DNA from: Candidatus Omnitrophota bacterium
GTDB taxonomy: Bacteria; Ratteibacteria; UBA8468; MWAK01
Assembly (NCBI GenBank): GCA_043797665.1
Contig: JAZDPL010000061.1
Location: 1,065 to 65,064 of the forward strand
DNA length: 64,000 nt
Direction: 5' to 3'
The notes beneath the pieces are model-generated. The model saw nothing but the letters and a program-made list of their open reading frames with translations, was not told where the DNA came from and searched no databases. The position numbers and the translations under genes are program-made. This document shows, in pieces, positions 1 to 64,000 of this stretch; positions within the stretch are counted from its first letter, which is position 1, and the number at the start of each line of letters is the position of its first letter.

Positions 1-745
1 CTTCTCTGGTCCCGATGTTAAATACCCGGCCGGAAATCCCCTCTTTCCGGAAGAGCAGGTAGAGCGCCTCCACAACGTCGGAAACCCCTGTAAAACACCG
101 GCTCTGCTTCCCGTCGCCATAAATGGTAATCGGCTTCCCGGAAAGAGCCTGGCTGATAAATTTGGGCACGACCATTCCGTAACGGCCGGTCTGTCTGGGC
201 CCGATGGTGTTGAAAAGGCGTGCGATAATTATCGGAACTTTTTTTTCCGAAAAGTATGCCTGGGCTAAAAATTCATCCAGGGCTTTACTGCAGGCGTATC
301 CCCAGCGCCGGATAAAGGTAGGGCCGATGATGAGGTCATCTTCTTCTTTAAACGACGCGGATTCGTTCTTGCCGTAAACCTCGCTGGTGGAAGTTAAAAG
401 AACTTTTCTGCCAAATACCGCCGAAGATTCCAGAACGTTGGCAGTGCCTTCAATATTGGTTTTTAAAGATGAGAGAGGGTGCTCAATTACCGTACGCACG
501 CCTACTGCGGCAGCTAAGTGAAAGACGCCTTCGGACTTGGCGACCAGTCTTTCCAGAAGAGGTTTGTTGAGAACGCTATCGATGACCAGCTCAAACGAGG
601 GATTACGTTGAATCGCTTTCAGGTTTTCTAAACTTCCGGTGCTCAGGTCGTCAAGGACAGCTACGGAATGTCCCCGGGTCAAAAGTAATTCGCAGAGGTG
701 ACTGCCGATAAAACCCGCCCCACCGGTAACCAATATACACGACAT
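1..745 (-). CDS. NAD-dependent epimerase/dehydratase (extended SDR, GalE/UXS-like); 3' end lies outside the window
   Basis: Reverse translation from the ATG at 745-743 reads MSCILVTGGAGFIGSHLCELL (GxxGxxG Rossmann motif). Further on it reads RWGYACSKALDEF (YxxxK catalytic motif). The frame stays open to the window edge, so it is absent from the ORF track. Confidence 0.85.
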   Translation of the reverse strand, partial: MSCILVTGGAGFIGSHLCELLLTRGHSVAVLDDLSTGSLENLKAIQRNPSFELVIDSVLNKPLLERLVAKSEGVFHLAAAVGVRTVIEHPLSSLKTNIEGTANVLESSAVFGRKVLLTSTSEVYGKNESASFKEEDDLIIGPTFIRRWGYACSKALDEFLAQAYFSEKKVPIIIARLFNTIGPRQTGRYGMVVPKFISQALSGKPITIYGDGKQSRCFTGVSDVVEALYLLFRKEGISGRVFNIGTRE

Positions 746-763
746 AAATAATATGGCACAATT

Positions 764-815
764 TGTAGGGGTTTGATTTATCAAACCCGCGGGTCGGATG
801 AATCCGACCCCTACA
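764..815. repeat. R1 double-hairpin intergenic repeat
   Basis: TGTAGGGGTTTGATTTATCAAACCCGCGGGTCGGATGAATCCGACCCCTACA. Two 9-bp hairpins (GGGTTTGAT/ATCAAACCC and GGGTCGGAT/ATCCGACCC) are closed by TGTAGG/CCTACA. Confidence 0.9.
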
Positions 816-817
816 TC

Positions 818-863
818 TCAGAATGACACATTGGATTCCCGTTAACCACATACGGGAATGACA
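818..863. repeat. R2-family hairpin repeat (CAGAATGACA / ATTCCCGT...ACGGGAATGACA)
   Basis: TCAGAATGACA is followed by the hairpin GGATTCCCGTTAACCACATACGGGAATGACA. The same motifs recur at 7777-7883, 8886-8920, 11826-11879, 25838-25972, 26918-26984 and 29165-29218. Confidence 0.8.
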
Positions 864-868
864 ACTTC

Positions 869-2128
869 TTACGTGCCTAAACGCCAGGAGGAAAGGTATT
901 CTGCCTGAGAAGGGGTAAGGGTGTCAATCTCTATGCCCGACGCGGCTAACTTCAGACGGGCCACCTCCCGGTCAATATCTTCCGGTACGGTATAGAGAGC
1001 GGGCGAAAGGGTCTTGCCTTTCTGAACCAGATATTCCGCAGAAAGAGCCTGGTTGGCAAAACTCATATCCATCACCGCAGAGGGATGGCCTTCCGCCGCC
1101 GCCAAATTGAGTAATCGCCCCTGGGCTAAAAGGTAAAGACGCCGTCCGTCCTTAATCTGAAATTCCTCCAGGTTATCTCTCAACTGACGCCGGGATGTAC
1201 TCATCTTCTCTAAAGCGGGGATATCAATCTCCACGTCAAAATGTCCGCTGTTAGCCAGAATGGCGCCATCTTTCATTATCTTAAAATGCTCTTCCCTGAA
1301 GATTGCCCGGTTGCCGGTGGCGGTGATAAAAACATCACCAATCCTGGCTGCCTCGGCACTCTTCATCACCAGAAACCCATCCATAAACGCTTCCAGCGCC
1401 TTCAAAGGGTCGACTTCGGTTACGATTACAACCGAACCCATACCTCTGGCGCGGGTGGCGATTCCGCGGCTGCACCAGCCGTAACCAGCCACCACCACTT
1501 TTTTACCGGCCAGGAGAAGGTTGGTGGCGCGCAGCAGTCCGTCGATCGTTGATTGACCGGTTCCGTAGCGGTTATCAAAAAGATGTTTGGTCATCGCGTC
1601 GTTTACCGCGATGATGGGAAAACGAATCTTGCCCTCTTTCTCCATGTTCCGGAAACGGATGACTCCGGTGGTTGTCTCTTCGGTCCCTCCCAGAATATTT
1701 TTGCAAAACTCATCTTCTTTCTGATGAGCGTTGCTAATCAAATCCGCACCGTCATCCAGCAATATCCGGGGCTTTTGCTCCAGGACCGCGGTGAGATGGC
1801 GATAATAAGCGTCCCGGTCTTCACCGCGAAACGCAAAGACGGAAATGCCGTATTCTTTTACCAGAGCCGCGGCGACACTATCGTTGGTGCTCAAAGGATT
1901 GGAAGCACAAAGATAGACCTGGGCACCGCCCGCCTGCAGCGTGAGGGCTAAGTTTGCGGTCTCGGAAGTTACGTGCAGACATCCCCCGATACGGCACCCT
2001 TTCAACGGGTTTGACTGGCTGAAACGTTGCCGGATCGAAAGAAGTACCGGCATCTCCCGCGCTGCCCACTCAATACGATTTACTCCTTCCCCGGCTAATT
2101 TCAAATCCTTTACTTCGGCTGGAACCAT
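869..2128 (-). CDS. ahcY: S-adenosyl-L-homocysteine hydrolase (adenosylhomocysteinase)
   Basis: 419-aa ORF. Full-length resemblance to AhcY, with typical stretches: [24 protein letters not shown], the NAD-binding GYGWCSRG and [19 protein letters not shown] lies 5 nt upstream. Confidence 0.95.
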
Positions 2129-2139
2129 TACTCCTCCTT

Positions 2140-2413
2140 AGGGGTCGTAACAGAATAAAATCGACTATTTGCCAGAGATGATTTTGGAGCGAGACAAGGA
2201 GCGAAGAAGCTTGCGTACCCCCTGTGGTACGGAAGCAAGGAGCGACGCAGTCGCAGCCCAAAAGCGGCCTGGCCCTTTGGGGAGTCCCATCTTTGGGTCA
2301 TTGCGGCGTTGCTCCTCGGTTATGTGCCACAGTGGCACAGAACCTTCGTCGCGCCTTGCACTAACCTCAAATCCGGGACTCCAAATAGTCAATTTTATTC
2401 TGTTACGACCCCT
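2140..2413. repeat. ~275-nt imperfect palindrome with 30-bp near-perfect terminal arms, abutting the ahcY RBS
   Basis: AGGGGTCGTAACAGAATAAAATCGACTATT (2140-2170) is the reverse complement of 2383-2413 with 1 mismatch. The interior halves are also roughly 70 percent inverted copies of each other, with sub-hairpins GTGCCACTGTGGCAC and GTACCACAGGGGGTAC. Confidence 0.8.
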
Positions 2414-2541
2414 TATTTTTTATGTTTTTAAAAAGACATTTCATTTTAACACAAAAGGTGAGCACTTGACAAATCGTAAAATTTATGTTCTACTATTATG
2501 GAACAACAAAAAGATTTTGCGAGAAGGGGGGTGGAAACAGA

Positions 2542-2613
2542 ATGGCAACCAAGAAAAAGGTAGCAACTAAGAAACCAGCTAAGAAAGCAAAGAAGAAGGG
2601 CTGCTGCAAATAA
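2542..2613 (+). CDS. candidate 23-aa lysine-rich micro-protein MATKKKVATKKPAKKAKKKGCCK
   Basis: An ATG is preceded by the purine-rich GAAGGGGGGTGG about 10 nt upstream, and TTGACA lies at 2466-2471. The ORF is too short for the ORF track and converges on and overlaps the coaB 3' end. Confidence 0.3.
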   Translation: MATKKKVATKKPAKKAKKKGCCK

Positions 2614-3223
2614 GTAGGCAACGTTCGTAGAGAAAACGGGAGATATCCTCTTTAGATTTGGCAGAAAGGTCGCAGACTTCGCCCTTACGCGAAAGAAGAA
2701 ACGAGGAGTGTCTCCCTTTTTCTTTTCCAAAGAAAGACGGGTTGTTGACCAGAATAAAGTCAATCTTCTTCTCCCGCAATTTCTTCCTCCCCGCCTCAAT
2801 CAAGCCTCTTGTTTCCAGAGCACAACCAATCAAAATCTGGTCCGGCTTTTTTATCTTTCCGCAGGTTCCCAGAATATCCGGATTGGGAAAAAGGGTTAAA
2901 CTGAATTTTTCTTTTCGCTTAATCTTATCCATCCGGAACCGCGGCCGCCAATCACTGACTGCCGCGGTCATAAAAAGCACGTTGATCCTGGGGAAAATCT
3001 TCAGCGTCTCTTCCGCCATCTGTACCGCACTCTCCACCTTGATAAACCTTACGCCGTCCGGAACCGGCAAATTGGCAGGACCGCTGACCAATATGACTTC
3101 GGCACCCCGACGCACTCCTTCTGCGGCTAAAAGATATCCTAAACGTCCGCTGGCCGGGTTACTTATAAAACGGACCGGATCAAGCCATTCGCGGGTGGGA
3201 CCGGCGGTAACTAAAACCCTCAT
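2579..3223 (-). CDS. coaB: phosphopantothenate-cysteine ligase (stand-alone CoaB domain)
   Basis: 214 aa. The N-terminus VLVTAGPTREWLDPVRFISNPASGRLG matches the CoaB signature VTAGPTxExIDPVRxIxNxSSGKMG. No CoaC flavoprotein domain is present. The start overlaps the ftsZ stop (3220-3223). Confidence 0.8.
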   Translation of the reverse strand: MRVLVTAGPTREWLDPVRFISNPASGRLGYLLAAEGVRRGAEVILVSGPANLPVPDGVRFIKVESAVQMAEETLKIFPRINVLFMTAAVSDWRPRFRMDKIKRKEKFSLTLFPNPDILGTCGKIKKPDQILIGCALETRGLIEAGRKKLREKKIDFILVNNPSFFGKEKGRHSSFLLSRKGEVCDLSAKSKEDISRFLYERCLLICSSPSSLLS

Positions 3224-4329
3224 GGTTCTTTTTTGTTCCGAATATAGGCCGGTAATTCGGCTTCGGAAAGACCTGGCTCAAAAAGCGAAGGACCTACTTT
3301 GTCTTCACCGGCCGTTTCTCTCCTGCGGGATTTTGTTTCTTTCTCCTTGGGTTCTTCTCTGGCCGTACTTGCTTTTTCCAAACCGGTTGCAATCACCGTA
3401 ACCTTAAGGTCATCTTCCAGCCTGGAATCGATTACGGTTCCGCAAAAACTCTTCGCCTGGGGAGTAAGCGCCTGATGAACATAGTAGACAACTTTTCTGA
3501 CTTCAAAAACACCTAAATTTTCCCCGCCGGCAATACTGATCAGGATGTTACGCGCGGTAACCAGTTCTTCGCGTTTCAAAAACGGGTTACTGATAGCCAG
3601 GCGTGATGCTTCCTCGGAACGATTGGCTCCCCTGGCAACTCCGGTACCCATCAAGCCTTCACCACCGTCCTCAACAATGGTACGCAGATCCGCAAAGTCC
3701 AGGTTCATCAATCCCGGCTGCGTAATTAAATCGGAAATCGCGGCCACTCCTTGATAAAGAATCTCATTAACCAAAGCGAAGGCTTCTTTTAAGGAGGTAT
3801 CCGGTGGTACCACATCAAAGATCTTTTCGTTGGGAACCGTAATTAATGTGTCTAACTGCTTGCGGACCTCCGGAAGTCCATCGTGGGCGATGTCCATTCT
3901 CTGGCTCCCTTCAAAAACGAAAGGGAAGGTAACAAAACCGATCACTATGGCTCCGTTATCCTTGGCGATTTTAGCCACGACCGGACCAGCACCCGTACCG
4001 GTGCCGCCACCCAGACCCAGAGTTAAAAAAACGACGTTGGCGCCTTTCAATAATTCGGAAATTTGTGACCGGTCCTCATTGGCGGCAAACTTACCCATTT
4101 CAGGGTTGGCTCCGGTACCCAGACCTTCCGTGAGCCTGCGCCCAATCTGAAGTTTAATCGGCGCGGTGTTGGCTGACAGAGCCTGACTGTCGGTATTAAG
4201 GGCAATCAGGTCAACTCCTGACAAACGAGACACCATTTCGCCCACCGCATTCCCGCCGGCGCCGCCGACGCCAACCACCTTAATCTTAACCCCAAACGCA
4301 CTGCCCTCATCCGGTTTAATCTTAAGCAT
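3220..4329 (-). CDS. ftsZ: cell division GTPase FtsZ
   Basis: 369 aa with the tubulin signature GGGTGTGAGPVVA, the N-terminal VVGVGGAGGNAV and a charged C-terminal tail. Confidence 0.97.
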   Translation of the reverse strand: MLKIKPDEGSAFGVKIKVVGVGGAGGNAVGEMVSRLSGVDLIALNTDSQALSANTAPIKLQIGRRLTEGLGTGANPEMGKFAANEDRSQISELLKGANVVFLTLGLGGGTGTGAGPVVAKIAKDNGAIVIGFVTFPFVFEGSQRMDIAHDGLPEVRKQLDTLITVPNEKIFDVVPPDTSLKEAFALVNEILYQGVAAISDLITQPGLMNLDFADLRTIVEDGGEGLMGTGVARGANRSEEASRLAISNPFLKREELVTARNILISIAGGENLGVFEVRKVVYYVHQALTPQAKSFCGTVIDSRLEDDLKVTVIATGLEKASTAREEPKEKETKSRRRETAGEDKVGPSLFEPGLSEAELPAYIRNKKEP

Positions 4330-4350
4330 AATTTTTCATCCTTTGTAAAG

Positions 4351-4401
4351 GTAGGGGTTCAATTTATTGAACCCGCGGGCTTGATAAATCAAGCCCCTAC
4401 A
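4351..4401. repeat. R1 double-hairpin repeat
   Basis: GTAGGGGTTCAATTTATTGAACCCGCGGGCTTGATAAATCAAGCCCCTACA. The arms differ from other copies, but both hairpins are kept by paired changes. Confidence 0.9.
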
Positions 4402-4438
4402 CGATTTTCGTTTGTATTAATTATCCTGTCATTACATT

Positions 4439-5653
4439 TTAAAAAAGGTCGTCCCAGATACGGCGTACCTTAACCACTGCCCGATGCAGCCCCGCCCCAT
4501 GACTGGAAACAGGCGTGTAATCCGGCGTCTTCGTCCAGGAGGCTTTAATTACCCCCAGAACTGCGTTGTAGGCCGGGTCTTTCCAGACCTTCTCCCAGCC
4601 ATGAAATTGAAAAGCGGTCCCCATTCTGACCGGCATCTCTAATTCCCCGGAAAGAAACTCCGGCAAACCGGAAAGTAAAGCCCCACCCCCGCCCAGGACC
4701 ACACCGGCGGTAAGAAAGGGTTTATATTTTTTCAGGGTAGTCTGAAACGGGAACAAAACGTCTTTCATTTCCGCCGCGATAATCTCGGCAACTTCACGAC
4801 GGTTGGCAATCTGTTTCATTTCGCCCTGAACATTAGAAAGCGAAAACTCCTGAGGCTCCACATCCAGAAGACAGGAACCGTATTCCTTCTTAATCCGTTC
4901 CGCTTCCGCGGTACTTGCCTTCAAACAGTAACTGAGCGCAAAAGTAAGCCGGTCACTGCCCCGCGCCACAACTTCCACTTCCCGTAAAAAAGGCTGAAAG
5001 ACCATTAAGGTGACCGCGCTTCGGCCAAAATCAAGGTAAGCCACCCCGGACTCCATCTCTTCTGAAGTAACAACCGCTTCCGCAGCTACAAACGGTGCAA
5101 AAGAAATCGAAGTAACTTCTAAACCCTGGTCCTGTAAACAACGGCGTAAATTCTTCAGCCCGCTGGCAATCGCAGTCACCAGAAATAAGTTTGCTCCTAA
5201 ATGCTGACCAAACATCCGCAAGGGGTTGCTTATCTGTCGCCGGTCATCCAGAAAATATTCCTGAACGATGATGTGGACAATCTCATAGTCCGGAGTAGTA
5301 GAAGGCAGAGCCTTCTTAATCACCATCTGACGGTCGCCCTCATCCACTCCGCCCTGGCGGTTCCGGATGTCAGCCTCACCCTGACGCTTCATCACCCGGA
5401 AGTAGTCGCCAAAAAAACTCAGGTAGACCTGGCGGATTGATTTCCCGGACAGAGATTCTGCCTCTACTACCGCCTTTTCCACGGTGGCGCTCAACTCGGG
5501 AATGCTGGTTATCGCACCAAACCTTAAGCCCGCGGTAGGAACGGAAGCCACGCCCAGAACTTCAAAATCAGTCCCGTCCGGAGCGGCTACTACAACGGCA
5601 GTCTTATCAGACCCGATATCAACTCCTACCAAATAATTATCGGTCGTCGCCAT
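4439..5653 (-). CDS. ftsA: cell division protein FtsA (actin-like ATPase)
   Basis: The ORF track gives 4439..5704. I place the start at the internal Met (MATTDNYLVGVDIGSDKTAVV) because the first 17 codons lie inside an R1 repeat. Actin-fold phosphate motifs VGVDIGS and VLGGGGALL are present, and the gene sits between ftsQ and ftsZ. Confidence 0.88.
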   Translation of the reverse strand: MATTDNYLVGVDIGSDKTAVVVAAPDGTDFEVLGVASVPTAGLRFGAITSIPELSATVEKAVVEAESLSGKSIRQVYLSFFGDYFRVMKRQGEADIRNRQGGVDEGDRQMVIKKALPSTTPDYEIVHIIVQEYFLDDRRQISNPLRMFGQHLGANLFLVTAIASGLKNLRRCLQDQGLEVTSISFAPFVAAEAVVTSEEMESGVAYLDFGRSAVTLMVFQPFLREVEVVARGSDRLTFALSYCLKASTAEAERIKKEYGSCLLDVEPQEFSLSNVQGEMKQIANRREVAEIIAAEMKDVLFPFQTTLKKYKPFLTAGVVLGGGGALLSGLPEFLSGELEMPVRMGTAFQFHGWEKVWKDPAYNAVLGVIKASWTKTPDYTPVSSHGAGLHRAVVKVRRIWDDLF

Positions 5654-5687
5654 ATATAAATGTAAATACTCGGTGAACCCCGTTAGC

Positions 5688-5747
5688 GTGGGGGTCGGAT
5701 TCATCCGACCCGCATATCTCTCGGGCTCAATAAATTGAGCCCCTACA
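5688..5747. repeat. R1 double-hairpin repeat
   Basis: GTGGGGGTCGGATTCATCCGACCCGCATATCTCTCGGGCTCAATAAATTGAGCCCCTACA. Confidence 0.9.
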
Positions 5748-5782
5748 TTTTTGTGCCCGATATAACGTACTTCACTGAATAT

Positions 5783-6499
5783 TCATGCCGGTAGAAAGAC
5801 CGGGTTAGAAAACCGAAGGTCAAGATATTTATATCTTACACCTTTTCGCCTCAAGTCTGCAAGAATATGGTAAAAGAGGAACAGATTGTTATTGAGTTCC
5901 TCCCTGGGTAAAAGAACCGTTTCGCCGGAAGTGAGTGTAAGCGTAAAAAAAGCGGGAGCAGAACAAACACGCTGGAGCGGAGCAAAAGAACTGGTATAAT
6001 CAGAAATATTTGCCACAATCGGAATGTCTTTCCGCAGCTCCTCCGGAATTACTCCTCTAACTTCCAGCACCGGTGACGCCGAACCTTCCGGAACCGGAAG
6101 CACAACACCGTCCTTGCCTACCACCAAAACTTCCCTCCCTTCCAACGAAATGTAAGCAAAAGGAACCCGCCTCTCCACCGACACATAAAGTGCTCCGGGA
6201 TAGAGGCGCCGGATAGTAAAACGGCTGATTCTGGGATCCTCTCTTATCCTGGCAGCCGCCTCCAGAAACGACAGACGAAAGATGTTTTGCCCGCACAGAT
6301 AAGAAAAATCAAACTCTGCGTCCGTACCTACTACCTTCCGGACCGTAAAGAGGGGACCTAATAACACCTCTTTTACGAAAAGATGCGCTAAAAATATACC
6401 GGATGACAATGCCACCATGTAGAAAAGGCTCCGGGCAAGGGACAGTCCGCGACCTGTCCCTACGCTATCCTTCCTTGAAGAACGCTGCTTCTGACCCAT
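5783..6499 (-). CDS. ftsQ: cell division protein FtsQ/DivIB (POTRA domain)
   Basis: 238 aa with a basic N-terminus, one TM segment (LFYMVALSSGIFLAHLF) and a POTRA-like segment (FTVRKVVGTD...NIFRLSFLEAAARI). It lies immediately upstream of ftsA. Confidence 0.7.
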   Translation of the reverse strand: MGQKQRSSRKDSVGTGRGLSLARSLFYMVALSSGIFLAHLFVKEVLLGPLFTVRKVVGTDAEFDFSYLCGQNIFRLSFLEAAARIREDPRISRFTIRRLYPGALYVSVERRVPFAYISLEGREVLVVGKDGVVLPVPEGSASPVLEVRGVIPEELRKDIPIVANISDYTSSFAPLQRVCSAPAFFTLTLTSGETVLLPREELNNNLFLFYHILADLRRKGVRYKYLDLRFSNPVFLPA

Positions 6500-6518
6500 G
6501 GTGGTAATAATACGTATT

Positions 6519-6577
6519 TGTAGGGGTTTGATTTATCAAACCCGACAATTTCGGGCGTCATAAATGTCGCCCCTACA
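6519..6577. repeat. R1 double-hairpin repeat
   Basis: TGTAGGGGTTTGATTTATCAAACCCGACAATTTCGGGCGTCATAAATGTCGCCCCTACA. It overlaps the stop region of the holA-like ORF. Confidence 0.85.
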
Positions 6578-7238
6578 CATTATATAAACCAAAAATAGTT
6601 AATTCCAAAGAGGTCCGGCCGTCAAACTTTCCCCGGCGGAAGTCCCGCTCGACAGTATAAAGACGCCGGAACAAATCAGCGTCTTTCCGGGTTAGACGTC
6701 CCTGTCTTTCTATCCGGTTCCGAAGATGCCAGACCAAAAGGCCAAAGAAACGGGGAAAATCCCTCTCGTCACCATATTGATAATCAATTATACGTAAAGC
6801 CAGATTCAGTTTGCGGTTCTGCAAGGCATGGACTACACCAAAGTTATCGGCAAACTCAGATTTCTCGCCGGAAAAGAACAGGGAAATCTGGTTGTTGACA
6901 AAGGGAAACCTCGTCTTCTTATCTGCCTGAAAAAGAAATACGGGAAGGCTGGCCGGACTGGGTTTTTTCAGATAATTAAATAACTTTTCCCGGTCTTCTT
7001 TAGTAAACCTCTCTGCCCGGCGCACCAGAACAAAACGTTGTCCGCCTCCAAAAGACGGCGTTTGACAGACCGCGATGACCTGCTCAATGTCAGTCTCGCC
7101 GCCAAAGAGAACCGTATCGTTGAAAGAATTTCTACCTCCCCGCGCGTCAGGAAATACAGCCGCCTTAATTCCGGCGACCTTCTCTTCCGCAGCCTTGATG
7201 TCCTGATAAAGTATGAGGTAAAATGGCTTATTTTTCAT
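6573..7238 (-). CDS. holA: DNA polymerase III delta subunit-like protein (short)
   Basis: 221 aa. The N-terminus KPFYLILYQD...VFLFQADK resembles the HolA N-domain. It overlaps an lptE-like gene by 11 nt, the same lptE-holA order known from E. coli. It is shorter than typical HolA. Confidence 0.5.
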   Translation of the reverse strand: MKNKPFYLILYQDIKAAEEKVAGIKAAVFPDARGGRNSFNDTVLFGGETDIEQVIAVCQTPSFGGGQRFVLVRRAERFTKEDREKLFNYLKKPSPASLPVFLFQADKKTRFPFVNNQISLFFSGEKSEFADNFGVVHALQNRKLNLALRIIDYQYGDERDFPRFFGLLVWHLRNRIERQGRLTRKDADLFRRLYTVERDFRRGKFDGRTSLELTIFGLYNV

Positions 7239-7839
7239 TCAGCCACTCCGTTGCCCTCTTGGCTAAATCATCCGCCACTATTCCGAACGCTTCGGTCTCC
7301 TTTTTCGCAAAAGGACCAGTTAGGTAATAGTCGGTAGACGTGGTAAGATCCACTTGAGATATTTTCAAGTCAAGGGAAAATCCCCCTTCTTCCCCCTTTT
7401 GCAAAGGGGGATTGAGGGGGATTAGAGGAGGGGTGGAAGAGATAAATTCCTCCAGCTTCAGGTGTATGATTACCGCTAAGCGGTATTGACTGACCTCCTT
7501 GGGGTCAACGGAACTGAAAGACAAAGCGGTTCGCTGGTAAGAGGTGACCACGCCGGAAAGGAGATATTCCGGTTCTTTCCCGGTTAAAACGATACCGGAC
7601 CTGAGCAGTTCCTCAGTAATGGCGTTGGTCAGAGTAACTTCTGCCCCTGGCTGCATCGTCCGGTTGGTAAGAATCGGAAAGTAAACAGAACGGTAAAAAG
7701 AAGCCCGGCTTAAGTTCTGATAACCGCAACCGGATAATAAAAGGCACAGAATCAGTATAAATGCATTTAATACTTTGTCATTCCCGCATGTCTTTAGCGG
7801 GAATCCATACTCGTTTTTATTACCCATGTTCTGCTTCAC
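7228..7839 (-). CDS. lptE: LptE-like LPS-assembly lipoprotein
   Basis: Lipobox LLLSGC followed by GYQNL, and synteny with holA. The annotated N-terminus overlaps an R2 hairpin, so the true start is uncertain. An internal hairpin repeat is embedded at 7380-7440. Confidence 0.5.
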   Translation of the reverse strand: MKQNMGNKNEYGFPLKTCGNDKVLNAFILILCLLLSGCGYQNLSRASFYRSVYFPILTNRTMQPGAEVTLTNAITEELLRSGIVLTGKEPEYLLSGVVTSYQRTALSFSSVDPKEVSQYRLAVIIHLKLEEFISSTPPLIPLNPPLQKGEEGGFSLDLKISQVDLTTSTDYYLTGPFAKKETEAFGIVADDLAKRATEWLNEK

Positions 7840-7883
7840 CTAAGGGCAAACTGGATTCCGGCTTACTATCCGCCGGAATGACA
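7777..7883. repeat. pair of R2-family hairpins
   Basis: GTCATTCCCGCATGTCTTTAGCGGGAATCC (7777-7806) and GGATTCCGGCTTACTATCCGCCGGAATGACA (7853-7883). Confidence 0.8.
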
Positions 7884-7903
7884 ACTTATTTAAGACGTTC
7901 CTA

Positions 7904-8830
7904 TTAGTTTTGTTTAGGCAGCAGGGATTTGGCTTTTTTAGCCACCGAAGTCTCCGGATACTCGGCAAATATCTTCTGATAATAGATTTTGGCCGCCTTG
8001 GGATTTTCGCCCTTTTGATAAAATCGGGCAATTTCAAAAACCTTTTCTGCCAGCATCTCCCGGGTCTGGCGGTACAGTCTCTCTGCCGGCACCCTATACT
8101 TCCCTTGCGGGTACTTCATCAGGAAGGTAGCCAGCCGGTTCGAGGCCGAAAAGAGTAAGTCGTCGCTATTCTCCTGCCTCCGGTAAAGTTCCACCTCTGC
8201 CTGGGCTGTTTCAAGCTCCGCCTTTTCGGCAAAAAGGCTGTCCGGGTAATTTTTTACCAGGCGCTCAAAGGTCTTAATACTCTCGGAAAAATTCCCCCGG
8301 CGAACCTGGTGGTGACCCAAATCGTAAAGAGCCTTTTCCGCTTCCGGTGCGTAAGGTGCGGAATCTACCACCTCACCCAATATTTCCGAGTGGTCCGTGC
8401 GTAAAAATGAAAACCGGCCTGATTCCTTTGCGGTCTGCGCCTCACCGATGGAAAACTGACGGCTGATGGCAGAAGTAACGAACTCCGACCCCGGGTAGTT
8501 ATTAACGACTTTCTGATAGGCTTTGAAGGCCTTCTCCCAGTCGCCGGCCATCTGGTAGAGTTCGCCCATCCGGTACTGAGTCCTGGCGGCTAAGGGAGAG
8601 TTTGGAAAAACCTGGATTAGTTGCTCCAATTTGCGGATGGCGGTGGAGTAGTCTCTCTTAATCACGTACTCCTCGGCCCAGGCAAACTGAGCTTCCGGAG
8701 TCTCTTTTGCCGCATATTTGGGGTTGATCCAGCGCCTGGCCTGGGGAGTCCACTCCCAGTAGGCAGAAGAAAAAGAAGGAAAAAGAATCAAAACGGAAAT
8801 TGCGAGAAAAAGCGTTTTTTTCATTGACAA
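7904..8830 (-). CDS. bamD: secreted TPR protein, BamD/YfiO-like
   Basis: 308 aa with a signal peptide (LFLAISVLILFPSFSSA) and repeated TPR-like helices (AQFAWAEEY, YRMGELY, YDLGHH, ARFYQKG). It lacks a lipobox Cys, so the BamD assignment is tentative. Confidence 0.5.
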   Translation of the reverse strand: MSMKKTLFLAISVLILFPSFSSAYWEWTPQARRWINPKYAAKETPEAQFAWAEEYVIKRDYSTAIRKLEQLIQVFPNSPLAARTQYRMGELYQMAGDWEKAFKAYQKVVNNYPGSEFVTSAISRQFSIGEAQTAKESGRFSFLRTDHSEILGEVVDSAPYAPEAEKALYDLGHHQVRRGNFSESIKTFERLVKNYPDSLFAEKAELETAQAEVELYRRQENSDDLLFSASNRLATFLMKYPQGKYRVPAERLYRQTREMLAEKVFEIARFYQKGENPKAAKIYYQKIFAEYPETSVAKKAKSLLPKQN

Positions 8831-8882
8831 CCTAAACGCAGGCTAACCCCTGTCTCAAACATACAGGGGCAGGCGCCTGCGA

Positions 8883-11816
8883 CTACCGTTCAGATTCTTC
8901 GCTATCGCTCAGAATGACACCTTTTATTGTCCAGATGAGGGGACGCAATAAGCCGCGAGCGAAAGCACACCATAACGGCCGGGGGCGAATGAACTCGGCA
9001 ACCGGCGGCGAATGACGGTTGTAGAAACGGATAAATCTCCGGCCCCAATCCCTCTGCATTAAGAACCGTTCCCGGAATTGACGCAGAATCTCCACCTCTT
9101 TCGCTAAAGGAGTCCCGAAGGCCGCGGTGGCGATGAAACAGTATCCGGAGGGAAGAACGTCTTCGTCTGACTGAGAAGTATCATTGTCAAAAGTGACGGA
9201 TATGGTATGGTCAGAAGAGACCTCCGTAAAGGTATAACTGGTAGCCGTGTCGACCGAAGAATCATCTACCAAAATGTCCTCTATGTGATAACCGCTTGAT
9301 GGGGTAATCGCAAATGTGGATGTAGCATCAGCCGGGACCAAAACCGCTCCGGAAGGGCTGATTGAACCCCCATCGCCGGCAGTAGCGGCAATGGTATAAA
9401 GAGTAGTTCCGGGAGAAGAGAAAGAGACCGCATCAAGCCAGACCGTGTCGGAAACGGATGAACCGTCCGCATCTTTGATATATTCCCACTTAAGGGTGTG
9501 GCTGCCCGCATTCAACCAGATACAGTATGATGTCCAGTCAATATCTCCAACATAACCGCCGCACCATTCGGTCTGCTCCACGTCATCTACGTAAAACTTT
9601 ACGTAATCATAGCCCCATTCGGAAGAAACCTTAATAAAAAAGGAAAACACGTCCGCATCAGTAAGATAACCGGACCACTGGAGCCAGGTAGACTGGCTGT
9701 CGTCGATGTCTCCGGCCTGGGCAGACTGACTTCCCAGAACCGCATCGGTATTTGAAATGGACCAGGCTACATCCCCGCCGGTGGACCAGCCGGAGGAAAA
9801 ACTGGTACCCTCAAAATCTTCCAGAGGAGATGCCGGAACGTCAATGATACCGATGGCGTCCCAGGCAGCCCCAACGCTGTCCCCCCACACCCCGGTTGAA
9901 TCAAGGTCATCAGCCGCATTAACCCAGCAATCCCGCATCTGCTGGTAAGCGGTGGAGGAACCGGCCTCATCGTTATTGGCTTTGTAGGCAATCTGCCGGA
10001 CATTGGTTTCGCCGATGCCGGTAACGTCGTAGGGAAGGCCATCGTTGGTTCCGGTACCCCCTTCCGAAAGAAGGTAATAGACAAAGTTCTGGGGAGCATT
10101 GTTATAATGGATCCCGCCGTTATCTAACAAAAAATTTGTACCGCTGTTAAGCCAATACTGACCGTGGTACCGGGAAGGCTGTTCGTTTCCGCTGCCGACC
10201 GTTTCCGTGTTGGAGGGATTCCTCATATCGCGGAAGCCGGGACTTGACAACGAAGCGTCTTCGCCTATCAGCCAGTCTGCGCTGCCAGCGGTCTTATCCG
10301 GATAGACAGCCTGGCCGTCCGGCTGGGCGGCAAACTCCACGCTGACACCGATAATGTCGGAAAACGATTCGTTCAGGGCGCCGGTCTCGTCAACATAAAT
10401 CAACTGGGACGCATTATCGGTCCAGGCGTGGGCATACTCGTGCCCCATCAGGTCAAGAACCGTTAAAGGTCCGACATCTACTCCGTCTCCATCACCAAAA
10501 GAAAATTCTTGAAGTTCAGAATCCCAGTAGGCATTGGCGCCCACCGACGCATCGTGGACATTGACCTTGGCACAGGCTTTGAGGTCATCGTAACTCTTTC
10601 GGCCATAGACGGTATTAAAGTAACCCTGGATAGCGGAGAAGTTATTCCCCGCTGATATCTCGGTCCGGTCAGTGGTACCCCAGTCATTGGTAGCGGTCCG
10701 GTAGGCATAGGTACTGGTGTCGGTGTAAACGGACGAGTCGGTGGAAAGGTTATAGATATACCAGGGACCGGTATCGACCGCGCTCTGGTCATAGAGGTAC
10801 CAGATATCCGCATCGGCAGTCTCGTGCCACCCCAGAATAGTAACCTCGGTATCGGTATCGTCTTCTCCGGTAAGCCTGGAACCCTTGATAGCTCCGGGGA
10901 CACCACCGGCAGTAGGCGGTGCCACGTACTTCAGGTCGTTGTAACTCCGCAGGACCTTGCCGGTATTTGCGTCTACGTAATAGACCCATTTGCCTAAGTC
11001 CCCGGCACCATTATTATAGGAAAGAACATAGTGGTAGGCTAAATGGGGCTGATTGCCTATCGGAAAAATAACTAATTGCGGTTGTTGGATAATTTCAAGG
11101 TTTATTTTACCGGTGAGATGTTTATAGCCAACCCCGAGCGCCTGGGTTTCCGTAATACCGGGGATGATTGAAACCGCAATGTCCGGTGTATATCGTCCAT
11201 TGACCTGGTAGATGCTGCTTTTATCATTGATATGTACAATCAATTGAGAACCAACGACCGGAAGTCCCTGGTAGTACTGGTCAAGCCGGACGTGGAGGTA
11301 GCCTGTCCGGTCCGGCAAAATCTCTTTATGAAGTTTAAACTCCTGACCGGGGTTCTTCATCCGGTAGATATTCTTTATACCCTCCAGAAAGTTCAGGGAT
11401 GCTGAGGCCGGCTCACCGGAAACCGGCTGGTCAAAACCACGCAGAGAATTAGGTACGCCGTTTCCGCCCCAGTTCACTTTCAGTTTCGGATAAGAGGATA
11501 AGGCGGCTTGCTGGGAAGGAGTTACTACCCCCCCACCGCTGTCCTCCCCCCTTTCCAATCCGATGGAAAGGGAACCCGCCCCTGGGGGGGAAGGATTGGG
11601 GAGAGGGGAAATTTCAGAAGAGCCGGTATTCTTCTGCGCCTCTGCCGGAAGAAGCGCTTTATCCGGAGCCCGGAAGGCAAAAGCGTTTGTAACAGAAAGA
11701 AGAAAAACCGTAAGGAATACCCCGGCAAACCTTCGGTCTGCCACCCCTTTTACAAAAAGGGGAATGAATACCTCGGCGAACCGGATTTTTTTTCTAAATT
11801 CAATTTTCTTTTTCAT
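8883..11816 (-). CDS. secreted thermolysin-family (M4) zinc metalloprotease with C-terminal CFIATAAFG module
   Basis: 977 aa with a signal-like N-terminus. HEYAHAW (HExxH) plus GALNESFSDIIG match the M4 motif pair HExxH...GxxNExxSD. Extra beta-rich domains follow. The last ~85 aa are shared with the next two genes. Confidence 0.85.
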   Translation of the reverse strand: MKKKIEFRKKIRFAEVFIPLFVKGVADRRFAGVFLTVFLLSVTNAFAFRAPDKALLPAEAQKNTGSSEISPLPNPSPPGAGSLSIGLERGEDSGGGVVTPSQQAALSSYPKLKVNWGGNGVPNSLRGFDQPVSGEPASASLNFLEGIKNIYRMKNPGQEFKLHKEILPDRTGYLHVRLDQYYQGLPVVGSQLIVHINDKSSIYQVNGRYTPDIAVSIIPGITETQALGVGYKHLTGKINLEIIQQPQLVIFPIGNQPHLAYHYVLSYNNGAGDLGKWVYYVDANTGKVLRSYNDLKYVAPPTAGGVPGAIKGSRLTGEDDTDTEVTILGWHETADADIWYLYDQSAVDTGPWYIYNLSTDSSVYTDTSTYAYRTATNDWGTTDRTEISAGNNFSAIQGYFNTVYGRKSYDDLKACAKVNVHDASVGANAYWDSELQEFSFGDGDGVDVGPLTVLDLMGHEYAHAWTDNASQLIYVDETGALNESFSDIIGVSVEFAAQPDGQAVYPDKTAGSADWLIGEDASLSSPGFRDMRNPSNTETVGSGNEQPSRYHGQYWLNSGTNFLLDNGGIHYNNAPQNFVYYLLSEGGTGTNDGLPYDVTGIGETNVRQIAYKANNDEAGSSTAYQQMRDCWVNAADDLDSTGVWGDSVGAAWDAIGIIDVPASPLEDFEGTSFSSGWSTGGDVAWSISNTDAVLGSQSAQAGDIDDSQSTWLQWSGYLTDADVFSFFIKVSSEWGYDYVKFYVDDVEQTEWCGGYVGDIDWTSYCIWLNAGSHTLKWEYIKDADGSSVSDTVWLDAVSFSSPGTTLYTIAATAGDGGSISPSGAVLVPADATSTFAITPSSGYHIEDILVDDSSVDTATSYTFTEVSSDHTISVTFDNDTSQSDEDVLPSGYCFIATAAFGTPLAKEVEILRQFRERFLMQRDWGRRFIRFYNRHSPPVAEFIRPRPLWCAFARGLLRPLIWTIKGVILSDSEESER

Positions 11817-11825
11817 AGATACCCT

Positions 11826-11879
11826 GTCATTCTGAACAACGTGAAGAATCTATAGATTCTTCGTTACACTCAGAATGAC
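11826..11879. repeat. 54-nt near-perfect R2 palindrome between two protease genes (possible terminator)
   Basis: GTCATTCTGAACAACGTGAAGAATCTATAGATTCTTCGTTACACTCAGAATGAC. Confidence 0.8.
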
Positions 11880-11883
11880 ATCT

Positions 11884-14847
11884 TTACCTATTGCATGGAA
11901 GGGCATGCGCCAGCCAGATTACGGGACGCAAGAAGCCGCGGACCAGACCGCAGAGGGCGGGTCTGGGCCGGATGAATTCGGCTACCGGCGGAGAGTATTG
12001 GTTGTAGAAACGGACAAAGGCTCTGCCCCACTTACTCTTCAGCAAAAACCTGTCCCGAAAGTTACGTAAGATTCCAACTTCTTTCGCCAGGGGTGTACCA
12101 AAGGCTGCGGTGGCAATGAAACAGCCTCCCTCGCCTGATTCTACCGACTGAGAGGGAGTAACCACCTGAGAATAATAGGTAGTTTTGGATATGGCGTTGG
12201 TACAGGAAGCGGTAACCGTAATCTGCACTTCGTATTCCGTCAGGGGTGAAACCGCAACCTCGGCAATCCAGACCGGATTTTGAAGACCACTGGTATCAAC
12301 ACCGGTATCTTCAAAATAGCCGTCATCCGCTTCCCAGGAGTAGGTAAACGGGCTGTCAGTACTGTTATAGGCGGTAACCGAACACCGGACCGGGCTGCCC
12401 GCAGTGACCGGATTGGGTGTACCGGAAGGTTCGGTGGTAAAGGTAATCTGGAGGTAGGCGGTAAAGTTCTGGTCCGGCATATCACTTTCCAGTCCGGCAT
12501 AGGAAATACTGGTGGGCTGGAGGTCCCATCCGGTAATCGCCGGGGTCAGGGTATAGTCTCCCGCCAGAACGTTTTGGAATTGGTAGTCACCGTTTGCGTC
12601 GGTGGAGATAGTGGCTAAAAATCCTGTCCCGGAAAGGGTCAAAAGGACATCGGCCAGGCCGGTGCTGGTTGTGCCCTGGGTCACTCTTCCGGAGATGGTA
12701 GAGTAGGCTTCCTGGACCGTAAAGTCATTGCCCGCAATGTCCGCATCGGTTACGGTCACTTCCTGATAGGTGGGTGTAAACCTCCAGTTCTTAAGTTTGG
12801 GAACAATCCGGTATTCCCGGCCATCCTGACTGCCCTGAGCGTAAAGGGTATAGGTTCCGGCCGCGCCGGTGGTATCGGTCAAAACAGTATCGTTAAGGGT
12901 CAGGTCAACCAGACTCACCAGGACATCCGGCAGAGGTGGTGAACCGGCCTCATCCTTAGTAATCGTTCCGGTTATGGCGAAGGTATTAGTTATGGAATTG
13001 CCGACGTTGAGCCGGCCGCCGGTAACGGATTTCCCCTCTAAGGCGGTAAGGCGGTCACAGCCGGCTGAAACCCGGTTGATTCTCTGGCTCAGGCTCTCCT
13101 GGGGAAATCCGGCCGCGGACAAAGCCACCGCACCACTGACGTGGGGTGCCGCCATTGAAGTACCATCATAATAATCGTAATAGTTAGAACTGGCGCCGCC
13201 AAGACCGGTGTCAACCACCACGTCATCCAGGTAAACTCCGTCGTAGGTATTATTCCCATCGGTAATCAGATGGAACCGAAACTTAAACGCTGCGGTCTTG
13301 TAGGCTTCCGGTACGGAGTAAGAGTAGAGGCTCCAGAGAGGTGCTGAGCCGGTAAGGGAACCGACTACATAATCAAAGTTACTCCCGCCATCCCTGGAGA
13401 GTTCTACGTAAAGGATGTCTATATCCTCCTCTAATTCTAAATCGGCCCAGAAGCGGAGCCGGACATCCTGACCGGCTAATGCGGAAAGGTTAAGATTCTC
13501 CTTGATGGAAAGATAGGAGCTGGTGTTATTGAGATAATCTCCACCGGGGCTATCAGCCCAACAATGGCTTTCGCTGTGATAGGAAGAATCGGTGAGCGCC
13601 CAACTGTCCTGGGTGCCTCCGTGTTCCCACTTCGCCGTACCGGATTCCATCCGGTCAAAAAATGGGTTGTTCGGGGAATCCGTGGCACCGCCGGGCAGGG
13701 TACTGTAGATATTGACACCCGGCGCGGCTAAATCCACGCTCTTTAAGCCGTAGTTGGAGAACCAGGCAAGCCCATCGTCCTGGTCACTGGCCGCCACCGA
13801 AATGATATTGGGCAGGCTATAAGAAGCCGGATAGGCCGGTGTGGCATCATTATCGCTCCCATCATTACCGGCCGCGGCGACAAAGATGATGCCGGCATCG
13901 CCGGCGGCTTCAATCGCATCTTCTAAAAGGGCATCATACCCACCTCCACCCCAGGAGGCGTTGATGGCCACGATGTTTACGTTGTATTCGGTCTTCATAC
14001 TCACTACATAGTTAATACCGGTAATCGCATCCGCATCCGTACCGGAACCTTCTGCGTCGAGAAATTTAACCGCCATAATCCGGGCGGACCAGTTCACCCC
14101 GGTAATACCAACACCATTATTCCCCACTGCGGCGATGGTGCCGGAGACATGGGTACCATGGCCATGGTCGTCCATCGGGTCTCCCGGATTTGCGGCTTCG
14201 GTAATCGCGTTGATTCCGTAAAGGTCATCCACATAACCGTTGCCATCGTCGTCTATGTCGTTATCCGCAATCTCTTCACTATTCCACATATTGGCCGCTA
14301 AGTCCTCGTGGGTGTAATCTACCCCGGTGTCAATAACCGCAATAACGACGGAAGTATCACCCCGGGTGAAATCCCAGGCGATGGCCGCGTCAATATCCGC
14401 ATCAGATGTGCCGGAGATTCCGTTGACCTTCTGACCGGTATTATCTAAACCCCACAACTGATCAAAGGATGGGTCATAGGGAAAGGTGGCGGTAATCTTA
14501 CGAAGGTAATTGGGTGAAACCTTCTCCACCCGGGAGTCTTGCTGAAAGCAATGAAGTAGTTGCCGGGTAGTCAGACTTCCTGACCTCAGATGAAAAAAAG
14601 CCTGTCCGGTCCTCCGGGAGAGAGCCGGAAACTCTCTGGGAACCTTGACACCGTAAGCGGAAACGATGCCTCTGGCGTCGGCCAGACCGATACCCTTCCG
14701 GAACTTTACCAGGACTTCCCCTTCCCGATAAGTCTGAGCCGCAGAAAGTCCTGCGGGAGAGGGGAATACCCCGTCTGCTACGCAGACACCCCTTTTACAA
14801 AAGGGGAATGACAGGCTGAGGAAAACGAGAAAAAGCGCTTTTTTCAT
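11884..14847 (-). CDS. secreted subtilisin-family (S8) serine protease with C-terminal CFIATAAFG module
   Basis: Catalytic triad contexts VIDTGVDYTHEDL (Asp), HGHGTHVSGTIAA (His) and GTSMAAPHVSGAVAL (Ser), with an I9-like propeptide. Start placed at MKKALFLVFLSL (14847), because the upstream extension of the ORF-track frame runs into an R1 repeat. Confidence 0.9.
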   Translation of the reverse strand: MKKALFLVFLSLSFPFCKRGVCVADGVFPSPAGLSAAQTYREGEVLVKFRKGIGLADARGIVSAYGVKVPREFPALSRRTGQAFFHLRSGSLTTRQLLHCFQQDSRVEKVSPNYLRKITATFPYDPSFDQLWGLDNTGQKVNGISGTSDADIDAAIAWDFTRGDTSVVIAVIDTGVDYTHEDLAANMWNSEEIADNDIDDDGNGYVDDLYGINAITEAANPGDPMDDHGHGTHVSGTIAAVGNNGVGITGVNWSARIMAVKFLDAEGSGTDADAITGINYVVSMKTEYNVNIVAINASWGGGGYDALLEDAIEAAGDAGIIFVAAAGNDGSDNDATPAYPASYSLPNIISVAASDQDDGLAWFSNYGLKSVDLAAPGVNIYSTLPGGATDSPNNPFFDRMESGTAKWEHGGTQDSWALTDSSYHSESHCWADSPGGDYLNNTSSYLSIKENLNLSALAGQDVRLRFWADLELEEDIDILYVELSRDGGSNFDYVVGSLTGSAPLWSLYSYSVPEAYKTAAFKFRFHLITDGNNTYDGVYLDDVVVDTGLGGASSNYYDYYDGTSMAAPHVSGAVALSAAGFPQESLSQRINRVSAGCDRLTALEGKSVTGGRLNVGNSITNTFAITGTITKDEAGSPPLPDVLVSLVDLTLNDTVLTDTTGAAGTYTLYAQGSQDGREYRIVPKLKNWRFTPTYQEVTVTDADIAGNDFTVQEAYSTISGRVTQGTTSTGLADVLLTLSGTGFLATISTDANGDYQFQNVLAGDYTLTPAITGWDLQPTSISYAGLESDMPDQNFTAYLQITFTTEPSGTPNPVTAGSPVRCSVTAYNSTDSPFTYSWEADDGYFEDTGVDTSGLQNPVWIAEVAVSPLTEYEVQITVTASCTNAISKTTYYSQVVTPSQSVESGEGGCFIATAAFGTPLAKEVGILRNFRDRFLLKSKWGRAFVRFYNQYSPPVAEFIRPRPALCGLVRGFLRPVIWLAHALPCNR

Positions 14848-14880
14848 GTGACAACCTGATACGAACGAAAGAAATAATAC

Positions 14881-14932
14881 TGTAGGGGTTTGATTTATCA
14901 AACCCGCGGGTCGGATGAATCCGACCCCTACA
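14881..14932. repeat. R1 double-hairpin repeat (identical to the 764-815 copy)
   Basis: TGTAGGGGTTTGATTTATCAAACCCGCGGGTCGGATGAATCCGACCCCTACA. Confidence 0.9.
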
Positions 14933-14983
14933 ATGCGAGGCTAAAGCCTTGCCCTTACAGATCCCACTGTAAGGGGACCCGCG

Positions 14984-17900
14984 CTACCCTAATAAATTAA
15001 CCAGCCAGATGAGGGGACGCAATAAGCCGCGCGTGAAAGCACACCATAACGGCCGGGGGCGAATGAACTCGGCAACCGGCGGCGAATGACGGTTGTAGAA
15101 ACGGACAAATTTCCGGCCCCAATCCCTCTGCATTAAGAACCGCTCCCGGAATTGACGCAGAATCTCCACCTCTTTCGCTAAAGGAGTCCCGAAGGCCGCG
15201 GTGGCGATGAAACAACTACCGACGCTACCCTCCTCCAGAGAAAGGTTTATTTCTTCAAAGATTTCTACCTCAACGGTTTCAGAATAACCGGAGTATCCGG
15301 TGACACCGGTATCATAATACTTGAAGGCACGGACCCGGTACTGGTAGAACTTCTCTGCCACCAGCATACTATCGGTATAGGCAGAATCAGTATAAACGCC
15401 AAAGGTAATGCTGTTGCCGGTTACACTACCAAGTACGGTAAAGTTGGTTTCACCGCGGCCCTTGCGCTCAATGGAAAAACCGTCTTCCAGAATTTCATTA
15501 CCGTTTTCCCAGGTCCACCGCAGGTCAGCCATCATTATACCCGGGGTAACCACCAAACCGGTGGGGTTCTGACTGAAGGCTAACAGGGTAACCGAGATGG
15601 TATTGGAAGTAAAGAGGTAGTCAGAACCGCCTTCCGTGATGTAGACCCCGACATAGTAGTTATAGGAGTGGTCTGCCTGCAACTCGGAATCGTTATCAAT
15701 GTATTGCCAGGTATTTGTCCCGGCATCAACCTGTTCCGGTTCCGGCGCCGCCGATTCACTGGCGCTCTCAATCGTTACCCAGGCAGAGTCAGTTCCCGTG
15801 GCGTCCCGGCGAAAGATTCTATATTCCTTATTCCCCTCACCGGCCGGAGTCTTATCCACCCAGGTCAGGGTGATGGTAGTGGTAGTAGCATCCGCACCCA
15901 GGGTTACCGACGGTGCTTCCTCAAGAATCCGGACCCGGCCGTCGGCCTGGTCAGTATCAGACCAGATACCATCGTAAATAACGCCCCGGAGAAAAAGATA
16001 GGTATCGGTCGGAATAGTAATACTTGTGTCCGAGGCGGCGTAGTCCCAGAGGTAACTGCCCGGCCCATCCGCTTCCACCAGGGGCCCGGCAATCGGGTAG
16101 GTGTCTCCGGATGCCGCATCATAAAGGTAAAACTCGAAGTTGGCGCTATCGTCCGGGTCACTGGCAAGGTAGGTGATGTTGAAAGGATAATCAGGCCAGA
16201 TATCCGTGTCTGTCTCCGGCCGGGTAATAACCAGGTCCGGAGCGCTTTCCACGGTAACCGTGCCCGGAGCGTAATCATAAACAGCGGGATACCAATTATT
16301 TTCTTCGGTGATACCCAGAGCCAGATAGTAGGTACCGTGCTGGGCGATTGATAACTGACTGAAATCATAGGTAAGGGATTTTGCCAGGGATTCGCCCGTG
16401 AGAACCGTGTCACTGTAAATCTCCCCGGAAAATTCGTTGTCCGGATTAGTATCGGTATCCAGGTAGAGATTAGTAAAGGTACTGGTGGGTGCATTCTGGC
16501 CGGCCGGTGAAGAATCCCAGATGATGTCAACCACCGGGTTAGAATAACTGAACCGGCAGTTACCATCCTCACCTTCATAAACAATTGCCTCATCCGTATC
16601 CCAGGTACCGCTGCCGTTAAAGTCCCAGTAAGCAAACGGGTTGCTTTTGATTAAGTTGACCCCGCTCTTATCGGAACCGGGGGTAATGCCCGCCAGAAGG
16701 GTATCACCGGTATTGAAGTAGCTGTTATCATCCGCGTCAAGCCACAAACTGTCATAAAGGATATCCCATTCTCCGGAAACCCAGGTATCATACCAGCAGA
16801 TATGGTCAGAGGATTTGAAGACGGCCAGAACCTGGTCCCGGCTGATGGTCGGCGGCGAAGAAGGATAGAGAATCTGGTCAAGGGTGCCGTCCAGAAGGAG
16901 GTTGTCCGCGGGTTGGCTCACTTCCATTTCTGCCGGTGCCGCGTAGTCCCTTACATCTATGCTGCCGGTTGACAAATCGGTGTCCGTGGAGTCGTCGTCC
17001 CGGAGAACTGCGTAGATGCGGTAAATACCGTTAGGTACGCCGGTTGTATCCCACTGGTAACCGCTATCGGTCACGGCTCGATCAGAGATAATCAGGGTGG
17101 TATCAATGTAGGTGGTCTCCGTTACCCGGAAGAGGCTAACCTTTCCCGAACCAGACAGAAGGTCAAGGTTAGCGGCGGTCCACCGGATAAAATACTCCTG
17201 GTTAAGAGCCTTTTCCCCTGGTCCGGTCGGCGCGGTAATCGTAATCAGCGGAAGCAGGTTTATCCCGACGGTACCGGTACTGTAACTGCCGGCGGTGGTA
17301 CTCCCTTCCGTTACTTCGCCGTAGAGGTAGTAGGTACCTCTGGGCACACTCCTGGTATCCCAGGTATAGGAACCGGACAGCGAAGCGAAAGGCAGGGTAG
17401 TAATCAAACTCTTATTGGCCGGGTCTTTATTGTTATCGTAGTAAAGGAGAATCGTTCCGGACGGTTGGCCCGAACCACCATCCCGGGCAACCTGCCAGTT
17501 AACGGTGTAGGAACGGTTTCCATCCTCGCCGGCCGCAGTCGGGTTTAAAAAGGTAAGCCGCAGGTAAGGTGTGGGCTGGCCGGTGCCGGTAAGAGAGTAA
17601 CTTTCCTCCTTTTCAAAAGTGAAGGCGTCAACCTTGAAGAGGCGGATAGTATTTCCATCCTCAACTCCGTCACTCACAAAATCAGCGCCCGTGCAGGTAA
17701 TAATCAACTGGGTACCATCCAGGCTGGCCACCTTATAGACCTTACCCTTGGCGATACCACTCTTAACCAGGACGTACCACTGCTTGGTGTAGTCATTCCC
17801 CACCGCATTGTTGACTACGGTAGTAACCGTAAGGGTGTCCTCGTCAACGCCACCAACATCAATCGTTCTATCCTGGTACAACTGGTCGTCATTGGAGGAG

Positions 17901-20900
17901 CGGGTCCCGTACCCGATTCCGTAAGTACGCAACGGCTCAATATTACTGCCGTGAATCCGTGCCCGGAATTTGTCGTTCAGGGCCATACCGATATTGGTGC
18001 GGACCACCAGGAAGAATGTAAGTCCGGTGTCCGGGACGGTTTCCGGTGTCTTCAACTGGAGGAGGAGCCGGTAGTAACCCTCTTCGCCTCCACTCAGAGA
18101 AGAAGGGGAAATGACCGGGGTAAGGAGGGTGTCGTTATCGTCAAACGATTCATTGCTATTGGCGTCTTTATAGAGGCTAAGGCCGCTGGTAATGGCGGTG
18201 TCAAGACCAGCCAGGTCAGAAAGGGTAAAACTGCTTTCGGGAATAATCTGGGCTACTACACTCTGTAAATAGATCGGGTTTCCGCTTTCCGGACCATAGG
18301 CTTTAATCTTAAAGACCGCGGTGGGGTCACTCCCCCGGTCAATGCTCTGGCCGGAGGCGGTCAAATCGGTGATGAAGGTCGGGACATTGGCTGAAACGGA
18401 GTCGGCAGTTACGTCGTCCTCAAGGTCAGCGTCAAAGACGATATTGCCGTTATAGACCGAGGAGTAGCCGGAAATCTGAACATCCTGTCTTCCCACCTCT
18501 ACGTTTATCTTGTCAAGGTAATCTATCGTTTCACTGGTGGCCAGACAAATAAAGTAATCATCACCCCGGTTGGTGCCGGCGGTATCACCGCCGGTATCAT
18601 CAGACAAGGTAAACCCGGAACGGCTGATGGGTGCGGAAGGTGAAACTAAGCCGGAAAATTTTCCGCCCCCTTCATCAAGCCAGGATTGAGGCTGGATAGA
18701 AACGATGGTATCGGAAGCGTCAAAAGAACCGGCCTGGCCGGAACTCTTATTGTCCTTGTAAAGCGTCAGGCCGCCCGTCTGGCTGCCACCCAGAATAGAT
18801 AGAAGGTCACTTGAGTCCAGCCCGGTTCCGGACAGGGTTATTTTAATCTGGTCAAAAGTCTCGTTACTGCTTTCACCGAAGGCCAGATTAAGACCGACAA
18901 TCGGTATGGGGCTGCTGGTGGCGTCAATATACCGGGGCGTCAAATCTGAAAGCCGGAAGAGGATGTAGCCGGTGTCTACGCCGGTATCGTCAAGAGAAAA
19001 GGCATTCTGACCGGCCAGGGGCACCTGTTTAAACTTGATATCTCCCACGGAAAGATAACTCTTAAAGGTGGCGCCGCGGGCCGGGTTGGTCGGGTTGACC
19101 CGCAAGACCACAAAGTAGTCGGTGAAATTGTTAGAGGTCTGGGGAATAACGGTGCGGGAATCGGTCGCATCCAGGAAGATTTGTAATTTTTTGGTATCCC
19201 CGCTGCCGCTCCAGGTATACCCGCTGCTGGTTCCGCGGGTGGTGTCAATCCTCAACGGGAAATCAGCGGTGCTTCCAAAAATTCCATCCCCCTGGTCCGC
19301 ATAGACCGCCACCCCGCGAGCCGCCAGGTCAATGGAGGTCAAAGAGTTAAGTTTAGTCTGGGGGTTGAACCTTCCGCCGCTGGTATCCTGAAAGGTTACG
19401 GTAAGGGAATCCAGGGCTTCGGTCTGATAGGTAGTGGCGTTGGTCTGGGTACCGGCGTTTCCCGCAACTTTGATTCCTAAAACCGCGGTCGGCGTATCTA
19501 AGGGCAGAACCGTAGGTTTTTTAAGAAATTTGGGGAGGTTCAGGCCGGTATCATAATCAAGGTACTCATCCTGAGTGAGAAGGAAGTCCTGGTCGGTCCG
19601 CAAAAGATAATCCTTATCCGGCTCAGCCATCTCTTCCGGAATAGAATAATCGTAATCGGTGTCTACCACCAGAAGGTCAGTAACTTTTGCTTCTACCGCC
19701 AAGGTATGCGTGGTAAGGGTCCCGGAGGGAACAGATAGGGAATCCGCACTATCTTTAGTAATAACCAGGTCATCTATCGTAGCGGTGAACTTAAGGTTGT
19801 GCGGCAAACCGGCTTCGGTCTTTAAAACCAGGTAATAGTCATAACCGGTACTGGCGCCGGAATCATTCACCGGCAGGGTATCGGGAGAGGTGAGGTCCAG
19901 GACCCCGTTAAATTTGCCGGGAGTATCTCCATCCGCAGTCCAGGCCAGGGAAGTATCTAAGGCAGTGTCCTCTTTACTGAAGTAGCCCTGACTGGAAGCA
20001 TAATTATCTTTGTAAACCGCAAAATTGAGCAGACCGGTATCCAGGTCCACACCGTCGGTAACATCCGCATCCTGAACGTTAAGGTGTATTTGCTTCAGGT
20101 AGACCACGATTTGTGTATCGGTAAAGAGGTTAAAGCCAAAAAGAGCCATTCCGGTACTGCCGTTTTCCGGCAGAACACCCTGATTTCCCGCGGTGGTCAG
20201 ACGGTTAGCGGTCAGGCTGTAGGTAGCCGTAACCATCTGGGCAATCAGGCCCCGGTTAGTGTCCATCGTAATGGTGATGGGATTGTCCGTAGCGCCTTCC
20301 ACGGGACCGCCGGCGGTCTTATCACCCTGGCCGCTCCAGTAATTGAAGAGGTAACCACTGTTTGGATACGCGGTGATTACGACGTCGGAATCCGGGAGGA
20401 CATTATCGTAGTACCCGACCCCTAAATCCGGCCGGCCGGTATCCGGCGTGAAGGTAACGGTTCCGCTGGCGGCCGGTGAAACTGCGGTAAATAACTGATA
20501 GGCATCCGCGGCGCCCAGGATAAAGTGTGCGGTAACCGAACGCGGCGCACTCATCGTCACCGAAATAAAGGGTATGTCTCCGGTGTAATCGCCGGTCCAC
20601 TCGTCAAAGATGGAGCCGGGGTCCGGAGTTGCGGTCACCACCACCACCGCACCGGCATCCTGCCAACCGGTCACCGGATAGACACTACCGTCGGCTCCGT
20701 CGGTCCCGGAGGTGGCGGTAGTCAACATATACTGGGTCTTCCACTGCCAGGTAAGGATGGAATTCTGGGTGATGGTAATGAGGCCGGTATTATTGGTAAT
20801 TCCGGTGAGCGGCACGCTTCCTGTTCCAACCCAGCCGGTGCAGACATATTGAGTTCCTGCCGGCCCGGCAACCGGGGAGGTAACGCTGCAGGTAACGGTA

Positions 20901-23900
20901 TTTCCGGCATCGTAGTATGTCGTGCCGGAAGGTGTCGGTGTGTCATAGGCTGAGGAAACGGTCAGGGAAAACTTCTGCATAGTCAGGACATTGCCTGTGG
21001 TAAGGTACTCACCCGAATTATCCGGAACCGGTGGGCCGCCGGCAAACTTAATGCCCTCTCCTACCGGAGAAGAAAGGGAAGAGCGAATCTGTGCCTGGAT
21101 GGTATTCCCCTGGGTAACTATGTTTCTGGTCTTAATTACCACAAAGTAGTCATCCCCGGTATCCGTTCCCGTATCTTCGTCGGGGACCGAGACCTGGTTA
21201 GCACCCGAGGTATTAAAAGTAATCCGAACCCGGTTGGCGTCAACCCAGGAAATGGACGCGGGGGTGACCAGGTCATCCTCAGAATCAAAAACTCCATAGG
21301 TGCCGTTAACCGGGTTATCGTAATAGAAAGCCACGCCGCTGCTGGTGGTGGGGCCTAAGTCCTCTAAGTTTGTCTGGACGTTGGTTCCCGAAAAATAGAT
21401 ATTAACCTCGGAGACGGTATCGGCCAGAGGACTGTCGCTGTCGTAAAGGTTGATACCGAGGACCGGCTCCTGCTGACCGGCGGCAATCAAAGTACCGGAT
21501 TCCACCAAATCGGTCAGGAAGACCGGAATCCGGCTGGTAATAGGGTTGGTGGTCAAATCGGTGTTGGCAAAAGACCTTCCCGAAGAAAAAGTGATGCCGT
21601 TGGAAGGAAGGGAAAGACTGAAACTGTCCTGATATTTAATTTCGCTGCCGGTGCGAAAGACCACAAAGAAGTCCGGACCGCCATCACTGTCATCGGCAGG
21701 CAGGTTGACCACCGGGTTAAGGTTCAAATCAACAAAGTAGCCTAACCGGTCCCGGTCCCGGCCCAGAAAGTAGATATCCTCACCGTCGTCGTAGTGAGTA
21801 CTACCATCACTGTCATAATAAGCAAAACCATTATTTTCATCAACCAAACTCCCGGAAACACCATCGGCCAAACTTCCGGTGATTATCGTTCCGTCAGTGG
21901 CCGATTGATATGTCCCGTTAGCGTTGTTATCTACCCATAAACCGTCACCGCCGCTCCAGATGCTGTTGCCATCCGCATCATACCAGTAAATATCGGGGTC
22001 AGCGGCATCAAACTTTTCTAAGACGGTACCGGCCGGCACCGGAATCGGCTCCTGGCTGCCGGTTCCGTTACTATCAATCCCGTCGCTATCCACAAAACTA
22101 TCCGTGTAGTCTGCCTTCCAGCCCGTAGTGATCGAGGGCAGGACTGTATCAGTGGTGCGGTCAAAAGAACCGTTGTGGTTGGTGTCCTGATAAACCGCTA
22201 AGCCGCTGGTCGCATCGCTGGAAAGTGTGGCCAGGGCGGAATCCGCACCTAAACCATCGGTGAGGGGATTAAAGTAAACCCTAAGCCGGTTAAGGGTATT
22301 ACCCTGGGTATCGGAGACGTTAAGCCCGATACCGGCAAACGGGTCACTGGTCGCGTCAACCCGGAAATCAAGCGGTATCTCATCCTCCAAATCGGCGGCT
22401 GTTACCGTCTGGCAGGTCAACTGCCGGCCGGTAATCCGCTCGTAACTGCGGTAGTTGATGTCGAAAACCTCAAACTGGTCACCAGGGTCAATCCCATCAC
22501 CGTTAAAGTTAGCCTCGTAACAGGTAACGGTGTTTGCGGTAACCTCCTTTACCAGATAAATCTTATTCCCACCGCCGGCAGAACTGGTAAAGATGAGGGT
22601 ATTCCCGGCAGAGATGCCGGCAGTAGCCGCCACCGACAGGGTATCGTAATTTACCTGCGTCACCATGTATGGCCCGTCGACCGAAGAAGCGTCAGTCGTA
22701 AAGCCGACCGCCCGGGTATCTAAGTATTTGGAACTACTAGGTACCTGTAACCAGTCATTAAAACCAACATTACTGCCCATCAGCCGTACCCGGAACTTAT
22801 CACCCGCGCTAATCGTATCACTGGTGCGGATGACCAGGAAGTAATCCGGGCCGGAGTAATTATTCCCTTCGGCGACGTCGTTAATGTCGTGCGGCCAGAG
22901 GTCTGCCTCATGGTTAATATAAAAAGGAGCATTCGGTGCAGCCGGTGACTTCAAAATGAGGTGTACCCGGTAGAACCCCTCGCCGGTAAACTTCTGCCAG
23001 ACGATTGGTACCACCGCAAGGTCCACCGCAGTATCTCCGCTGTCAAAAACACCCCGGGTCCCGGTGGTCTTATTATCTTTATATAAAGCCAGACCGCTAC
23101 TGGTAGCAGTGGCGGAAAGGTCTTCGAGGTCGTCCATCGTGAAACTGTCATCGTCGCTGTAAAACTGGACTACTAAGGAAGAGAGATAAAGGTCAGTGGC
23201 TGGGTCGGTATCCGGCTTGATAAAATTTAATCCAAGCACCGGGATATCCCCGCTTTGGGCCGAGATGGAATCAGAGGTGGTCACATCGGTCAGGAAGGTC
23301 GGCGGGTTGGCATTGATCGTCCTGACCGTCACGCCGCTTCCGTCCGCATTCTGTTTGTCTCCCAGAACCACCTCGTGGTCAGCCACCCGGACAATAATCT
23401 CGTCGTCAAAGTCAATGCCCCGGGCGCCGGGGACCTCCTGGTAAGGCTGATTACTGTTAGTGCGGATACAGACAAAGTAGTCGTCACCCCGGTACGCGCC
23501 GGCACCGTCTTCATAGTCGTCATCATCGTGAACGTCCTGGCCGGCGACCGGCTTTAAGGTTACGTAATATTCTCCGCCATCCAACGTCCATTCCAAATAT
23601 TCGGGGTCAGTATTGATGGTGACCAGGGTATCATGCTCATCCCAAATACCTACATTCTCCGTGTCGGCGGATTTGTCATCCTTATAAAGAGAGACGCCGC
23701 TGGTAACGGTATCGGAAAGGGCCGCTAAGTCAGTGGTTTGAAAGCCGGTCCCGGAAAACCGCACCGTGATGGAATCAAAGGTCTTATTGCACTCGGTGTC
23801 ATTCCCTCCGTTTGCCGTTGTTGGCGCGTCGGTCAGGTTAATCCCCAGGACCGGAATCGGGCCGCTGGTGGCGTCAATCCGGAAGGGTGAGTAGTCATCG

Positions 23901-25765
23901 CCATTCGGCGAATCCCAACTAGGGGTATTCTGGTTGCAATCCCGGCGGTAGTCAGAGGGAGAGTTATAGTGGAGTTTAAGGTTGGCGTAAATGGTCTTGA
24001 CGTCTTCCATCTTCCGGCGCAGTCCGGTGACCGGACTTGCTCGCCAGAACTCAACGTCTCCGGGTTTAACCCAGACCTTAAAGTTACTGCCAAAAGTGAC
24101 GTTCTCACTGGTACGTAAGCAAACCAGGTAGTCTATCTTCTGGTCAGCAGTCTCCGGAATAAGAACATTGGGGTCAGTAGCGGGGCTTGGAAGAGGACAG
24201 ATCAGACTCCACTCGTCAATGACGTAGACGCAGTCATCGAGATTAGCAATACCGGTAATCCCGGAATTCAGGGTCAGTCTATTGGTGGTATTGGAAGCAA
24301 TCATTGACCACTGACCTTCCGCGGCACCGCTACCGCTCAGAAACCGGACAATCGCGCCGGCATACTGATTACCTTCCCAGTTCTGGTTGGCGTCGTTAAT
24401 TACCGAGTCGGCACCGACGGTATCGACGGTACCCGCGGAACCGACCAGCCGGTCAGCCCAGTCATTACCGATAATCTCGTAAAACGAATTGACGCCCGGA
24501 TGATCGTTGCCGGCGTCATCGATATCCCAAGCGTCTGCAACGGTAATCGTATGGGTGCCATGGTCAACGTCAGTAATCCTGCGATACTGACCTCGACAGT
24601 CACCGCTGACAATCCGCACATAACAACCGCTGTTGAAAAGGTTGTCAGTCCAGGTGGTCTCTTCAGCATCAACCAAAGTGGTAGCGCTGCCATCACTGGC
24701 GACACCACTGGTCAAGAGCCTGAGCCACTCATCAGCGTGTGAGCCATAGGAGCCGTTATCATACCCCTCCGGACGAGCGATTAACTCGCCGCTATCCGGC
24801 AGCCGGTTCTGATTGCTATCCCGCCAGAAGGTAATCCCCATCTCGGCATCAATGCCGAAATGGTCAAAGGCACTCGCCGGGTTGAAGTTTGGTGTTATGG
24901 TCGGATTGAAGGTGAGGATAACGTAAGAAAGGTAATCATCAAACCCATAGGTACTGTTAGAATAGCCACCGTAGGCGCCGACGTCTAAACCCAGGACCGG
25001 CGTGGTCTTGAACATCGGCAATAACTGGTCCTGCTCCAGTGACCCTTTCCAAAGGGTAGCGCCATCTTTCCTCTCCTCCGGCGAACCGAAGACAAGGAGG
25101 TCGGGGTCAGGATAGTATTCCAGAAGATTTTGCTCAAGAGTGGAGTCAGCGTTATCACTATCAAAAGGCATCAATTCAACGATTCGGCTCTCGCAGGTAA
25201 TCGTACCGGTAGTAATGCCGTAAACGCCGGTTATGAATCCAAAGCTAGTATCAGTGACCATAACGGTAAAAGCATCAAAGTGGGTTATGTCATCGGAGGT
25301 CCGGATAACGATGAAGTAGTCATATCCGGCGTTGGCTCCGGCATCGTCCCCAGGTACGAAGTCACCCCCCCCAATTGTTATAGTATCCCAGGGTACTCCT
25401 CCCACATCACTACCTATCGGGGTATCCCCGGAATCAAAAACTTGTCCACCACTCCCATCGGTAACCTTGCTAGTATTCTTGTAGAGATAGACACCGAGTA
25501 ACTTGCTATCGTCATAGTCATAGATACTGTTAATGGCTACGGTAACCCCCGTGAGAGTGTCAATGCCCGGAGCGTCGGTGGTAAGGTTTAAGCCGATTAC
25601 CGCGGTATACGGACTGCGGGGCAGGATTCCCTGTCCCTCTATTGTTAAACTGGTGGCAGAACCGGAGGTGGCCGCAAAGGCCGGCGCAGAATACAAAAGG
25701 GCAAAAAATAAGAGGTAGCCGCAGGCTTTAGCCTGCGTAACCTTTAAAACCCGTTTCTTAATCAT
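14984..25765 (-). CDS. giant (~3,590 aa) secreted modular surface protein with C-terminal CFIATAAFG module
   Basis: One 10.8-kb uninterrupted frame. Start placed at MIKKRVLK...APAFAATSG (signal peptide). At least 9 recurrences of a module bear ...G(L/V)(A/S)(L/V)YKD...FDxxD... then ...DY(F/Y)(V/L)V(I/L)(R/K)T.... InlB-B-repeat-like and FN3-like segments lie near the C-terminus. Confidence 0.85.
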   Translation of the reverse strand: MIKKRVLKVTQAKACGYLLFFALLYSAPAFAATSGSATSLTIEGQGILPRSPYTAVIGLNLTTDAPGIDTLTGVTVAINSIYDYDDSKLLGVYLYKNTSKVTDGSGGQVFDSGDTPIGSDVGGVPWDTITIGGGDFVPGDDAGANAGYDYFIVIRTSDDITHFDAFTVMVTDTSFGFITGVYGITTGTITCESRIVELMPFDSDNADSTLEQNLLEYYPDPDLLVFGSPEERKDGATLWKGSLEQDQLLPMFKTTPVLGLDVGAYGGYSNSTYGFDDYLSYVILTFNPTITPNFNPASAFDHFGIDAEMGITFWRDSNQNRLPDSGELIARPEGYDNGSYGSHADEWLRLLTSGVASDGSATTLVDAEETTWTDNLFNSGCYVRIVSGDCRGQYRRITDVDHGTHTITVADAWDIDDAGNDHPGVNSFYEIIGNDWADRLVGSAGTVDTVGADSVINDANQNWEGNQYAGAIVRFLSGSGAAEGQWSMIASNTTNRLTLNSGITGIANLDDCVYVIDEWSLICPLPSPATDPNVLIPETADQKIDYLVCLRTSENVTFGSNFKVWVKPGDVEFWRASPVTGLRRKMEDVKTIYANLKLHYNSPSDYRRDCNQNTPSWDSPNGDDYSPFRIDATSGPIPVLGINLTDAPTTANGGNDTECNKTFDSITVRFSGTGFQTTDLAALSDTVTSGVSLYKDDKSADTENVGIWDEHDTLVTINTDPEYLEWTLDGGEYYVTLKPVAGQDVHDDDDYEDGAGAYRGDDYFVCIRTNSNQPYQEVPGARGIDFDDEIIVRVADHEVVLGDKQNADGSGVTVRTINANPPTFLTDVTTSDSISAQSGDIPVLGLNFIKPDTDPATDLYLSSLVVQFYSDDDSFTMDDLEDLSATATSSGLALYKDNKTTGTRGVFDSGDTAVDLAVVPIVWQKFTGEGFYRVHLILKSPAAPNAPFYINHEADLWPHDINDVAEGNNYSGPDYFLVIRTSDTISAGDKFRVRLMGSNVGFNDWLQVPSSSKYLDTRAVGFTTDASSVDGPYMVTQVNYDTLSVAATAGISAGNTLIFTSSAGGGNKIYLVKEVTANTVTCYEANFNGDGIDPGDQFEVFDINYRSYERITGRQLTCQTVTAADLEDEIPLDFRVDATSDPFAGIGLNVSDTQGNTLNRLRVYFNPLTDGLGADSALATLSSDATSGLAVYQDTNHNGSFDRTTDTVLPSITTGWKADYTDSFVDSDGIDSNGTGSQEPIPVPAGTVLEKFDAADPDIYWYDADGNSIWSGGDGLWVDNNANGTYQSATDGTIITGSLADGVSGSLVDENNGFAYYDSDGSTHYDDGEDIYFLGRDRDRLGYFVDLNLNPVVNLPADDSDGGPDFFVVFRTGSEIKYQDSFSLSLPSNGITFSSGRSFANTDLTTNPITSRIPVFLTDLVESGTLIAAGQQEPVLGINLYDSDSPLADTVSEVNIYFSGTNVQTNLEDLGPTTSSGVAFYYDNPVNGTYGVFDSEDDLVTPASISWVDANRVRITFNTSGANQVSVPDEDTGTDTGDDYFVVIKTRNIVTQGNTIQAQIRSSLSSPVGEGIKFAGGPPVPDNSGEYLTTGNVLTMQKFSLTVSSAYDTPTPSGTTYYDAGNTVTCSVTSPVAGPAGTQYVCTGWVGTGSVPLTGITNNTGLITITQNSILTWQWKTQYMLTTATSGTDGADGSVYPVTGWQDAGAVVVVTATPDPGSIFDEWTGDYTGDIPFISVTMSAPRSVTAHFILGAADAYQLFTAVSPAASGTVTFTPDTGRPDLGVGYYDNVLPDSDVVITAYPNSGYLFNYWSGQGDKTAGGPVEGATDNPITITMDTNRGLIAQMVTATYSLTANRLTTAGNQGVLPENGSTGMALFGFNLFTDTQIVVYLKQIHLNVQDADVTDGVDLDTGLLNFAVYKDNYASSQGYFSKEDTALDTSLAWTADGDTPGKFNGVLDLTSPDTLPVNDSGASTGYDYYLVLKTEAGLPHNLKFTATIDDLVITKDSADSLSVPSGTLTTHTLAVEAKVTDLLVVDTDYDYSIPEEMAEPDKDYLLRTDQDFLLTQDEYLDYDTGLNLPKFLKKPTVLPLDTPTAVLGIKVAGNAGTQTNATTYQTEALDSLTVTFQDTSGGRFNPQTKLNSLTSIDLAARGVAVYADQGDGIFGSTADFPLRIDTTRGTSSGYTWSGSGDTKKLQIFLDATDSRTVIPQTSNNFTDYFVVLRVNPTNPARGATFKSYLSVGDIKFKQVPLAGQNAFSLDDTGVDTGYILFRLSDLTPRYIDATSSPIPIVGLNLAFGESSNETFDQIKITLSGTGLDSSDLLSILGGSQTGGLTLYKDNKSSGQAGSFDASDTIVSIQPQSWLDEGGGKFSGLVSPSAPISRSGFTLSDDTGGDTAGTNRGDDYFICLATSETIDYLDKINVEVGRQDVQISGYSSVYNGNIVFDADLEDDVTADSVSANVPTFITDLTASGQSIDRGSDPTAVFKIKAYGPESGNPIYLQSVVAQIIPESSFTLSDLAGLDTAITSGLSLYKDANSNESFDDNDTLLTPVISPSSLSGGEEGYYRLLLQLKTPETVPDTGLTFFLVVRTNIGMALNDKFRARIHGSNIEPLRTYGIGYGTRSSNDDQLYQDRTIDVGGVDEDTLTVTTVVNNAVGNDYTKQWYVLVKSGIAKGKVYKVASLDGTQLIITCTGADFVSDGVEDGNTIRLFKVDAFTFEKEESYSLTGTGQPTPYLRLTFLNPTAAGEDGNRSYTVNWQVARDGGSGQPSGTILLYYDNNKDPANKSLITTLPFASLSGSYTWDTRSVPRGTYYLYGEVTEGSTTAGSYSTGTVGINLLPLITITAPTGPGEKALNQEYFIRWTAANLDLLSGSGKVSLFRVTETTYIDTTLIISDRAVTDSGYQWDTTGVPNGIYRIYAVLRDDDSTDTDLSTGSIDVRDYAAPAEMEVSQPADNLLLDGTLDQILYPSSPPTISRDQVLAVFKSSDHICWYDTWVSGEWDILYDSLWLDADDNSYFNTGDTLLAGITPGSDKSGVNLIKSNPFAYWDFNGSGTWDTDEAIVYEGEDGNCRFSYSNPVVDIIWDSSPAGQNAPTSTFTNLYLDTDTNPDNEFSGEIYSDTVLTGESLAKSLTYDFSQLSIAQHGTYYLALGITEENNWYPAVYDYAPGTVTVESAPDLVITRPETDTDIWPDYPFNITYLASDPDDSANFEFYLYDAASGDTYPIAGPLVEADGPGSYLWDYAASDTSITIPTDTYLFLRGVIYDGIWSDTDQADGRVRILEEAPSVTLGADATTTTITLTWVDKTPAGEGNKEYRIFRRDATGTDSAWVTIESASESAAPEPEQVDAGTNTWQYIDNDSELQADHSYNYYVGVYITEGGSDYLFTSNTISVTLLAFSQNPTGLVVTPGIMMADLRWTWENGNEILEDGFSIERKGRGETNFTVLGSVTGNSITFGVYTDSAYTDSMLVAEKFYQYRVRAFKYYDTGVTGYSGYSETVEVEIFEEINLSLEEGSVGSCFIATAAFGTPLAKEVEILRQFRERFLMQRDWGRKFVRFYNRHSPPVAEFIRPRPLWCAFTRGLLRPLIWLVNLLG

Positions 25766-25837
25766 AATCGTAAGAATACCCCCTTTCCCATCCGAGGGAA
25801 AGGGAACCCGCGCCTGTAAATAATCAGTAAAAGCCGT

Positions 25838-25972
25838 GTCATTCTGAGGCACGGGTACCCTACCATCAAGGTAGGGAACCGAAGAATCTATCCGGATTCT
25901 TCACGGAGCCTGTTCCTTCATTTCATTCAGGACAAGCTCTGAGCGAGATTCTTCGCTACGCTCAGAATGACA
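25838..25972. repeat. composite of R2-family hairpins upstream of the giant gene
   Basis: GTCATTCTGAGGC...GAAGAATCTATCCGGATTCTTC...GAGATTCTTCGCTACGCTCAGAATGACA. Confidence 0.75.
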
Positions 25973-25993
25973 GGAAGTGAAGCCCGCCTATTC

Positions 25994-26018
25994 GGGTCGG
26001 ATGAATCCGACCCCTACA
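25994..26018. repeat. R1 half-unit
   Basis: GGGTCGGATGAATCCGACCCCTACA (single hairpin plus the right closing arm). Confidence 0.7.
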
Positions 26019-26109
26019 TTTTTGTGCAGGGCATAACAGACTCCACTTGAGTATTTACTATATTATTAAACCTTATATTACGGAAGTATGTCAAGTCAAA
26101 TCCCCTAAA

Positions 26110-26168
26110 TGTAGGGGTCGGATTCATCCGACCCGAAAAACGCGGGCTTGATAAATCAAGCCCCTACA
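26110..26168. repeat. R1 double-hairpin repeat
   Basis: TGTAGGGGTCGGATTCATCCGACCCGAAAAACGCGGGCTTGATAAATCAAGCCCCTACA. Confidence 0.9.
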
Positions 26169-26213
26169 GCTTTGGATTAACAGGGGAAATAAAAGATATA
26201 AATTCCTGTAGGT

Positions 26214-26885
26214 TCAAGTAAGATGGAAGCGGAGAGGCAGGATTGCCCAGGTAGGTTCGCCCTCTTGCGGTGCAAAACGCCAACGGCTTACCGTCTCAAT
26301 ACAGATACGGTCCAGGTCAAGATATCCGGAACTCTTCAGAATAGAGACTTCCTTAACTTCCCCGGACTCCTCAACCCAGAGTTTCAATTCTAAATAAGCC
26401 TCCACACCCCGTTCCTTTGCCCAGTCCGGATAGGAGGGAACCGGACTGTAAAGAATTTTTCTGCGGCTGCCGGGTCCGGTAAGGTGAAACAACGGAGTGC
26501 TGACCAAAGACCGGCCCCCTTTATTTTCCGGTAACAGAAGCGGCAGGGCAAGGTCACCTTCAGGAGTTGCCGGCAGAAGAGCGGTATGGGAAATCCGGGG
26601 GGGAACGGTACCCCCTTTAAGACTGAGCGGACCGGAAAGATACTGCGGAACAGGTATTGGTTTCGGAAGATAAACTTGAATCAGGAAACGACCGGCATCT
26701 TCCCTGACTTTTAAGTGCTGTCCGGCTTCATTCCCTGTTCCTGGCGGAGGTGCGGGCAACGGAACCAGTTCCACCGCAACCTGGGTAAACTTTACCACCC
26801 GGCTGGGCAGCGCCAGGACAAAGATGACAAACACAAGAGTGTGACTCGTTAAAGAAAGTGCCAGAGTTTTCTGTAACAACCTCAT
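26214..26885 (-). CDS. tonB: TonB-family energy transducer
   Basis: 223 aa with an N-terminal TM, a Pro-rich stretch (PLPAPPPGTG) and a C-terminal TonB-like domain (YPDWAKERGVEAYLELKLWVEESGEVKEVSILKSSG...RWRFAP). It lies downstream of exbB-exbD. Confidence 0.7.
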   Translation of the reverse strand: MRLLQKTLALSLTSHTLVFVIFVLALPSRVVKFTQVAVELVPLPAPPPGTGNEAGQHLKVREDAGRFLIQVYLPKPIPVPQYLSGPLSLKGGTVPPRISHTALLPATPEGDLALPLLLPENKGGRSLVSTPLFHLTGPGSRRKILYSPVPSYPDWAKERGVEAYLELKLWVEESGEVKEVSILKSSGYLDLDRICIETVSRWRFAPQEGEPTWAILPLRFHLT

Positions 26886-26917
26886 TGTATATTATAAATT
26901 CGAAGTGACCGTAATCT

Positions 26918-26984
26918 GTCATCCTGAGCGATAGCGAAGGATCTAAATGAGAGATTCTTCAGCACAAAACGATTCAGAATGACA
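26918..26984. repeat. R2-family repeat
   Basis: GTCATCCTGAGCGATAGCGAAGGATC...GATTCTTCAGC...CAGAATGACA. Confidence 0.75.
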
Positions 26985-26991
26985 TGGGAAT

Positions 26992-27402
26992 TTATTGTTC
27001 CGGGCTGGTGGCGATAATAAGCCGGTCCGCACCAGCCAGCCGGGCAATATCTAACACCTTTACGACCACACCATGACTGGCGGCTTCATCTCCCTTGACC
27101 AAAATTACAAACCTTCCTTTCCGGCCCTCAGCGGAAAGCAAAACTTCCAGTTCACCTAAACCCACCTGCCGGTCTTTATAGAAAACCTGATTACCTTTGG
27201 TAACCGACACCAGAACCGGCGAGGGAACTCCTTGTTCCGTAGTCTTGGCTTCGGGAAGTTTTATCTTAAGGCCCGGCTGCATGATAAAGGATGAGGTAAG
27301 GAGGAAATAGACTAAAAGGAGGAGGACCACATCGATGAGAGGCGCCATATCCAATTGGCCCGTGGTCATCCGGTGGTGCCGTTTAAACTTTACCTGTTTC
27401 AC
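26992..27402 (-). CDS. exbD: biopolymer transport protein ExbD/TolR
   Basis: 136 aa with the typical N-terminus ...LDMAPLIDVVLLLLVYFL and a periplasmic domain. It overlaps exbB by 4 nt. Confidence 0.85.
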   Translation of the reverse strand: MKQVKFKRHHRMTTGQLDMAPLIDVVLLLLVYFLLTSSFIMQPGLKIKLPEAKTTEQGVPSPVLVSVTKGNQVFYKDRQVGLGELEVLLSAEGRKGRFVILVKGDEAASHGVVVKVLDIARLAGADRLIIATSPEQ

Positions 27403-28025
27403 TGGACCGGTTCACGCAAAGAAAATAACTGGAGGAGCCGGCTGGCGCTCTTTTCCATTTCGGTAACGATATGGTTAACCCGGTTGACAAAATAGTTGTA
27501 AGCAATGTAGGTCGGGATAGCCACCGAGAGACCCGCTACCGTGGTAATGAGCGCCTCCCAGATACCACCGGCCAAATCCGCCGGGCCCACCAGTCCACTC
27601 TTCATCTGGACCACCATAAAGGCGCGCACTAATCCGGTAACGGTCCCCAAAAGACCTAACAGGGGCGATACGGTCGCAATGGTAGCCAGAATTCCCAAAT
27701 AGCGCTCCAGATAAGGAATCTCAAAGGAAGCGGTTTCTTCAATCGCTTCCCGCACCTCTTCCATCGGCCGGTCCTGACAGAGTAAACCGCTCTTGACGAT
27801 TCTGGGTACGGAACCCTTGGTCTCCTCACAAAGGTTGAGCGCTTCAACAATCTTATTACGCCGAACCGGTTCTTCTATCTTGCGGAAAAAAGTTTCGCTG
27901 TCAACCTGTGCCCGATGGAGGCTGAAGGCACGCTCGATGATAACCGCAAAAGAAAGGACCGAACAGAAGATGATGGGAATCATCAAAACCCCACCCTTGA
28001 GAATCATTTCTCCAAATCCAAACAT
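27399..28025 (-). CDS. exbB: MotA/TolQ/ExbB proton channel protein
   Basis: 208 aa with three TM segments and the conserved C-terminal half LGLLGTVTGL...GGIWEALITTVAGLSVAIP. Confidence 0.85.
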   Translation of the reverse strand: MFGFGEMILKGGVLMIPIIFCSVLSFAVIIERAFSLHRAQVDSETFFRKIEEPVRRNKIVEALNLCEETKGSVPRIVKSGLLCQDRPMEEVREAIEETASFEIPYLERYLGILATIATVSPLLGLLGTVTGLVRAFMVVQMKSGLVGPADLAGGIWEALITTVAGLSVAIPTYIAYNYFVNRVNHIVTEMEKSASRLLQLFSLREPVQ

Positions 28026-28047
28026 AAACCTCCTTTTATATCTTCAA

Positions 28048-29148
28048 TTATATCCCTTTAATCAAACCCTTGTAAAGTTGGACGTATTCAGAAACCATTT
28101 TGTCCCGGGAAAAATCCTTTTCGACCCGTTCTTTACCCTGCCGGCCCATTTTCAGGCGTCTTTTTTCGTCTTCTAAGAGTAAAATAATCTTCTGAGCAAT
28201 CTGCTGGGGATTAGCCGGCTCTACCAGAAAACCTTCTTCACCTTCCGTAACCACCTCAGGAATTCCCGAGACCGAGGTAGCCACCGCGGGCAGACCATAG
28301 GAAAGCGCCTCCAAAAGCGCTACCGGCATCCCTTCCCAGAGAGAAGGCAGAACAAAGACGTCCAGAGCCGAATAAAAAAGAGAGAGGTTTCTCTGGAACC
28401 CCAAAAAAGAGACGGAACCGGAAAGTCCTAACCGGCGGCTGAAAGTCTCCAAATCCTTTCTTAACGGTCCGGCACCGGAAATTAAGAGTTTTGCACCGGG
28501 GAACTTATGAACCACCTCCCGGAAGGCAGGTAAAAGATACTGGTATCCTTTGGCAGACCGAAGGTTTCCTACCGAACCGACCAGGAGAGTGTCTTTAGAA
28601 AAGCCTAAATAAGACTTAGCCTCCTCTTTGTGAATCGGAGTAGCAGAAGGAACGCCGTTGGGAATGACCATAACTTTTTCCGGCGGTATACCGGTCCGCA
28701 GCAGCATCTTACGACCTGCCTGACTGTTACTGACCACGAAACGGCAGAGCGGAGAGGTCAGGCGGTCAATCACATTGTGATAGAACCGGCGCCAGCGGTC
28801 GGTCGAACGCTGACCTCCAACAATAACCGTTACCCCGGCCACCTTTCCCACAAGCCGGCCGAAAATATTGGCTAAAAAGAGAAAGGTCTGAAGGATATCC
28901 GGACGGTAGACCAACAGAAAGCGATAAAGCCGGAAAGGAAGCAAAAAGATTTTACTGCGGCTATTGATATCCAGCGTGTAAACCGGCACACCCGTTCTTT
29001 GCGCTGAACGGTGAAGGGAACCTTCAGGTTTTATGGTTAAAATCGCCACCGAAAACTCTTCTTTCCGAAGACCGGTTGCCAACGAAATGACCATCTTCTC
29101 CGTACCGCCGATTCGGCTATCCACCGTAAAAAACAGAATTCTGGTCAT
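28048..29148 (-). CDS. glycosyltransferase family 4 (GT-B, group 1)
   Basis: 366 aa with N-terminal GGTEK and C-terminal ...LPSLWEGMPVALLEALSYGLPAVAT... (EX7E region). Confidence 0.85.
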   Translation of the reverse strand: MTRILFFTVDSRIGGTEKMVISLATGLRKEEFSVAILTIKPEGSLHRSAQRTGVPVYTLDINSRSKIFLLPFRLYRFLLVYRPDILQTFLFLANIFGRLVGKVAGVTVIVGGQRSTDRWRRFYHNVIDRLTSPLCRFVVSNSQAGRKMLLRTGIPPEKVMVIPNGVPSATPIHKEEAKSYLGFSKDTLLVGSVGNLRSAKGYQYLLPAFREVVHKFPGAKLLISGAGPLRKDLETFSRRLGLSGSVSFLGFQRNLSLFYSALDVFVLPSLWEGMPVALLEALSYGLPAVATSVSGIPEVVTEGEEGFLVEPANPQQIAQKIILLLEDEKRRLKMGRQGKERVEKDFSRDKMVSEYVQLYKGLIKGI

Positions 29149-29164
29149 AAAATTAACGCTTCAT

Positions 29165-29218
29165 GTCACCCTGAGCCCTTCGCTCCCTGTCATTCTGAGC
29201 CAAAGGCGAAGAATGACA
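29165..29218. repeat. R2-family repeat
   Basis: GTCACCCTGAGCCCTTCGCTCCCTGTCATTCTGAGCCAAAGGCGAAGAATGACA. Confidence 0.75.
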
Positions 29219-29225
29219 TTTAATG

Positions 29226-29642
29226 TTATTTTGCAATGGTTTTAAATTTGGGTAAATGTCCATAATTTACCGCAATCTCCTCCGGTCCCTGACCCATGAG
29301 GCACTGGCAAGCCAACGCTGCGGCCAGGGTATGAGCGGGCAAAACCCGGGCGTTTAGTTCCGGAGTGGACTGAACAAAAATTTTTTTTCCGGTAACTACT
29401 GCCCAACCTTTCACCACTGCCAGACCGAACCGCAAACCGGTCCAGGACCCTGGTCCATTACAGACCGCAAAGAAGTCCATATCTTTTATCGTTATCCGGT
29501 TCTCTCTCAGAAAGGCGCCTAATCCCGGCCAGAATTCGGTTAGCAGGTCACCGGGAAATGAGACCTCATCAAGTAAGGCATTATCCTCAGCCAGGGCAAC
29601 GCTTTTCACCGCTCCCGTTGTCTCAATCGCCAATACGCGCAT
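29226..29642 (-). CDS. tsaB: tRNA t6A biosynthesis protein TsaB/YeaZ-like (short form)
   Basis: 138 aa. MRVLAIETTG...FAVCNGPGSWTGLRFG matches the TsaB motif GPGSFTGLR. Only the N-terminal ASKHA half is present. Confidence 0.7.
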   Translation of the reverse strand: MRVLAIETTGAVKSVALAEDNALLDEVSFPGDLLTEFWPGLGAFLRENRITIKDMDFFAVCNGPGSWTGLRFGLAVVKGWAVVTGKKIFVQSTPELNARVLPAHTLAAALACQCLMGQGPEEIAVNYGHLPKFKTIAK

Positions 29643-30402
29643 ATTTTGCTTCCACTAAAGTACAACTTAACACTCCAAAAGGGGCGCGCGCCGAAAAGTA
29701 GAGCGGCACTCTCAATTTATCCGCGGAAATCCACATCCACAGCGAACCCTGTTGAAAAGGCACTCCCTGCAAGGAGGCACCCGGCTGGAGGATAAAAGCA
29801 TCCCATATTTTTCCCAGCGCCTTAAATTTTGTTCTGCGTAACACCTTCACCGTTACCGTATAATTCTTTCGGTCTATGATTAAGGGCACCTTAATCTGGT
29901 CACCAACCTTCAATTCCCGTGTTCGCAAATAGTAGAGAATGGAAAGAGGGTCCTGAAAAAACTCCGGGGTCTCAAAGGTAACATTTTTCATTGACAAGCC
30001 TTTCTTCTTCTTATACTTCTCCTGGTGCCACAACCCTTTCTTCTGTCCCCGGGGGTACTCAATACTCTCTGACTTGATTTCGGCCGGCGCCCAGTAATTA
30101 AACCGGTACCGCAGAAGAGAGAAATCTTTTGGGGAAACAAAAGATTCGATCCTGGTCCGGATGGGCTCCAAATAGCGAAAGAAACCCCTGGTCTCGGTGT
30201 CTGCCTGAAGATGGAATACTTCTTCGCCGGCAGCCTCACTTTTATCCACCACCTGCAGTTTCATCGTACCGCTGGTCAAGAAATTCCACTTAATCTCGTA
30301 ACAGAACATCTCACCCGGAGCAAACGGAACGGTCTGGCTGGCACAACGGAAAGGAGAAAAAATAACGATAACCAGCCAGAAAAAAAATCCAACTCTAATC
30401 AT
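29623..30402 (-). CDS. secreted DUF3108-like beta-barrel protein
   Basis: 259 aa with a signal peptide and an alternating beta pattern (YEIKWNFLTSGTMKLQV...). The family call is from memory of DUF3108 features and is tentative. Confidence 0.4.
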   Translation of the reverse strand: MIRVGFFFWLVIVIFSPFRCASQTVPFAPGEMFCYEIKWNFLTSGTMKLQVVDKSEAAGEEVFHLQADTETRGFFRYLEPIRTRIESFVSPKDFSLLRYRFNYWAPAEIKSESIEYPRGQKKGLWHQEKYKKKKGLSMKNVTFETPEFFQDPLSILYYLRTRELKVGDQIKVPLIIDRKNYTVTVKVLRRTKFKALGKIWDAFILQPGASLQGVPFQQGSLWMWISADKLRVPLYFSARAPFGVLSCTLVEAKYARIGD

Positions 30403-30424
30403 CTTTCGTTCTTTAATCGTAAAT

Positions 30425-30485
30425 TGTAGGGGTCGGATTCATCCGACCCGCGTATCTCTCGGGCTCAATAAATTGAGCCCCTACA
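30425..30485. repeat. R1 double-hairpin repeat
   Basis: TGTAGGGGTCGGATTCATCCGACCCGCGTATCTCTCGGGCTCAATAAATTGAGCCCCTACA. Confidence 0.9.
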
Positions 30486-30573
30486 TTAATCCCTCAATCT
30501 GGTACCCCCTTATATTTTACTCCAACTTGCCCCACCCCGGCAAAAAATGGTATACTAATACAAACGAAATAAG

Positions 30574-30625
30574 TGTAGGGGCTTGATTTATCAAGCCCGC
30601 GGGTCGGATGAATCCGACCCCTACA
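30574..30625. repeat. R1 double-hairpin repeat
   Basis: TGTAGGGGCTTGATTTATCAAGCCCGCGGGTCGGATGAATCCGACCCCTACA. Confidence 0.9.
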
Positions 30626-30642
30626 TCAAATTATTTATTTCT

Positions 30643-31317
30643 ATGGTTAGTGAATGGGAGTGGGTCTTAAGATTACTTTTGGCGTCGGTACTGGGCAGTA
30701 TCATCGGCCTGGAACGGGAGAGCCACGGACGGGAAGCCGGCTTTCGTACCCTGATGCTGGTCTGCGGCGGAACCGCCTTGATTATGGTAACTTCTCTCCG
30801 TATTCCGGAACTCTTTCCTGCTTCTGACGCCAATTCCATCCTCCGTTTAGACCCGGCCCGGCTCGCCTACGGAACGATTACCGGTATCGGTTTTTTAGGA
30901 GCGGGCGCCATCGTCCGGGATGAAAAACGTATCCGGGGCATCACAACCGCGGCCTGCCTCTGGGTTGTTGCTGCGATTGGCTTGGCGGTCGGTGCCGGTT
31001 TTTATCTTATGGCACTGATTACCACCGCTGTTTCCGTAATTATACTTTATTGCTTAAGGTGGGTGGAACACTTCATTCCCAGAGACCTCTACAACGAGGT
31101 TACGATTGTCCGACAGGGTGAAATAGACCTGGCTCCTTTAATGGAAATCTTCATTCAAGAGAAGGCAAACGTTCTGAACCATCAGATAAAAGTGCAGACT
31201 CCGCCGCCGATGACTGAGATGGAATTTACCTTGCGACACAAGAACCGGAATATTTCGGAAAGGCTGGTCAAGAAACTCTTAAGTCTGCCGGGTGTAAAAC
31301 AGGTGGAATGGAAATAA
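30643..31317 (+). CDS. mgtC: MgtC/SapB family membrane protein
   Basis: Start moved to MVSEWEW because the ORF-track start lies inside an R1 repeat. Contains SIIGLERESHGREAGFRTLMLV (MgtC signature) plus an ACT-like C-terminal domain. Confidence 0.85.
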   Translation: MVSEWEWVLRLLLASVLGSIIGLERESHGREAGFRTLMLVCGGTALIMVTSLRIPELFPASDANSILRLDPARLAYGTITGIGFLGAGAIVRDEKRIRGITTAACLWVVAAIGLAVGAGFYLMALITTAVSVIILYCLRWVEHFIPRDLYNEVTIVRQGEIDLAPLMEIFIQEKANVLNHQIKVQTPPPMTEMEFTLRHKNRNISERLVKKLLSLPGVKQVEWK

Positions 31318-31374
31318 AAAGGGCAGGCTATGACTCTACCCAAAACCCCTGGTAAAATAAAGCCTGCCCTTTTA
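31317..31374. terminator. candidate bidirectional terminator hairpin between convergent mgtC and hup
   Basis: AAAAGGGCAGGCT (31317-31329) pairs with AGCCTGCCCTTTT (31361-31373). The 13-bp stem is flanked by A/T runs, but the ~31-nt loop is atypically large. Confidence 0.4.
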
Positions 31375-31379
31375 AGAAT

Positions 31380-31649
31380 TTACTTCACTGCGCTCTTGAG
31401 GGCGCTACCAGCCTTGAAAACTGGAACCTTCTTTGCGGGGATGTTGATGGTCTTGCCGGTGCGCGGATTGCGCCCGGTGCGTGCCTTCCTTCTGGAAACC
31501 TTGAAGGTGCCGAAACCAACCAGCGTTACAGCCTTACCCTTCTTCAGTTCACCCTTGACTGCATTCAGGACTGCATCAACCGCTGCTGCCGCTTCCTTCT
31601 TGCTGCACACCGCCTTACCCACTGCTTCGATCAGTTCGCTTTTATTCAT
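31380..31649 (-). CDS. hup: HU-family DNA-binding protein
   Basis: 89 aa: MNKSELIEAV...GFGTFKVSRRKARTGRNPRTGKTINIPAKKVPVFKAG, the canonical HU arm. Confidence 0.95.
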   Translation of the reverse strand: MNKSELIEAVGKAVCSKKEAAAAVDAVLNAVKGELKKGKAVTLVGFGTFKVSRRKARTGRNPRTGKTINIPAKKVPVFKAGSALKSAVK

Positions 31650-31847
31650 TCTTTTTCACCCCCCTTCTTACGGAATATCAATAATTTTCCCCATATTTTA
31701 CACCTTATTTTTCGTTTTGTCAAGTGGAGCAAGGAAAAGCACCGCTATCCTGGTGTCAGAATATTGTAAAATTTAGAGATTTCCAGATCTTCCCTAACCT
31801 TCGCAAGGGATAGGGCATGAATCGTCGATTTACATTTACGACAAGCC

Positions 31848-32092
31848 GGGCCCGTGGCTCAGCGGTAGAGCAGCGGACTCATAATCCGTTCAGGTCAATT
31901 TTAATCCGAGGTTTTCTCCCGGGCTAATCTCCAGCAAACCATTGTGTATCAACGGTCTTGTCATTGCGAGCCCGAAGGGCGTGGCAATCTCATCCTTCCC
32001 CATTTTTAACGAATTCTGTCACACACCTGTCACACTCCTGCACCTTTCGTTTCTTATTGAAATCGTTTGACTATCAATGGATTTGAAAGAAA
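31848..32092 (+). repeat. T block copy 1: 43-nt tRNA-Met-like 5' fragment plus ~200-nt conserved tail
   Basis: GGGCCCGTGGCTCAGCGGTAGAGCAGCGGACTCATAATCCGTT gives the acceptor 5' strand, D arm (GCTC/GAGC) and anticodon arm (GCGGA-CTCATAA-TCCGT, anticodon CAT). No T arm or CGGGCCC 3' acceptor follows. The tail is about 85-90 percent alike in copies at 35701 and 50827. Confidence 0.85.
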
Positions 32093-32208
32093 GAAGTGCT
32101 ACTCGACGACACCAAAACCACAACCGCGGGAAAAATCAACTTACCGCGAGCTAAGCAAAACCATCAAAAACTTGACCAGCCAACACTTTCGGCTTGCTTT
32201 GGAAAACA

Positions 32209-33870
32209 TTACCAATCCAATGTATCCTGTTCGTGTTCAAACTTTAAGAGTGGGTAATGGCTTTTAACCGACATTGAAACCGCAGGCTGTGGAGTACCAC
32301 CATCATTTCTTATCAAGACATAAGGAAATCTTATCTGCAGCCACCTCGTACATATTATTTTTGGGTTTCTTGATTCTGGGTATTCACAACCATAGAAAAA
32401 ATCGATTATTTTCGTCTTATTTGCTGTAAATAGATCCGGTATGGTTATTTCTGATAACCAAAAACGAGATGGTAGAATTTTCAGTAACTCTTCCTTGTCG
32501 ATTGAAGTAAAGACATTTTCTTCAAAATCGCTTTTTTCAAGGCTTTCAGCATAATCTTCCTTTGTGGTTAGAAACGTTCTCATAACTATTGGTTTAACCT
32601 TACCAATCCTGTCGATTATTCTATTTGTCCAATCATCCAAAGGTTGTGGGGTCCCTTTACGCGACTCAAGTAGTTCTAATGTGACAATTGTAGCCGCCCA
32701 TTCTGCCTCCTCATGGAGAGTTGTAACTTTGGCAGGGAGTATGATAACTGCATAATTTGCTCTGAATGCAGGATCATATTTTGGTAAAGTTATGCGCTTG
32801 AGTGAGTCTACGGGCAAGCAAAAATACATCCCGAGATTATCATCGTGAATAATAAAATGGTCTACCCAAGCAGAGGTAGACATGAAATAGTCTGTCCGTA
32901 CTGCAGGGGGGTTTGAATATGCGCTTTGTGCCTCCGGTTGCCATTTATCAGAATTCAGTGTGTGTCCAAAGATCGGAACCACATGCAAATCGGAGAGAAT
33001 ATCGTGGGTGGTGAAAATAAGCAAGACTGGACACTTACTTTCTATATATCGGTATATGTATTCGTTATATTCTATATTAGGATTTTCAAAAAAATCTATC
33101 AATCTATATGTTAACCCATATTGATTTAATACTTTTTTAATTTGTTCATTACTGAAAATGAAATCTCCACCTCCGCCCTTTAACTTTACTTGTTCATGAT
33201 CCACTCCAACTATTTTGTTTATGTTTTCGGGCGTAATTAAATCGGCTTCCTCGCGTGTATTGTTCAACACCATACATAGTGAAGCATGCGCACATACGGA
33301 AGTTAGGCTATTCTGCTGACAAAAAAAGGTGCCGGTAATATCAAACTGGAAAGTTTCATCTTTAGATATACTTATTTCCCGCTTAAACTTCTTATGAATA
33401 TGCAAATAATTATTCTGTAACGGTATAGAGGTTCCAGCACCCTTATAATTTCTAATTTTGGGGATGGTAAATAGCGCATTAAAGAGGTAGGATTTCCAAT
33501 TGTTGTCTTTTTTAGGATCTTGAAAATTCATAACTACGGCACTTGCCAAAAAATGTTCACTGCTTAGAGATAATATATCATTGAAGGAGGAAACTCGTTC
33601 AGTTAAAAAAGTAATTCTATATGGCTGGAATTTAATGGGTTGACCAAAGTATTTAATTAAGGCTATACATTCATCACTTATCTCGGCATATTCAGGCGCG
33701 ATTTCTTCAATTACGGCTGTTTCAACGCGCATTTTTCTTGCAAGCGAACATAACCGATGAAAAGCTGAATTATGCGAAAGTCCGGAAGATTCCCCTAAAC
33801 AATGTTGTTTGATGAAAGAATAAAGGGAACAATGCTCCCCTATGGATTCAATCCTTCGATTAAGCACCAT
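32209..33870 (-). CDS. 553-aa C39-like (papain-fold) cysteine peptidase domain protein, paralog of 37861..39519
   Basis: FFCQQNSLTSVCAHASLCMVLNN resembles the Q...C(G/A)xxxLxMVL nucleophile region of C39-like peptidases. Downstream are HVVPIFGHTLNSD and IIHDDNLG (candidate His/Asp). It is colinear with the 552-aa protein over its full length. RBS AGGGGG. Confidence 0.55.
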   Translation of the reverse strand: MVLNRRIESIGEHCSLYSFIKQHCLGESSGLSHNSAFHRLCSLARKMRVETAVIEEIAPEYAEISDECIALIKYFGQPIKFQPYRITFLTERVSSFNDILSLSSEHFLASAVVMNFQDPKKDNNWKSYLFNALFTIPKIRNYKGAGTSIPLQNNYLHIHKKFKREISISKDETFQFDITGTFFCQQNSLTSVCAHASLCMVLNNTREEADLITPENINKIVGVDHEQVKLKGGGGDFIFSNEQIKKVLNQYGLTYRLIDFFENPNIEYNEYIYRYIESKCPVLLIFTTHDILSDLHVVPIFGHTLNSDKWQPEAQSAYSNPPAVRTDYFMSTSAWVDHFIIHDDNLGMYFCLPVDSLKRITLPKYDPAFRANYAVIILPAKVTTLHEEAEWAATIVTLELLESRKGTPQPLDDWTNRIIDRIGKVKPIVMRTFLTTKEDYAESLEKSDFEENVFTSIDKEELLKILPSRFWLSEITIPDLFTANKTKIIDFFYGCEYPESRNPKIICTRWLQIRFPYVLIRNDGGTPQPAVSMSVKSHYPLLKFEHEQDTLDW

Positions 33871-33891
33871 ATTACCCCCTGAAATGCAAAA

Positions 33892-33922
33892 GGCCGACCT
33901 GAAATCTTCGACTAGGTCGGCC
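33892..33922 (-). terminator. hairpin plus U-tract between the small ORF and the 553-aa gene (leaky terminator or attenuator)
   Basis: The minus strand reads GGCCGACCT-13 nt-AGGTCGGCC followed by TTTTGCATTT. The RBS and ATG of the 553-aa gene begin about 10 nt later. Confidence 0.5.
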
Positions 33923-33949
33923 CATGCAAATAGAATAAATCCTTTCTTG

Positions 33950-34144
33950 CTAAAATGTTCTTATAGGCTCTCCTAAAACAAAAGGAGTCTTTTTCGCCTG
34001 TTCCTCAGCAAGCTTAGTCCTTTCAAACTTAGCTTCTTCTTGCTCATTTAGCCCGGTGATGCGATATTCCCTAGAGACACTCTCCCATCCTTTTAGAATG
34101 GAGGTTTCATTATCTCTTCTTGCATCAGTCTTGTCTTTCGACAT
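33950..34144 (-). CDS. 64-aa charged hypothetical protein upstream of the 553-aa gene
   Basis: ORF-track frame. Same strand as the 553-aa gene and 80 nt upstream of it. No recognisable motif. Confidence 0.4.
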   Translation of the reverse strand: MSKDKTDARRDNETSILKGWESVSREYRITGLNEQEEAKFERTKLAEEQAKKTPFVLGEPIRTF

Positions 34145-34306
34145 AGGGCCCCCCTAATTCAACTATCATTTAATGTCAATTGTAAGCGCTTTTTTGAGGT
34201 TTGTCAAGTAGATGCTTGAATAATATAGTAAACCACATCATGGGTAATTGCGTCAAGTGTTACCATATATTAACAATTCCCACTACGTCATTCATCACGT
34301 ATTGCA

Positions 34307-34438
34307 CTAGGGTAAATATTCCGATGGCAATACCCAGAAGTCTTTCTCGACGATTTGCGGACTTATCCGCATTCGTTCGGCGGTCTGCACAAAGTAAAGA
34401 CCCCGTTCTTCACCAGGTAGCCGGATGAACTGGTTCAT
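34307..34438 (-). pseudogene. relic N-terminus of an AbiEii/DUF1814-type nucleotidyltransferase toxin
   Basis: A 43-codon frame reads MNQFIRLPGEERGLYFVQTAERMRISPQIVEKDFWVLPSEYLP*. The (I/L)xEKD(F/Y/V)WV motif about 30 aa from the start is what I recall for AbiEii N-termini. The frame stops after 43 aa and no remainder is present. Confidence 0.35.
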
Positions 34439-34743
34439 GATTTAGGAATTCCCTTCCGCAATAGCCCGCAAATGAGCCCCCACCCAGGCGGCTGCCGATG
34501 TCCAGAAAATTAATTGGAACAACCACCGCACCCCTGCCGAGGCCATAGATTCTGCTAACTATCCTGAAATCAATGCTTATCCATAATTATCGAGGGTGTT
34601 TTTTGTAAGAAAAAATAGCATGTTTTTCTTACATAAATCAGTCCAAAAGCAAACCTCATCGGGTTGGATAGGCATATTTTATCATAACCTCTCCGTAAAC
34701 CTCAATGAAAAACCTATTTTGGGGTGGTTTACGGAACGACGTT

Positions 34744-34940
34744 CAAACCTGCCAGTTAGATAATTTCTTGCCTATTTCCCCTCCCGGGAGTACTACAGGA
34801 ACCGGTAGAATAAACTCATGGTAGAAGTTATATAGGAAATGGTAGGGCGGACTTTTTTGGAGAAAGTGATACATAGAATACCACCCGAGGGGAGATTTAC
34901 GTCAGGATAAAGCGTAGCTACGTAGGATCGCATAGAATTG
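34744..34940 (+). repeat. type C element (~200 nt) copy 1
   Basis: CAAACCTGCCAGTTAGATAATTTCTTGCCTATTT...CTCCCGGGAGTACT...GGTAGAAGTTATATAGG...GATACATAGAATACCACCCGAGGGGAGATTTACG... It is about 85-90 percent alike with 51168-51365, and there is a partial copy at 36855-36935. Confidence 0.85.
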
Positions 34941-35016
34941 ATTTTATAGGGTGGAGTATAGTAGAATGAAAGAATGGTTGGTGGTTGAGATAAACAATAA
35001 TAGTGAGGAAATAAAT

Positions 35017-35421
35017 ATGGGCAGAAGCAAAATAATGAAAAAATTGTTAATAATTATTTTCCTGCTAACTTTAATTCCTTTTTCTTCGGGGTGTGGTGTA
35101 ACGAAGGTGGTTGGGGCTGGTGGATATGCTGCATCTCAAAGTCCCGAGAGAACTGTGGAAATTATACAAGTAAATAACCAGTATAGAATAGAAATGGAAA
35201 AGTTAATTATACAAGCAAAAATCAAACACACTGAATTGTATGTCCAGTATAAAATAGAAATGGAAAAGTTAAACCTGGAACGAGAAAAGGCAGGCTTAAA
35301 ACCTAAATCAATAATGGGTTTTGAAGAATGGCGTAACCTACAACCATTAAGTCTTACAGAATGGAAGTTAATTAAAGAAATGAAGGAACAAGAGAAAGTA
35401 AAAACAGACACTCCTACGTAG
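35017..35421 (+). CDS. small lipoprotein with internal coiled-coil duplication
   Basis: GAGGA RBS 9 nt before the ATG at 35017. The signal plus lipobox reads MKKLLIIIFLLTLIPFSSGC. The motif Y(R/K)IEMEKL is duplicated. Confidence 0.6.
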   Translation: MGRSKIMKKLLIIIFLLTLIPFSSGCGVTKVVGAGGYAASQSPERTVEIIQVNNQYRIEMEKLIIQAKIKHTELYVQYKIEMEKLNLEREKAGLKPKSIMGFEEWRNLQPLSLTEWKLIKEMKEQEKVKTDTPT

Positions 35422-35519
35422 AAATAGACCCGTTACCTGCAAGATTCTTTTATTTCCGTCCTGGAGAGTGACTTACCCTGAATACCCTATTCCCATCATT
35501 CTGACAGGTAATTATCCAT

Positions 35520-35630
35520 CCGATCCCCTCTGACAACACAAGAAACCTTTTCAGACAAGCACCCCCACCACCCTGTCGCAATTAATTCCGGTTCTTATTC
35601 TGCTCTGCACTCTAAAGAAGGGTGGTACAG
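35520..35630 (+). repeat. type A element copy A1
   Basis: CCCCTCTGACAACACAAGAAACC...CCCCCACCACCCTGTCGCAATTAATTCC...AAGGGTGGTAC. The flanking ACCACCC/GGGTGGT arms enclose the GTCGCAATTAAT core. Confidence 0.8.
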
Positions 35631-35648
35631 AAGACGGGGTAAGGTCAA

Positions 35649-35945
35649 ATCCAGTCAAGGGATTATTAGTATGGAAAATATGATATAATACAGGGCAGCC
35701 GGGCCCGTGGCTCAGCGGTAGAGCAGCGGACTCATAATCCGTTAAGTTCAATTTTAATCTGAGGTTTTCTCCCGGACTAATCTCCAGCAAACCATTACGT
35801 ATCAACGGTTTGTCATTGCGAGCCCGAAGGGCGTGGCAATCTCATCCTTCCCTCATTTTTAACGAATTCTGTCATACACCTGTCATACTTTTTCACGTCC
35901 CTGTTTTCGTTGAAAATCGTTTGCTACCAAGGGATTCGGAAAGAT
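35649..35945 (+). repeat. T block copy 2 (promoter region, tRNA-like head at 35701-35743, conserved tail)
   Basis: Its 43-mer is identical to copies 1 and 3. The upstream 52 nt is shared with copy 3 only. Confidence 0.85.
35681..35689 (+). promoter_or_regulatory. extended -10 box TGATATAAT, 11 nt upstream of the tRNA-like head (copy 2)
   Basis: An exact TGnTATAAT match, conserved at the same distance in copy 3. Confidence 0.55.
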
Positions 35946-36036
35946 GGGTGAAATAGAATTGTGATTAGTGATAGGAGGTATGGCTTAATTTTTCATGAAA
36001 TCGCTGAGAAATTATTCTATTGTAAACTTGAATGTT

Positions 36037-36627
36037 CTAACTTCCAATTGATATTTGATAATCCTTAATTGTATCTTGAAGAAGGTTTTTGATTTGCAGG
36101 AATTCTTCGTCACCAATAACTGGTTTTTTAAGGGTAACCGTACAATCTTCTCTTGTTAGATCAGCCCATCTGCCACAATGCCCCGTGGGTTTTATCTTTT
36201 CTTCTGGAAGTTCTTCGGTAGTTTCCCATATTCTAATCAAGAGTATTTTGCATTTTGTTTGATCGCTGTGCTCATTACACCATTTGTTTGGTGCTTCCGG
36301 TTTCCAAATGTCAAATAAACCATTATGACAGATTTTCTCCCATAACCCCATTTCGTTTTTTACGATATAGGTAGATTTCAGTAAAGCCACATATTTATAA
36401 GGAATTGAAAAAGAATCAGAATTCAAATTTCCACCAACTTCACTCATCCTAAACTTTCTATAATTGTGTTTCTGTAAAGTTATCAACTTAGGAAATCCCC
36501 CGTTAGCATTCAGATAAATAGCTTGATGTATAATTCTTCCATTCTTCTCAAACCCATTAATCATTGCTTTCGCATTTACTCTTTCCACCTTAAGACACCT
36601 GTTGTCTAAAACTATCTCTTGGTTCAT
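36037..36627 (-). CDS. 196-aa hypothetical protein
   Basis: ORF-track frame in AT-rich DNA. No motif recognised. Confidence 0.55.
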   Translation of the reverse strand: MNQEIVLDNRCLKVERVNAKAMINGFEKNGRIIHQAIYLNANGGFPKLITLQKHNYRKFRMSEVGGNLNSDSFSIPYKYVALLKSTYIVKNEMGLWEKICHNGLFDIWKPEAPNKWCNEHSDQTKCKILLIRIWETTEELPEEKIKPTGHCGRWADLTREDCTVTLKKPVIGDEEFLQIKNLLQDTIKDYQISIGS

Positions 36628-36854
36628 AAGATAATCAATCAGGTTGAAATTAGGGACAACTCCTCAGATTTTTACTGCCCCAAAAATCCACCAAAATTCC
36701 CTTAGGTAGCCCCAAAGGTATTCTATTTTGAACTCGGAAGTTATTATACCCCAGATTTTCACGGAAATACAAGCCATCTGTTCTGGGGCCCAGAGTTTTT
36801 CAACCATAGAATTCAATCTTCAAAATGCGTGATGAGATAGAAGCGTATACCGGC

Positions 36855-36935
36855 AAAGATTTTTTGAAAGTGGATAGGTACCACCCGAAGGTAGATTTAC
36901 GCCAGGACAATGCGTAGCTACGTAAGGATTGCAAG
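36855..36935 (+). repeat. type C element, partial copy (3' portion)
   Basis: GGTACCACCCGAAGGTAGATTTACGCCAGGACAATGCGTAGCTACGTAAGGATTGC aligns with the 3' ends of C1 and C3. Confidence 0.7.
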
Positions 36936-36974
36936 GGAAAGGGGGCTGCTTCACCACCATGAGGCAATTCATTA

Positions 36975-37073
36975 CCGGTCCCCGCTGACAAGCACAAAAA
37001 CCTTTCCCGGCAATAACCCCACCATGCTGTCGCAATTAGTTTGGACTGCAAACCTTGACCGGATTCTGCTGAC
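36975..37073 (+). repeat. type A element copy A2
   Basis: CCCGCTGACAAGCACAAAAACCTTTCCCGGCAATAACCCCACCATGCTGTCGCAATTAGTTT...CCTTGACCGGATTCTGCTGACC. Confidence 0.8.
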
Positions 37074-37345
37074 CCCCAGAATCCCTTCCCTGCGGGCAGG
37101 TCCCACCCACCATACCTCCCTCTCCCCTGAGTTGCTGTTCAGGCTGAACAGCAACTGCCGACACCGGGATGCCCTACCCCACCCCCCCAGTTTCGTTTTC
37201 TTCCTTTCTAACTTGCGATTGGCGGCGATATCTCCCCAGAACTGGTGCTTCTTCCATTACCTAAGTCAAAAAAATCAGCAGGAAGCGATTTTGAAAAGCA
37301 AATTCAGGTATAAGGTTCTATTATTGATTCCCTGCAATTGACCTT
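37074..37345 (+). repeat. type B element (~265 nt) copy B1 with a 12-bp hairpin at 37130-37156
   Basis: CCCCAGAATCCCTTCCC...CCCACCATACC...CCCCTGAGTTGCTGTTCAGGCTGAACAGCAACT...TTTCTAACTTGCGATTGGCGGCGATATCTCCCCAGAACTG...GGAAGCGATTTTGAAAAGCAAATT.AGGTATAAGG. About 90 percent alike with 57267-57530. Confidence 0.85.
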
Positions 37346-37404
37346 GAAATATATAGGCGTAGTCCTTCGCGGATTTGATAGAATGTACATCATACAGCCC
37401 TATC

Positions 37405-37495
37405 TGCTCCGGCAACTACCCCACCATCCAGTCGCAATTAGTCGCTGATAACGAATTGACTACCCAAAGAGAAGGTGGTATCCTTTAATGTGAGT
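37405..37495 (+). repeat. type A element copy A3 with promoter module
   Basis: CCCCACCATCCAGTCGCAATTAGT...TTGACTACCCAAAGAGAAGGTGGTATCCTTTAATGTG (TTGACT-17 nt-TATCCT). Confidence 0.8.
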
Positions 37496-37571
37496 AGATT
37501 CCACAGATTAGTAGAAACTTGACTATTTTTTCATTAATGTGCTACTATAATTAGAATTTCGAAATCTGCGT

Positions 37572-37835
37572 GTGAGAAAATCAAATCTTTTAACAATGGA
37601 CGATAATCTTCTGAATATTTGTAGAAATGGGGGGCATATGGGATTGTTGAACAGCAAAACCATTGATACGTCTAACGGCAAAGAAGATAATCTTCGCGAA
37701 CGTATCTCTCTTTGCTCCAGTAAGAACACTTTTCAGAGAAAAGGTGAATTTGTTAACGATGATGTCCCAAATTTTCTGAAAGACCTAGAGCGATTTCTTA
37801 AAAGATCCAAAATGAGTCACTTGAAAATTCCTTAA
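37572..37835 (+). CDS. small hypothetical ORF upstream of the 552-aa gene
   Basis: ORF-track frame starting at an alternative codon, with an internal ATG at codon 9. TTGACT (37519-37524) and TACTAT (37543-37548) promoter-like boxes lie upstream. Coding status is uncertain. Confidence 0.3.
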   Translation: MRKSNLLTMDDNLLNICRNGGHMGLLNSKTIDTSNGKEDNLRERISLCSSKNTFQRKGEFVNDDVPNFLKDLERFLKRSKMSHLKIP

Positions 37836-37860
37836 TACCTTCCAATTTTTAGAAACTTTA

Positions 37861-39519
37861 ATGCCCGCCAATTTGACTTCTGTTCGAACTGTAGAAAGTA
37901 CTAATAGTACATCTCTCCAATTAGTGGAGCAGCCATTTTCTTTCTTTAACTATTTGGAAAGCGTAGATGACCTTAGAGGACTTCTTCCACTTCATCGGAT
38001 TTGTAGTCAGGCTCGAAAACTAGGCGCCCAAACAATAATAACAGAGCATCTTCGTATATCAGACGACGTAAAAGAAGAAAATGCTGACATTACCAAAAGA
38101 TTTTCACGGTTCTCAGAAAGTCGAGTATGGCGGTTGAGTTTCTTTGAAGAAAAAATTTCTTCGTTGAAAGAACTAGATAAAAATTCCAACAAGGGTTTTA
38201 TCGGTTATGCTGTTGTTAAAACGGACATTCTTCCACCTCCACTGGGACGTAGGACACGTGTTCTTGAATCAGTCATACTTAAAAGCCAACATGAAAATAA
38301 TTACATAAGAAATGCACCTAAATGGAAATGTTGTGTGGCTGGTAGAACGTTCACAGTGGAAGGCTATTTATATGCACAGCAAAATGGAATAACCAATATT
38401 TGTGCACATGTTGCCCTCCGAACGGTTGCTGCGCGTTTCCACCAAAATGGCGATATATCCTATCGCGAAATTAATGACTTGCTCGGCATTAATCACATTT
38501 CCAAGAAGATTGGCTGGGGTGAGAATAAGGGTTGGAATGAAAACGGCGGATTGGAAACCTGGGAAATTTGTAAAGTGCTTGAAACAATTGGTGCAGAATG
38601 TCTTAGAGCAACTTATAAAAATCCTATAACAGAAGGGAATTCTGTCCCATTCCAAAAATTATTGTATGGAAGTATTGAATCAGGCTATCCTGCAATTCTA
38701 TGTTTTGCGATACAGAAAGAGCGTCATGCAATTCCTGTTTTTGGGCATACTTTCAATGAAGATATTTGGGTTCCCAGTGCCGAAGCTTTGTACTTTAAGG
38801 TTGGACCTGGAACTCGATATATACCAAGCGAACTTTGGACGAGTATGTTTATTACTCATGACGATAATTTTGGTTCAAACTTTTGCATTCCACGCCACTA
38901 TCTTTATACTCGATTAACATGTGGCCGTGATCAACAGTCGGAGTCTCCTTATCTATGCCCAATTCAACAGGAACGAGTTTTTTATGTAATAGCCACATTC
39001 CCTAAACTGGTAAAAGTTAATTCGGTTCAAGCCGAGGTTATAGCAATAGATTACCTTCGGAGCATCCTCGAAAAATTTAGCCGACCTACATCCGACCCAT
39101 GGATCAAGCGTTTAAGAATTTATGCAACTAATGGATCTATTGTGCTTCGACCTATTCTTATTAAGGGTTTAAAAGAATATGGGGAGCATTTGAGGAAGGT
39201 ACGCAACTGGGAAGGAGATAGGTTCAATAATGATGTCACAAAAACTTTCATTCAAAGCCCCGGGGATGACTTCTTTTGGATGGTGGAAATTTCAGTTCCT
39301 GAATTATTTTCCGCGAATAACCGCAAACTGGGGGAGATATTATTGAAAGCGCAGGTTCCCGTTGCTACAACAAGGGACTTTGGCAATTTTTTATTAACCC
39401 GCATTCCTGGCCATTTCGTTTTCTATGTAGGGGGTGAGATGTCTAATCCAGAGTATCGTTATGTCCCTTGTGGTTTAGACAACCACATTGAACTTTATAG
39501 GTGTGAAAAAAACTCCTGA
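37861..39519 (+). CDS. 552-aa C39-like (papain-fold) cysteine peptidase domain protein, paralog of 32209..33870
   Basis: YAQQNGITNICAHVALRTV (Q...C nucleophile region), HAIPVFGHTFNED and ITHDDNFG. Shared N-terminal motif HRICSQARKLG (vs HRLCSLARKM) and C-terminal FWMVEISVPELFSANNRKL (vs FWLSEITIPDLFTANKTKI). Confidence 0.55.
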   Translation: MPANLTSVRTVESTNSTSLQLVEQPFSFFNYLESVDDLRGLLPLHRICSQARKLGAQTIITEHLRISDDVKEENADITKRFSRFSESRVWRLSFFEEKISSLKELDKNSNKGFIGYAVVKTDILPPPLGRRTRVLESVILKSQHENNYIRNAPKWKCCVAGRTFTVEGYLYAQQNGITNICAHVALRTVAARFHQNGDISYREINDLLGINHISKKIGWGENKGWNENGGLETWEICKVLETIGAECLRATYKNPITEGNSVPFQKLLYGSIESGYPAILCFAIQKERHAIPVFGHTFNEDIWVPSAEALYFKVGPGTRYIPSELWTSMFITHDDNFGSNFCIPRHYLYTRLTCGRDQQSESPYLCPIQQERVFYVIATFPKLVKVNSVQAEVIAIDYLRSILEKFSRPTSDPWIKRLRIYATNGSIVLRPILIKGLKEYGEHLRKVRNWEGDRFNNDVTKTFIQSPGDDFFWMVEISVPELFSANNRKLGEILLKAQVPVATTRDFGNFLLTRIPGHFVFYVGGEMSNPEYRYVPCGLDNHIELYRCEKNS

Positions 39520-39594
39520 AATATAAAATTGTGACCGGGTGAATTTCCTGTCACAACAAGTTTCAGCCAATCTACGCAAACCCGCACCAGACAA

Positions 39595-39630
39595 GCGAAT
39601 CCGTTGTCTGTCAACAATTTCACCTATCTG
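39595..39630 (+). repeat. type E short element copy 1
   Basis: GCGAATCCGTTGTCTGTCAACAATTTCACCTATCTG versus GCCGAATCCTTTGTCTATCAACAATTCCTATCTG at 52114-52147. Both lie just 3' of a cassette gene. Confidence 0.7.
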
Positions 39631-39766
39631 ACCGAGTTATACCAAGGTTATACGGGAATATACCGTTTTGGATGGTGACATGGCACAAATCTGGCACAAG
39701 CATACCAATGGTTGTTTCATATAAACAGCCATCGGTACACATAACGTATCACCGGTACGTTTGAGA

Positions 39767-40663
39767 TTACTGTTCACCGCGGAGATTATCCAAATGTTTC
39801 CGGAGTTTTTCCTCAACTCGTGTTTTGCCACCGATAGAGTTATCGTAGAATATCGTTCTATTTGCAGCTATATCAAAGGGTAGGGATTCTCGCTTCTTGT
39901 CGCAAAGCATGACGGTTTTCTTCCTAATAGCATGCGAATAGCCTATTTCATAATAAACATTGGGATTATTCGGCGTCACATCTGCAATAACTAAGGACGC
40001 TTCACTTATCGATCGTGTTATGTCTTGGATTATCAGGTTGGAGGTGTACATGTCGTCAGCCCTCTTGACTGTGTATCCAAATGCTTCACATGTTGGCTTA
40101 ATGACTTCTCGGTATAGATCATCAAACTCGGGCGAAAATTGCATTATTACGAATGCCGTCTGAGATGTCTTGTCCATCTTGACGTTTCGAAAGTGTACAT
40201 ATGATTTACCTTGAGCAAACAGACCTATCTGCGAATCTACGATATTGAGTTCTGCCTGGCTAATCACTACGCCATGAATTGATAATTTTACGGCTGCACC
40301 AGTCACCTTAATAGTAACCGGAATCCAGTCGTCTTTCCTTAGGACGGTACCGAAACCCGCAAGGTTGATGGCTCTCCACTTCCCGCTTGCGAGGGATGCA
40401 ATTCCGTATGGTGTTTTCATTACATTCAAACCAACAAAAATCTGCTCGGCAGTCTGGTGATTTAGTACGACTTGGGCACAACAAGTCTCTTCTCCTATCT
40501 GGGCATCGAAGGAAATAGTCCCATTTTCGAAGTACTGGTTACATTTAACTACGCCGAAGGGTATTAGTCCAGGGCCGAGAGGTTCCGTAATCTCCGGCGT
40601 AAAAATCAAGTCGTTCTCTTGTATATCAAACTTCCCAATTATTGGGACCCATTGTATATTCAT
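39767..40663 (-). CDS. fusion protein: N-terminal LamG/DUF1080-like beta-sandwich plus C-terminal TIR-like/nucleoside 2-deoxyribosyltransferase-like Rossmannoid domain
   Basis: The C-terminal half reads AFVIMQFSPEFDDLY...VKRADD...SLVIADVTPNNPNVYYEIGYSHAIRKKTVML. This matches the strand/helix pattern with a conserved Glu (YEIGY) typical of NDT/TIR-like effector domains. The N-terminal half ends in ...GLFAQGKSYVHFRNVKM, like DUF1080 jelly-rolls. Confidence 0.55.
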   Translation of the reverse strand: MNIQWVPIIGKFDIQENDLIFTPEITEPLGPGLIPFGVVKCNQYFENGTISFDAQIGEETCCAQVVLNHQTAEQIFVGLNVMKTPYGIASLASGKWRAINLAGFGTVLRKDDWIPVTIKVTGAAVKLSIHGVVISQAELNIVDSQIGLFAQGKSYVHFRNVKMDKTSQTAFVIMQFSPEFDDLYREVIKPTCEAFGYTVKRADDMYTSNLIIQDITRSISEASLVIADVTPNNPNVYYEIGYSHAIRKKTVMLCDKKRESLPFDIAANRTIFYDNSIGGKTRVEEKLRKHLDNLRGEQ

Positions 40664-40774
40664 ATTTTTTCCTCCCTTTTACAGCCGAACAATTAAAAGA
40701 CGGAAGTACTGGTGGTGTTGACATCCGTCAATTAAAGATGTGTCCCCGGTATTTCACTATGGATAAAATTTACT

Positions 40775-41062
40775 TCACTCCCAATTCTTCCATCTATAAA
40801 CGAAACTGTTTTTTCGTTTTCGCTCTCTAATCGCTTCTTTAAATATCTTTCTGCCAGGGCTTTCAGGGGTATCTATTCTTTTTTCTTTTTTTCGCAGACA
40901 TTTCGCAAACTGTATTTTTGTTCTTGACCAGAGTGTTCGGAATTTCCGTTGTTGCTTGTCGTTTAACGGACCGATTATGGAAAAAGGTAATGTTATTAGC
41001 GCAATAATAAGCATAGCAATTGCTATGGCTATGCTAACATCGCTACTTGTGAAATTTTTCAT
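40775..41062 (-). CDS. 95-aa single-pass membrane protein with a basic C-terminal tail
   Basis: TM segment IAIAIAMLIIALITLPFSIIG followed by a Lys/Arg-rich tail. Same strand as the LamG/TIR-like gene and 112 nt upstream of it. Confidence 0.4.
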   Translation of the reverse strand: MKNFTSSDVSIAIAIAMLIIALITLPFSIIGPLNDKQQRKFRTLWSRTKIQFAKCLRKKEKRIDTPESPGRKIFKEAIRERKRKNSFVYRWKNWE

Positions 41063-41300
41063 TATTTACTCTGGCATGCCCATTTCACCGAATCGGCAAG
41101 TTCGAGTCTGGTCCCGATAGAAAACATCGGGATGCCACGACAGCAATAGAACATACGTTAAACCGTGTCAGGGTGGCGGAGGGAGACGACGTTAGAACCT
41201 ACCTAGTGGACAATTTAGCCTTGCCCACCATTTTTAACTACCATACTCCACCCTATTTGCTTATTATTGTACCACATTTTACGTTCTTCCCTTGACTGGC

Positions 41301-41652
41301 CCCCAAAAACCCTTCCCTGTGGTTAGGTCACACCCACCATACCTACTTTCCTGAATTACTGTTGAGGCTCAACAGTAACTTATGCCAAACCCTCTCAGAG
41401 AACAACCTCTCCCGTGCCCTTTACCACCACTACCCCCTGGAACAACGTTCACAAGTTCACCAAAGCGACAGAAACCAGTGGCTGATAGTGGAATGCCTTA
41501 CCCACCATGCAATTAATTTGGCTTTAGGATGTTGCCCCTGGAACGTAGGAAGAAGTACAAGCTGGGAGGAAGAAACTTTACTCAAACAAACTACCTGGGC
41601 CAGTATCAAACCGCAAACTTGAAATCAGGTGATTGTGTCCATTGAAATCTGA
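41301..41652 (+). repeat. diverged type B copy (B4, hairpin 41356-41378) followed by type D element (D1, ~41546-41652)
   Basis: CCCCAAAAACCCTTCCCTGTGG...CACCCACCATACCTAC...GAATTACTGTTGAGGCTCAACAGTAACT... The D part AGGAAGAAGTACAAGCTGGGAGG...GAAATCAGGTGATTGTGTCCATTGAAATC aligns with 54946-55050. Confidence 0.75.
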
Positions 41653-41654
41653 AT

Positions 41655-44600
41655 TTAGGCTACTGCCAATTGGCGAATCTCACTCAACAGCGAGACAAGT
41701 TGGTCAACCTGCGTTAGCGTGAACAGGCCTTCGGGACCCCGTGGGCTGATGTCAGTAAAAGGTGACTCGTAGAGCCGAGCTGTTTCCAGGACACCATGCT
41801 CCGTCAAGTGGTTGATGATGAGGTTGATAAACTCAATCTGGTTCGCGGTGGAGATCTTGCCTGATAAAAATTGATCGAAGGCGCGCTTGGCAGCTTCTCG
41901 ATCCAGTCCAACAAGGGAGCGGATAAAGAGACCAAGTCCTCTGCTTTCTTGCTTGGCGCGGTTCAGGTCCACCGATGTGCCGACGCCAGCCTGAAGCATG
42001 ATCCGCTCCAGTTCTTCGAGGTCTGTGGCCGTCAGCGGTTTATTCCATCTCAGTTTGTGGATAGTCAGATGATTCTCGTGTTCCCGTAAGAACTGACGCG
42101 CTTTAGCTCGAAACCGCTCGAAATCCGCGCCGGCGCCGAAACCGGACAACTCCACTGCGGCTTCTTTACCCATCTGATCCTCAAAGTCCGTATACACGTA
42201 CTTCCGCTTTGTCTTTTCGATGAGTTTCACCAATGTGCGCAGTCGCTTGCGGGCGGTTTCGAGAATGGGAATGGTTACGTCTTGCCAGTAGGCATCGGTC
42301 TGAATCTCCAGAATCAGTAACATTTGCTCGCGCACCATCGGGATGCTCGACTTTTCCTCCAACAGCCCCGCGATGTACCGCACTTGATCCCGTGACCTCT
42401 CAAAAAATGGATCGGTCCGCAGCAGCATCAGTTGCAGCCGCAGCATTAGCAGATCAAAGCGTTTCGCCTCCTCGTCCTCGTCCATCAGTTCACTTGGTAG
42501 GCCGGCAACGTTCCGCGCCAGTTCGTCGAAGTTTTCGCTTTTCAGCGCCGTCCACGCTTCAGGCTTCGCGTATTTCTCTACCAGTCGGCGCCGGGGGCGG
42601 ACGATGAAGTTGTCCACGTTCATCGCGGCTACCTGCCCCCGAAGCAAAGCAACCATTTCATGCCGAATTTCTTGCTCCGTGAATGTGTCGCCGTAGGATA
42701 TCATTTGTTCCTGCACGTGATCCGGGGCACCGGCAGCCGGCGCGCCCAGTTTCCGGTCCAGTTCGCCGATTAACTCCAGCCGCGTCGTGAAAAGCTTCTT
42801 CCCGAGCGATTCGCCCAAACTGCCTTCGGTCGTCTCCGGATTCTGGCTAAAGAACTCTAGGTTTTGACAGTAGTCGAACAGGTAGAAAAACTCCTTGGGC
42901 TTACCCGGCCCGAACAAATCCGGCCGCAACCGCGTACCACGTCCCACCATCTGCCAGAATTTCGTTTTCGAGCGCACCAGTTTGAAAAACACGAGGTTTA
43001 CCACCTCCGGGATATCGATGCCCGTGTCCAGCATATCCACGGAGATCGCGATGTGCGGCGCCTTGTCAGGTAGGGAGAAGTTGTCGATTAGGCTCTGCGC
43101 GTATTCAACCTTAAAATCGATCACCCGAGCGAACTCGCCCTTGTAGTGCGGGTAGTTGGCGTTGAAGCGCTCCGCGATAAACTCCGCATGGGCGTGGTTC
43201 TTGGCAAAAATGATGGTCTTTCCCAACCGGTCACCGTCGGACACCTTAAGACCTCGGGTCAACAGATGTTCGAGCACCTTATCTACGGTGTCCTTGTTGA
43301 AGAGCCACTTGTTGACCGCTTCGGCCTCCACGTGTTCGGGCACTTCGCCATCTTCACCCCACTCGAGCGCGTCCCACTGTTCCTTGTCTTCCTCGGATAG
43401 TTGGTCGTAGCGGATGCCCTCGCGCTGGAACTTGAGCGGCACGGAAACGGCCTTCGGGGGTACAAGGAACTTGTCATTTACCGCCTCTTCCAGTCCGTAA
43501 ACGTCTGTCGGCACACCCGTCTCCAGCTCGAACAAGCCATATGTGTTGTGGTCCACCTCGTCTTTCGGCGTCGCCGTCAGACCGACCAGCAGCGAGTCGA
43601 AGTAGTCGAAAATGGCGCGGTATTTCTGGTAGACGGAACGGTGCGCTTCGTCGATGATGACGAGGTCGAAGTGGCCCACGCCGAACTTCTTCTGCCCGTC
43701 GCGCGTCTCGTCGATGAGCCGCATCATCGTCGGGTAGGTAGAGACATACACCCGTCCCTCGGTGTTCTTCTCGGTCACCAGATTAACCGGGGACGACGCG
43801 GGCAGGTGCTTCTTGAAAACCCCCACCGTCTGGTTCACCAGCGCCACCCGGTCCGCAAGAAAGAGCACGCGCTTGACCCAGTTGCAGCGCATGAGCAGGT
43901 CGCACAGCGCGATTACGGTTCTGGTCTTACCCGCGCCGGTCGCCATAACCACCAGCGCTTTGCGGTCGTGGTCTTTTTCGAAGGCTTCGCCGATACGCCG
44001 GATCGCCCGCGTTTGGTAGTAGCGTTCGACGATGTCCGGATTGATCTCCGCGCCGGCCAGCGAGCGCCGCGTGCTGCGCCGCTGGGTCAACAGTTCCAGA
44101 TCCGCCTTTTTTAGGAAACCCTGCACCGGGCGCGGCGGATAGTTCGCGTCATCCCACAGCCAGTGCTCGTATCCGTTGGAGTAGAAAATTACAGGTCGCT
44201 GCCCGAACTGCTTCTCCAGACAATCCGCATAGAGTTTGGCCTGCTGCTGACCCACGCGCGCGTCACGTTTCGTGCGTTTGGCCTCTACTACGGCGAGCGG
44301 TTTGCCATCATCACCCCATAGCACGTAGTCCACAAAACCTCTGCCTTCGTTGTTGGGCATACCGCCGACCTCGAACTCGCGGTCCTGCGGTTTATCAAGC
44401 GCCCAGCCGGCTTCTTTAAGCAGCAGGTCGATGAAGTAATCGCGGGTCTCGACCTCTGAATAGTCGTGCGTATCGGGATAGACGGCGTTCGCGGCCTTGG
44501 TTTTAGCCACTTCTTCGCGCAGCCGCTTCAGTTCTTCATTGAGCGCGGCCTTATCCGAGAGCAGTATCGATAACCGGGTATCCTTCTCGGCGAGTTGCGC

Positions 44601-45074
44601 GGCCAGTGTCTGTAACTGCGTCAGCGTCTGGGGCGGGATGGGCGAAATTTTGGGCAGTAGGTTCGCATCAAAAACCAGTTCATCGGCGGTCTTGGCGTTC
44701 CGTGCATAGGTACGGGTTAGCCAGAAGCAGAAGTGGAACAGTTCGCGTACCGCCGTCAGGGCATCAAGCTGCTGCACCGGCCTGGTGCTGTGGACGGCCT
44801 GATTGCCTAATTCTTTAATAACCCGCGCCTTGTTGAAAACCGCCGGCCCGACCACCTGCCGGAAAGTGGGCTCGTGAATGAGCGCATTCAGGTGGTCCTG
44901 ATAGGGTAAAGTGAGCGCCCTGTCGTTCCGGTAGAGCCACGCCACAGCGAGTTCCAGCGCGCGCCGGGCGTAGAAACAGGCCGCCCGCGCATCGGGATAG
45001 GCCAGCGCTTCCGCTTTGGACGCGGCATCGTGCAATTCGGGCCATTCAACTTTGAGAAAGGTGAAGTTTGACAT
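41655..45074 (-). CDS. hsdR: type I restriction enzyme R subunit
   Basis: 1139 aa with SF2 helicase motifs MATGAGKTRT (Walker A) and VIIDEAHRS (DEAH). An N-terminal nuclease region and a long helical C-terminus are present. It belongs to an operon with hsdM and hsdS. Confidence 0.95.
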   Translation of the reverse strand: MSNFTFLKVEWPELHDAASKAEALAYPDARAACFYARRALELAVAWLYRNDRALTLPYQDHLNALIHEPTFRQVVGPAVFNKARVIKELGNQAVHSTRPVQQLDALTAVRELFHFCFWLTRTYARNAKTADELVFDANLLPKISPIPPQTLTQLQTLAAQLAEKDTRLSILLSDKAALNEELKRLREEVAKTKAANAVYPDTHDYSEVETRDYFIDLLLKEAGWALDKPQDREFEVGGMPNNEGRGFVDYVLWGDDGKPLAVVEAKRTKRDARVGQQQAKLYADCLEKQFGQRPVIFYSNGYEHWLWDDANYPPRPVQGFLKKADLELLTQRRSTRRSLAGAEINPDIVERYYQTRAIRRIGEAFEKDHDRKALVVMATGAGKTRTVIALCDLLMRCNWVKRVLFLADRVALVNQTVGVFKKHLPASSPVNLVTEKNTEGRVYVSTYPTMMRLIDETRDGQKKFGVGHFDLVIIDEAHRSVYQKYRAIFDYFDSLLVGLTATPKDEVDHNTYGLFELETGVPTDVYGLEEAVNDKFLVPPKAVSVPLKFQREGIRYDQLSEEDKEQWDALEWGEDGEVPEHVEAEAVNKWLFNKDTVDKVLEHLLTRGLKVSDGDRLGKTIIFAKNHAHAEFIAERFNANYPHYKGEFARVIDFKVEYAQSLIDNFSLPDKAPHIAISVDMLDTGIDIPEVVNLVFFKLVRSKTKFWQMVGRGTRLRPDLFGPGKPKEFFYLFDYCQNLEFFSQNPETTEGSLGESLGKKLFTTRLELIGELDRKLGAPAAGAPDHVQEQMISYGDTFTEQEIRHEMVALLRGQVAAMNVDNFIVRPRRRLVEKYAKPEAWTALKSENFDELARNVAGLPSELMDEDEEAKRFDLLMLRLQLMLLRTDPFFERSRDQVRYIAGLLEEKSSIPMVREQMLLILEIQTDAYWQDVTIPILETARKRLRTLVKLIEKTKRKYVYTDFEDQMGKEAAVELSGFGAGADFERFRAKARQFLREHENHLTIHKLRWNKPLTATDLEELERIMLQAGVGTSVDLNRAKQESRGLGLFIRSLVGLDREAAKRAFDQFLSGKISTANQIEFINLIINHLTEHGVLETARLYESPFTDISPRGPEGLFTLTQVDQLVSLLSEIRQLAVA

Positions 45075-45115
45075 TATGCGCCTCTCAGAACCAACTCCCT
45101 GAATATAGTCCGCCT

Positions 45116-46150
45116 CTATTTCAATTCTTCTTGTATCGGCATTTTCAATGCGTTTGCGTCAGGAAGTTTTCCCGCCAAATATCTGGGAAGTTTCTTTGTA
45201 AGATAGTACTCAGCAACACCCACGGGCTTTTTGACACTGCGTAAGGCATACTCAACCACGATGTTATCCTTATCCGCACACAGAATAATACCTATTGACG
45301 GATTCTCATCTTTCAACTTCACTTGTTCATCCAACAGATGCAGGTAAAAATCCATTTTACCGGCATATTCGGGTTCGAACTTACCGGTCTTAAGCTCAAC
45401 TGCCACGAGACATTTCAATTTGCGGTTGAAAAACAGAAGATCAACGAAATATTCGTTATTTCCCAGCGTGAGCCGGTATTGATTACCGAGAAATGAAAAT
45501 CCGTAACCAAGCTCCAGAATAAACTGTTTGATTTTCTCCACAAGCCTTTTTTCAAGATCCCGCTCCAAGACCGGTTTGGTAATGCCGAGAAAATCAAGGT
45601 TGTAAACGCTTTTTATGGCTTCATCCGCCTGTTCGGCGAGATGGACAGGCAAGGCTTTAGGAAAATTGTGGGTTTTTTGTCTCTGGCTTAATGCGTATGC
45701 GTTGGCTTTTATCTGATTGAGAAGCACATTCCTTGACCAGCCAAAATCACGGGAAGATTTAATATAATATTCCCGTTCGTCATCAGCGGAAATCTTCTCC
45801 ATAATCAGCAGATTATGCCCCCATGGAATTTCTGCAACAAGCTGTTGCAGAAATGGCTTGTCTTTGTATTCCTCATATAATCTGCGCATGTTCCACACAT
45901 TTCTCTCCGAAAACCCTTGCACCTCTGGAAAGGACTTTTGTAAGTCGCGGGCAAGAACCTCAACAACATTGTCACCCCACTTGTATTTTTGCTGACGCTC
46001 AACGATGTTTTTACCGATATCCCAGTATAGATTTATAAGCTCTTTATTGACCGATCTTATCGCCTGAATCCGCGCTGTAAGAATGCGAGATTTAATTTCA
46101 TTTAAGAATTCAATGTATTCTTTACCCGCTATGTTTTGTCGAGTAGACAT
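45116..46150 (-). CDS. DUF1016/YhcG-like PDDEXK nuclease-fold protein
   Basis: 344 aa. The N-terminus Y..FLNEIKSRILTARIQAIRSVNKELINLYWDIGK and the C-terminal core FVDLLFFNRKLKCLVAVELKTGKF (D...ExK) are as I recall for YhcG-family proteins. Confidence 0.75.
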   Translation of the reverse strand: MSTRQNIAGKEYIEFLNEIKSRILTARIQAIRSVNKELINLYWDIGKNIVERQQKYKWGDNVVEVLARDLQKSFPEVQGFSERNVWNMRRLYEEYKDKPFLQQLVAEIPWGHNLLIMEKISADDEREYYIKSSRDFGWSRNVLLNQIKANAYALSQRQKTHNFPKALPVHLAEQADEAIKSVYNLDFLGITKPVLERDLEKRLVEKIKQFILELGYGFSFLGNQYRLTLGNNEYFVDLLFFNRKLKCLVAVELKTGKFEPEYAGKMDFYLHLLDEQVKLKDENPSIGIILCADKDNIVVEYALRSVKKPVGVAEYYLTKKLPRYLAGKLPDANALKMPIQEELK

Positions 46151-46170
46151 CTTTTAAATCCTCAAAGGAG

Positions 46171-47895
46171 TCATGCCCCCGCCGCTTTCCGGATGAATTC
46201 ATTCATGCACGTGACCAGCGCCTCTCGCCTGAAGCGCAGAAACTCCCGGTAATTTTCCATCTTCCACAACTCCGGCGTACATGGCACCCGTTGGGCGTCC
46301 AGCGCCGCCTGTCCCCGTGCCTCGATGATGCCTGGTAGATACGCGCCCGGTTCCTTGTTGCTCAACTGGCGGTTGGTCTGGCCGGTGATAAAAGCCATAT
46401 TTGCGATTTCATTGATCTCGCCTGTCTCGAAATCGCGCTTCTTGAGTAAAGACTTAGGAAAAATATGGTGCCACTGGATGAAATGCATCCGGCCTTGATT
46501 GGTCAGAGAAAGACCCAGCCCACTGAACCAGTCCTTCGCGCCGCCGTCTTTAAGGGCGAGGTAGGCCAACGAAAACAAGGGGCTGTTTGCGCCGCGCCCG
46601 GCAAGATCCGTCGTCTCGATATGCAAGCGTCCGAACTGTTGTTTCACCGGTTCAAGCAGCGTCGCGATGTCGCCGGAACGGAAGATTATGGCCAAATCCT
46701 CATTGAGCAGTGATTCGGTGGAACCGCGCGAGTAACGACCACGCGCGTTGGCAATTAGCAACCAGTACAAGAGTGCGTTCTGCTCCGCCTGCGTAAGTTT
46801 GTTGTTTTTGGCGCGACTGACGGCGGCCAGCGCAAGGATGAACATCGGGGATGAAAGCAGCGATTCATCTTCGATACCGGCGTTCGTCCGCAGAAAGTTG
46901 ATTGCATAGCGCAGTCCTTCCTGGGCCTCATCCCAGCCCGTTTTTAGCCGTGCCACGGACGTGCCGCCTACAATTCGAAAAAGACATTGCTTGGTTGCAA
47001 ACACTACGATGGACCGCACCAGCAGACCGAGGTCGAGCGTGAACCACCTTTGCTCACACTCCTCCTGAAACTCTTCGAGATGTTTGAGCAGGTTCGGCCA
47101 GCGCGACGTCATCTGGGCCAGCGCGAGGTCCGACGAACGCAACTTGGCGCCCAACGAGTTCACGCGGACGAAGATCTCCGTCACCTCCTCGTATTTCATC
47201 GCCCGTTCCAGCACGTGGACCACATACGGATAGCTCTTAATCTGCCGCAACTTGGTTAGCCGGTCGGAGTATTTCTGGTAGCGCGGATCTTTGAATGACT
47301 CAATACCCGCTTTTTCCAAGATAGCGGTATCACTGGACTTAAATACTTCACTCACCGACACCCAGTTGGGCAGTGCTTGCAGGTTCCGGCTGGCCACCAC
47401 GAACGTGCGCCGGTTCAGCCGCTCCACCAATCCCTCGTCGGAGTCGCCATTATCGTCGGCTTCGTCCACCATCTCGTCGTCTGGAGTCAGTAGCGATTCC
47501 TCATCGCTAACGACCTCGACGACCTCGGTAGGCGGGCCCTCCGGATGTTCCAGGTTGAATAGAATTTCAATCGGCCGCTTGCGACCGCGTACTGTTACCG
47601 GTTCGCCATTGAGCACAGCCGTCAATGAAGTCAGGCGTTGCTGTCCGTCGAGCAGCAGTTTGCGTCCGGCGAATGCCGTCGTGTCCTGCGGAATGGCGAA
47701 ATCGTGGGTCGGAATAGGCTCATCCGTTTCCCACATCAGGATCGAGCCACTGGGATAACCGCGATACAAAGAATCAAATAGGTCGCGTACACGCGTCGCC
47801 CGCCACACGTAATGGCGCTGGATTTCGGGCAACTGCAACTCCCCCCGTTTATACATATCAACCAGAGTGCTGATTGGAATGTTCTGTTGTTGCAT
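46171..47895 (-). CDS. DUF262 (ParB-like) plus DUF1524/HNH-like protein, GmrSD-type modification-dependent nuclease family
   Basis: 574 aa with N-terminal LPEIQRHYVWR and LLLDGQQRLTSL (DUF262 hallmarks). The C-terminal HHIFPKSLL...NEIANMAFITGQTNRQLSN is a His-Me finger-like motif. Confidence 0.8.
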   Translation of the reverse strand: MQQQNIPISTLVDMYKRGELQLPEIQRHYVWRATRVRDLFDSLYRGYPSGSILMWETDEPIPTHDFAIPQDTTAFAGRKLLLDGQQRLTSLTAVLNGEPVTVRGRKRPIEILFNLEHPEGPPTEVVEVVSDEESLLTPDDEMVDEADDNGDSDEGLVERLNRRTFVVASRNLQALPNWVSVSEVFKSSDTAILEKAGIESFKDPRYQKYSDRLTKLRQIKSYPYVVHVLERAMKYEEVTEIFVRVNSLGAKLRSSDLALAQMTSRWPNLLKHLEEFQEECEQRWFTLDLGLLVRSIVVFATKQCLFRIVGGTSVARLKTGWDEAQEGLRYAINFLRTNAGIEDESLLSSPMFILALAAVSRAKNNKLTQAEQNALLYWLLIANARGRYSRGSTESLLNEDLAIIFRSGDIATLLEPVKQQFGRLHIETTDLAGRGANSPLFSLAYLALKDGGAKDWFSGLGLSLTNQGRMHFIQWHHIFPKSLLKKRDFETGEINEIANMAFITGQTNRQLSNKEPGAYLPGIIEARGQAALDAQRVPCTPELWKMENYREFLRFRREALVTCMNEFIRKAAGA

Positions 47896-47897
47896 AG

Positions 47898-49142
47898 TTA
47901 TAGGTCTCCTTTAAACGCGCGGTGCTGGAGGGAAGCGAAGAGTGAATCCAACTTCGCCAACGACACCCGCTGCTTCGCTTTCAATCGTTCCACCGTTTTC
48001 ACCTGCCCGGCAAACTCACGTTGTAGTGGAAACGGAGGGACCGAAACCTGTAGCTTGCTCAAGTTGCCTCTGGAGATCCTCTCACGAGTCGTACCGGTAG
48101 CGTGTCGGGCAACCTGCTTTCGAAACGAGTCGCTGTTGATGCATGAAACGAGCCAATAAATGTCGGGGCCGCCTTTCGACGGACGAATGATGCACACATC
48201 AACGACTGTCACGCACTCCTGATGTTCACCGGGGAAGATACACGCTCGTCCCAGTGGGTCAGGCATTCGGGCAACCAAGACATCGCCCGTGCGAAGGAAC
48301 GTGCAACGAAGATCTGCCGCCTTTTCGGGAGTTAAAAAACGAGCGGATTTGTTGAGGTAGATGCCATCACCAACATCAGCGAGCTGTATGAGCCTTACGG
48401 CTCCGTCTGGGTTTTGGTCCTTCGATTCAACCCAATCGCCGTCAACGAACACTTCTGCATTTTCTAGAACTTTAGCGAATGGCTTTGCCTCCCAATGCTT
48501 CGGATTCGTCACCGGATCACCAAACATCTCAAGAAAAATTGCTTGGGTGAGGATATCAAGTTGGGCGAGGGCATGGCGACGCTTGGCTCGCAACGCTTCC
48601 GCCCGGTCCAGTACCTCTGCAATCCGCCGCTGCTCCGCCAAGGGGGGGAGGGGAATACGCAGTTGCTTCAATAAACCGCTATTGAAGCCCGCCATAATGG
48701 CGCCGTGGCACTTAGCTTTTATCTGTGCGACAACGAGCGGGCAGAAATTGAGCATCCACGATACGTAAGGTGGCCACGCTGCATGTGTATCGAGGCTAAT
48801 CTTGATTAGATGACTTGAGATAATGGATTTCTCCAAGTCGTCTGGGACGACACACGTCCGTCCTACTGTTCCCATGTTCGTGACAAGGAGGTCCCCAGGT
48901 TTGACTGTGTATTGGCTGAGCTCGCGGAATTTCGGTTCAGGGATGTACTTCCGTTTTTCAGACACCAATTCGTTAGGAAAAACATCTTCAATCCCAAGTA
49001 CTCTGACACCAACTTCAGAATACTCGTGCTTCTTCAGCGCGCTGCCGAAAGGGCCAATCCGGATGGCGCTTTTCTCTGGAGCCGCGATTTGTTCCATCGT
49101 TGGGAAGCGCCAACCAACCGGCGGTTCGTAGGGGAGTCTCAC
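47898..49142 (-). CDS. hsdS: type I restriction enzyme specificity subunit
   Basis: 414 aa with two target-recognition halves, each followed by the conserved helix (LPPLAEQRRIAEVLDRAEALRAKRR and VPPFPLQREFAGQVKTVERLKAKQR). It overlaps hsdM by 4 nt. Confidence 0.9.
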   Translation of the reverse strand: MRLPYEPPVGWRFPTMEQIAAPEKSAIRIGPFGSALKKHEYSEVGVRVLGIEDVFPNELVSEKRKYIPEPKFRELSQYTVKPGDLLVTNMGTVGRTCVVPDDLEKSIISSHLIKISLDTHAAWPPYVSWMLNFCPLVVAQIKAKCHGAIMAGFNSGLLKQLRIPLPPLAEQRRIAEVLDRAEALRAKRRHALAQLDILTQAIFLEMFGDPVTNPKHWEAKPFAKVLENAEVFVDGDWVESKDQNPDGAVRLIQLADVGDGIYLNKSARFLTPEKAADLRCTFLRTGDVLVARMPDPLGRACIFPGEHQECVTVVDVCIIRPSKGGPDIYWLVSCINSDSFRKQVARHATGTTRERISRGNLSKLQVSVPPFPLQREFAGQVKTVERLKAKQRVSLAKLDSLFASLQHRAFKGDL

Positions 49143-50677
49143 TTCAGCATCCCCCCCAACTCCTTCATCCCCTGCTGAATCTCCGCCTCCAGATTGGAAA
49201 GGTCGGCGAGGATATCCTGCGGTGGGCGGTGCTGCACTTCTTCATGCACCACTTCCTTGTACCGGTTAAGGGAGAGGTCGTAGCCCTGTGCCATGAGGTC
49301 GGCCTTGGGCACACAGAAACTCTGCGCGGTGCGTGGGCGTTTACGTTCTGTTTTGTCCCGCTGTTTCCAGCGCGCCAGCACGTCAGGTAGGTTATTCTTA
49401 GCGAGTTCCTCGGCTGTCAACGCATGCGCGGGAACGGGACCGAGTTTTTCCTCGGGTAGAAACGGTTGGCGCTTGTCGTCCAAAGACCAGCCGTCGGCGT
49501 CGCAGTCGTAGAACCACACCTGGTCGGTCCCGCCGGAGTTGGTCTTGGTGAAAAGTAGAATGGCGGTGGACACGCCAGCGTAGGGCTTGAACACGCCGCC
49601 GGGCAACGAAATCACGGCGTCGAGCTTCTGCTCCTCGATGAGCATCTGGCGCAGGGTCTTGTGCGCGTTACTGGAGCCGAAGAGCACACCATCGGGCACA
49701 ATTACCGCGGCGCGGCCACCGGGCTTTAAGAGCCGCAGGAAGAGCGCGAGGAAGAGCAGTTCGGTCTTCTTAGTCTTGACGATCTGCTGGAGGTCCTTGG
49801 CGGTGTTCTCGTAGTCGAGTGACCCGGCGAAGGGCGGATTGGCTAAAACCAGGGTGTAACGTTCCTCTTCGCCGGCATGGTCTTCTGCGAGCGAGTCGCG
49901 GTAGCGGATGTCGGGGTTCTCCACACCGTGCAGCAACATGTTCATACTACCGATGCGCAACATGGTGTTGTCGAAATCGAAACCGTGGAAGGCATGCTGG
50001 TGGAAGTGCGTCTTCTGCTTCGCGTCGCGCAGGATCTCCGGGTGGCGCTCGCGTAGGTATTCACCCGCCGCGACGAGGAAACCGGCGGTGCCGCAAGCAG
50101 GGTCGCAGATTACGTCGCGTGGACCGGGGGCCGTCATCTCCACCATCAACCGGATGATGTGGCGCGGGGTACGGAACTGGCCGTTGGTGCCGGCGGTGGC
50201 GATTTTGCCAAGCATGTATTCGTAGAGGTCTCCCTTGGTGTCGCGGTCCTCCATCGGCACGCGGTCGATCAGGTCCACCACCTTGACCAGTAGTGCGGGT
50301 GTGGGTATGGTAAAACGAGCGTCCTTCATGTAATGTGCGTAGGTGGAACCGTTACCGACCTGAGTGCGGAGAAAGGGGAAGACGTGTTCGCTAACTATGG
50401 TAAACATCTCGTGCGCCTCGAAGTGTTTGAAGCGCGACCAGCGCAGATCGTCGTAGGGGCGGCCCTTGGGGTCTGTGCTCTTGGGGAAGACGCGCCGCTC
50501 CATCGGCGTTTTGAGCCGGGAGGACTTGTTCTCTTCCAGGGTGTGTAGGTCATCGAGACGACGCAGGAAGAGCAAGTAGGTGATTTGCTCGATGACTTCG
50601 AGCGGATTTGAGATGCCACCGGACCAAAAGGCGTCCCAGATGTGGTCGATTTGGTTGCGCAGTTCACCTGTAATCAC
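49139..50677 (-). CDS. hsdM: type I restriction enzyme N6-adenine DNA methyltransferase subunit
   Basis: 512 aa with the SAM-binding motif ICDPACGTAGFL and the catalytic LANPPFAG (NPPF). Confidence 0.95.
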   Translation of the reverse strand: MITGELRNQIDHIWDAFWSGGISNPLEVIEQITYLLFLRRLDDLHTLEENKSSRLKTPMERRVFPKSTDPKGRPYDDLRWSRFKHFEAHEMFTIVSEHVFPFLRTQVGNGSTYAHYMKDARFTIPTPALLVKVVDLIDRVPMEDRDTKGDLYEYMLGKIATAGTNGQFRTPRHIIRLMVEMTAPGPRDVICDPACGTAGFLVAAGEYLRERHPEILRDAKQKTHFHQHAFHGFDFDNTMLRIGSMNMLLHGVENPDIRYRDSLAEDHAGEEERYTLVLANPPFAGSLDYENTAKDLQQIVKTKKTELLFLALFLRLLKPGGRAAVIVPDGVLFGSSNAHKTLRQMLIEEQKLDAVISLPGGVFKPYAGVSTAILLFTKTNSGGTDQVWFYDCDADGWSLDDKRQPFLPEEKLGPVPAHALTAEELAKNNLPDVLARWKQRDKTERKRPRTAQSFCVPKADLMAQGYDLSLNRYKEVVHEEVQHRPPQDILADLSNLEAEIQQGMKELGGMLK

Positions 50678-50772
50678 GGTTGTTCAGTTGTTAAAAAATA
50701 ATACCTTCGGCAAAGAAAAAAGACAACCCATTTTTCTATTCAGGACACACAGTAAATGTTAGCATCCTGCCA

Positions 50773-51150
50773 GAATCCAGTCAAGGGATTATTAGTATGG
50801 AAAATATGATATAATACAGGGCAGCGGGGCCCGTGGCTCAGCGGTAGAGCAGCGGACTCATAATCCGTTCAGTTCAATTTTAACCAGAGGTTTTCTCCCG
50901 GGCTAATCTCCAGCAAACCATTACCTATCAACGGTCTTGTCATTGCGAGCCCGAAGGGCGTGACAATCTCATCCTTCCTCATTTTCAGCGAATTCTGTCA
51001 CACACCTGTCACACTTTTTCACGCCTCCATAATCAGCAGATTATGCCCCCATGGAATTTCTGCAACAAGCTGTTGCAGAAGAAGTTTGACATTATGCGTC
51101 TCTGTTTTTTGCTGAAGTTCGTTTAGTATCAAGGGATTTGAAAGAAATCA
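50773..51150 (+). repeat. T block copy 3 (promoter region, tRNA-like head 50827-50869, tail interrupted by a 79-nt patch at 51025-51103)
   Basis: It has the same 43-mer and the same upstream 52 nt as copy 2. Relative to copies 1 and 2, its tail carries an insertion made of two pieces of the adjacent R-M locus. Confidence 0.85.
50807..50815 (+). promoter_or_regulatory. extended -10 box TGATATAAT, 11 nt upstream of the tRNA-like head (copy 3), divergent from hsdM
   Basis: An exact TGnTATAAT match at the same spacing as in copy 2. Confidence 0.55.
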
Positions 51151-51167
51151 GCATAACGGGGCGACAT

Positions 51168-51365
51168 CCAAACCTGCCAGTTAGATAATTTCTTACCTAT
51201 TTTTCCCTCCCGGGAGTACTCCCGGATCCGGTAGAATGCCCCCATGGTAGAAGTCATATAGGAATGGTGGGACGGACTTTTTGGGGAAAGTGATACATAG
51301 GATACCACCCGAGGGGAGATTTACGCCAGGCGTGGACGTACGCAAAGCAGGAACGCATAGATTTT
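51168..51365 (+). repeat. type C element copy 3
   Basis: It aligns with 34744-34940 along its whole length. It contains the perfect 16-nt palindrome CCGGGAGTACTCCCGG. Confidence 0.85.
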
Positions 51366-51384
51366 CTCCGGGGGTTGTCTCACC

Positions 51385-51518
51385 TCGGCGGGTGGTTGTC
51401 TATCCGGCCTTCCTCTGACAACCCAAAACCTTTCCCAGCAAAACTTTCCCCACCCTCCAGTCGCAATTAATTACTAACAACGAATTTGACTACCCAAAGA
51501 GAATGAAGTATCCTTTAA
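51385..51518 (+). repeat. type A element copy A4 with promoter module ending 5 nt before an ATG
   Basis: CCTCTGACAACCCAAAACCTTTCCCAGC...CCCCACCCTCCAGTCGCAATTAATT...TTGACT(51486-51491)-17 nt-TATCCT(51509-51514)-TTAAT-ATG(51520). Confidence 0.8.
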
Positions 51519-51519
51519 T

Positions 51520-52065
51520 ATGATGCGATTGGATCAAAATAGGTTGAGAATGCAATACAAAAAACTCCGTAATGCTTATAAGCCGGATAGTATTCGGGCC
51601 GTGTTTGTTTTGGAATCTCCCCCGAAATCGGGAAAGTTTTTCTACAATCCGGAGGGCAAAACCACCGAGTCATTATTCAAAGCAATGATGGAGCTTATCG
51701 GCTACGCTCCGAAGGACCAGCAGAAGCAGGACGGTCTTAAGGAATTCAAAAGCCGCGGACTTATCATTGTTGACGCAATCTATATGCCGGTCAATGGCAT
51801 GAAGAAAAAGGAGCGCAACAACCGGATCATAGGCAAGTATAAGGTTCTTTTACAGGATTTGAACGCTCTTATTCCGGGTAAACGCACGCCGCTCATACTG
51901 GTTAAAGCGAATATCTGCCGATTATTGGAGAAGCGTCTAAAGAAAGATGGTTTTACTGTTGCCAATGAAGGTATCGTGGTGTATTTTCCGTCCGGCAGGC
52001 AACAGGGTAAGTTCCGGAAGCAGATCGCCTCCGTGCTGAATAAATCTGGAATAAAGGTCTCGTAG
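51520..52065 (+). CDS. 181-aa hypothetical protein (weak uracil-DNA-glycosylase-superfamily-like motif order)
   Basis: The ORF is clear. VFVLESPP ... IIVDAIYMP ... VVYFPSGRQQ is reminiscent of UDG motif 1, a middle strand and motif 2 in a protein of typical UDG size. This rests on pattern memory only. Confidence 0.3.
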   Translation: MMRLDQNRLRMQYKKLRNAYKPDSIRAVFVLESPPKSGKFFYNPEGKTTESLFKAMMELIGYAPKDQQKQDGLKEFKSRGLIIVDAIYMPVNGMKKKERNNRIIGKYKVLLQDLNALIPGKRTPLILVKANICRLLEKRLKKDGFTVANEGIVVYFPSGRQQGKFRKQIASVLNKSGIKVS

Positions 52066-52113
52066 CTACCGTTTTTTTCCCACCAATTCTATGCCGACAT
52101 CTCGGGTAAGGTT

Positions 52114-52147
52114 GCCGAATCCTTTGTCTATCAACAATTCCTATCTG
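52114..52147 (+). repeat. type E short element copy 2
   Basis: See 39595-39630. Confidence 0.7.
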
Positions 52148-52192
52148 TTACATATCCCACTTTACTGTCCACTATCTTTTACCCTGCCTGGT

Positions 52193-52470
52193 CCCCAGAA
52201 TCCCTTCCCCGCGCTCAGGTCCTACCCACCATACCTACTCTCCCCTGAGTAACTGTTGCATGCAACGGTTACTACTGACAATGTGGTGCCCTACCTCACC
52301 ACCCAGTTTCAATTCCTTCCTTTCTAATTTGCGATTTGCGAAGATATCACCCCAGAATTGATATTCTTCCCTCACCCAATCTCCAAAAATCCGTAAGAAG
52401 CGATTTTGGAGGTTGATTTAGCAGTTCTTCCCAACCACCATCCAAACGCAATTAATTCCGTTGTCGTTTA
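52193..52470 (+). repeat. type B copy B2 (hairpin 52248-52273) fused to a short type A core (A5, CGCAATTAATT at 52447-52457)
   Basis: CCCCAGAATCCCTTCCCCGCGCTCAGGTCCTACCCACCATACCTAC...GAGTAACTGTTGCATGCAACGGTTACT...TTTCTAATTTGCGATTTGCGAAGATATCACCCCAGAATTG... Confidence 0.8.
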
Positions 52471-52533
52471 ATTTATGGGTTGAAATGTGATAGAATAAGG
52501 GCAAGGAGCATCAGGCTAAAATGTTTCTTTTTG

Positions 52534-53346
52534 ATGGGCAAATGGAGGATTCCAATTAAAATAAGTCCGAAAAGGGTTGCATTAGGAATTGTATTCCTTT
52601 TTATTATACTTATACTCTTTTTTTGTAACGACATAAACCAAAGAAAAATAGCAAAACGTGCGGCGATAGAACAACAAAAGATTGCAGAGGAAAAACAAAA
52701 GATTACAGAGGAACAACGAAGGATCGCAGAGGAAAAAGCAGCAGATGTTAACGCCACGGACAATTACGGCAAGACCCCGCTACATCTGGCTGCAAACGAG
52801 GGTCGCACCGAAGCGGTGGAGGCATTACTCAAACGCGGAGCGGATGTTAGTGCAAAGAACAACGATGGTCAGACACCGCTGCACATAGCTGCTAACGCCG
52901 AGGTAGCTGAAGCATTGCTTAAACACGGAGCAGAAATTAATAGCAAAGATAATTACGGTCAGACTCCGCTGCATCAGGCTGCAAGATATGGTTGCGCTGA
53001 GGTGGCAGAGTTTTTAATTAGCAACCGGGCAGATGTCAACGCCAAAGATGGGTTTGGCAATACTCCGTTATTGTTGGCTATAATGGAGGGCAAAACCGAG
53101 GTGGCTAGTTTGTTACTTAAACACGGAGCAAAGGTTAACGTTAAGGCTGAATTTGGTTATACCCCGTTACACTTCGCTGCATCCGGGGGCCAAATCGACC
53201 AAACCGAGACGGTAGACTTGTTGCTCAAGTATGGAGCAAAGGTTAATGCCAGAAATGAGGAAGGTTATACCCCGCTGCACCTGGCTGTGCTCGCGGACCA
53301 CGCCGAGGCCGCTGCCTTGCTTCGGAAACACGGCGGAGTGGAGTAG
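52534..53346 (+). CDS. membrane-anchored ankyrin-repeat protein
   Basis: Start placed at MGKWRIP. One TM (VALGIVFLFIILILFF), a coiled EEKQK stretch, then about 6 ankyrin repeats (GKTPLHLAANEG...LLKRGADVSAKN etc.). Confidence 0.9.
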   Translation: MGKWRIPIKISPKRVALGIVFLFIILILFFCNDINQRKIAKRAAIEQQKIAEEKQKITEEQRRIAEEKAADVNATDNYGKTPLHLAANEGRTEAVEALLKRGADVSAKNNDGQTPLHIAANAEVAEALLKHGAEINSKDNYGQTPLHQAARYGCAEVAEFLISNRADVNAKDGFGNTPLLLAIMEGKTEVASLLLKHGAKVNVKAEFGYTPLHFAASGGQIDQTETVDLLLKYGAKVNARNEEGYTPLHLAVLADHAEAAALLRKHGGVE

Positions 53347-53516
53347 TAATATTATTCCAGGTTGGCTAACTGCGTGAAGTTAATCTGCTTGGGGGGCGAC
53401 TATGGAATTTCCCTCCGTTAGGAAAATGTTTCCATAGGCGGTTACAGCCCGGCCCAGGCAGGTTATCCTAACCTATCTGTCAAAGAGAAGGGAGTTCACT
53501 ACAGTTTGAGGAAAAA

Positions 53517-54023
53517 ATGAAAAAAGTGCTGATTTGGTGCGGTGTGGGGGTCTTTGTTATTGGCATTGCCTTTACGATTTTTTATAACACTCCAGATAGA
53601 AGAGCGAAAAGGCAAGCGCAACAAATTATAAAGGTTTCAGAATATATATACGAAGAAATGCAGGGGTCTGTGGGTGAAGCCAAAATAACCACTGCCCGGG
53701 TGCAGATTCAGAACCTGGAGACCGCTCTCCGGCTCTTTTATCTTGACACCGGATTTTATCCCACCACGGAGCAGGGTTTGTGGGCGCTGGTGATACCACC
53801 CCCACCCCCTTTCCCTTTCGAGAAATGTCGTAAGGGAGGATACTTGGAGAAAGATGTGGCAGGATACGGAGCGGTGCCCGAGGACCCCTGGGGTAATGAC
53901 TATATCTACCGCTCTCCGGGGCAAGAGAAACGGGAATATGAAATTATCTGCCTGGGATGGGACGGAAAAGAAGGCGGTACCGGAGTCGATGCGGATATCA
54001 AAAGTTGGGAACCTCCTAAGTAA
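53517..54023 (+). CDS. GspG-like (type II secretion major pseudopilin) globular domain protein lacking the prepilin motif
   Basis: [33 protein letters not shown]...[16 protein letters not shown]...[24 protein letters not shown] matches the GspG core. The N-terminus [19 protein letters not shown] has no G/FTLIE cleavage or methylation site. Confidence 0.7.
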
Positions 54024-54039
54024 TGGGGTGGGCTGTACT

Positions 54040-54135
54040 TCTACCAACACAAAAACCTTCCCCGACAAGTACCCCACCAGGCTGTCGCAATTAATTCTTT
54101 GACTACCCAAAGAGAAGGTGGTATTCTTTAATATG
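54040..54135 (+). repeat. type A element copy A6 with promoter module
   Basis: CCAACACAAAAACCTTCCCCGACAAGTACCCCACCAGGCTGTCGCAATTAATTC-TTGACT(54099-54104)-17 nt-TATTCT(54122-54127)-TTAAT-ATG(54133). Confidence 0.8.
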
Positions 54136-54181
54136 GGTGGAATTAGGAAGGTTGGCAGAAACTTAATCGTTTTCCACTAAT

Positions 54182-54838
54182 ATGATACTTACAATAAACG
54201 TTCATTTGGAGAAGGCTTTTGTTCAAAATGCTTCCTCGCTGGGTGCCGGTAGCGTCGCGATGCTCATGCTGGTTGGACCTTTCAGTAAGAATGTAGTGAC
54301 TTTAGCTGGCAAGGTTGTTCCAAAAGAGGGGAACTCGGCAACGCAAACTTTCCTGAAGAGATTGGACTGGGGGGAAAGTGTTCACATGGTTACAGTTCCT
54401 CAGAACTGTGAAATTCAGTTGGCTTTGTGTGTCGGCGGTACTCGCACTGGACAGATGGATATTGGAACGGTCAGCGTGGAAAATGAGCCGACAAGAACAA
54501 TCTATATTAAGTTTACGGGAGATGGAGTTGAGATAATTACGTCTCTGAATTTTCTGGCACAAAATCCTAGTAAAAAAGCAATAGAATCAATCTTACTTCT
54601 GGCAGAGAAAACAGATGAAGATACCACCTTACGGATTGAAGCATTGAATATTCTTGGGAAAACAGCTGATTGCGATGATTTGCTGCGGATAAAGGAAATC
54701 TTTTTCCGTCTGCGTGAAGGAGACCCGGCGGTTCGCGAAGCCGCTGCTAACGCAATCAAGGAGATAGAGACCAGAACAGGAACTCAAAGGGATATGCCCT
54801 GGTTCCTGAAACCTTTGATTGACCGGAGAAAGGGTTAG
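54182..54838 (+). CDS. 218-aa protein with C-terminal HEAT-like repeats
   Basis: The C-terminal ...RIEALNILGKTADCDDLLRIKEIFFRLREGDPAVREAAANAIKEI resembles PBS-lyase-type HEAT repeats. The N-terminal half is unassigned. Confidence 0.5.
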   Translation: MILTINVHLEKAFVQNASSLGAGSVAMLMLVGPFSKNVVTLAGKVVPKEGNSATQTFLKRLDWGESVHMVTVPQNCEIQLALCVGGTRTGQMDIGTVSVENEPTRTIYIKFTGDGVEIITSLNFLAQNPSKKAIESILLLAEKTDEDTTLRIEALNILGKTADCDDLLRIKEIFFRLREGDPAVREAAANAIKEIETRTGTQRDMPWFLKPLIDRRKG

Positions 54839-54849
54839 TGATTAAATCC

Positions 54850-55050
54850 CTCACCTAATCCCCAGAAACCCACAGGAAGCGATTTTGAAAAGCAAATTTA
54901 GGTATAAGATTTCATGATTGGTTCCCTACGATTGACCTTGGAGTACAGGAAGAAGTACAATTTGGGAGGTAGACATTTAACGGAAACGACTACCCGGACC
55001 AACACCAAACCACAGAATAGAAATTAGGTGATTGCGTCCACTAAAATCGG
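54850..55050 (+). repeat. 3' part of a type B element (B5) followed by type D element (D2)
   Basis: CTCACCTAATCCCCAGAAACCCACAGGAAGCGATTTTGAAAAGCAAATTTAGGTATAAG..., then AGGAAGAAGTACAATTTGGGAGG...GAAATTAGGTGATTGCGTCCACTAAAATC. Confidence 0.75.
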
Positions 55051-55073
55051 AGGACATACAATCGAGGAGGAAA

Positions 55074-55445
55074 ATGACCAGATTGGAAATTAAAGAGGGT
55101 GTATTAAAAGAAGCGAATGTGGAGAAACTATCCTTTAAGGAAATCGGGGAAAAAATTTGCTGTGGGCTAATGATTTCACTTACGATTATTCAAAAGTCTG
55201 ACCAAGAATTTACTAAAATGGAAGATTATAATTTGCCAGATTATACCTTGCAACAGGAGATTTTAAACGAATTTTCGCCGGAATATTATTTAAGTGGTAT
55301 AAGTATTCTAGGTTTTTCTCCTTCCGGTATAAGTTTTATTGACGAAAGTAATAAAGAGTATTATAAAGGATATATTCATGAAAAATCTGGAGTGGAAATA
55401 TTCACTAAAATCTCTTGGCCCTCAGTAAACAATAATAATCAATAA
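55074..55445 (+). CDS. 123-aa hypothetical protein
   Basis: Start moved to the ATG preceded by GAGGAGG (55064-55070). No motif recognised. Confidence 0.55.
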   Translation: MTRLEIKEGVLKEANVEKLSFKEIGEKICCGLMISLTIIQKSDQEFTKMEDYNLPDYTLQQEILNEFSPEYYLSGISILGFSPSGISFIDESNKEYYKGYIHEKSGVEIFTKISWPSVNNNNQ

Positions 55446-55479
55446 AGGGGTTTCGGGTTATTTGTTTGACCTGTTCTCG

Positions 55480-55600
55480 TACCCGGCGGGTGATTATCTA
55501 TCCGGTCCCCTCTGACAACACAAGAAACCTTTCCCGGCAAACCCACTCCACCATCCTGTTGCAATTAGTTTTCACCAGAATCCCTTGACCGGCCTTCTGG
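55480..55600 (+). repeat. type A element copy A7
   Basis: CCCGGCGGGTGATTATCTATCCGGTCCCCTCTGACAACACAAGAAACCTTTCCCGGCAAACCCACTCCACCATCCTGTTGCAATTAGTTTTC...CCCTTGACCGGCC. Confidence 0.8.
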
Positions 55601-55676
55601 CAGAGTGATAACATCTTGTTTGGTGTCCTGACAGAAACTTGACTATTTAAGGCTAATAAATTACCGAATTTTTAAT

Positions 55677-57107
55677 ATGAAGAAGGCAATCCTGTTATCT
55701 TGTATCACGGTTTGGTTATTATTTAGCATCTGCTTTCCTAAAGCCTGCCAGACCGGAGAAACTACCATAATCTTTGCTACAGAACTAACCGGTGATGCCC
55801 TCTACGAACAAGGCTTTAGCCTCAACAATCAAGAAAAATACCAAGAGGCTATACCTTATTTCGAAGAAGCCGTTAAAAGAAAAACAAACTTTTTTGAGGC
55901 AAATTACCAATTAGGAATTTGTTATCTGAAGATTAAGCAATTTGATAAAGCAAAACAAAATTTAATTTATGTAAAAACATTATCACAAGATAAAACATTA
56001 AAAGAGAAAACAAAATTTTTAATTGCCGAGATACCTAAAGAGATAGAAAAAGAGAAAAAGAAACAGGAAGAAAAAATAATAAGAAAAAAGAATGAAGAAT
56101 ATCGCGTAGGGGAAGAAGAAAAACGGTTATTAGAAAAAGAAAAACGGGCGTTAGTGAAAGATGTTAGTGATGCCCTCAAAAAGATAAGCACCTATAAAAT
56201 ACACTCGCTGCAGAACGCAGGTTTTGGCTTCAAAGTTGACTATTTCAAAGATGGTTATCTTGTTGCTTCTATATCGGGGTCCTGCACGGACGGTCACGGA
56301 ATTTATAGGGTAAGCAATGAGGTGAACATTTATTGGTCTTTTGGTGCCGAAGGTGGGGTTTTTCTTGAACCGAGAGAAGAGTTTGTTTACTTCCGCATAA
56401 CGAAAGAACAAAAAAGGGATTGGTATCCGGAAATAACAATTCTGCGTACTGTAAAAATACTAAAAAAAGACCTACCCAAAGAAGATTCTTTTAATTTTCC
56501 TCCAGAACGTTCGTCGGAACCAACAAAATTAGGCGGATTGACAACGTGGAAAGATAAAGATGGAACAATCCTCGGGATAATCGAGCCAGAGTCTCCTGAA
56601 TATACCTCCCGATTCGGGCGGATGAAAGCAGAACAGTTTTTTGAGCAAACCAGTTTTTATCAAGATTTTAATTTTACCGTAAAAAAGGAACTTGCCTACA
56701 AAGGCGGAGAGTTAAATAAATTCGGGATCAAAAAACGAATTTTTTATACAAGACCAAATGACGACAGCGTTAAAATTCTATTATGTGTTGATGATGAGCA
56801 ATATGTAAAAATTTTAGGTTTGACTTTCTCAAGGACAGATTCACAATATACGATATGGGTTAAGGCGTTATTAAATGAATGCGGAATAAACGAATCAACT
56901 TGTGGAGAGAATTATCCGCTTGACTTCATCCAGGGAAGTGTTATGCAGAACATCAGTAGGTCAGGACGACTTGATTTATCTGATTATTTTACCTCTTATG
57001 TTATAGAGTGTTGCAAAGATGGGGAAAATTATGGAGTTTTTGTTAGAAAACAAGTTATAGATATGGGTAAAATTCTTTATTTAGAAGGTGTACAAAGCGA
57101 AAAATAG
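55677..57107 (+). CDS. 476-aa secreted TPR-containing protein
   Basis: Signal peptide MKKAILLSCITVWLLFSICFPKA, TPR-like repeats (ALYEQGFSLNNQEKYQEAIPYFEEAV..ANYQLGICYLKIKQFDKA), a Lys/Glu-rich coil and an unassigned C-terminal domain. Confidence 0.6.
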   Translation: MKKAILLSCITVWLLFSICFPKACQTGETTIIFATELTGDALYEQGFSLNNQEKYQEAIPYFEEAVKRKTNFFEANYQLGICYLKIKQFDKAKQNLIYVKTLSQDKTLKEKTKFLIAEIPKEIEKEKKKQEEKIIRKKNEEYRVGEEEKRLLEKEKRALVKDVSDALKKISTYKIHSLQNAGFGFKVDYFKDGYLVASISGSCTDGHGIYRVSNEVNIYWSFGAEGGVFLEPREEFVYFRITKEQKRDWYPEITILRTVKILKKDLPKEDSFNFPPERSSEPTKLGGLTTWKDKDGTILGIIEPESPEYTSRFGRMKAEQFFEQTSFYQDFNFTVKKELAYKGGELNKFGIKKRIFYTRPNDDSVKILLCVDDEQYVKILGLTFSRTDSQYTIWVKALLNECGINESTCGENYPLDFIQGSVMQNISRSGRLDLSDYFTSYVIECCKDGENYGVFVRKQVIDMGKILYLEGVQSEK

Positions 57108-57189
57108 GCGTGGTGTACAAAATGAGCAAGAGCCAGGACAGGAAGGGGGTCCAAAGAACAAGTGCATATTCCGCCGCAAGGTAGCCACC

Positions 57190-57266
57190 CGTTCCGCTCA
57201 AGGTAACTTACCCCACCTCCCAGCCGCAATTTAGTTTCAATATCCCTTGACCGGATTCTGCTGGAC
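57190..57266 (+). repeat. type A element copy A8 (degenerate core CAGCCGCAATTTAGT)
   Basis: ...TACCCCACCTCCCAGCCGCAATTTAGTTTC...CCCTTGACCGGATTCTGCTGGAC, as at the A2/B1 junction. Confidence 0.7.
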
Positions 57267-57530
57267 CCCAGAATCCCTTCCCCGCGCTCAGGTTCCCCCA
57301 CCATACCGACTCTCCCCTGAGTTGCTGTTGAGGTCAACAGCAACTTCCGACACCGGGATGCCCTACCCCACCCCCCAGTCTCAATTTCTTCCTTTCTAAT
57401 TTGCGATTGGCGGCGATATCTCCCCAGAACTGATGTTCTCCCTCACCTAACTCCCCAGAAACCCGTAGGAAGCGATTTTGAAAAGCAAATTAAGGTATAA
57501 GGTTTCGTTATTGATTGCCTGCAATCTCTT
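57267..57530 (+). repeat. type B copy B3 (hairpin 57320-57345)
   Basis: About 90 percent alike with B1. The hairpin reads AGTTGCTGTTGA-GG-TCAACAGCAACT. Confidence 0.85.
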
Positions 57531-57557
57531 GACCGTATTCTGACGGAGTGGTAACAT
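57529..57557 (+). promoter_or_regulatory. candidate sigma70-type promoter for the Hsp70 operon
   Basis: TTGACC (57529-57534)-17 nt-TAACAT (57552-57557). The first ATG of the operon is 13 nt after the -10 box, implying a very short leader without an SD. Confidence 0.45.
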
Positions 57558-57570
57558 TTAGCCAATAAGA

Positions 57571-57921
57571 ATGGAGAACAATAATTATCATAGGAAAAAT
57601 GTGCTTACCTTTTATAACTTGCCATTCATATTTGCTAGGGGAATCAACATGGTTTTGCTTTTATTTGCACTCAACCGTTTGCCCTATGACTATTATACTC
57701 TCCTGCGATTGATTACTTGCGGAGTTAATGGTTATGGAGTCTATATTGCTCTAAAATTACGGAAGACCACATGGGTTTGGATATTTGGGATCATCGCTTT
57801 TCTTTTTAACCCTATCTTCACTGTTCATTTGACCAGAGACACTTGGCAAATCATCGACTTGATTACTGCTGTTACCTTGTTTGTATCCTTTTTCCAAATT
57901 ATGAACCGAACAAAAGCGTAG
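57571..57921 (+). CDS. 116-aa polytopic membrane protein
   Basis: Three hydrophobic helices (MVLLLFALNRL, LLRLITCGVNGYGVYIAL, WVWIFGIIAFLFNPIF). First gene of a tightly packed operon. Confidence 0.6.
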   Translation: MENNNYHRKNVLTFYNLPFIFARGINMVLLLFALNRLPYDYYTLLRLITCGVNGYGVYIALKLRKTTWVWIFGIIAFLFNPIFTVHLTRDTWQIIDLITAVTLFVSFFQIMNRTKA

Positions 57922-57927
57922 GTTCTT

Positions 57928-58581
57928 ATGGACGAAATCTTGGATACCAAAAACATCAAGAGGGATAATTGGTTTGTAAGGCGTATAAAAAATTATCAAG
58001 TCTTAACTTTTACATTCCTTTTCCTTACCATTTATCGTTTTTCCATACTTACAACTGTATACTGCGTAAACAGAAAAAATTTCTTAGAAATCTATAAATT
58101 AAGTTACTGGTTTTTTGTAGTCGCAATACCAATTTTCTACTTCCTGATATGGTTTTTGGTAACTTCAATTGTTTCAAGATATACATTACAATCATTAAGG
58201 GGAAAATTCTATCGCCACCCTATCGCATTTATTATTCTTACCATTCTTTATATTCTTGATTTGCCTCATTATCTTTCCAATTTTGCTCATGGTCGTGGAT
58301 TGTTTAAATTATTTGACGTTTTTGAAATAGTTATCTATTACGGTCTGTTGTCCTTCTTGTGGTATATATTTGCCTGCTGGATTAGTGAAAAGATTTGGAA
58401 AAGGGGTATTATATGGAATTGGTATAAAAAATTTATAGATAAGGTATTCGTAATATTTCCTGTAATTTATAGATTTACCTTGGGTTTAATTGTGGCTTTG
58501 TTTATTTTTATAGTTCTTTTCTCCAGTTTGGCGTGGATTTTCCATTATTCCGGTCTTGATTTACGAAAATTAGGATTTTAA
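57928..58581 (+). CDS. 217-aa polytopic membrane protein
   Basis: At least 5 hydrophobic segments. It starts 6 nt after the previous stop. Confidence 0.6.
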   Translation: MDEILDTKNIKRDNWFVRRIKNYQVLTFTFLFLTIYRFSILTTVYCVNRKNFLEIYKLSYWFFVVAIPIFYFLIWFLVTSIVSRYTLQSLRGKFYRHPIAFIILTILYILDLPHYLSNFAHGRGLFKLFDVFEIVIYYGLLSFLWYIFACWISEKIWKRGIIWNWYKKFIDKVFVIFPVIYRFTLGLIVALFIFIVLFSSLAWIFHYSGLDLRKLGF

Positions 58582-58599
58582 TCTTAAAGGAACGACCAT

Positions 58600-58857
58600 A
58601 TGAAATCAATTGGGAAAATAATCGGGTACATACTTTGGATAAGCAGCGGGATTCTAATGTTTATTTTTTGGTTATCTGCAATGAGTAAATGGCTTGGTTT
58701 TTGGGGTGTTGTTATTGCTCTTGTGTTATCTCCTGGTTTGGTAATTTTTCCAATCGTATTTTGGATTGTGGAACATGTATTCCCTGTATTTTACTTCATA
58801 GTTTGGGGAATAGGAATAGCTGGATTAATCATCGCCGGCATTTCCAGCGATACCTAA
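58600..58857 (+). CDS. 85-aa polytopic membrane protein
   Basis: Three hydrophobic helices, with a GGAACGA purine stretch before the ATG. Confidence 0.55.
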   Translation: MKSIGKIIGYILWISSGILMFIFWLSAMSKWLGFWGVVIALVLSPGLVIFPIVFWIVEHVFPVFYFIVWGIGIAGLIIAGISSDT

Positions 58858-58942
58858 CTGACATTAAAATGCAGCAAATCTAAAACAGCCAATTGTTTCC
58901 ACTAAATTCTGAAGACACACAGAAGATATACACTTTAAATAT

Positions 58943-59482
58943 ATGGGTGATTTTTTGAATTTCCTTACTCGAATCAAAAACCCCCTAATCTTAGTGCTAA
59001 CTGTTTTCTTCATTATGCTCTTTATCTTGCTTCATCTTGCTTTGCGAAAAAATAGGCGAAACAATATTTTCTTCACAAACAAGTTCGATGAGTTGTATCT
59101 GAAAATCAAAGAGGATATCAATTTCGCCGTAACCCCCAAATTCGTTAGTTTGTCCTCAGATATGAATGATCTTGTGGAGTTAACCGTTGAAGTTTGGAGA
59201 ATCGAGCAACGAATAATAAAATCTTTACCGGCCTTATCGGAAAACCAAAGGAATGGTTTAGAAAATTCTATCCGAAGATTGAGAAGATATCTTGAAAAAC
59301 ACGACATCATGATTGTAGATCATACGAACCAGAAGTTTAATGATGGGCTTAATCTTGATGTCTTGTCCGTTGAGAAGGATTCATCGTTGACAGAACCAAT
59401 TATCAAGGAAACAATCGAACCGACAATCATGTACAAAGGCCTGGTCGTCAGGAAGGCCAAAATTATTTTATTGAGCAAATAG
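58943..59482 (+). CDS. membrane-anchored GrpE-like nucleotide-exchange-factor homolog
   Basis: N-terminal TM (LILVLTVFFIMLFILLHLAL). The C-terminal LEKHDIMIVDHTNQKFNDGLNLDVLSVEKDSSLTEPIIKETIEPTIMYKGLVVRKAKIIL aligns position by position with my recollection of the E. coli GrpE beta-domain (LEKFGVEVI...G..DPN.H.A....E......V......GY.L.GR.IR.A.V.V). Confidence 0.5.
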   Translation: MGDFLNFLTRIKNPLILVLTVFFIMLFILLHLALRKNRRNNIFFTNKFDELYLKIKEDINFAVTPKFVSLSSDMNDLVELTVEVWRIEQRIIKSLPALSENQRNGLENSIRRLRRYLEKHDIMIVDHTNQKFNDGLNLDVLSVEKDSSLTEPIIKETIEPTIMYKGLVVRKAKIILLSK

Positions 59483-59500
59483 AGAATAACGTAGAATACC

Positions 59501-62014
59501 ATGGCTAATGAAAACATCCAAATTGGTATTGATTTGGGAACAACAAATTCAGAAGTTGTTATTAATAGCAATGGCGTTATCGAGGTCGTTAAAAATGCAT
59601 TTGGGGATGAGTATACACCTTCTGTTTTCGGTTTTGATAAGTCAAAGAACGGAACGGTTGGCAAAAGAGCACATGAGCGGCTTTATAAAAATACATCGGA
59701 AGAAGAACTTAGGAATAATAAGGCGGAAGTCAAGAGGCTAATGGGGACATCCGAAACCGTCTACTTTGAAAGAACTGGCCTTAAAATGAATGCTGAAGAG
59801 ATTTCTGCTGAAATTCTCAAGAGCTTAAAAGAAGATGTCTTGAGAAAATATCCGGACTTTGATACTTTGGCCGCAGTCATCACTGTACCTGCCTATTTCT
59901 CTGTCTTGCAGTCTGAGGCCACCAAGAGGGCTGGTAATCTCGCTGGGTTCAAATACGTGGTTCTGCTGCAGGAGCCCATTGCGGCGGCAATCTCATATGG
60001 ATTCATGAACGCGAAAAACGAAAACTGGCTCATTTACGATCTTGGCGGTGGAACATTCGATGTCGCTTTAATCTCCTCGAGGGATGGAGTTTTGTCAGTA
60101 TTGGGTCATAATGGTGACAACTTCTTGGGAGGTAAGGATTTTGATTGGTTAATTGTTGATCGTGTGATTGTTCCGAAAATTCTTGAAAAATATTCAATGA
60201 GCAACTTCGATAGAGGCAATGTCAAATATAGAAGTGTTTTTGCGAAATTGAAATACATTGCCGAAACATTAAAAATTGATCTGGCGCAATATGGTAAAAC
60301 CTCTATCGAAATAGATGGTATAGGCAAAGATGGTTTAGACAAAGAGATATGTTTTTCCATTACTTTTTTGAGAAAAGAATTTGAGGAGTTAATCAAGCCA
60401 ATGGTCGACCGGACGATCGAACTAGCAAAAAAAACCTTGAAAGAAGCCGGGATTAAAAATACTTCAGTCGAGAGAACTATTCTTGTTGGTGGCCCCACCC
60501 AGATTCCTTACATCAGAGAAAGGCTTAACAATGATCTCGAAATAACAGTTGATTCCTCTGTTGATCCACTTACTGTTGTGGCTAAAGGAGCCGGCGTGTT
60601 TGCTATCAGTCAAAAGATTCCAGGGGAATTTTTTGGGGGTGAACCCCGGAAAATAAAAAAAGGTACTCAAACTTTAAAATTGAATTATGAGACTCTAACT
60701 TCTGAACCCGAACCGACGATTAGCGGCATCGTAGATGACTTTAAGAATTCGGAAGATGAATATTACATACAAATTCAATCTGAAAGCGGATTTTACAGTG
60801 GTTCAAAGACTAAATTAAAAAATGGCACATTTTTTGACACTGTTGTGCTTGAACCGAATAAAACAAACTTGTTCTGGATATATCTTTTCGACCAGCAAGG
60901 TAATTCTATCCCAATTGATCCTGACTCGTTTACAATCACTCATGGTTTGTCTGTTTCTGGCGCTCCGATATCCCACTCTATAGGAATTGCCGTTGTTAAA
61001 AAAGATATCAGGGGAGGATTCGTTCCCACCGAAGTATTTGAGGAATTTTTCGAAAAAGGCTCCATTCTACCACTAAAAAAGACGGAGCCATTCAAAACAG
61101 TTAGGAGATTGAAGAGAAATGAGAATGACAACCCTCTTTGGATCAAGATTGGCGAGGGCGAATCTGATATTCCAGATAGAAATGTCTATGTTTGTACACT
61201 GGGAATAAAAGGAAGTGATTTGCCATATGATTTACCAGAAGGCACTGATATCGAGATAACTGTTGAGGTCAACGAGTCTCGCGAGCTTTTTGTAACAGCT
61301 TATATCCCCCTAATCGACCTTCGCCTCAATGCTCGTTCTACATTCAAAGATGAAGTAGTCAACGTCAAAGATATGGAATCCGAACTTGCTATAGAAATGG
61401 ATAGAGCTAGAGTTATTGCTAAAAATTGTTCCACGGAAAAACGCAACAAAATTGATAATATACTTCAATCCGTGCGCACCAGTTTAAAAAATGCTCACCT
61501 TGACGAAGATGAAAAGCGAAAGGCTAACAAGCAATTGAAGGATCTTAAGACTTATGTTGACCAGTTGCAAAAGGAAACTGAAATGCCACAATTGATTGAA
61601 ATATTTAACGCTGGCATTGAACAAGTACAAAAAATAATCGATGAGTTTGCCGATCAGAAAGAGAAAAACACCAACAATGAACAACTGAGAAAGATAAAGG
61701 CCGAGGGAGAAAAAGCAATATGTGAAAATGATAAACCTTTGCTGAGTAGAATTAATGAACAAATTGAAGAATTTCGAATGAAGACCCTGTTATCCAATCC
61801 AGAGATGTGGGTTTATTACTTCCAGCAAATTACTCAAGGCGATAAGAAATTTATAAATGAAAAAGAAGCGAATTATTACATTGAAAAAGGGAAAAGGTCA
61901 ATTGAGTCTGGTGATGTTGAAGATCTAAAACATTGTGTCCGCAATTTGATTTCATTACTCCCAGAGGAGGATCAGGAAATAATGAAGAGAAATCTTGCAG
62001 GCATTACTCATTAA
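59501..62014 (+). CDS. atypical 837-aa Hsp70-family ATPase
   Basis: Actin-fold NBD motifs IGIDLGTTNSEV, DLGGGTFDVALI, ILVGGPTQIPYIRERL and DPLTVVAKGAGVFA. About 130 aa of extra sequence follows, then SBD-beta-like strands (APISHSIGIAV, IKIGEGES, IEITVEVNESRELFVTAY) and a long helical tail. Confidence 0.85.
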   Translation: MANENIQIGIDLGTTNSEVVINSNGVIEVVKNAFGDEYTPSVFGFDKSKNGTVGKRAHERLYKNTSEEELRNNKAEVKRLMGTSETVYFERTGLKMNAEEISAEILKSLKEDVLRKYPDFDTLAAVITVPAYFSVLQSEATKRAGNLAGFKYVVLLQEPIAAAISYGFMNAKNENWLIYDLGGGTFDVALISSRDGVLSVLGHNGDNFLGGKDFDWLIVDRVIVPKILEKYSMSNFDRGNVKYRSVFAKLKYIAETLKIDLAQYGKTSIEIDGIGKDGLDKEICFSITFLRKEFEELIKPMVDRTIELAKKTLKEAGIKNTSVERTILVGGPTQIPYIRERLNNDLEITVDSSVDPLTVVAKGAGVFAISQKIPGEFFGGEPRKIKKGTQTLKLNYETLTSEPEPTISGIVDDFKNSEDEYYIQIQSESGFYSGSKTKLKNGTFFDTVVLEPNKTNLFWIYLFDQQGNSIPIDPDSFTITHGLSVSGAPISHSIGIAVVKKDIRGGFVPTEVFEEFFEKGSILPLKKTEPFKTVRRLKRNENDNPLWIKIGEGESDIPDRNVYVCTLGIKGSDLPYDLPEGTDIEITVEVNESRELFVTAYIPLIDLRLNARSTFKDEVVNVKDMESELAIEMDRARVIAKNCSTEKRNKIDNILQSVRTSLKNAHLDEDEKRKANKQLKDLKTYVDQLQKETEMPQLIEIFNAGIEQVQKIIDEFADQKEKNTNNEQLRKIKAEGEKAICENDKPLLSRINEQIEEFRMKTLLSNPEMWVYYFQQITQGDKKFINEKEANYYIEKGKRSIESGDVEDLKHCVRNLISLLPEEDQEIMKRNLAGITH

Positions 62015-62028
62015 TAAAGGAAGTGAAA

Positions 62029-63936
62029 ATGGCTGTATTTGAAGAAAAAAAGGTTGTTGTTTGTTCCCGTGGCCATCTCTTTTTTACGGTAAATAAGACA
62101 TCAGTATCTGCTATTATTTGTCCTGAATGTGGAGAGAAAATTATCGATGCCCTCCCCACTCAACCGAGAAAGACAATTTTGGCGCCTGCAGCGGAAAAAC
62201 ATGAGGTTCAAAGTGCGGAAGCCCCAGCCATTCAAGACAAACTGGATCAGGAGATGGATTTAGCACCAAAAATTACCACGCCCGTTATTTCGAATCAAAA
62301 ATCAATGGAGCGGGGTAATACGTCTAATACATTCAAAAATAACGCTTATTGCATTCTTGGGTTGGAAACTTCGGCGAACCAAAAAGATATCCTTAAGCGA
62401 TCAAGGGAAATTATCAATCACCTAAAAATTGGCGAACATCCGGAATACGACTTAGATGTCAATCTATTCAAAGACTTCAGGACGGAAGAATCGGTAAAAG
62501 AAGCCGTGCAAAGATTGCAGACCCCAAAGAAAAAAATCAAAGAATATTTTTTCTGGTTCCAAATAGCGGATAGCATCGATCAACAAGCACTGGGATTACT
62601 TAGAAGCAAAGATTACTTAGGTTCCTCGGTCACCTGGCAAAATGCATCTGACACCAATAATGCAAGGTTTTACTCCTACAAAAGGAATCTTGCTATTTTG
62701 TATTGCTTGTTACTTTCGATAGGAAATAACGAGCATTATCTTCAAGATTCACTATTAATATGGAAGGAACTTCTAGGTTCCGAGGATTTTTGGACTTTCT
62801 TTTCTAAAGAATATAAATTACAGGATGAACAAACAACCAGCCAAGAAATAATCACCGATTTTGAAAATCAGGCTGTCGGTTATTTAGCTGATATATATAC
62901 TGAACTGCATCAAATTCACAATAACGCCGAATATATAAATGAGTTTCAAAAAATCTTTTCGACAAAAGGTGAAAAGATAGAAAGGAATGTATTGGAACCA
63001 GCTTACCAAGCGATTAATGATGCTACCAAAAAGTTAGAAGAGATGAAGGTGGGCGAAGACGGTGTACTTACTAAGCAAGAGACGGAAGAAATAAAAAACC
63101 TCTATGGATCAATTCAGCTTGAACTAAATAAACTAATCGACCTAGGTTTTTATGATGACAGTCAAACGAAAATAATGCGGGATAAGGTGGCGAACGCATT
63201 GAAAACCATCGTCTTGGACCTACACAACAATCTAAGCGAAACAGAAAAGGCTCTTTCCCTGTTAAATATTGCCTTGAAAATAGTCGGCACATCCAGTTTA
63301 GAAGCAACAATAAAACATGAAATTCAAACTCTCGAGAAGATTAAAAAGAATACCGACTTAATTAACCCCGTCAGTGACTTGATTGCTCAAGAAAAATATG
63401 AAGAAGCATTGCAGCGCCTCTATTTTGACCAAGCAAAATACCAAGAGGACCCAGAACTGCAAAAATTGTATGATCGGCAAAAGAAATTTTTTGTTTCCAA
63501 CATTGCATCTAGGAATAATAGTTTAGCATGGGGCCATTTAGAACTCTCGCGGATGGATTTGGCAAAGCTCCTTTCGCGGCAGGCTGGAGATTTAATCTAC
63601 GACAACATTATTCTATATAACTTCAATAGAAAGGCTATTGACGAGATGCTAGCGGAAATCCATTCAAATCTCACAAGGTTCAAATCTTGCCACATTAAAC
63701 GATGCTATGAATATCGAAATTCCTTCGCGAAATTGGCCAATGAGCAATTCAAAGGACAACCTGAGGAAATGGCATTGGTGATTTTGGTTGATTCATACTT
63801 GTTTCCCCACCTTATTAACCTACACAAAAGGAAAAAAGAGGCAGATACGATGTACAATATTGGCAGCTATACGTGGTGGTTCGGTGTGGGTTTAATTTTT
63901 TATATAGCCGGCTGGATTCATGAAAATAGGGGTTGA
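62029..63936 (+). CDS. 635-aa zinc-ribbon / J-like domain / helical / C-terminal TM protein
   Basis: Start at MAVFEEKK, 14 nt after the Hsp70 stop. CSRGH...CPECG is a zinc ribbon. NAYCILGLETSANQKDILKRSREIINHLKIGEHPEYD resembles J-domain helices II-III with HPE in place of HPD. The last 25 aa are hydrophobic (WWFGVGLIFYIAGWI). Confidence 0.55.
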   Translation: MAVFEEKKVVVCSRGHLFFTVNKTSVSAIICPECGEKIIDALPTQPRKTILAPAAEKHEVQSAEAPAIQDKLDQEMDLAPKITTPVISNQKSMERGNTSNTFKNNAYCILGLETSANQKDILKRSREIINHLKIGEHPEYDLDVNLFKDFRTEESVKEAVQRLQTPKKKIKEYFFWFQIADSIDQQALGLLRSKDYLGSSVTWQNASDTNNARFYSYKRNLAILYCLLLSIGNNEHYLQDSLLIWKELLGSEDFWTFFSKEYKLQDEQTTSQEIITDFENQAVGYLADIYTELHQIHNNAEYINEFQKIFSTKGEKIERNVLEPAYQAINDATKKLEEMKVGEDGVLTKQETEEIKNLYGSIQLELNKLIDLGFYDDSQTKIMRDKVANALKTIVLDLHNNLSETEKALSLLNIALKIVGTSSLEATIKHEIQTLEKIKKNTDLINPVSDLIAQEKYEEALQRLYFDQAKYQEDPELQKLYDRQKKFFVSNIASRNNSLAWGHLELSRMDLAKLLSRQAGDLIYDNIILYNFNRKAIDEMLAEIHSNLTRFKSCHIKRCYEYRNSFAKLANEQFKGQPEEMALVILVDSYLFPHLINLHKRKKEADTMYNIGSYTWWFGVGLIFYIAGWIHENRG

Positions 63937-63937
63937 A

Positions 63938-64000
63938 TATGGCACAAGAAAAGCAACATCTCGATATTGACCTCGGATTTTTAGATAAAGTCGATTCCTC
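63938..64000 (+). CDS. start of a further operon gene (partial, MAQEKQHLDIDLGFLDKVDS...)
   Basis: The ATG lies 1 nt after the preceding stop and the frame is open to the window end. Confidence 0.4.

Follow-up and report, generated by a model that had tools for sequence, protein, structure and literature searches.

In a Ratteibacteria chromosome, unrelated genes stand behind reusable, promoter-carrying spacer modules with a common box, and we see about an even chance that these spacers represent "expression sockets". With the same middling confidence, we propose that lineage-specific portable regulatory modules build the spacers, which would endow foreign genes with transcription of their own and provide homology for shuffling. 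The array genes were probably acquired horizontally, and the array is recombination-prone.

Genes and spacer modules of the array

In the window (the whole stretch of 64,000 nt analysed), spacers at 51.1-57.6 kb, 34.7-37.5 kb and 41.3-41.65 kb are direct-repeat mosaics, + strand throughout. The seven unrelated + strand genes described in the initial annotation were confirmed at 51.5-57.9 kb, with intervening spacers of 158-469 nt (469, 170, 158, 236, 231 and 463 nt). The repeat families claimed there were reproduced by self-BLAST and a repeat search, every copy being direct and on the + strand, and within-window copies of modules are 72-88% identical. The modular, cassette-like architecture is supported, and unrelated genes have common promoter/spacer modules; the same modules were also found, as reported, at 34.7-37.5 kb (C, A, B, P1) and 41.3 kb (partial B, box, D/P3). 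The features are as follows:

50774-51023, +: T module with TGaTATAAT promoter-like site (50806), tRNA-like 5' half (50827-50906) and conserved tail; other copies 31844-32043, 35648-35897
51025-51093, +: 69-nt yhcG-like gene fragment interrupting T, copy of 45797-45865 (100% over 56 nt, 91% over 69 nt)
51156-51364, +: C module, ~210 nt (84% identity over 211 nt)
51386-51475, +: A-long module, A box at its end (51445-51472; HMM E=2.8e-7)
51471-51528, +: P1 promoter module, TTGACT-17-TATCCT, ATG 5 nt past -10 hexamer; other copies 37441-37498, 54084-54141
51550-52065, +: gene 1, 'UDG-like', no family; conserved start 51550, P1 ATG 51520 in frame
52188-52408, +: B module, stem-loop 52248-52273, degenerate box 52292-52307 (repeat and HMM comparison)
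52435-52460, +: degenerate A box CCACCATCCAAACGCAATTAATTCCG (HMM E=0.058)
52510-52559, +: leader module with 12-codon upstream ORF MFLFDGQMEDSN (52521-52559), overlapping ankyrin start codon 52534
52534-53346, +: gene 2, ankyrin-repeat protein (Pfam Ank_2 E=3.8e-76)
53446-53503, +: 5'-UTR module, palindrome CAGGTTATCCTAACCT; conserved ahead of unrelated genes in L007 and L010
53517-54023, +: gene 3, GspG-like pseudopilin (Pfam T2SSG E=1.3e-31; NCBIfam TIGR01710 97.4 bits, cut-off 88.85)
54043-54141, +: A-long with A box (54069-54097; HMM E=2e-6), then P1
54182-54838, +: gene 4, 218-aa ORFan, weak HEAT-like match (HEAT_2 E=3.4e-4, below cut-off)
54847-55051, +: B 3' part (54847-54945), then D/P3 (54947-55051; TTGACC-18-TACAAT at 54932-54961)
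55074-55445, +: gene 5, 123 aa, no family
55489-55614, +: A-long with A box (55548-55573; HMM E=4.5e-6), then P2 (TTGACC-18-TAACAT, 55585-55614)
55677-57107, +: gene 6, TPR protein; N-terminal quarter conserved, C-terminal part unique
57208-57561, +: A box (57208-57237), B (57245-57525; stem-loop 57320-57345, degenerate box 57364-57386), P2 (57529-57557)
34731-37498, +: second stretch; C, 156-aa lipoprotein-like gene, A (35507-35590), T, DUF1802 gene (- strand), partial C, A (36962-37045), B (37053-37338), box (37417-37442), P1
41287-41652, +: decayed socket; partial B, stem-loop 41355-41379, box short of ~8 nt (41501-41522), D/P3

Module C was indeed present in two full copies (34731-34939, 51156-51364) and one partial copy (36874-36924), and both expected copies of module D were located (41547-41652, 54947-55051). 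Five copies of module B were found as well, though divided into three long (37053-37338, 52188-52408, 57245-57525) and two partial ones (41287-41381, 54847-54945) instead of four and one. For the reported module E there are candidates, either GAAACTTGACTATT (37514, 55634) or P2 (55585, 57529), neither of them a certain match. A conserved stem-loop is confined to module B and lacks a U-tract; its pairing has been kept by compensatory changes, and it is a putative terminator. C and A modules lie side by side at 51.36 and 36.9 kb as well as in Ratteibacteria locus L003 (73.5% identity to C plus A-long over 385 nt), while the lipoprotein-like gene intervenes at 34.9-35.5 kb. The leader module at 52510-52559 is 97.6% identical over 41 nt to a sequence in L007, where it lies upstream of a GntR gene.

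The three T copies are mutually 94-95% identical, and the T tail is conserved in L003. Their tRNA-like half scores 29-30 bits with the Rfam tRNA model (threshold 29), and ARAGORN detected no tRNA in the T modules. The T copy at 50 kb diverges from the others exactly at the yhcG-like fragment. The T and C modules are both long, with no role apparent for either. At 41.5 kb, where the socket adjoins the hsdR 3' end, the D/P3 promoter has a mutated -35 (TTGCCC) and -10 (TACAAG). The gene of this socket was lost to a convergent R-M block, and the box deletion and promoter mutations represent decay.

As for the genes themselves, the initial names ankyrin, GspG-like, TPR and Hsp70 stood, the HEAT match was weak (E=3e-4, below the Pfam cut-off), and 'UDG-like' found no support in Pfam, PDB sequences, PHROGs or NCBIfam. 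Gene 1 has 138 homologues, none of them named, and its homology to L020 (84% nt) and L021 (78% nt) is restricted to 51539-52065, with unrelated flanks. No homologue of gene 4 was detected among 5.8 billion proteins. The base composition of the genes is mixed (GC3 0.28-0.57) and that of the spacers uniform (GC 0.42-0.51). At 90% identity, the proteins looked up from array and island (GspG-like, HEAT-like, TPR, Hsp70-like, two more) were singletons; FtsZ and SAHH, by contrast, have close relatives.

The A box and its promoters

The sole universal element is the A box, 30 nt of the form TTACCCCACC-N5-GTCGCAATTA(G/A)TTTT. Over 35 non-identical copies, its information content is ~2 bits per position across ~25 positions and zero on either side; the box is sharply delimited and consists of two arms around a spacer that is always 5 nt long. 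The eight copies of module A initially counted correspond to eight matches to CCCACCNNNCNGTCGCAATTA at ≤2 mismatches, against 0.01 expected. An HMM built from other genomes' copies only gave seven window matches at E<1e-3, all on the + strand and all in spacers, and degenerate copies lie at 41501, 52435 and 57364. The box is also present in other Ratteibacteria- and Omnitrophota-labelled MAGs.

Every copy of the box is oriented like the next downstream gene, and in five divergent intergenic regions (L002, L003, L004, L007, L009) the upstream neighbour is transcribed divergently. This indicates that the box forms part of the downstream promoter rather than of the preceding cassette's 3' end. 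Nor is the box restricted to arrays: in other genomes, solitary copies precede ordinary genes (among them ArsR, GntR and CBS/antiporter), which makes it first of all a promoter-associated element. Its neighbours in other genomes (72 ORFs) are mostly housekeeping genes, among which no recurrent recombinase family was detected. The HMM scan found no box at core promoters at 1-31 kb, which argues against both a general promoter element and an obvious regulon operator; no coherent regulon was apparent among genes downstream of boxes.

A sigma70-like site (score ≥9 of 12, no more than 70 nt away) follows the box in 28 of 34 distinct units, compared with 2.8 ± 1.6 in shuffles. In 19 of the 34, the -35 starts 13-19 nt past the box (shuffles 0.3 ± 0.6, maximum 3), and this spacing was seen in at least seven non-homologous downstream families (listings read by eye). 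Exceptions are some P1 copies (3-7 nt), three units with 38-42 nt, and the D/P3 promoter at 54932, which has no upstream box. That the repeats carry promoters, as initially stated, agrees with the 33 promoter-like sites at 50.6-59.6 kb (18.0 ± 4.7 in shuffles), all predicted as consensus matches. With its end ~16 bp upstream of a sigma70-type -35, the box spans roughly -81 to -46, and we infer from the sequence that it is an upstream promoter element, whose AT-rich 3' half is located where UP elements lie. A conserved factor probably contacts the C-rich 5' half. Each acquired gene would thus occupy its own expression socket, in which a C-rich 3' module, optional and unstructured (B adds the conserved stem-loop), is followed by box, promoter and leader.

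Reassortment at the box and its possible explanations

Among 36 distinct units, 18 upstream and 21 downstream flank families are combined reticulately at the box. One unit occurs in two contexts: L019:2100-2601 and L025:1659-2157 are 96% identical over 502 nt, the limits of homology are two boxes, and the flanks are unrelated. The bounding boxes show 4-5 differences in ~20 nt compared with ~3% in the enclosed unit, which is not predicted by simple exchange within the box. A promoter swap was observed as well: a gene of the TPR family has A-long, box and P2 in front of it both in the window and in L040, and a P3/D-type promoter in L038. As the box and modules recur many times, they constitute patches of homology, and recombination between them could insert, delete and swap genes and promoters, as with the PeSL promoter/terminator cassettes and ORFans of T4-like phages (see below), with no dedicated recombinase required. 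A 30-bp patch is near the minimum for RecA-dependent exchange. Homologous recombination is the mechanism we infer, just as promoter activity and factor binding are.

Reassortment exactly at a sharp-edged block with two arms and a fixed 5-nt spacer could also suggest a new integron-like platform, on which promoter-carrying units would be excised and inserted at A boxes by a dedicated recombinase encoded elsewhere (in the rest of the contig or genome). The two-box unit in two contexts and the single orientation of array copies would fit as well. However, the arms are not mutual inverted repeats and form no hairpin, no recombinase was found in the larger ORFs scanned at 31-64 kb or recurrently beside 25 related loci, and solitary boxes precede single ordinary genes in divergent regions. 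A crossover site would moreover leave the 13-19 nt distance to -35 across unrelated downstream families unexplained, and neither L019/L025 bounding box was co-inherited with its unit, contrary to what a single crossover point would give; we therefore consider this platform distinctly unlikely. The operator of a single global regulator, such as one silencing foreign genes in a manner comparable to the 'stoperators' of mycobacteriophage L5, would account for an asymmetric site always oriented with transcription, intergenic in an accessory, defence-rich island and conserved across genomes, and would make the mosaic a by-product with no role in shuffling. This too is unlikely: genes downstream of the box share no function, its position is upstream of the promoter and not over or downstream of it, and flanks do reassort at it.

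Selfish non-autonomous elements (MITE-, REP- or Correia-like), mobilized by a transposase in trans and with incidental outward-facing promoters, might likewise be dispersed in many, always intergenic copies over several genomes, and contigs of a related MAG break at the modules. Still, there are no terminal inverted repeats, target-site duplications or palindromic structure, no transposase recurs nearby, and the conserved part is just 30 nt, flanked by 18 and 21 unrelated families; the family that is truly REP-like in this genome (TGTAGGGG...CCCCTACA) is another one, located in the core region. Such an origin appears highly improbable. As for neutral relics, i.e. an ancestral promoter-gene unit duplicated in tandem, whose genes were later replaced by illegitimate recombination and whose repeats have no present function, the 72-88% identity is what old duplications would show, and the long T and C modules with no obvious role are compatible with it. 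We nevertheless find this reading very unlikely: the box has stayed near-invariant across genomes while its surroundings diverged beyond recognition, its distance to -35 is conserved, the B stem-loop has retained pairing via compensatory changes, and the gene-less 41.5-kb socket has decayed.

Relation to known systems

The closest analogues of the proposed sockets are PeSL cassettes and "putative mobile promoters". PeSLs (promoter-early stem-loops) of T4-like phages are small cassettes with a sigma70-like promoter and a terminator, situated in hyperplastic regions between small same-orientation genes that are non-essential or ORFans; their copies recombine to produce indels and replacements with no dedicated recombinase (PMC2839356, PMC4122927). 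The modules share with them the small conserved sigma70-like promoter cassettes between small same-orientation non-essential/ORFan genes in a hyperplastic setting and, as proposed here, recombination between copies leading to indels and replacements without a dedicated recombinase. They differ in host (bacterial chromosome, not phage), in core (an upstream box, not promoter plus terminator), in having a stem-loop in module B only, without a U-tract, and in comprising several families instead of one; mini-circles are a further point of difference. Putative mobile promoters are highly similar sequences upstream of unrelated genes in distant taxa, some of them resembling tRNAs or other RNAs (Matus-Garcia et al. 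2012; commentary PMC3575422). Here, too, highly similar upstream sequences precede unrelated genes within a genome and across distant taxa. That class is defined by similarity alone, whereas the modules have a defined 30-bp box, a set distance to -35, a clustered array and flank reassortment.

Membership among integrons, CALINs or shufflons, which the initial annotation had likened the array to, was rejected. Folding of the units revealed no hairpins (z-scores 0 to +1.75), the spacers contained no attC-like inverted repeats, so that the repeats were correctly described as unlike attC, and no R''/R' core sites were found; all repeats are direct and the cassettes carry their own promoters. As already remarked, no recombinase was in sight: no recombinase or transposase domain was detected in the larger ORFs scanned at 31-64 kb, 85-95-aa ORFs at 37572, 40775 and 58600 being outside the scan or without match, and ~31 kb of the 95-kb source contig lying beyond the window. 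One-orientation arrays of unrelated, often ORFan genes with related repeats between them in a variable chromosomal region are a shared trait, and toxin-antitoxin-like small genes were seen in related arrays (L010, read by eye). Unlike in integrons, attC hairpins, R''/R' sites and IntI are absent here, and single copies of the repeat precede ordinary genes too.

Neisseria NIMEs and Correia elements and E. coli BIMEs are intergenic mosaics of few repeat families, some with promoters and some proposed to promote recombination and gene exchange, and are built on inverted repeats or palindromes (dRS3, REP, Correia terminal repeats). The modules described here form similar mosaics from few families, but are direct, asymmetric and structure-poor. 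The 13-bp L5 stoperators lie within transcribed prophage regions and bind the prophage's repressor. With them the A box shares asymmetry, recurrence across many intergenic regions and a single orientation with respect to transcription; unlike them, it is 30 bp long, upstream of promoters and chromosomal. The pdif sites of Acinetobacter plasmids, 28-bp XerC/XerD sites whose arms are inverted and whose orientation alternates, also delimit discrete gene modules between short conserved sites in different contexts, whereas the arms of the A box are non-symmetric and all its copies direct.

Repeat families and setting of the gene array

Self-comparison of the window recovered the repeat families described in the initial annotation. 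Every copy is direct and lies on the + strand, within the spacers of three regions (51.1-57.6 kb, 34.7-37.5 kb and 41.3-41.65 kb). Seven + strand genes, as had been read, follow one another; they lie at 51.5-57.9 kb, separated by spacers of 158-469 nt. The motif of module A, whose ~30-nt conserved core we call the A box, gave 8 matches at no more than two mismatches, against 0.01 expected, and modules C and D agreed with the earlier description. The B repeat is real, but it comprises three long and two partial copies rather than four and one, and the E module could not be identified with certainty. Among the gene names, Ank, GspG-like, TPR and Hsp70 were confirmed, while the HEAT label corresponds to a sub-threshold match and the 'UDG-like' label found no support. 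No recombinase had been seen, and recombinase and transposase domains were indeed absent from the larger ORFs scanned at 31-64 kb.

The window is chromosomal, as ftsZ, ftsA, ftsQ, SAH hydrolase and CoaBC genes are located at 0.8-7 kb; a Candidatus Ratteibacteria protein is present in the FtsZ cluster at 90% identity. GC content is ~0.50-0.53 in core genes and low in the two stretches that bear modules (32-41.6 kb, and from 51 kb to the window end), which are divided by a high-GC Type I restriction-modification (R-M) block that also contains GmrSD and YhcG genes. Among the array genes GC3 varies between 0.28 and 0.57, and spacer GC is steady at 0.42-0.51. The gene with the HEAT-like match is an ORFan, those array and island proteins that were looked up are singletons at 90% identity, and exact-protein look-ups of GspG-like, P0001 and HU for sister strains gave no match.

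The A box, its predicted promoters and evidence for the exchange of modules

Alignment of 35 non-identical copies yielded the A-box consensus TTACCCCACC-N5-GTCGCAATTA(G/A)TTTT, with conservation limited to ~30 nt and flanks unrelated between copies on both sides. Motif scans of public collections located the box on six contigs of one MAG (CAZVUE01), in two Omnitrophota-labelled MAGs and one Ratteibacteria MAG, and on 16 metagenome contigs; the exact pattern had no match in IMG/VR, and a literature search on the motif string found nothing relevant. Ten of the 19 genome matches to the first pattern (loci L001, L006, L008, L011-L013 and L015-L018) were taken as chance, their similarity ending with the motif. 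An HMM built from foreign copies alone detected seven A boxes in the window at E<1e-3, all on the + strand and confined to spacers of the low-GC stretches; the core region had none.

Every A-box copy has the orientation of the next gene downstream. A sigma70-like site, called by consensus match, lies within 70 nt past the box in 28 of 34 distinct units (a box copy with its flanks), compared to 2.8 +/- 1.6 in shuffles, and its -35 starts 13-19 nt past the box in 19 of 34 (shuffles 0.3 +/- 0.6). The earlier remark that the repeats carry promoters is thus borne out at the level of predicted sites. At five loci from other genomes (L002, L003, L004, L007 and L009) the box lies within a divergent intergenic region, and the genes downstream of it are ArsR, GntR, CBS/antiporter and membrane-protein genes. 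Orientation, promoter association, -35 spacing and divergent placement together indicate that the A box belongs to the downstream promoter, relative to which it would span approximately -81 to -46. The position of UP elements is known from E. coli, and by analogy the AT-rich 3' half of the box would sit at that position. By eye, the box did not match a sigma54, ECF or sigma28 promoter, a dif-like site or an oriT nick site.

Several spacers contain two or three promoter-like sites in tandem. In the promoter module P1, an ATG lies 5 nt past the -10 hexamer, an arrangement that would suit a leaderless transcript. The B module contains a stem-loop of 10-12 bp in which 97.5% of cells are paired across four copies; compensatory changes preserve it, with two pairs changed on both sides. 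A T-run is absent.

The 36 distinct units combine 18 upstream (U) and 21 downstream (D) flank families reticulately: U1 is paired with 11 downstream families, and D2 with U1 to U4. Loci L019 and L025, from related genomes, share a 502-bp unit that carries one 119-aa gene and has 96% identity between them; its homology extends from box to box, and the flanks are unrelated. The bounding boxes diverge more than the unit interior, a pattern that neither a fixed crossover point nor simple in-box exchange fully explains, and a tie between in-box variants and flank families, as a possible crossover pointer, gave no clear pattern by eye. The homologue of the window TPR gene in L040 has the same upstream A-long (the longer module ending in the A box), box and P2 promoter, whereas in L038 a P3/D-type promoter stands in their place. 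With the 'UDG-like' gene, the ORF alone (51539-52065) is common to L020 (84% at the nucleotide level) and L021 (78%), and the modules are not shared. Module C adjoins A at 51.36 kb, at 36.9 kb and in L003, while a lipoprotein-like gene intervenes at 34.9-35.5 kb. Finally, the box at 41.5 kb has lost ~8 nt, and the P3 promoter there has mutations in its hexamers. Both abut the 3' end of the convergent hsdR, and the site looks like a socket (module, box, promoter and leader ahead of one acquired gene) whose gene was lost.

Known cassette systems and rival explanations

The attC sites of integrons and CALINs are 55-140 nt long, imperfectly palindromic and folded into hairpins as single strands, and integron core sites consist of R'' (RYYYAAC) and R' (GTTRRRY), one at each repeat end. 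The repeats studied here showed no hairpin folding (DNA-fold z-scores of -0.67 to +1.75 for six + strand and three - strand units), and an inverted-repeat scan of gene boundaries found no attC-like pair and, apart from the 12-bp B stem, no recurrent pair at all, so the initial annotation was right to call them unlike attC. The 35 aligned units end at the 3' side in GCAATTA(G/A)TTTT, after which comes Y-rich sequence, and have no conserved RYYYAAC upstream. Complete integrons also have the tyrosine recombinase IntI, attI and Pc beside the array, which CALINs do not need; among the larger ORFs at 31-64 kb, the scan detected neither a Phage_integrase domain nor that of any other recombinase. Moreover, integron cassettes are mostly promoterless, whereas most array genes here are preceded by their own sigma70-like site (consensus match). 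Shufflons comprise short inverted repeats around invertible segments and an Rci- or Pin-type recombinase, but all repeats here are direct and on the + strand, and the same ORF scan at 31-64 kb found no recombinase. A pdif/Xer site has 28 bp, with two inverted 11-bp arms round a 6-bp spacer and alternating orientation; the A-box arms ACCCCACC and GTCGCAATTA are not mutually inverted, their spacer is 5 nt, and all copies are direct. REP, REPIN and MITE elements have a palindromic unit or terminal inverted repeats and a target-site duplication, and membership fails on folds, inverted-repeat scan and aligned units, with target-site duplications judged by eye. Integron, CALIN, shufflon, REP/MITE and pdif membership each fail on the defining features tested. 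Of the initial impression of a cassette array, the architecture therefore stands, but assignment to the integron or shufflon family does not. As for a coding origin, three-frame translation of A units showed frame shifting between copies, so A-long is non-coding; a conserved peptide is encoded only by a different 3' module, in the other MAG. Searches of Rfam, at the gathering threshold and at E<=1, returned tRNA-like elements and one far sub-threshold match in the stretch at 34.7-37.5 kb, and nothing else.

The closest analogues are PeSL cassettes of T4-like phages (PMC2839356, PMC4122927) and putative mobile promoters (PMC3575422). PeSLs carry a strong sigma70-like promoter inside the repeat and an adjacent terminating stem-loop, and their copies mark points of insertion, deletion or replacement in the hyperplastic regions of T4-like phages (PMC2839356, PMC4122927). 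A predicted sigma70-like promoter likewise accompanies the repeat here (28 of 34 units vs 2.8 in shuffles), and copies mark exchange points, in a small sample consisting of the L019/L025 unit, the reticulate flanks and the TPR promoter swap. A possible counterpart of the terminating PeSL stem-loop is the conserved stem-loop of B, the only module to have one; no T-run stands behind it, and a terminator scan gave six sites, below the 8.9 in shuffles. While PeSLs sit in T4-like phages, the window is chromosomal and has no PHROG matches, and the box is absent from IMG/VR. Putative mobile promoters share a minimum of 80% identity over 50 nt or more ahead of genes that are not paralogues (PMC3575422), and three pairs in the window reach this: 55489-55570 with 35507-35587 (84% over 82 nt), 51448-51523 with 37419-37493 (85.5% over 76 nt) and 57245-57525 with 37053-37338 (87% over 287 nt).

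We give about an even chance to the interpretation that the spacers are built from portable promoter/upstream-element modules. They would supply acquired genes with their own transcription, and, being repeated, would let homologous recombination shuffle genes and promoters. An alternative, which we consider unlikely, is that the A box is a global operator with no part in shuffling; its constant orientation with transcription fits an operator, but it lies upstream of the promoter, and flanks reassort at the box. A dedicated recombinase acting on the A box is distinctly improbable in our judgement: homology of the L019/L025 unit runs from box to box, but no recombinase families recur beside box-bearing loci among 72 ORFs. 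Equally improbable is the fuller form of this idea, in which the box would serve for recombination in a so far undescribed system of gene capture in Ratteibacteria- and Omnitrophota-like bacteria; such an integron analogue would have promoter-bearing cassettes, a recombinase encoded elsewhere and an asymmetric, hairpin-free 30-bp site. Still less probable are neutral duplication relics, which would account for repeated modules but not for the conserved distance from the box to the -35. The lowest probability is assigned to a selfish MITE-like element, given the dispersal of the modules on the one hand and the failed MITE features on the other.

If the modules are indeed portable promoters, an uncultured candidate phylum expresses and shuffles new genes, including ORFans and defence genes, by means of a small portable promoter kit; the PeSL principle would then reach beyond T4-like phages to bacterial chromosomes, and the array would represent a concrete, testable case of "promoter reuse". 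The 30-bp box also provides a handle for variable regions in fragmented MAGs, whose assemblies tend to break at these repeats, and could be used for promoter prediction in a lineage without genetics and to fish for its binding protein.

Neighbouring genes and other repeats

Features of the module-bearing stretches and the R-M block
31848-31927, tRNA-like element
32209-33870 (-), 553-aa protein
35708-35762, tRNA-like element
37861-39519 (+), 552-aa paralogue of the 553-aa protein
39767-40663 (-), 298-aa protein with TIR-like domain
41655-50677 (-), Type I R-M operon (hsdR, hsdS, hsdM)
45797-45865, piece of yhcG-like gene
50827-50906, tRNA-like element
51025-51093, 69-nt copy of the yhcG-like piece
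52521-52559, upstream ORF of 12 codons
53446-53503, 5'-UTR palindrome element
55677-57107, TPR protein
58943-63936 (+), operon with GrpE-like, Hsp70-like and 667-aa proteins

The R-M operon, with GC3 up to 0.77, contains an inserted GmrSD-family gene and a low-GC YhcG/DUF1016 nuclease gene between hsdS and hsdR, and has a D module on one side and a T module on the other, resembling a single large cassette in reverse orientation. Just outside it, the 69-nt yhcG-like piece (56 nt at 100%) replaces an internal part of the T module, which looks like a recent illegitimate copy event. At its C terminus the 298-aa protein carries a TIR-like effector domain (E=2.9e-14 in PADLOC; in Pfam, a weak match to Nuc_deoxyrib_tr); together with the R-M and GmrSD genes, this protein makes the island defence-rich. 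The two paralogues, located among repeat modules, are 27% identical (E=2e-40), with no match in Pfam, NCBIfam, PADLOC or PHROG; their common CAH, GHT and HDDN motifs suggest a Cys-His-Asp peptidase. In the operon at the window end, which has no PADLOC matches, the 837-aa Hsp70-like protein consists of the nucleotide-binding domain only, followed by ~470 aa of no known sequence, and the 667-aa protein is without family. In the TPR protein and its homologues in L038 and L040, the N-terminal signal and TPR part alone are conserved (73% and 54% over 24-29% of length), and the C-terminal domains are unrelated to one another, which suggests domain swapping.

The three tRNA-like elements combine a good tRNA 5' half (CAT anticodon) with a non-tRNA 3' half; their Rfam scores of 29-30 bits barely reach the threshold, and ARAGORN does not call any of them. 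A TGaTATAAT promoter-like site stands ahead of two of the elements, and the first element lies exactly at the GC drop from core to island. A T-related module in L003 is without the tRNA part. The leader with the 12-codon ORF (MFLFDGQMEDSN in the window, MFLFDGQIEDVR in L007 at ~3340-3381 on the - strand) is 97.6% identical over 41 nt between these loci, ahead of an ankyrin and a GntR gene, respectively. The 5'-UTR element with the palindrome CAGGTTAT(C/T)CTAACCTG, also present in L007 (3380-3440) and L010 (1716-1772), is conserved ahead of three unrelated genes and may act as an operator or form an RNA hairpin. Many boxes of a related MAG are preceded by a module that codes for a conserved peptide of 39 aa, MDVFRTFQWLETIPYPQ.LLKIKDFLQF.PDFLTSTPP (L010 38-163, 1343-1435, 1952-2044 and 5431-5556; L004 923-1042), which is absent from the window. 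Many of the between-copy differences are synonymous, and the peptide probably represents a genuine small gene, or else a conserved remnant of a gene that recurs behind each cassette.

Separate from the spacer modules, a palindromic REP/REPIN-like family of the form TGTAGGGG-hairpin-CGCGGG-hairpin-CCCCTACA occurs in the core high-GC part only, where three neighbouring giant - strand genes (977, 1005 and 3622 aa) also have a common 210-nt repeat at their 3' ends.

Repeats of the core region
764-815, REP/REPIN-like copy
4350-4401, REP/REPIN-like copy
5720-5747, REP/REPIN-like copy
6519-6577, REP/REPIN-like copy
7378-7423, another palindromic sequence
8931-9140, 210-nt repeat of giant genes
11914-12123, 210-nt repeat of giant genes
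14881-14932, REP/REPIN-like copy
15005-15214, 210-nt repeat of giant genes
26141-26168, REP/REPIN-like copy
30458-30485, REP/REPIN-like copy
30574-30625, REP/REPIN-like copy

The other palindromic sequence matches Logan contig L020 in both orientations. The 210-nt repeat implies a common C-terminal domain in the three giant proteins.

Follow-up and report, generated by a model that had tools for sequence, protein, structure and literature searches.

A mobile, membrane-tethered Hsp70 cassette, probably for defence, in an Omnitrophota genome

Toward the end of a 64,000-nt stretch of a Candidatus Omnitrophota bacterium genome (contig JAZDPL010000061.1; the whole stretch is referred to below as the window), an unusually built Hsp70 is encoded among genes for GrpE-like, J-like, and small membrane proteins. 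The locus raises the question of whether these genes form a housekeeping chaperone operon or a specialised machine and, if the latter, what the machine might do.

The open reading frame list of the window places seven genes in a row on the + strand at 57571-64000, with successive gaps of 6, 18, 85, 18, 14, and 2 nt, in agreement with the initial annotation of seven or more close-packed genes. The six complete genes are real, all of them having homologues (42-74% identity or better). The seventh, foreseen as at least one further gene, begins at 63939 and is cut by the window end. The GC content of the region is 0.33-0.38, compared with ~0.52 for the remaining window, and type I RM, GmrSD, and YhcG genes lie in the window, as expected from the earlier description of AT-rich DNA with defence-type neighbours. 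The region is best described as two adjacent modules within an AT-rich, horizontally acquired island, preceded by a repeat and a candidate promoter:

57245..57525, no strand assigned: repeated intergenic element (blastn of 57108-57570 against the window)
57529..57557, + strand: sigma-70-like promoter candidate TTGACC-17-TAACAT with a TG upstream (consensus scan)
57571-58857, + strand: module 1, membrane trio of DUF6804, 217-aa, and 85-aa proteins
57571..57921, + strand: trio gene 1, DUF6804 protein, 116 aa (Pfam PF20619, E 6.4e-26)
57928..58581, + strand: trio gene 2, 217 aa, 5 TM segments (hydropathy prediction; homologues)
58600..58857, + strand: trio gene 3, 85 aa, 3 TM segments (hydropathy prediction; L073 homologue)
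58943 to past 64000, + strand: module 2, Hsp70 cassette, cut by the window end

The repeat, previously called type B, has four further copies in the window by blastn, two longer (37053-37338, 87% identity; 52188-52408, 83%) and two shorter (54847-54927, 89%; 41296-41381, 80%). The first ATG lies 14 nt past the promoter candidate. However, the region holds no more promoter-like sites than shuffled sequence does (16 versus 21.2 ± 4.5). Therefore, the site is a candidate only, and the claim that one promoter drives the row is not established.

The three small membrane proteins are polytopic, as proposed, but do not belong to the Hsp70 set. The DUF6804 protein has 3 TM segments predicted by hydropathy, and its gene flanks the cassette, before or after, in 21/64 loci. 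The 217-aa protein had no match in Pfam, NCBIfam, PADLOC, or PHROGs and has 23 homologues (42-63% identity, nearly all ~217 aa), none of them in the other cassette loci among the 64. At four loci (L073-L076) a 217-aa homologue occurs together with an 86-aa protein and DUF6804, without Hsp70. In L073, the 86-aa protein follows the 217-aa homologue and is 74% identical to the 85-aa protein of the window; the two DUF6804 proteins share 44% identity. With homologues of two members missing from all related cassettes, and with occurrences of the trio that lack an Hsp70, the trio is a separate module. Co-conservation, which the initial annotation proposed to check for the seven-gene set, holds for the GrpE-like, Hsp70, and J-like genes (53-58 of 64 loci) but not for the trio.

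The features of the cassette itself are as follows:

58943..59482, + strand: cassette gene 1, GrpE-like protein, 179 aa (Pfam GrpE, family matches, hydropathy)
59501-62014, + strand: cassette gene 2, Hsp70, 837 aa (Pfam HSP70)
59501..60610, + strand: Hsp70 nucleotide-binding domain (NBD), aa 1-370 (Pfam HSP70 E 4.7e-78, residues 8-368)
60641..60940, + strand: Hsp70 insertion, ~aa 381-480, FN3/Ig-like β-sandwich between NBD and SBD (AlphaFold2, Foldseek)
60968..62014, + strand: Hsp70 SBD β-domain (~aa 490-605) and long helical C-terminal region (aa 606-837) (profile searches)
62029-63936, + strand: cassette gene 3, J-like protein, 635 aa (ATG preceded by AAGGAAG)
62029..62325, + strand: zinc-ribbon-like segment (C12, H16, C31, C34) and disordered linker (NCBIfam YgiT zinc finger E 0.014)
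62326..62556, + strand: J-like domain, aa 100-176, four helices (AlphaFold2, profile searches)
62557..63936, + strand: all-α TPR-like solenoid, then hydrophobic C-terminal helix (~aa 612-631, nt 63862-63921) (AlphaFold2, Foldseek)
63939..64000, + strand: cassette gene 4, tagged membrane protein, cut by the window end (N-terminus MAQEKQHLDIDLGFLDK)

The 837-aa protein proved to be an Hsp70 with a large insertion, as annotated. Equivalents of DnaK D8, K70, E171, D194, T199, and D201 are kept in 119-120 of 120 Hsp70 homologues, and by these catalytic residues the protein is predicted to be ATPase-competent. DnaK residues R167, N170, T173, E206, D211, and E217 correspond to V, Q, I, A/S, S, and S in the cassette Hsp70. 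Four of these (R167, E206, D211, and E217) are J-domain contacts in DnaK (PMC8215388) and are replaced in 111-120 of the 120 homologues, depending on the residue. The insertion is absent from DnaK and HscC in alignments. The AlphaFold2 model of aa 378-490 (pLDDT 88.1) has six β-strands, and Foldseek matched it to FN3 and Ig-like domains in the PDB (POMGNT2 FN3, E 2.5e-4), with TM-scores of 0.4-0.6 to SoxZ, RbmA, and fibronectin III domains. A profile of the C-terminal half matched only Hsp70 SBDs in the PDB (DnaK, E 8.5e-4), and hhalign paired this half with E. coli DnaK residues 407-488. The protein ends in a conserved tail, N-L-[SA]-G-I-T-[RH], in which N446, G449, I450, and T451 do not vary across alignment A1. 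The family comprises 1070 representatives at 50% identity with E ≤ 1e-3, nearly all of 815-850 aa.

The 179-aa protein has a TM helix near its N-terminus (aa 7-37), followed by a helical region and then a β-domain at the C-terminus, and is a candidate nucleotide exchange factor by sequence. The window copy falls under the Pfam gathering cut-off (GrpE E 4.9e-4, residues 100-175 aligned to profile positions 88-162 of 165), but Pfam GrpE matches 17/23 family members (best E 5.5e-9), which upholds the TM-anchored GrpE-like call. The gene lies immediately 5' of the Hsp70 gene in 53/64 loci.

The 635-aa protein likewise has the zinc ribbon, J-like domain, and hydrophobic C-terminal helix first ascribed to it. 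Its start was set at the ATG at 62029, behind the Shine-Dalgarno sequence AAGGAAG; the mechanical open reading frame begins upstream, at a TTG at 61933. The zinc-ribbon and linker segment is specific to the window copy, being absent from all 119 other J-like homologues listed, most of which begin at the J-like domain (query coverage ≤85%). In the AlphaFold2 model (pLDDT 79.8 overall), strands at 8-39 are of low confidence and 41-98 is disordered. The J-like domain was modelled at pLDDT ~90, with helices at 106-110, 118-133, 153-164, and 166-174. No Pfam model matched the protein. J domains made up 26/29 PDB matches of the family profile (E 0.009 to 1.3), and hhalign gave E 1.4e-4 against E. 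coli DnaJ and, against six E. coli J domains, E 1.8e-4 (59 aligned columns). The J-like assignment therefore appears to hold, on marginal statistics (E ~0.01 against the PDB and 1e-4 in pairwise hhalign). The solenoid drew just weak TPR-type Foldseek matches (E ≥ 5e-3; P58IPK/DNAJC3 ranked second). The C-terminal helix, not called TM at the hydropathy threshold used, would be a tail anchor in the window copy; a hydrophobic C-terminus is common to one J-like subfamily, and another subfamily has a soluble, β-rich C-terminus. The His-Pro-Asp motif is not conserved in the family alignment, where Y41 and D44 are the only loop invariants. With HPD not conserved on the J-like side and the corresponding DnaK contacts missing from the Hsp70, the pairing of the two proteins appears to be noncanonical, and a classical J-domain mechanism is doubtful.

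The gene set in the initial annotation was incomplete, because the cassette continues with one or more tagged membrane proteins and, in 54/64 loci, a AAA ATPase gene of the single-ring Cdc48/VAT type. The N-terminus MAQEKQHLDIDLGFLDK matches those of genes lying between the J-like and AAA genes elsewhere. It contains the tag LDIDLGFLD (63960-63986), the only match of the tag regex in the window; for the cassette membrane proteins in general, the starting peptide reads LDIDLEFLD, and the invariant pattern is Φ-x-Φ-D-Φ-x-F-L-D. Among all six-frame open reading frames of 67 loci (~1.1 Mb) the regex had 46 matches, all near the N-terminus of + strand frames between the J-like and AAA genes. Cassettes encode one to three tagged proteins. 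The membrane part of these proteins varies: some have a single TM helix and an external domain that contains Cys, others an RDD domain with four TM segments. The external domains bear conserved cysteines. Loci of the Saccharibacteria type lack a separate tagged gene. There, the J-like protein itself bears a TM helix, an S/T-rich linker, and a Cys-containing external domain, and is thus a gene fusion with tagged-protein parts, which supports an adaptor role for the J-like protein. The window ends inside the tagged gene, so we infer from related loci that a AAA gene lies 3' of the window end. The AAA protein has a single AAA domain (~358 aa) with Walker A, Walker B, an aromatic pore loop, and arginine fingers (per-domain E 1e-38 to 1e-47 against VAT and p97 D1/D2), and its own N-domain of ~95 aa.

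A scan of ~185,000 genomes, each representing one species, with the half of the Hsp70 that lies outside the NBD returned 60 loci. Overall, bacteria and archaea share the conserved cassette at more than 60 loci, and the gene order across 64 loci is GrpE-like (53), Hsp70 (64), J-like (58), tagged membrane protein, and AAA (54). The carriers, some of whose MAG taxon labels are unreliable, include Patescibacteria, Proteobacteria, Bdellovibrionales, Omnitrophota, and Bacteroidota, as well as long archaeal contigs; many of them belong to the Patescibacteria or to DPANN archaea. Copies from unrelated phyla share 61-73% identity. Its GC content is well under that of its flanks in the window, L005, L018, L034, L053, and other loci, integrases lie near it in 7 loci, and some copies are degraded (e.g., L047, L048, and L052). 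The cassette is mobile and horizontally acquired. A distant variant on a Haliscomenobacter plasmid, adjoining BREX, has J-like (hhalign probability 93.5%), GrpE-like (79%), and Hsp70 proteins, a AAA ATPase fused to a PD-T4-6-like kinase, and TerB.

No description of this cassette type was found in the literature searched. The HscC system of E. coli, offered initially as the closest paradigm, is a useful analogy, with a specialised non-DnaK Hsp70 beside a dedicated J-type partner and, as stated, no GrpE-like gene at its locus, but it is not a relative. The HscC partners DjlB and DjlC (~480-550 aa) have a hydrophobic C-terminal anchor, from which membrane action is presumed (PMC8215388), and their J domains also deviate from HPD (HPE). 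However, HscC is 556 aa long, lacks the FN3 insertion, keeps R167, and is 34% identical to the cassette Hsp70 in the NBD only. The J-like family showed no significant similarity to DjlC and a weak, nonsignificant alignment to the J-domain region of DjlB (E 0.071), and the HscC locus also lacks tagged membrane proteins and a AAA ATPase. The parts list resembles DnaK-DnaJ-GrpE with ClpB, in having an Hsp70, a J-type targeting factor, a GrpE-type exchange factor, and a hexameric AAA threading motor. Unlike that system, in which DnaK has the J-domain-contacting residues and ClpB is a two-ring Hsp100, the cassette encodes all partners together, most of them membrane-anchored, and appears to encode its own clients, the tagged proteins. 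Cdc48 extracts proteins from membranes, and the AAA proteins of related loci resemble Cdc48/p97/VAT in the AAA domain alignment, Walker motifs, pore loop, and arginine fingers, but Cdc48/p97/VAT proteins have two AAA domains, whereas the cassette protein has one, an unrelated N-domain, and is encoded with an Hsp70 system. Predicted conflict systems centred on GAP1-N2 GTPases combine HSP70 and GrpE with a protein in which FNIII is fused to DnaJ or TPR (Kaur, Burroughs, Iyer, Aravind 2020, PMC7159879), and thus share the domain vocabulary of Hsp70, GrpE, J, TPR, and FN3. Going by their description, they differ from the conserved cassette, which has no GTPase gene, carries the FN3-like domain within the Hsp70 rather than in the J-protein, and has a Cdc48-like AAA and peptide-tagged membrane proteins.

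Known or candidate defence genes occur in 7/10 independent annotated contexts, a small, nonrandom sample from long contigs. In the window they lie ~8-16 kb from the cassette; at the six other loci, the distance is at most 10 kb:

Window: type I RM, GmrSD, and YhcG
L004: RM and PDC-S19 (E 5e-132)
L070: PDC-S01
L071: PDC-S37/Hhe-like
L072: AbiEii and HEPN_AbiV
L080: CBASS cyclase and HORMA
L081: Gabija GajA and GajB

The L001, L003, and L082 contexts had no defence gene. The Hsp70, J-like, and GrpE-like proteins matched no PADLOC model. The AAA protein matched PADLOC IetA (E 4e-37), a match that is limited to the generic classical AAA domain and weaker than that to VAT, and the cassette lacks the IetS protease.

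From these sequence comparisons, we consider the cassette to be a mobile chaperone/unfoldase system tethered to the membrane, with defence as its probable role (probability roughly 0.55); it is gene neighbourhood alone that points to defence. The tag would be borne on the cytoplasmic N-terminus of the membrane proteins. The J-like/TPR adaptor may bind these proteins and pass them to the Hsp70, which the GrpE-like factor would reset at the membrane, and the AAA ring could then unfold or extract the client. In the most likely setting, a conflict system directed against phages or mobile elements, the tagged proteins would be sensor and/or effector, with their state switched by ATP-driven remodelling. 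Such a system would be an undescribed kind of membrane-anchored Hsp70 machine, which makes the cassette a good candidate for chaperone-driven defence of a new type.

A distinctly less likely but still serious possibility is that the cassette has no conflict role and encodes a chaperone specialised in the biogenesis or quality control of membrane proteins, as may be the case for HscC with DjlB/DjlC, that inserts, folds, extracts, or recycles its own tagged proteins, e.g., surface proteins of small episymbionts. Membrane proteins are the presumed substrates of HscC-DjlC (PMC8215388). Three or four cassette components are membrane-anchored, the cysteine-bearing extracytoplasmic domains and the many patescibacterial or DPANN carriers would suit such a role, the L001 cassette adjoins the housekeeping genes cysS and DNA polymerase III gamma/tau, and no nuclease, NADase, or other classical effector is encoded. 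However, the patchy, sparse distribution (60 loci in ~185,000 species genomes), GC content below that of the flanks, frequent integrase and defence-gene neighbours, kinase fusion beside BREX, and several degraded copies are typical of accessory, conflict-related genes.

The defence reading faces two weaker competitors. The order of the GrpE-like, Hsp70, and J-like genes recalls grpE-dnaK-dnaJ operons, and no other dnaK is visible within the window. Nevertheless, a diverged housekeeping locus is very improbable, as the initial annotation surmised: the Hsp70 is not a DnaK orthologue, scoring 258-265 bits with DnaK equivalog models against NCBIfam cut-offs of 648-822, its FN3-like domain interrupts the canonical NBD-linker junction, and its partner has neither an HPD motif nor a class A or B DnaJ architecture. 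The AT-rich island, the identity across unrelated phyla, and the degraded copies in some carriers also argue against it. Somewhat less remote, though still unlikely, is a viral chaperone set, carried by a phage or prophage as cargo or as a morphogenesis module and serving in virion assembly, the timing of lysis, or superinfection exclusion. The L003 cassette lies in a phage-like region between head-morphogenesis and major-capsid genes, the L012 and L070 cassettes lie between an amidase (lysis-type) gene and an integrase, and the Hsp70 NBD and AAA ATPase match PHROGs families of unknown function. Yet searches of 2.9 million IMG/VR viral contigs and 50,697 GenBank phage records yielded no relative, phage structural genes lie near only 1/67 loci, and most contexts are chromosomal islands. 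Prophages also carry defence cargo between lysis genes and integrase, so the position of the L012 and L070 cassettes fits a defence role as well.

The seven + strand genes that the initial annotation had placed between 57571 and 64000 were all recovered in the ORF list:

57571-57921, +, DUF6804 protein of 116 aa, membrane trio gene 1
57928-58581, +, protein of 217 aa, membrane trio gene 2
58600-58857, +, protein of 85 aa, membrane trio gene 3
58943-59482, +, GrpE-like protein of 179 aa
59501-62014, +, Hsp70 of 837 aa
62029-63936, +, J-like protein of 635 aa
63939 onward, +, tagged membrane protein, cut by the window end

The intergenic gaps along this row are 6, 18, 85, 18, 14, and 2 nt, and the GC content of the region is 0.33 to 0.38 versus approximately 0.52 for the rest of the window. 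The mechanical ORF for the J-like protein begins at an upstream TTG, but the ATG at 62029 is most likely the true start because it is preceded by the Shine-Dalgarno sequence AAGGAAG. We refer to the genes from 58943 onward as the cassette, which in related loci continues with an AAA ATPase gene. The window covers the first 62 nt of the gene after the J-like gene, and thus we infer the AAA gene of this genome from its relatives.

The earlier view that all seven genes form one conserved operon had to be abandoned because the membrane trio is separable from the cassette. In an ORF comparison of 64 cassette loci, the 217-aa and 85-aa proteins had no homologue in any other cassette locus. The DUF6804 gene is found before or after the cassette row in 21 of the 64. 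The 217-aa protein has 23 homologues, and at four loci (L073 to L076) the trio (217 aa, 86 aa, and DUF6804) is present without any Hsp70. In L073 (9001-11123) and L074, which carry the same genes and represent one context because they are the same contig from two samples, the trio is followed directly by genes for a ThsB-like TIR-domain protein and an 8xMP protein. Its occurrence without Hsp70 and with these neighbors suggests that the trio is itself an accessory, possibly defense-linked, module.

Upstream of the row, the previously proposed type B repeat was confirmed as an intergenic element of approximately 280 bp at 57245-57525. Four more copies lie in the window (37053-37338, 52188-52408, 54847-54927, and 41296-41381), with 80 to 89% identity between copies. 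The repeat is relatively GC-rich, and in low-GC stretches of the window it precedes several genes; a search against a plasmid collection gave no match. It could be a promoter cassette, a MITE, or a regulatory RNA. The row had also been thought to lie behind one promoter-like module at the repeat end. A sigma-70-like site, a candidate promoter, is indeed present there (57529-57557), but a single promoter is not established because such sites are no more frequent in the region than in shuffled sequence.

The 837-aa protein is an Hsp70 with a large insertion, as the initial annotation had it. Its NBD matches Pfam HSP70 (PF00012; E 4.7e-78, residues 8-368), and the equivalents of DnaK D8, K70, E171, D194, T199, and D201 are kept in 119 or 120 of 120 homologues, as expected of an actin-like NBD. 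Although the Pfam model does not extend over the C-terminal 470 residues, conservation within the family is high there. Searched against the PDB, a profile built from this half matched exclusively Hsp70 SBDs (E 8.5e-4 and above), and hhalign aligned it with DnaK residues 407-488, which indicates that a β-sandwich SBD and helical lid are present. Between NBD and SBD the alignment reveals a segment of approximately 100 residues that is missing from DnaK and HscC. Modeled with AlphaFold2, residues 378-490 form a six-stranded β-sandwich (pLDDT 88.1), whose best PDB matches are FN3 and Ig-like domains. Thus, an FN3-like domain stands where the allosteric linker normally begins, unlike in DnaK, in which a hydrophobic linker joins NBD and SBD directly. 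This inserted domain, and scores of 265 and 258 bits against the NCBIfam DnaK equivalogs (cut-offs of 648 and 822), bear out the suggestion that this is unlikely to be a housekeeping DnaK. The score is also far under the HscA equivalog cut-off. The DnaK residues that contact the J domain (PMC8215388) are replaced across the 120 homologues: R167 by V, N170 by Q, T173 by I, E206 by A or S, D211 by S, and E217 by S. At its C-terminus the protein carries a conserved tail, N-L-x-G-I-T, that by analogy might dock on a partner. EEVD-TPR docking is a model for such attachment of an Hsp70 tail.

The 179-aa protein has a predicted N-terminal TM helix. The window copy matches PF01025 weakly, in its C-terminal region (E 4.9e-4, 20.2 bits), under the gathering score of 25.8. 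At the family level the call of a TM-anchored GrpE-like protein holds: 17 of 23 members match Pfam GrpE (best E 5.5e-9), and we accept the name GrpE-like on these matches, which are weak but agree with one another. Among PDB sequences, a search with the family profile found no GrpE chain. The position of the gene directly upstream of the Hsp70 gene is conserved, and this conserved position is what points to possible nucleotide exchange on the Hsp70. A dedicated membrane-bound exchange factor would then be a feature of the family.

The J-like assignment rests on similarly weak but consistent profile matches. Neither the 635-aa protein nor its relatives contain a Pfam domain, PF00226 included. 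The AlphaFold2 model (pLDDT 79.8) has five parts: a low-confidence zinc-ribbon-like N-terminus, a disordered linker, a four-helix unit, an all-α solenoid, and a hydrophobic C-terminal helix. The four-helix unit (residues 104-176) is modeled confidently, with its helices in J-domain order, and Foldseek with the whole model gave weak TPR-type matches and nothing stronger. A profile built from 28 members over their N-terminal 115 residues was compared with the PDB; 26 of 29 matches were J domains, at marginal E values (0.009 to 1.3). Canonical J domains were sought in the related loci as a reference, with none found; the reference profile was built from six E. coli J domains. Alignment of the family with that profile and with E. 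coli DnaJ by hhalign gave E values of 1.4e-4 to 1.8e-4 at a probability of approximately 50% over at most 59 columns. In the 28 aligned members the His and Pro of the HPD motif between helices II and III are variable. The only invariant residues in the loop are a Tyr and, three residues on, an Asp (Y41 and D44), and hhalign puts this Y-x-x-D onto the Y and D of the DnaJ Y-H-P-D. Because the fold and profile signal is marginal and HPD is not conserved, J-like is a reasonable description and J domain in the strict sense is not. The contact between HPD and R167 is thus lost on both sides, making the pair a natural test case for rewired J-domain signaling.

The initial annotation also described this protein as a zinc-ribbon protein with a C-terminal TM anchor. 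The zinc ribbon is of low confidence and, with its linker, is missing from all 119 other homologues among the matches listed. The candidate anchor is a long helix in the model with a hydrophobic consensus, but it is below the hydropathy threshold for a TM helix. Another J-like subfamily is without this helix.

All genes between the J-like and AAA genes, one to three in tandem per locus, encode proteins that begin with a short invariant N-terminal sequence, the tag (MAQEKQHLDIDLGFLDK; consensus L-D-I-D-L-E-F-L-D, within residues 5-26). Beyond the tag, the proteins fall into two types: some carry a four-TM RDD domain, and the others a single TM helix that is followed by an S/T-rich linker and an external domain in which two cysteines are conserved. 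When all six-frame ORFs of 67 loci were scanned with a regular expression for the tag, 46 ORFs matched, and all lie in the slot between the J-like and AAA genes; the one match in the window, at 63960, is in the truncated gene. Where a separate tagged gene is missing, the J-like protein is longer. In Saccharibacteria-type loci it extends through a TM helix and an S/T-rich linker to the Cys-containing extracytoplasmic domain seen in the tagged proteins. This is a fusion of the Rosetta-stone type, present in L041, L045, and L039. The fusion argues that J-like and tagged membrane proteins cooperate physically, and it also suggests that the tag is the handle for their association.

The AAA protein of related loci (approximately 358 aa) is of the Cdc48/VAT/p97 type and has one classical AAA domain, with its motifs intact, plus an N-domain of its own. 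The homologue from locus L001, in another genome, contains Pfam AAA and AAA_lid_3 and matches VAT with per-domain E values of 1.5e-38 and 2.3e-47; it fits the classical Cdc48/VAT-type AAA ATPases, which are defined by Walker A and B, a pore loop, and the second region of homology. Apparent clients, an Hsp70 system, and a Cdc48-type unfoldase in one operon make client recognition directly testable.

The cassette is widespread. More than 100 full-length Hsp70 homologues share 61 to 73% identity with the window copy, almost all of 835-840 aa. An exhaustive search with the non-NBD half (E ≤ 1e-3) returned 1070 representatives at 50% identity, nearly all of 815-850 aa, and scanning one genome per species with the same half gave 60 loci. 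Carriers include Patescibacteria, Proteobacteria, Bdellovibrionales, Omnitrophota, Bacteroidota, Melainabacteria, Elusimicrobia, and archaea, the last including Woesearchaeota, with a complete chromosome, and other lineages represented by long contigs. Co-conservation, on which the earlier proposal depended, is evident for the chaperone genes: over 64 loci the row consists of the GrpE-like gene (53 loci), Hsp70 (64), the J-like gene (58), a small membrane protein gene, and the AAA gene (54). Taxon labels of some carrier MAGs are unreliable because the same contig or near-identical loci appear under different phyla. Two MAGs from one study, labeled Gracilibacteria (L008) and Bacteroidales (L009), share a 9.4-kb contig at 100% identity, and loci labeled Gammaproteobacteria (L005) and Patescibacteria (L007) are 92 to 96% identical, flanks included. 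Cassette genes in fragments in Nitrosopumilus (L047), Methanoregulaceae (L048), L052, and L021 suggest decaying copies. Fragmentation in Gracilibacteria (L061 and L008), translated with table 11, may come in part from an alternative genetic code.

In the window and many other loci the cassette is AT-rich relative to its flanks. Integrases are near it in 7 loci and DNA methyltransferases in 12. Known or candidate defense genes lie within about 16 kb in 7 of 10 independent annotated contexts, as a raw count; in the six other than the window they lie within 10 kb. The neighbors are type I RM, GmrSD, and YhcG in the window, RM and PDC-S19 (L004), PDC-S01 (L070), a PDC-S37/Hhe-like kinase-helicase (L071), AbiEii and HEPN_AbiV (L072), CBASS (L080), and Gabija (L081). 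The window island and the genes between it and the cassette are as follows:

41655-50677, -, defense island, type I RM with YhcG and GmrSD inserted between hsdR and hsdS
41655-45074, -, HsdR, type I RM
45116-46150, -, YhcG/DUF1016 PD-(D/E)xK nuclease, between hsdR and hsdS
46171-47895, -, GmrSD type IV restriction enzyme, between hsdR and hsdS
47898-49142, -, HsdS, type I RM
49139-50677, -, HsdM, type I RM
52480-53346, ankyrin-repeat protein
53517-54023, type II secretion pseudopilin G
54182-54838, HEAT-repeat protein
55677-57107, TPR protein with a signal-peptide-like N-terminus and a weak PADLOC SduA match (E 1e-4)

Haliscomenobacter hydrossis, a cultured bacterium, carries a distant version of the cassette on plasmid pHALHY02 (L067; NC_015512.1, 8539-16064). 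It comprises J-like and GrpE-like proteins, an 841-aa Hsp70, an AAA protein fused to a PD-T4-6-like Ser/Thr kinase, and TerB, and it adjoins BREX. There, the J-like homologue is annotated as 'CFI-box-CTERM domain protein' and the GrpE-like homologue as 'septum formation initiator'.

Several known systems share components with the cassette. HscC with DjlB and DjlC, offered initially as the paradigm, remains the nearest functional analogy, but kinship does not extend beyond the Hsp70 superfamily: identity to HscC is 34%, in the NBD alone, and homology of the J-like protein to DjlC and DjlB was rejected at hhalign probabilities of 0.1% and 0.8%. Like the cassette, the DnaK-ClpB bi-chaperone pairs an Hsp70 with an AAA motor. 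The conflict systems described by Kaur et al. (PMC7159879) use HSP70, GrpE, J, TPR, and FNIII domains, the same vocabulary, organized around a GTPase, and CoCoNuT systems carry degenerate Hsp70-like domains, the CnuD proteins, attached to McrBC. Both were rejected on gene content because the cassette has no GTPase and no McrB. IetAS was likewise rejected: the AAA protein matches IetA, but there is no IetS protease gene. One cassette (L003) lies in a phage-like region; a viral origin was rejected because no relative was found in IMG/VR or among GenBank phages. In PADLOC-DB 2.0 no model matched the Hsp70, J-like, or tagged membrane proteins, and the GrpE-like protein gave a chance-level match. 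Literature searches on Hsp70 with defense, AAA, GrpE, Cdc48, DUF6804, and HscC/DjlC found no description of the cassette. We rate the cassette as an Hsp70 system whose architecture and partners are new.

The composition of the cassette is much more certain than its role. We take the following as established: the domain make-up, the AAA type, conserved ATPase residues, the loss from both partners of the residues for canonical J contact, the predicted membrane anchors, a tag that is confined to one gene slot, and the fusion of J-like and tagged-protein genes. We favor reading the cassette as a mobile accessory system that most probably serves in conflict, and we give this statement as a whole a probability slightly better than even (approximately 0.55). 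In such a system, the J-like/TPR protein would recruit tagged membrane proteins to the Hsp70, the GrpE-like protein would recycle the Hsp70 at the membrane, the AAA ring would unfold or extract the client, and the tagged proteins would act as sensor and/or effector.

More tentatively, and at somewhat less than even odds, the cassette could represent a new class of immune system, in which a membrane-tethered Hsp70 with an exchange factor, an HPD-less J-like adaptor, and a Cdc48-like unfoldase hold, release, or extract tagged sensor/effector proteins on infection, shared horizontally by bacteria (including Patescibacteria) and archaea (including DPANN) and containing a fourth prokaryotic Hsp70 type. 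A recent review recognizes three such types in all, DnaK, HscA, and HscC (PMC8215388), and the cassette family, which forms approximately 1000 clusters at 50% identity and keeps to a length of approximately 830 aa, would be the fourth. Should the link to defense islands reflect function, the cassette would be the first immune system with an Hsp70-machine core, common to bacteria and archaea; confirmation of a defense role would also make it a new kind of defense system.

Elsewhere in the window, a second low-GC block (32000-42000, GC 0.38-0.41) may be another acquired island. It contains two ORFs of approximately 552 aa without a Pfam match (32209-33870, -, and 37861-39519, +), together with genes for a DUF1802 protein (36037-36627) and for a protein that weakly resembles nucleoside 2-deoxyribosyltransferases (39767-40663). 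A giant ORF of 3622 aa (14984-25852, -) is followed, also on the - strand, by ORFs of 1005 aa (11884-14901) and 977 aa (8883-11816).
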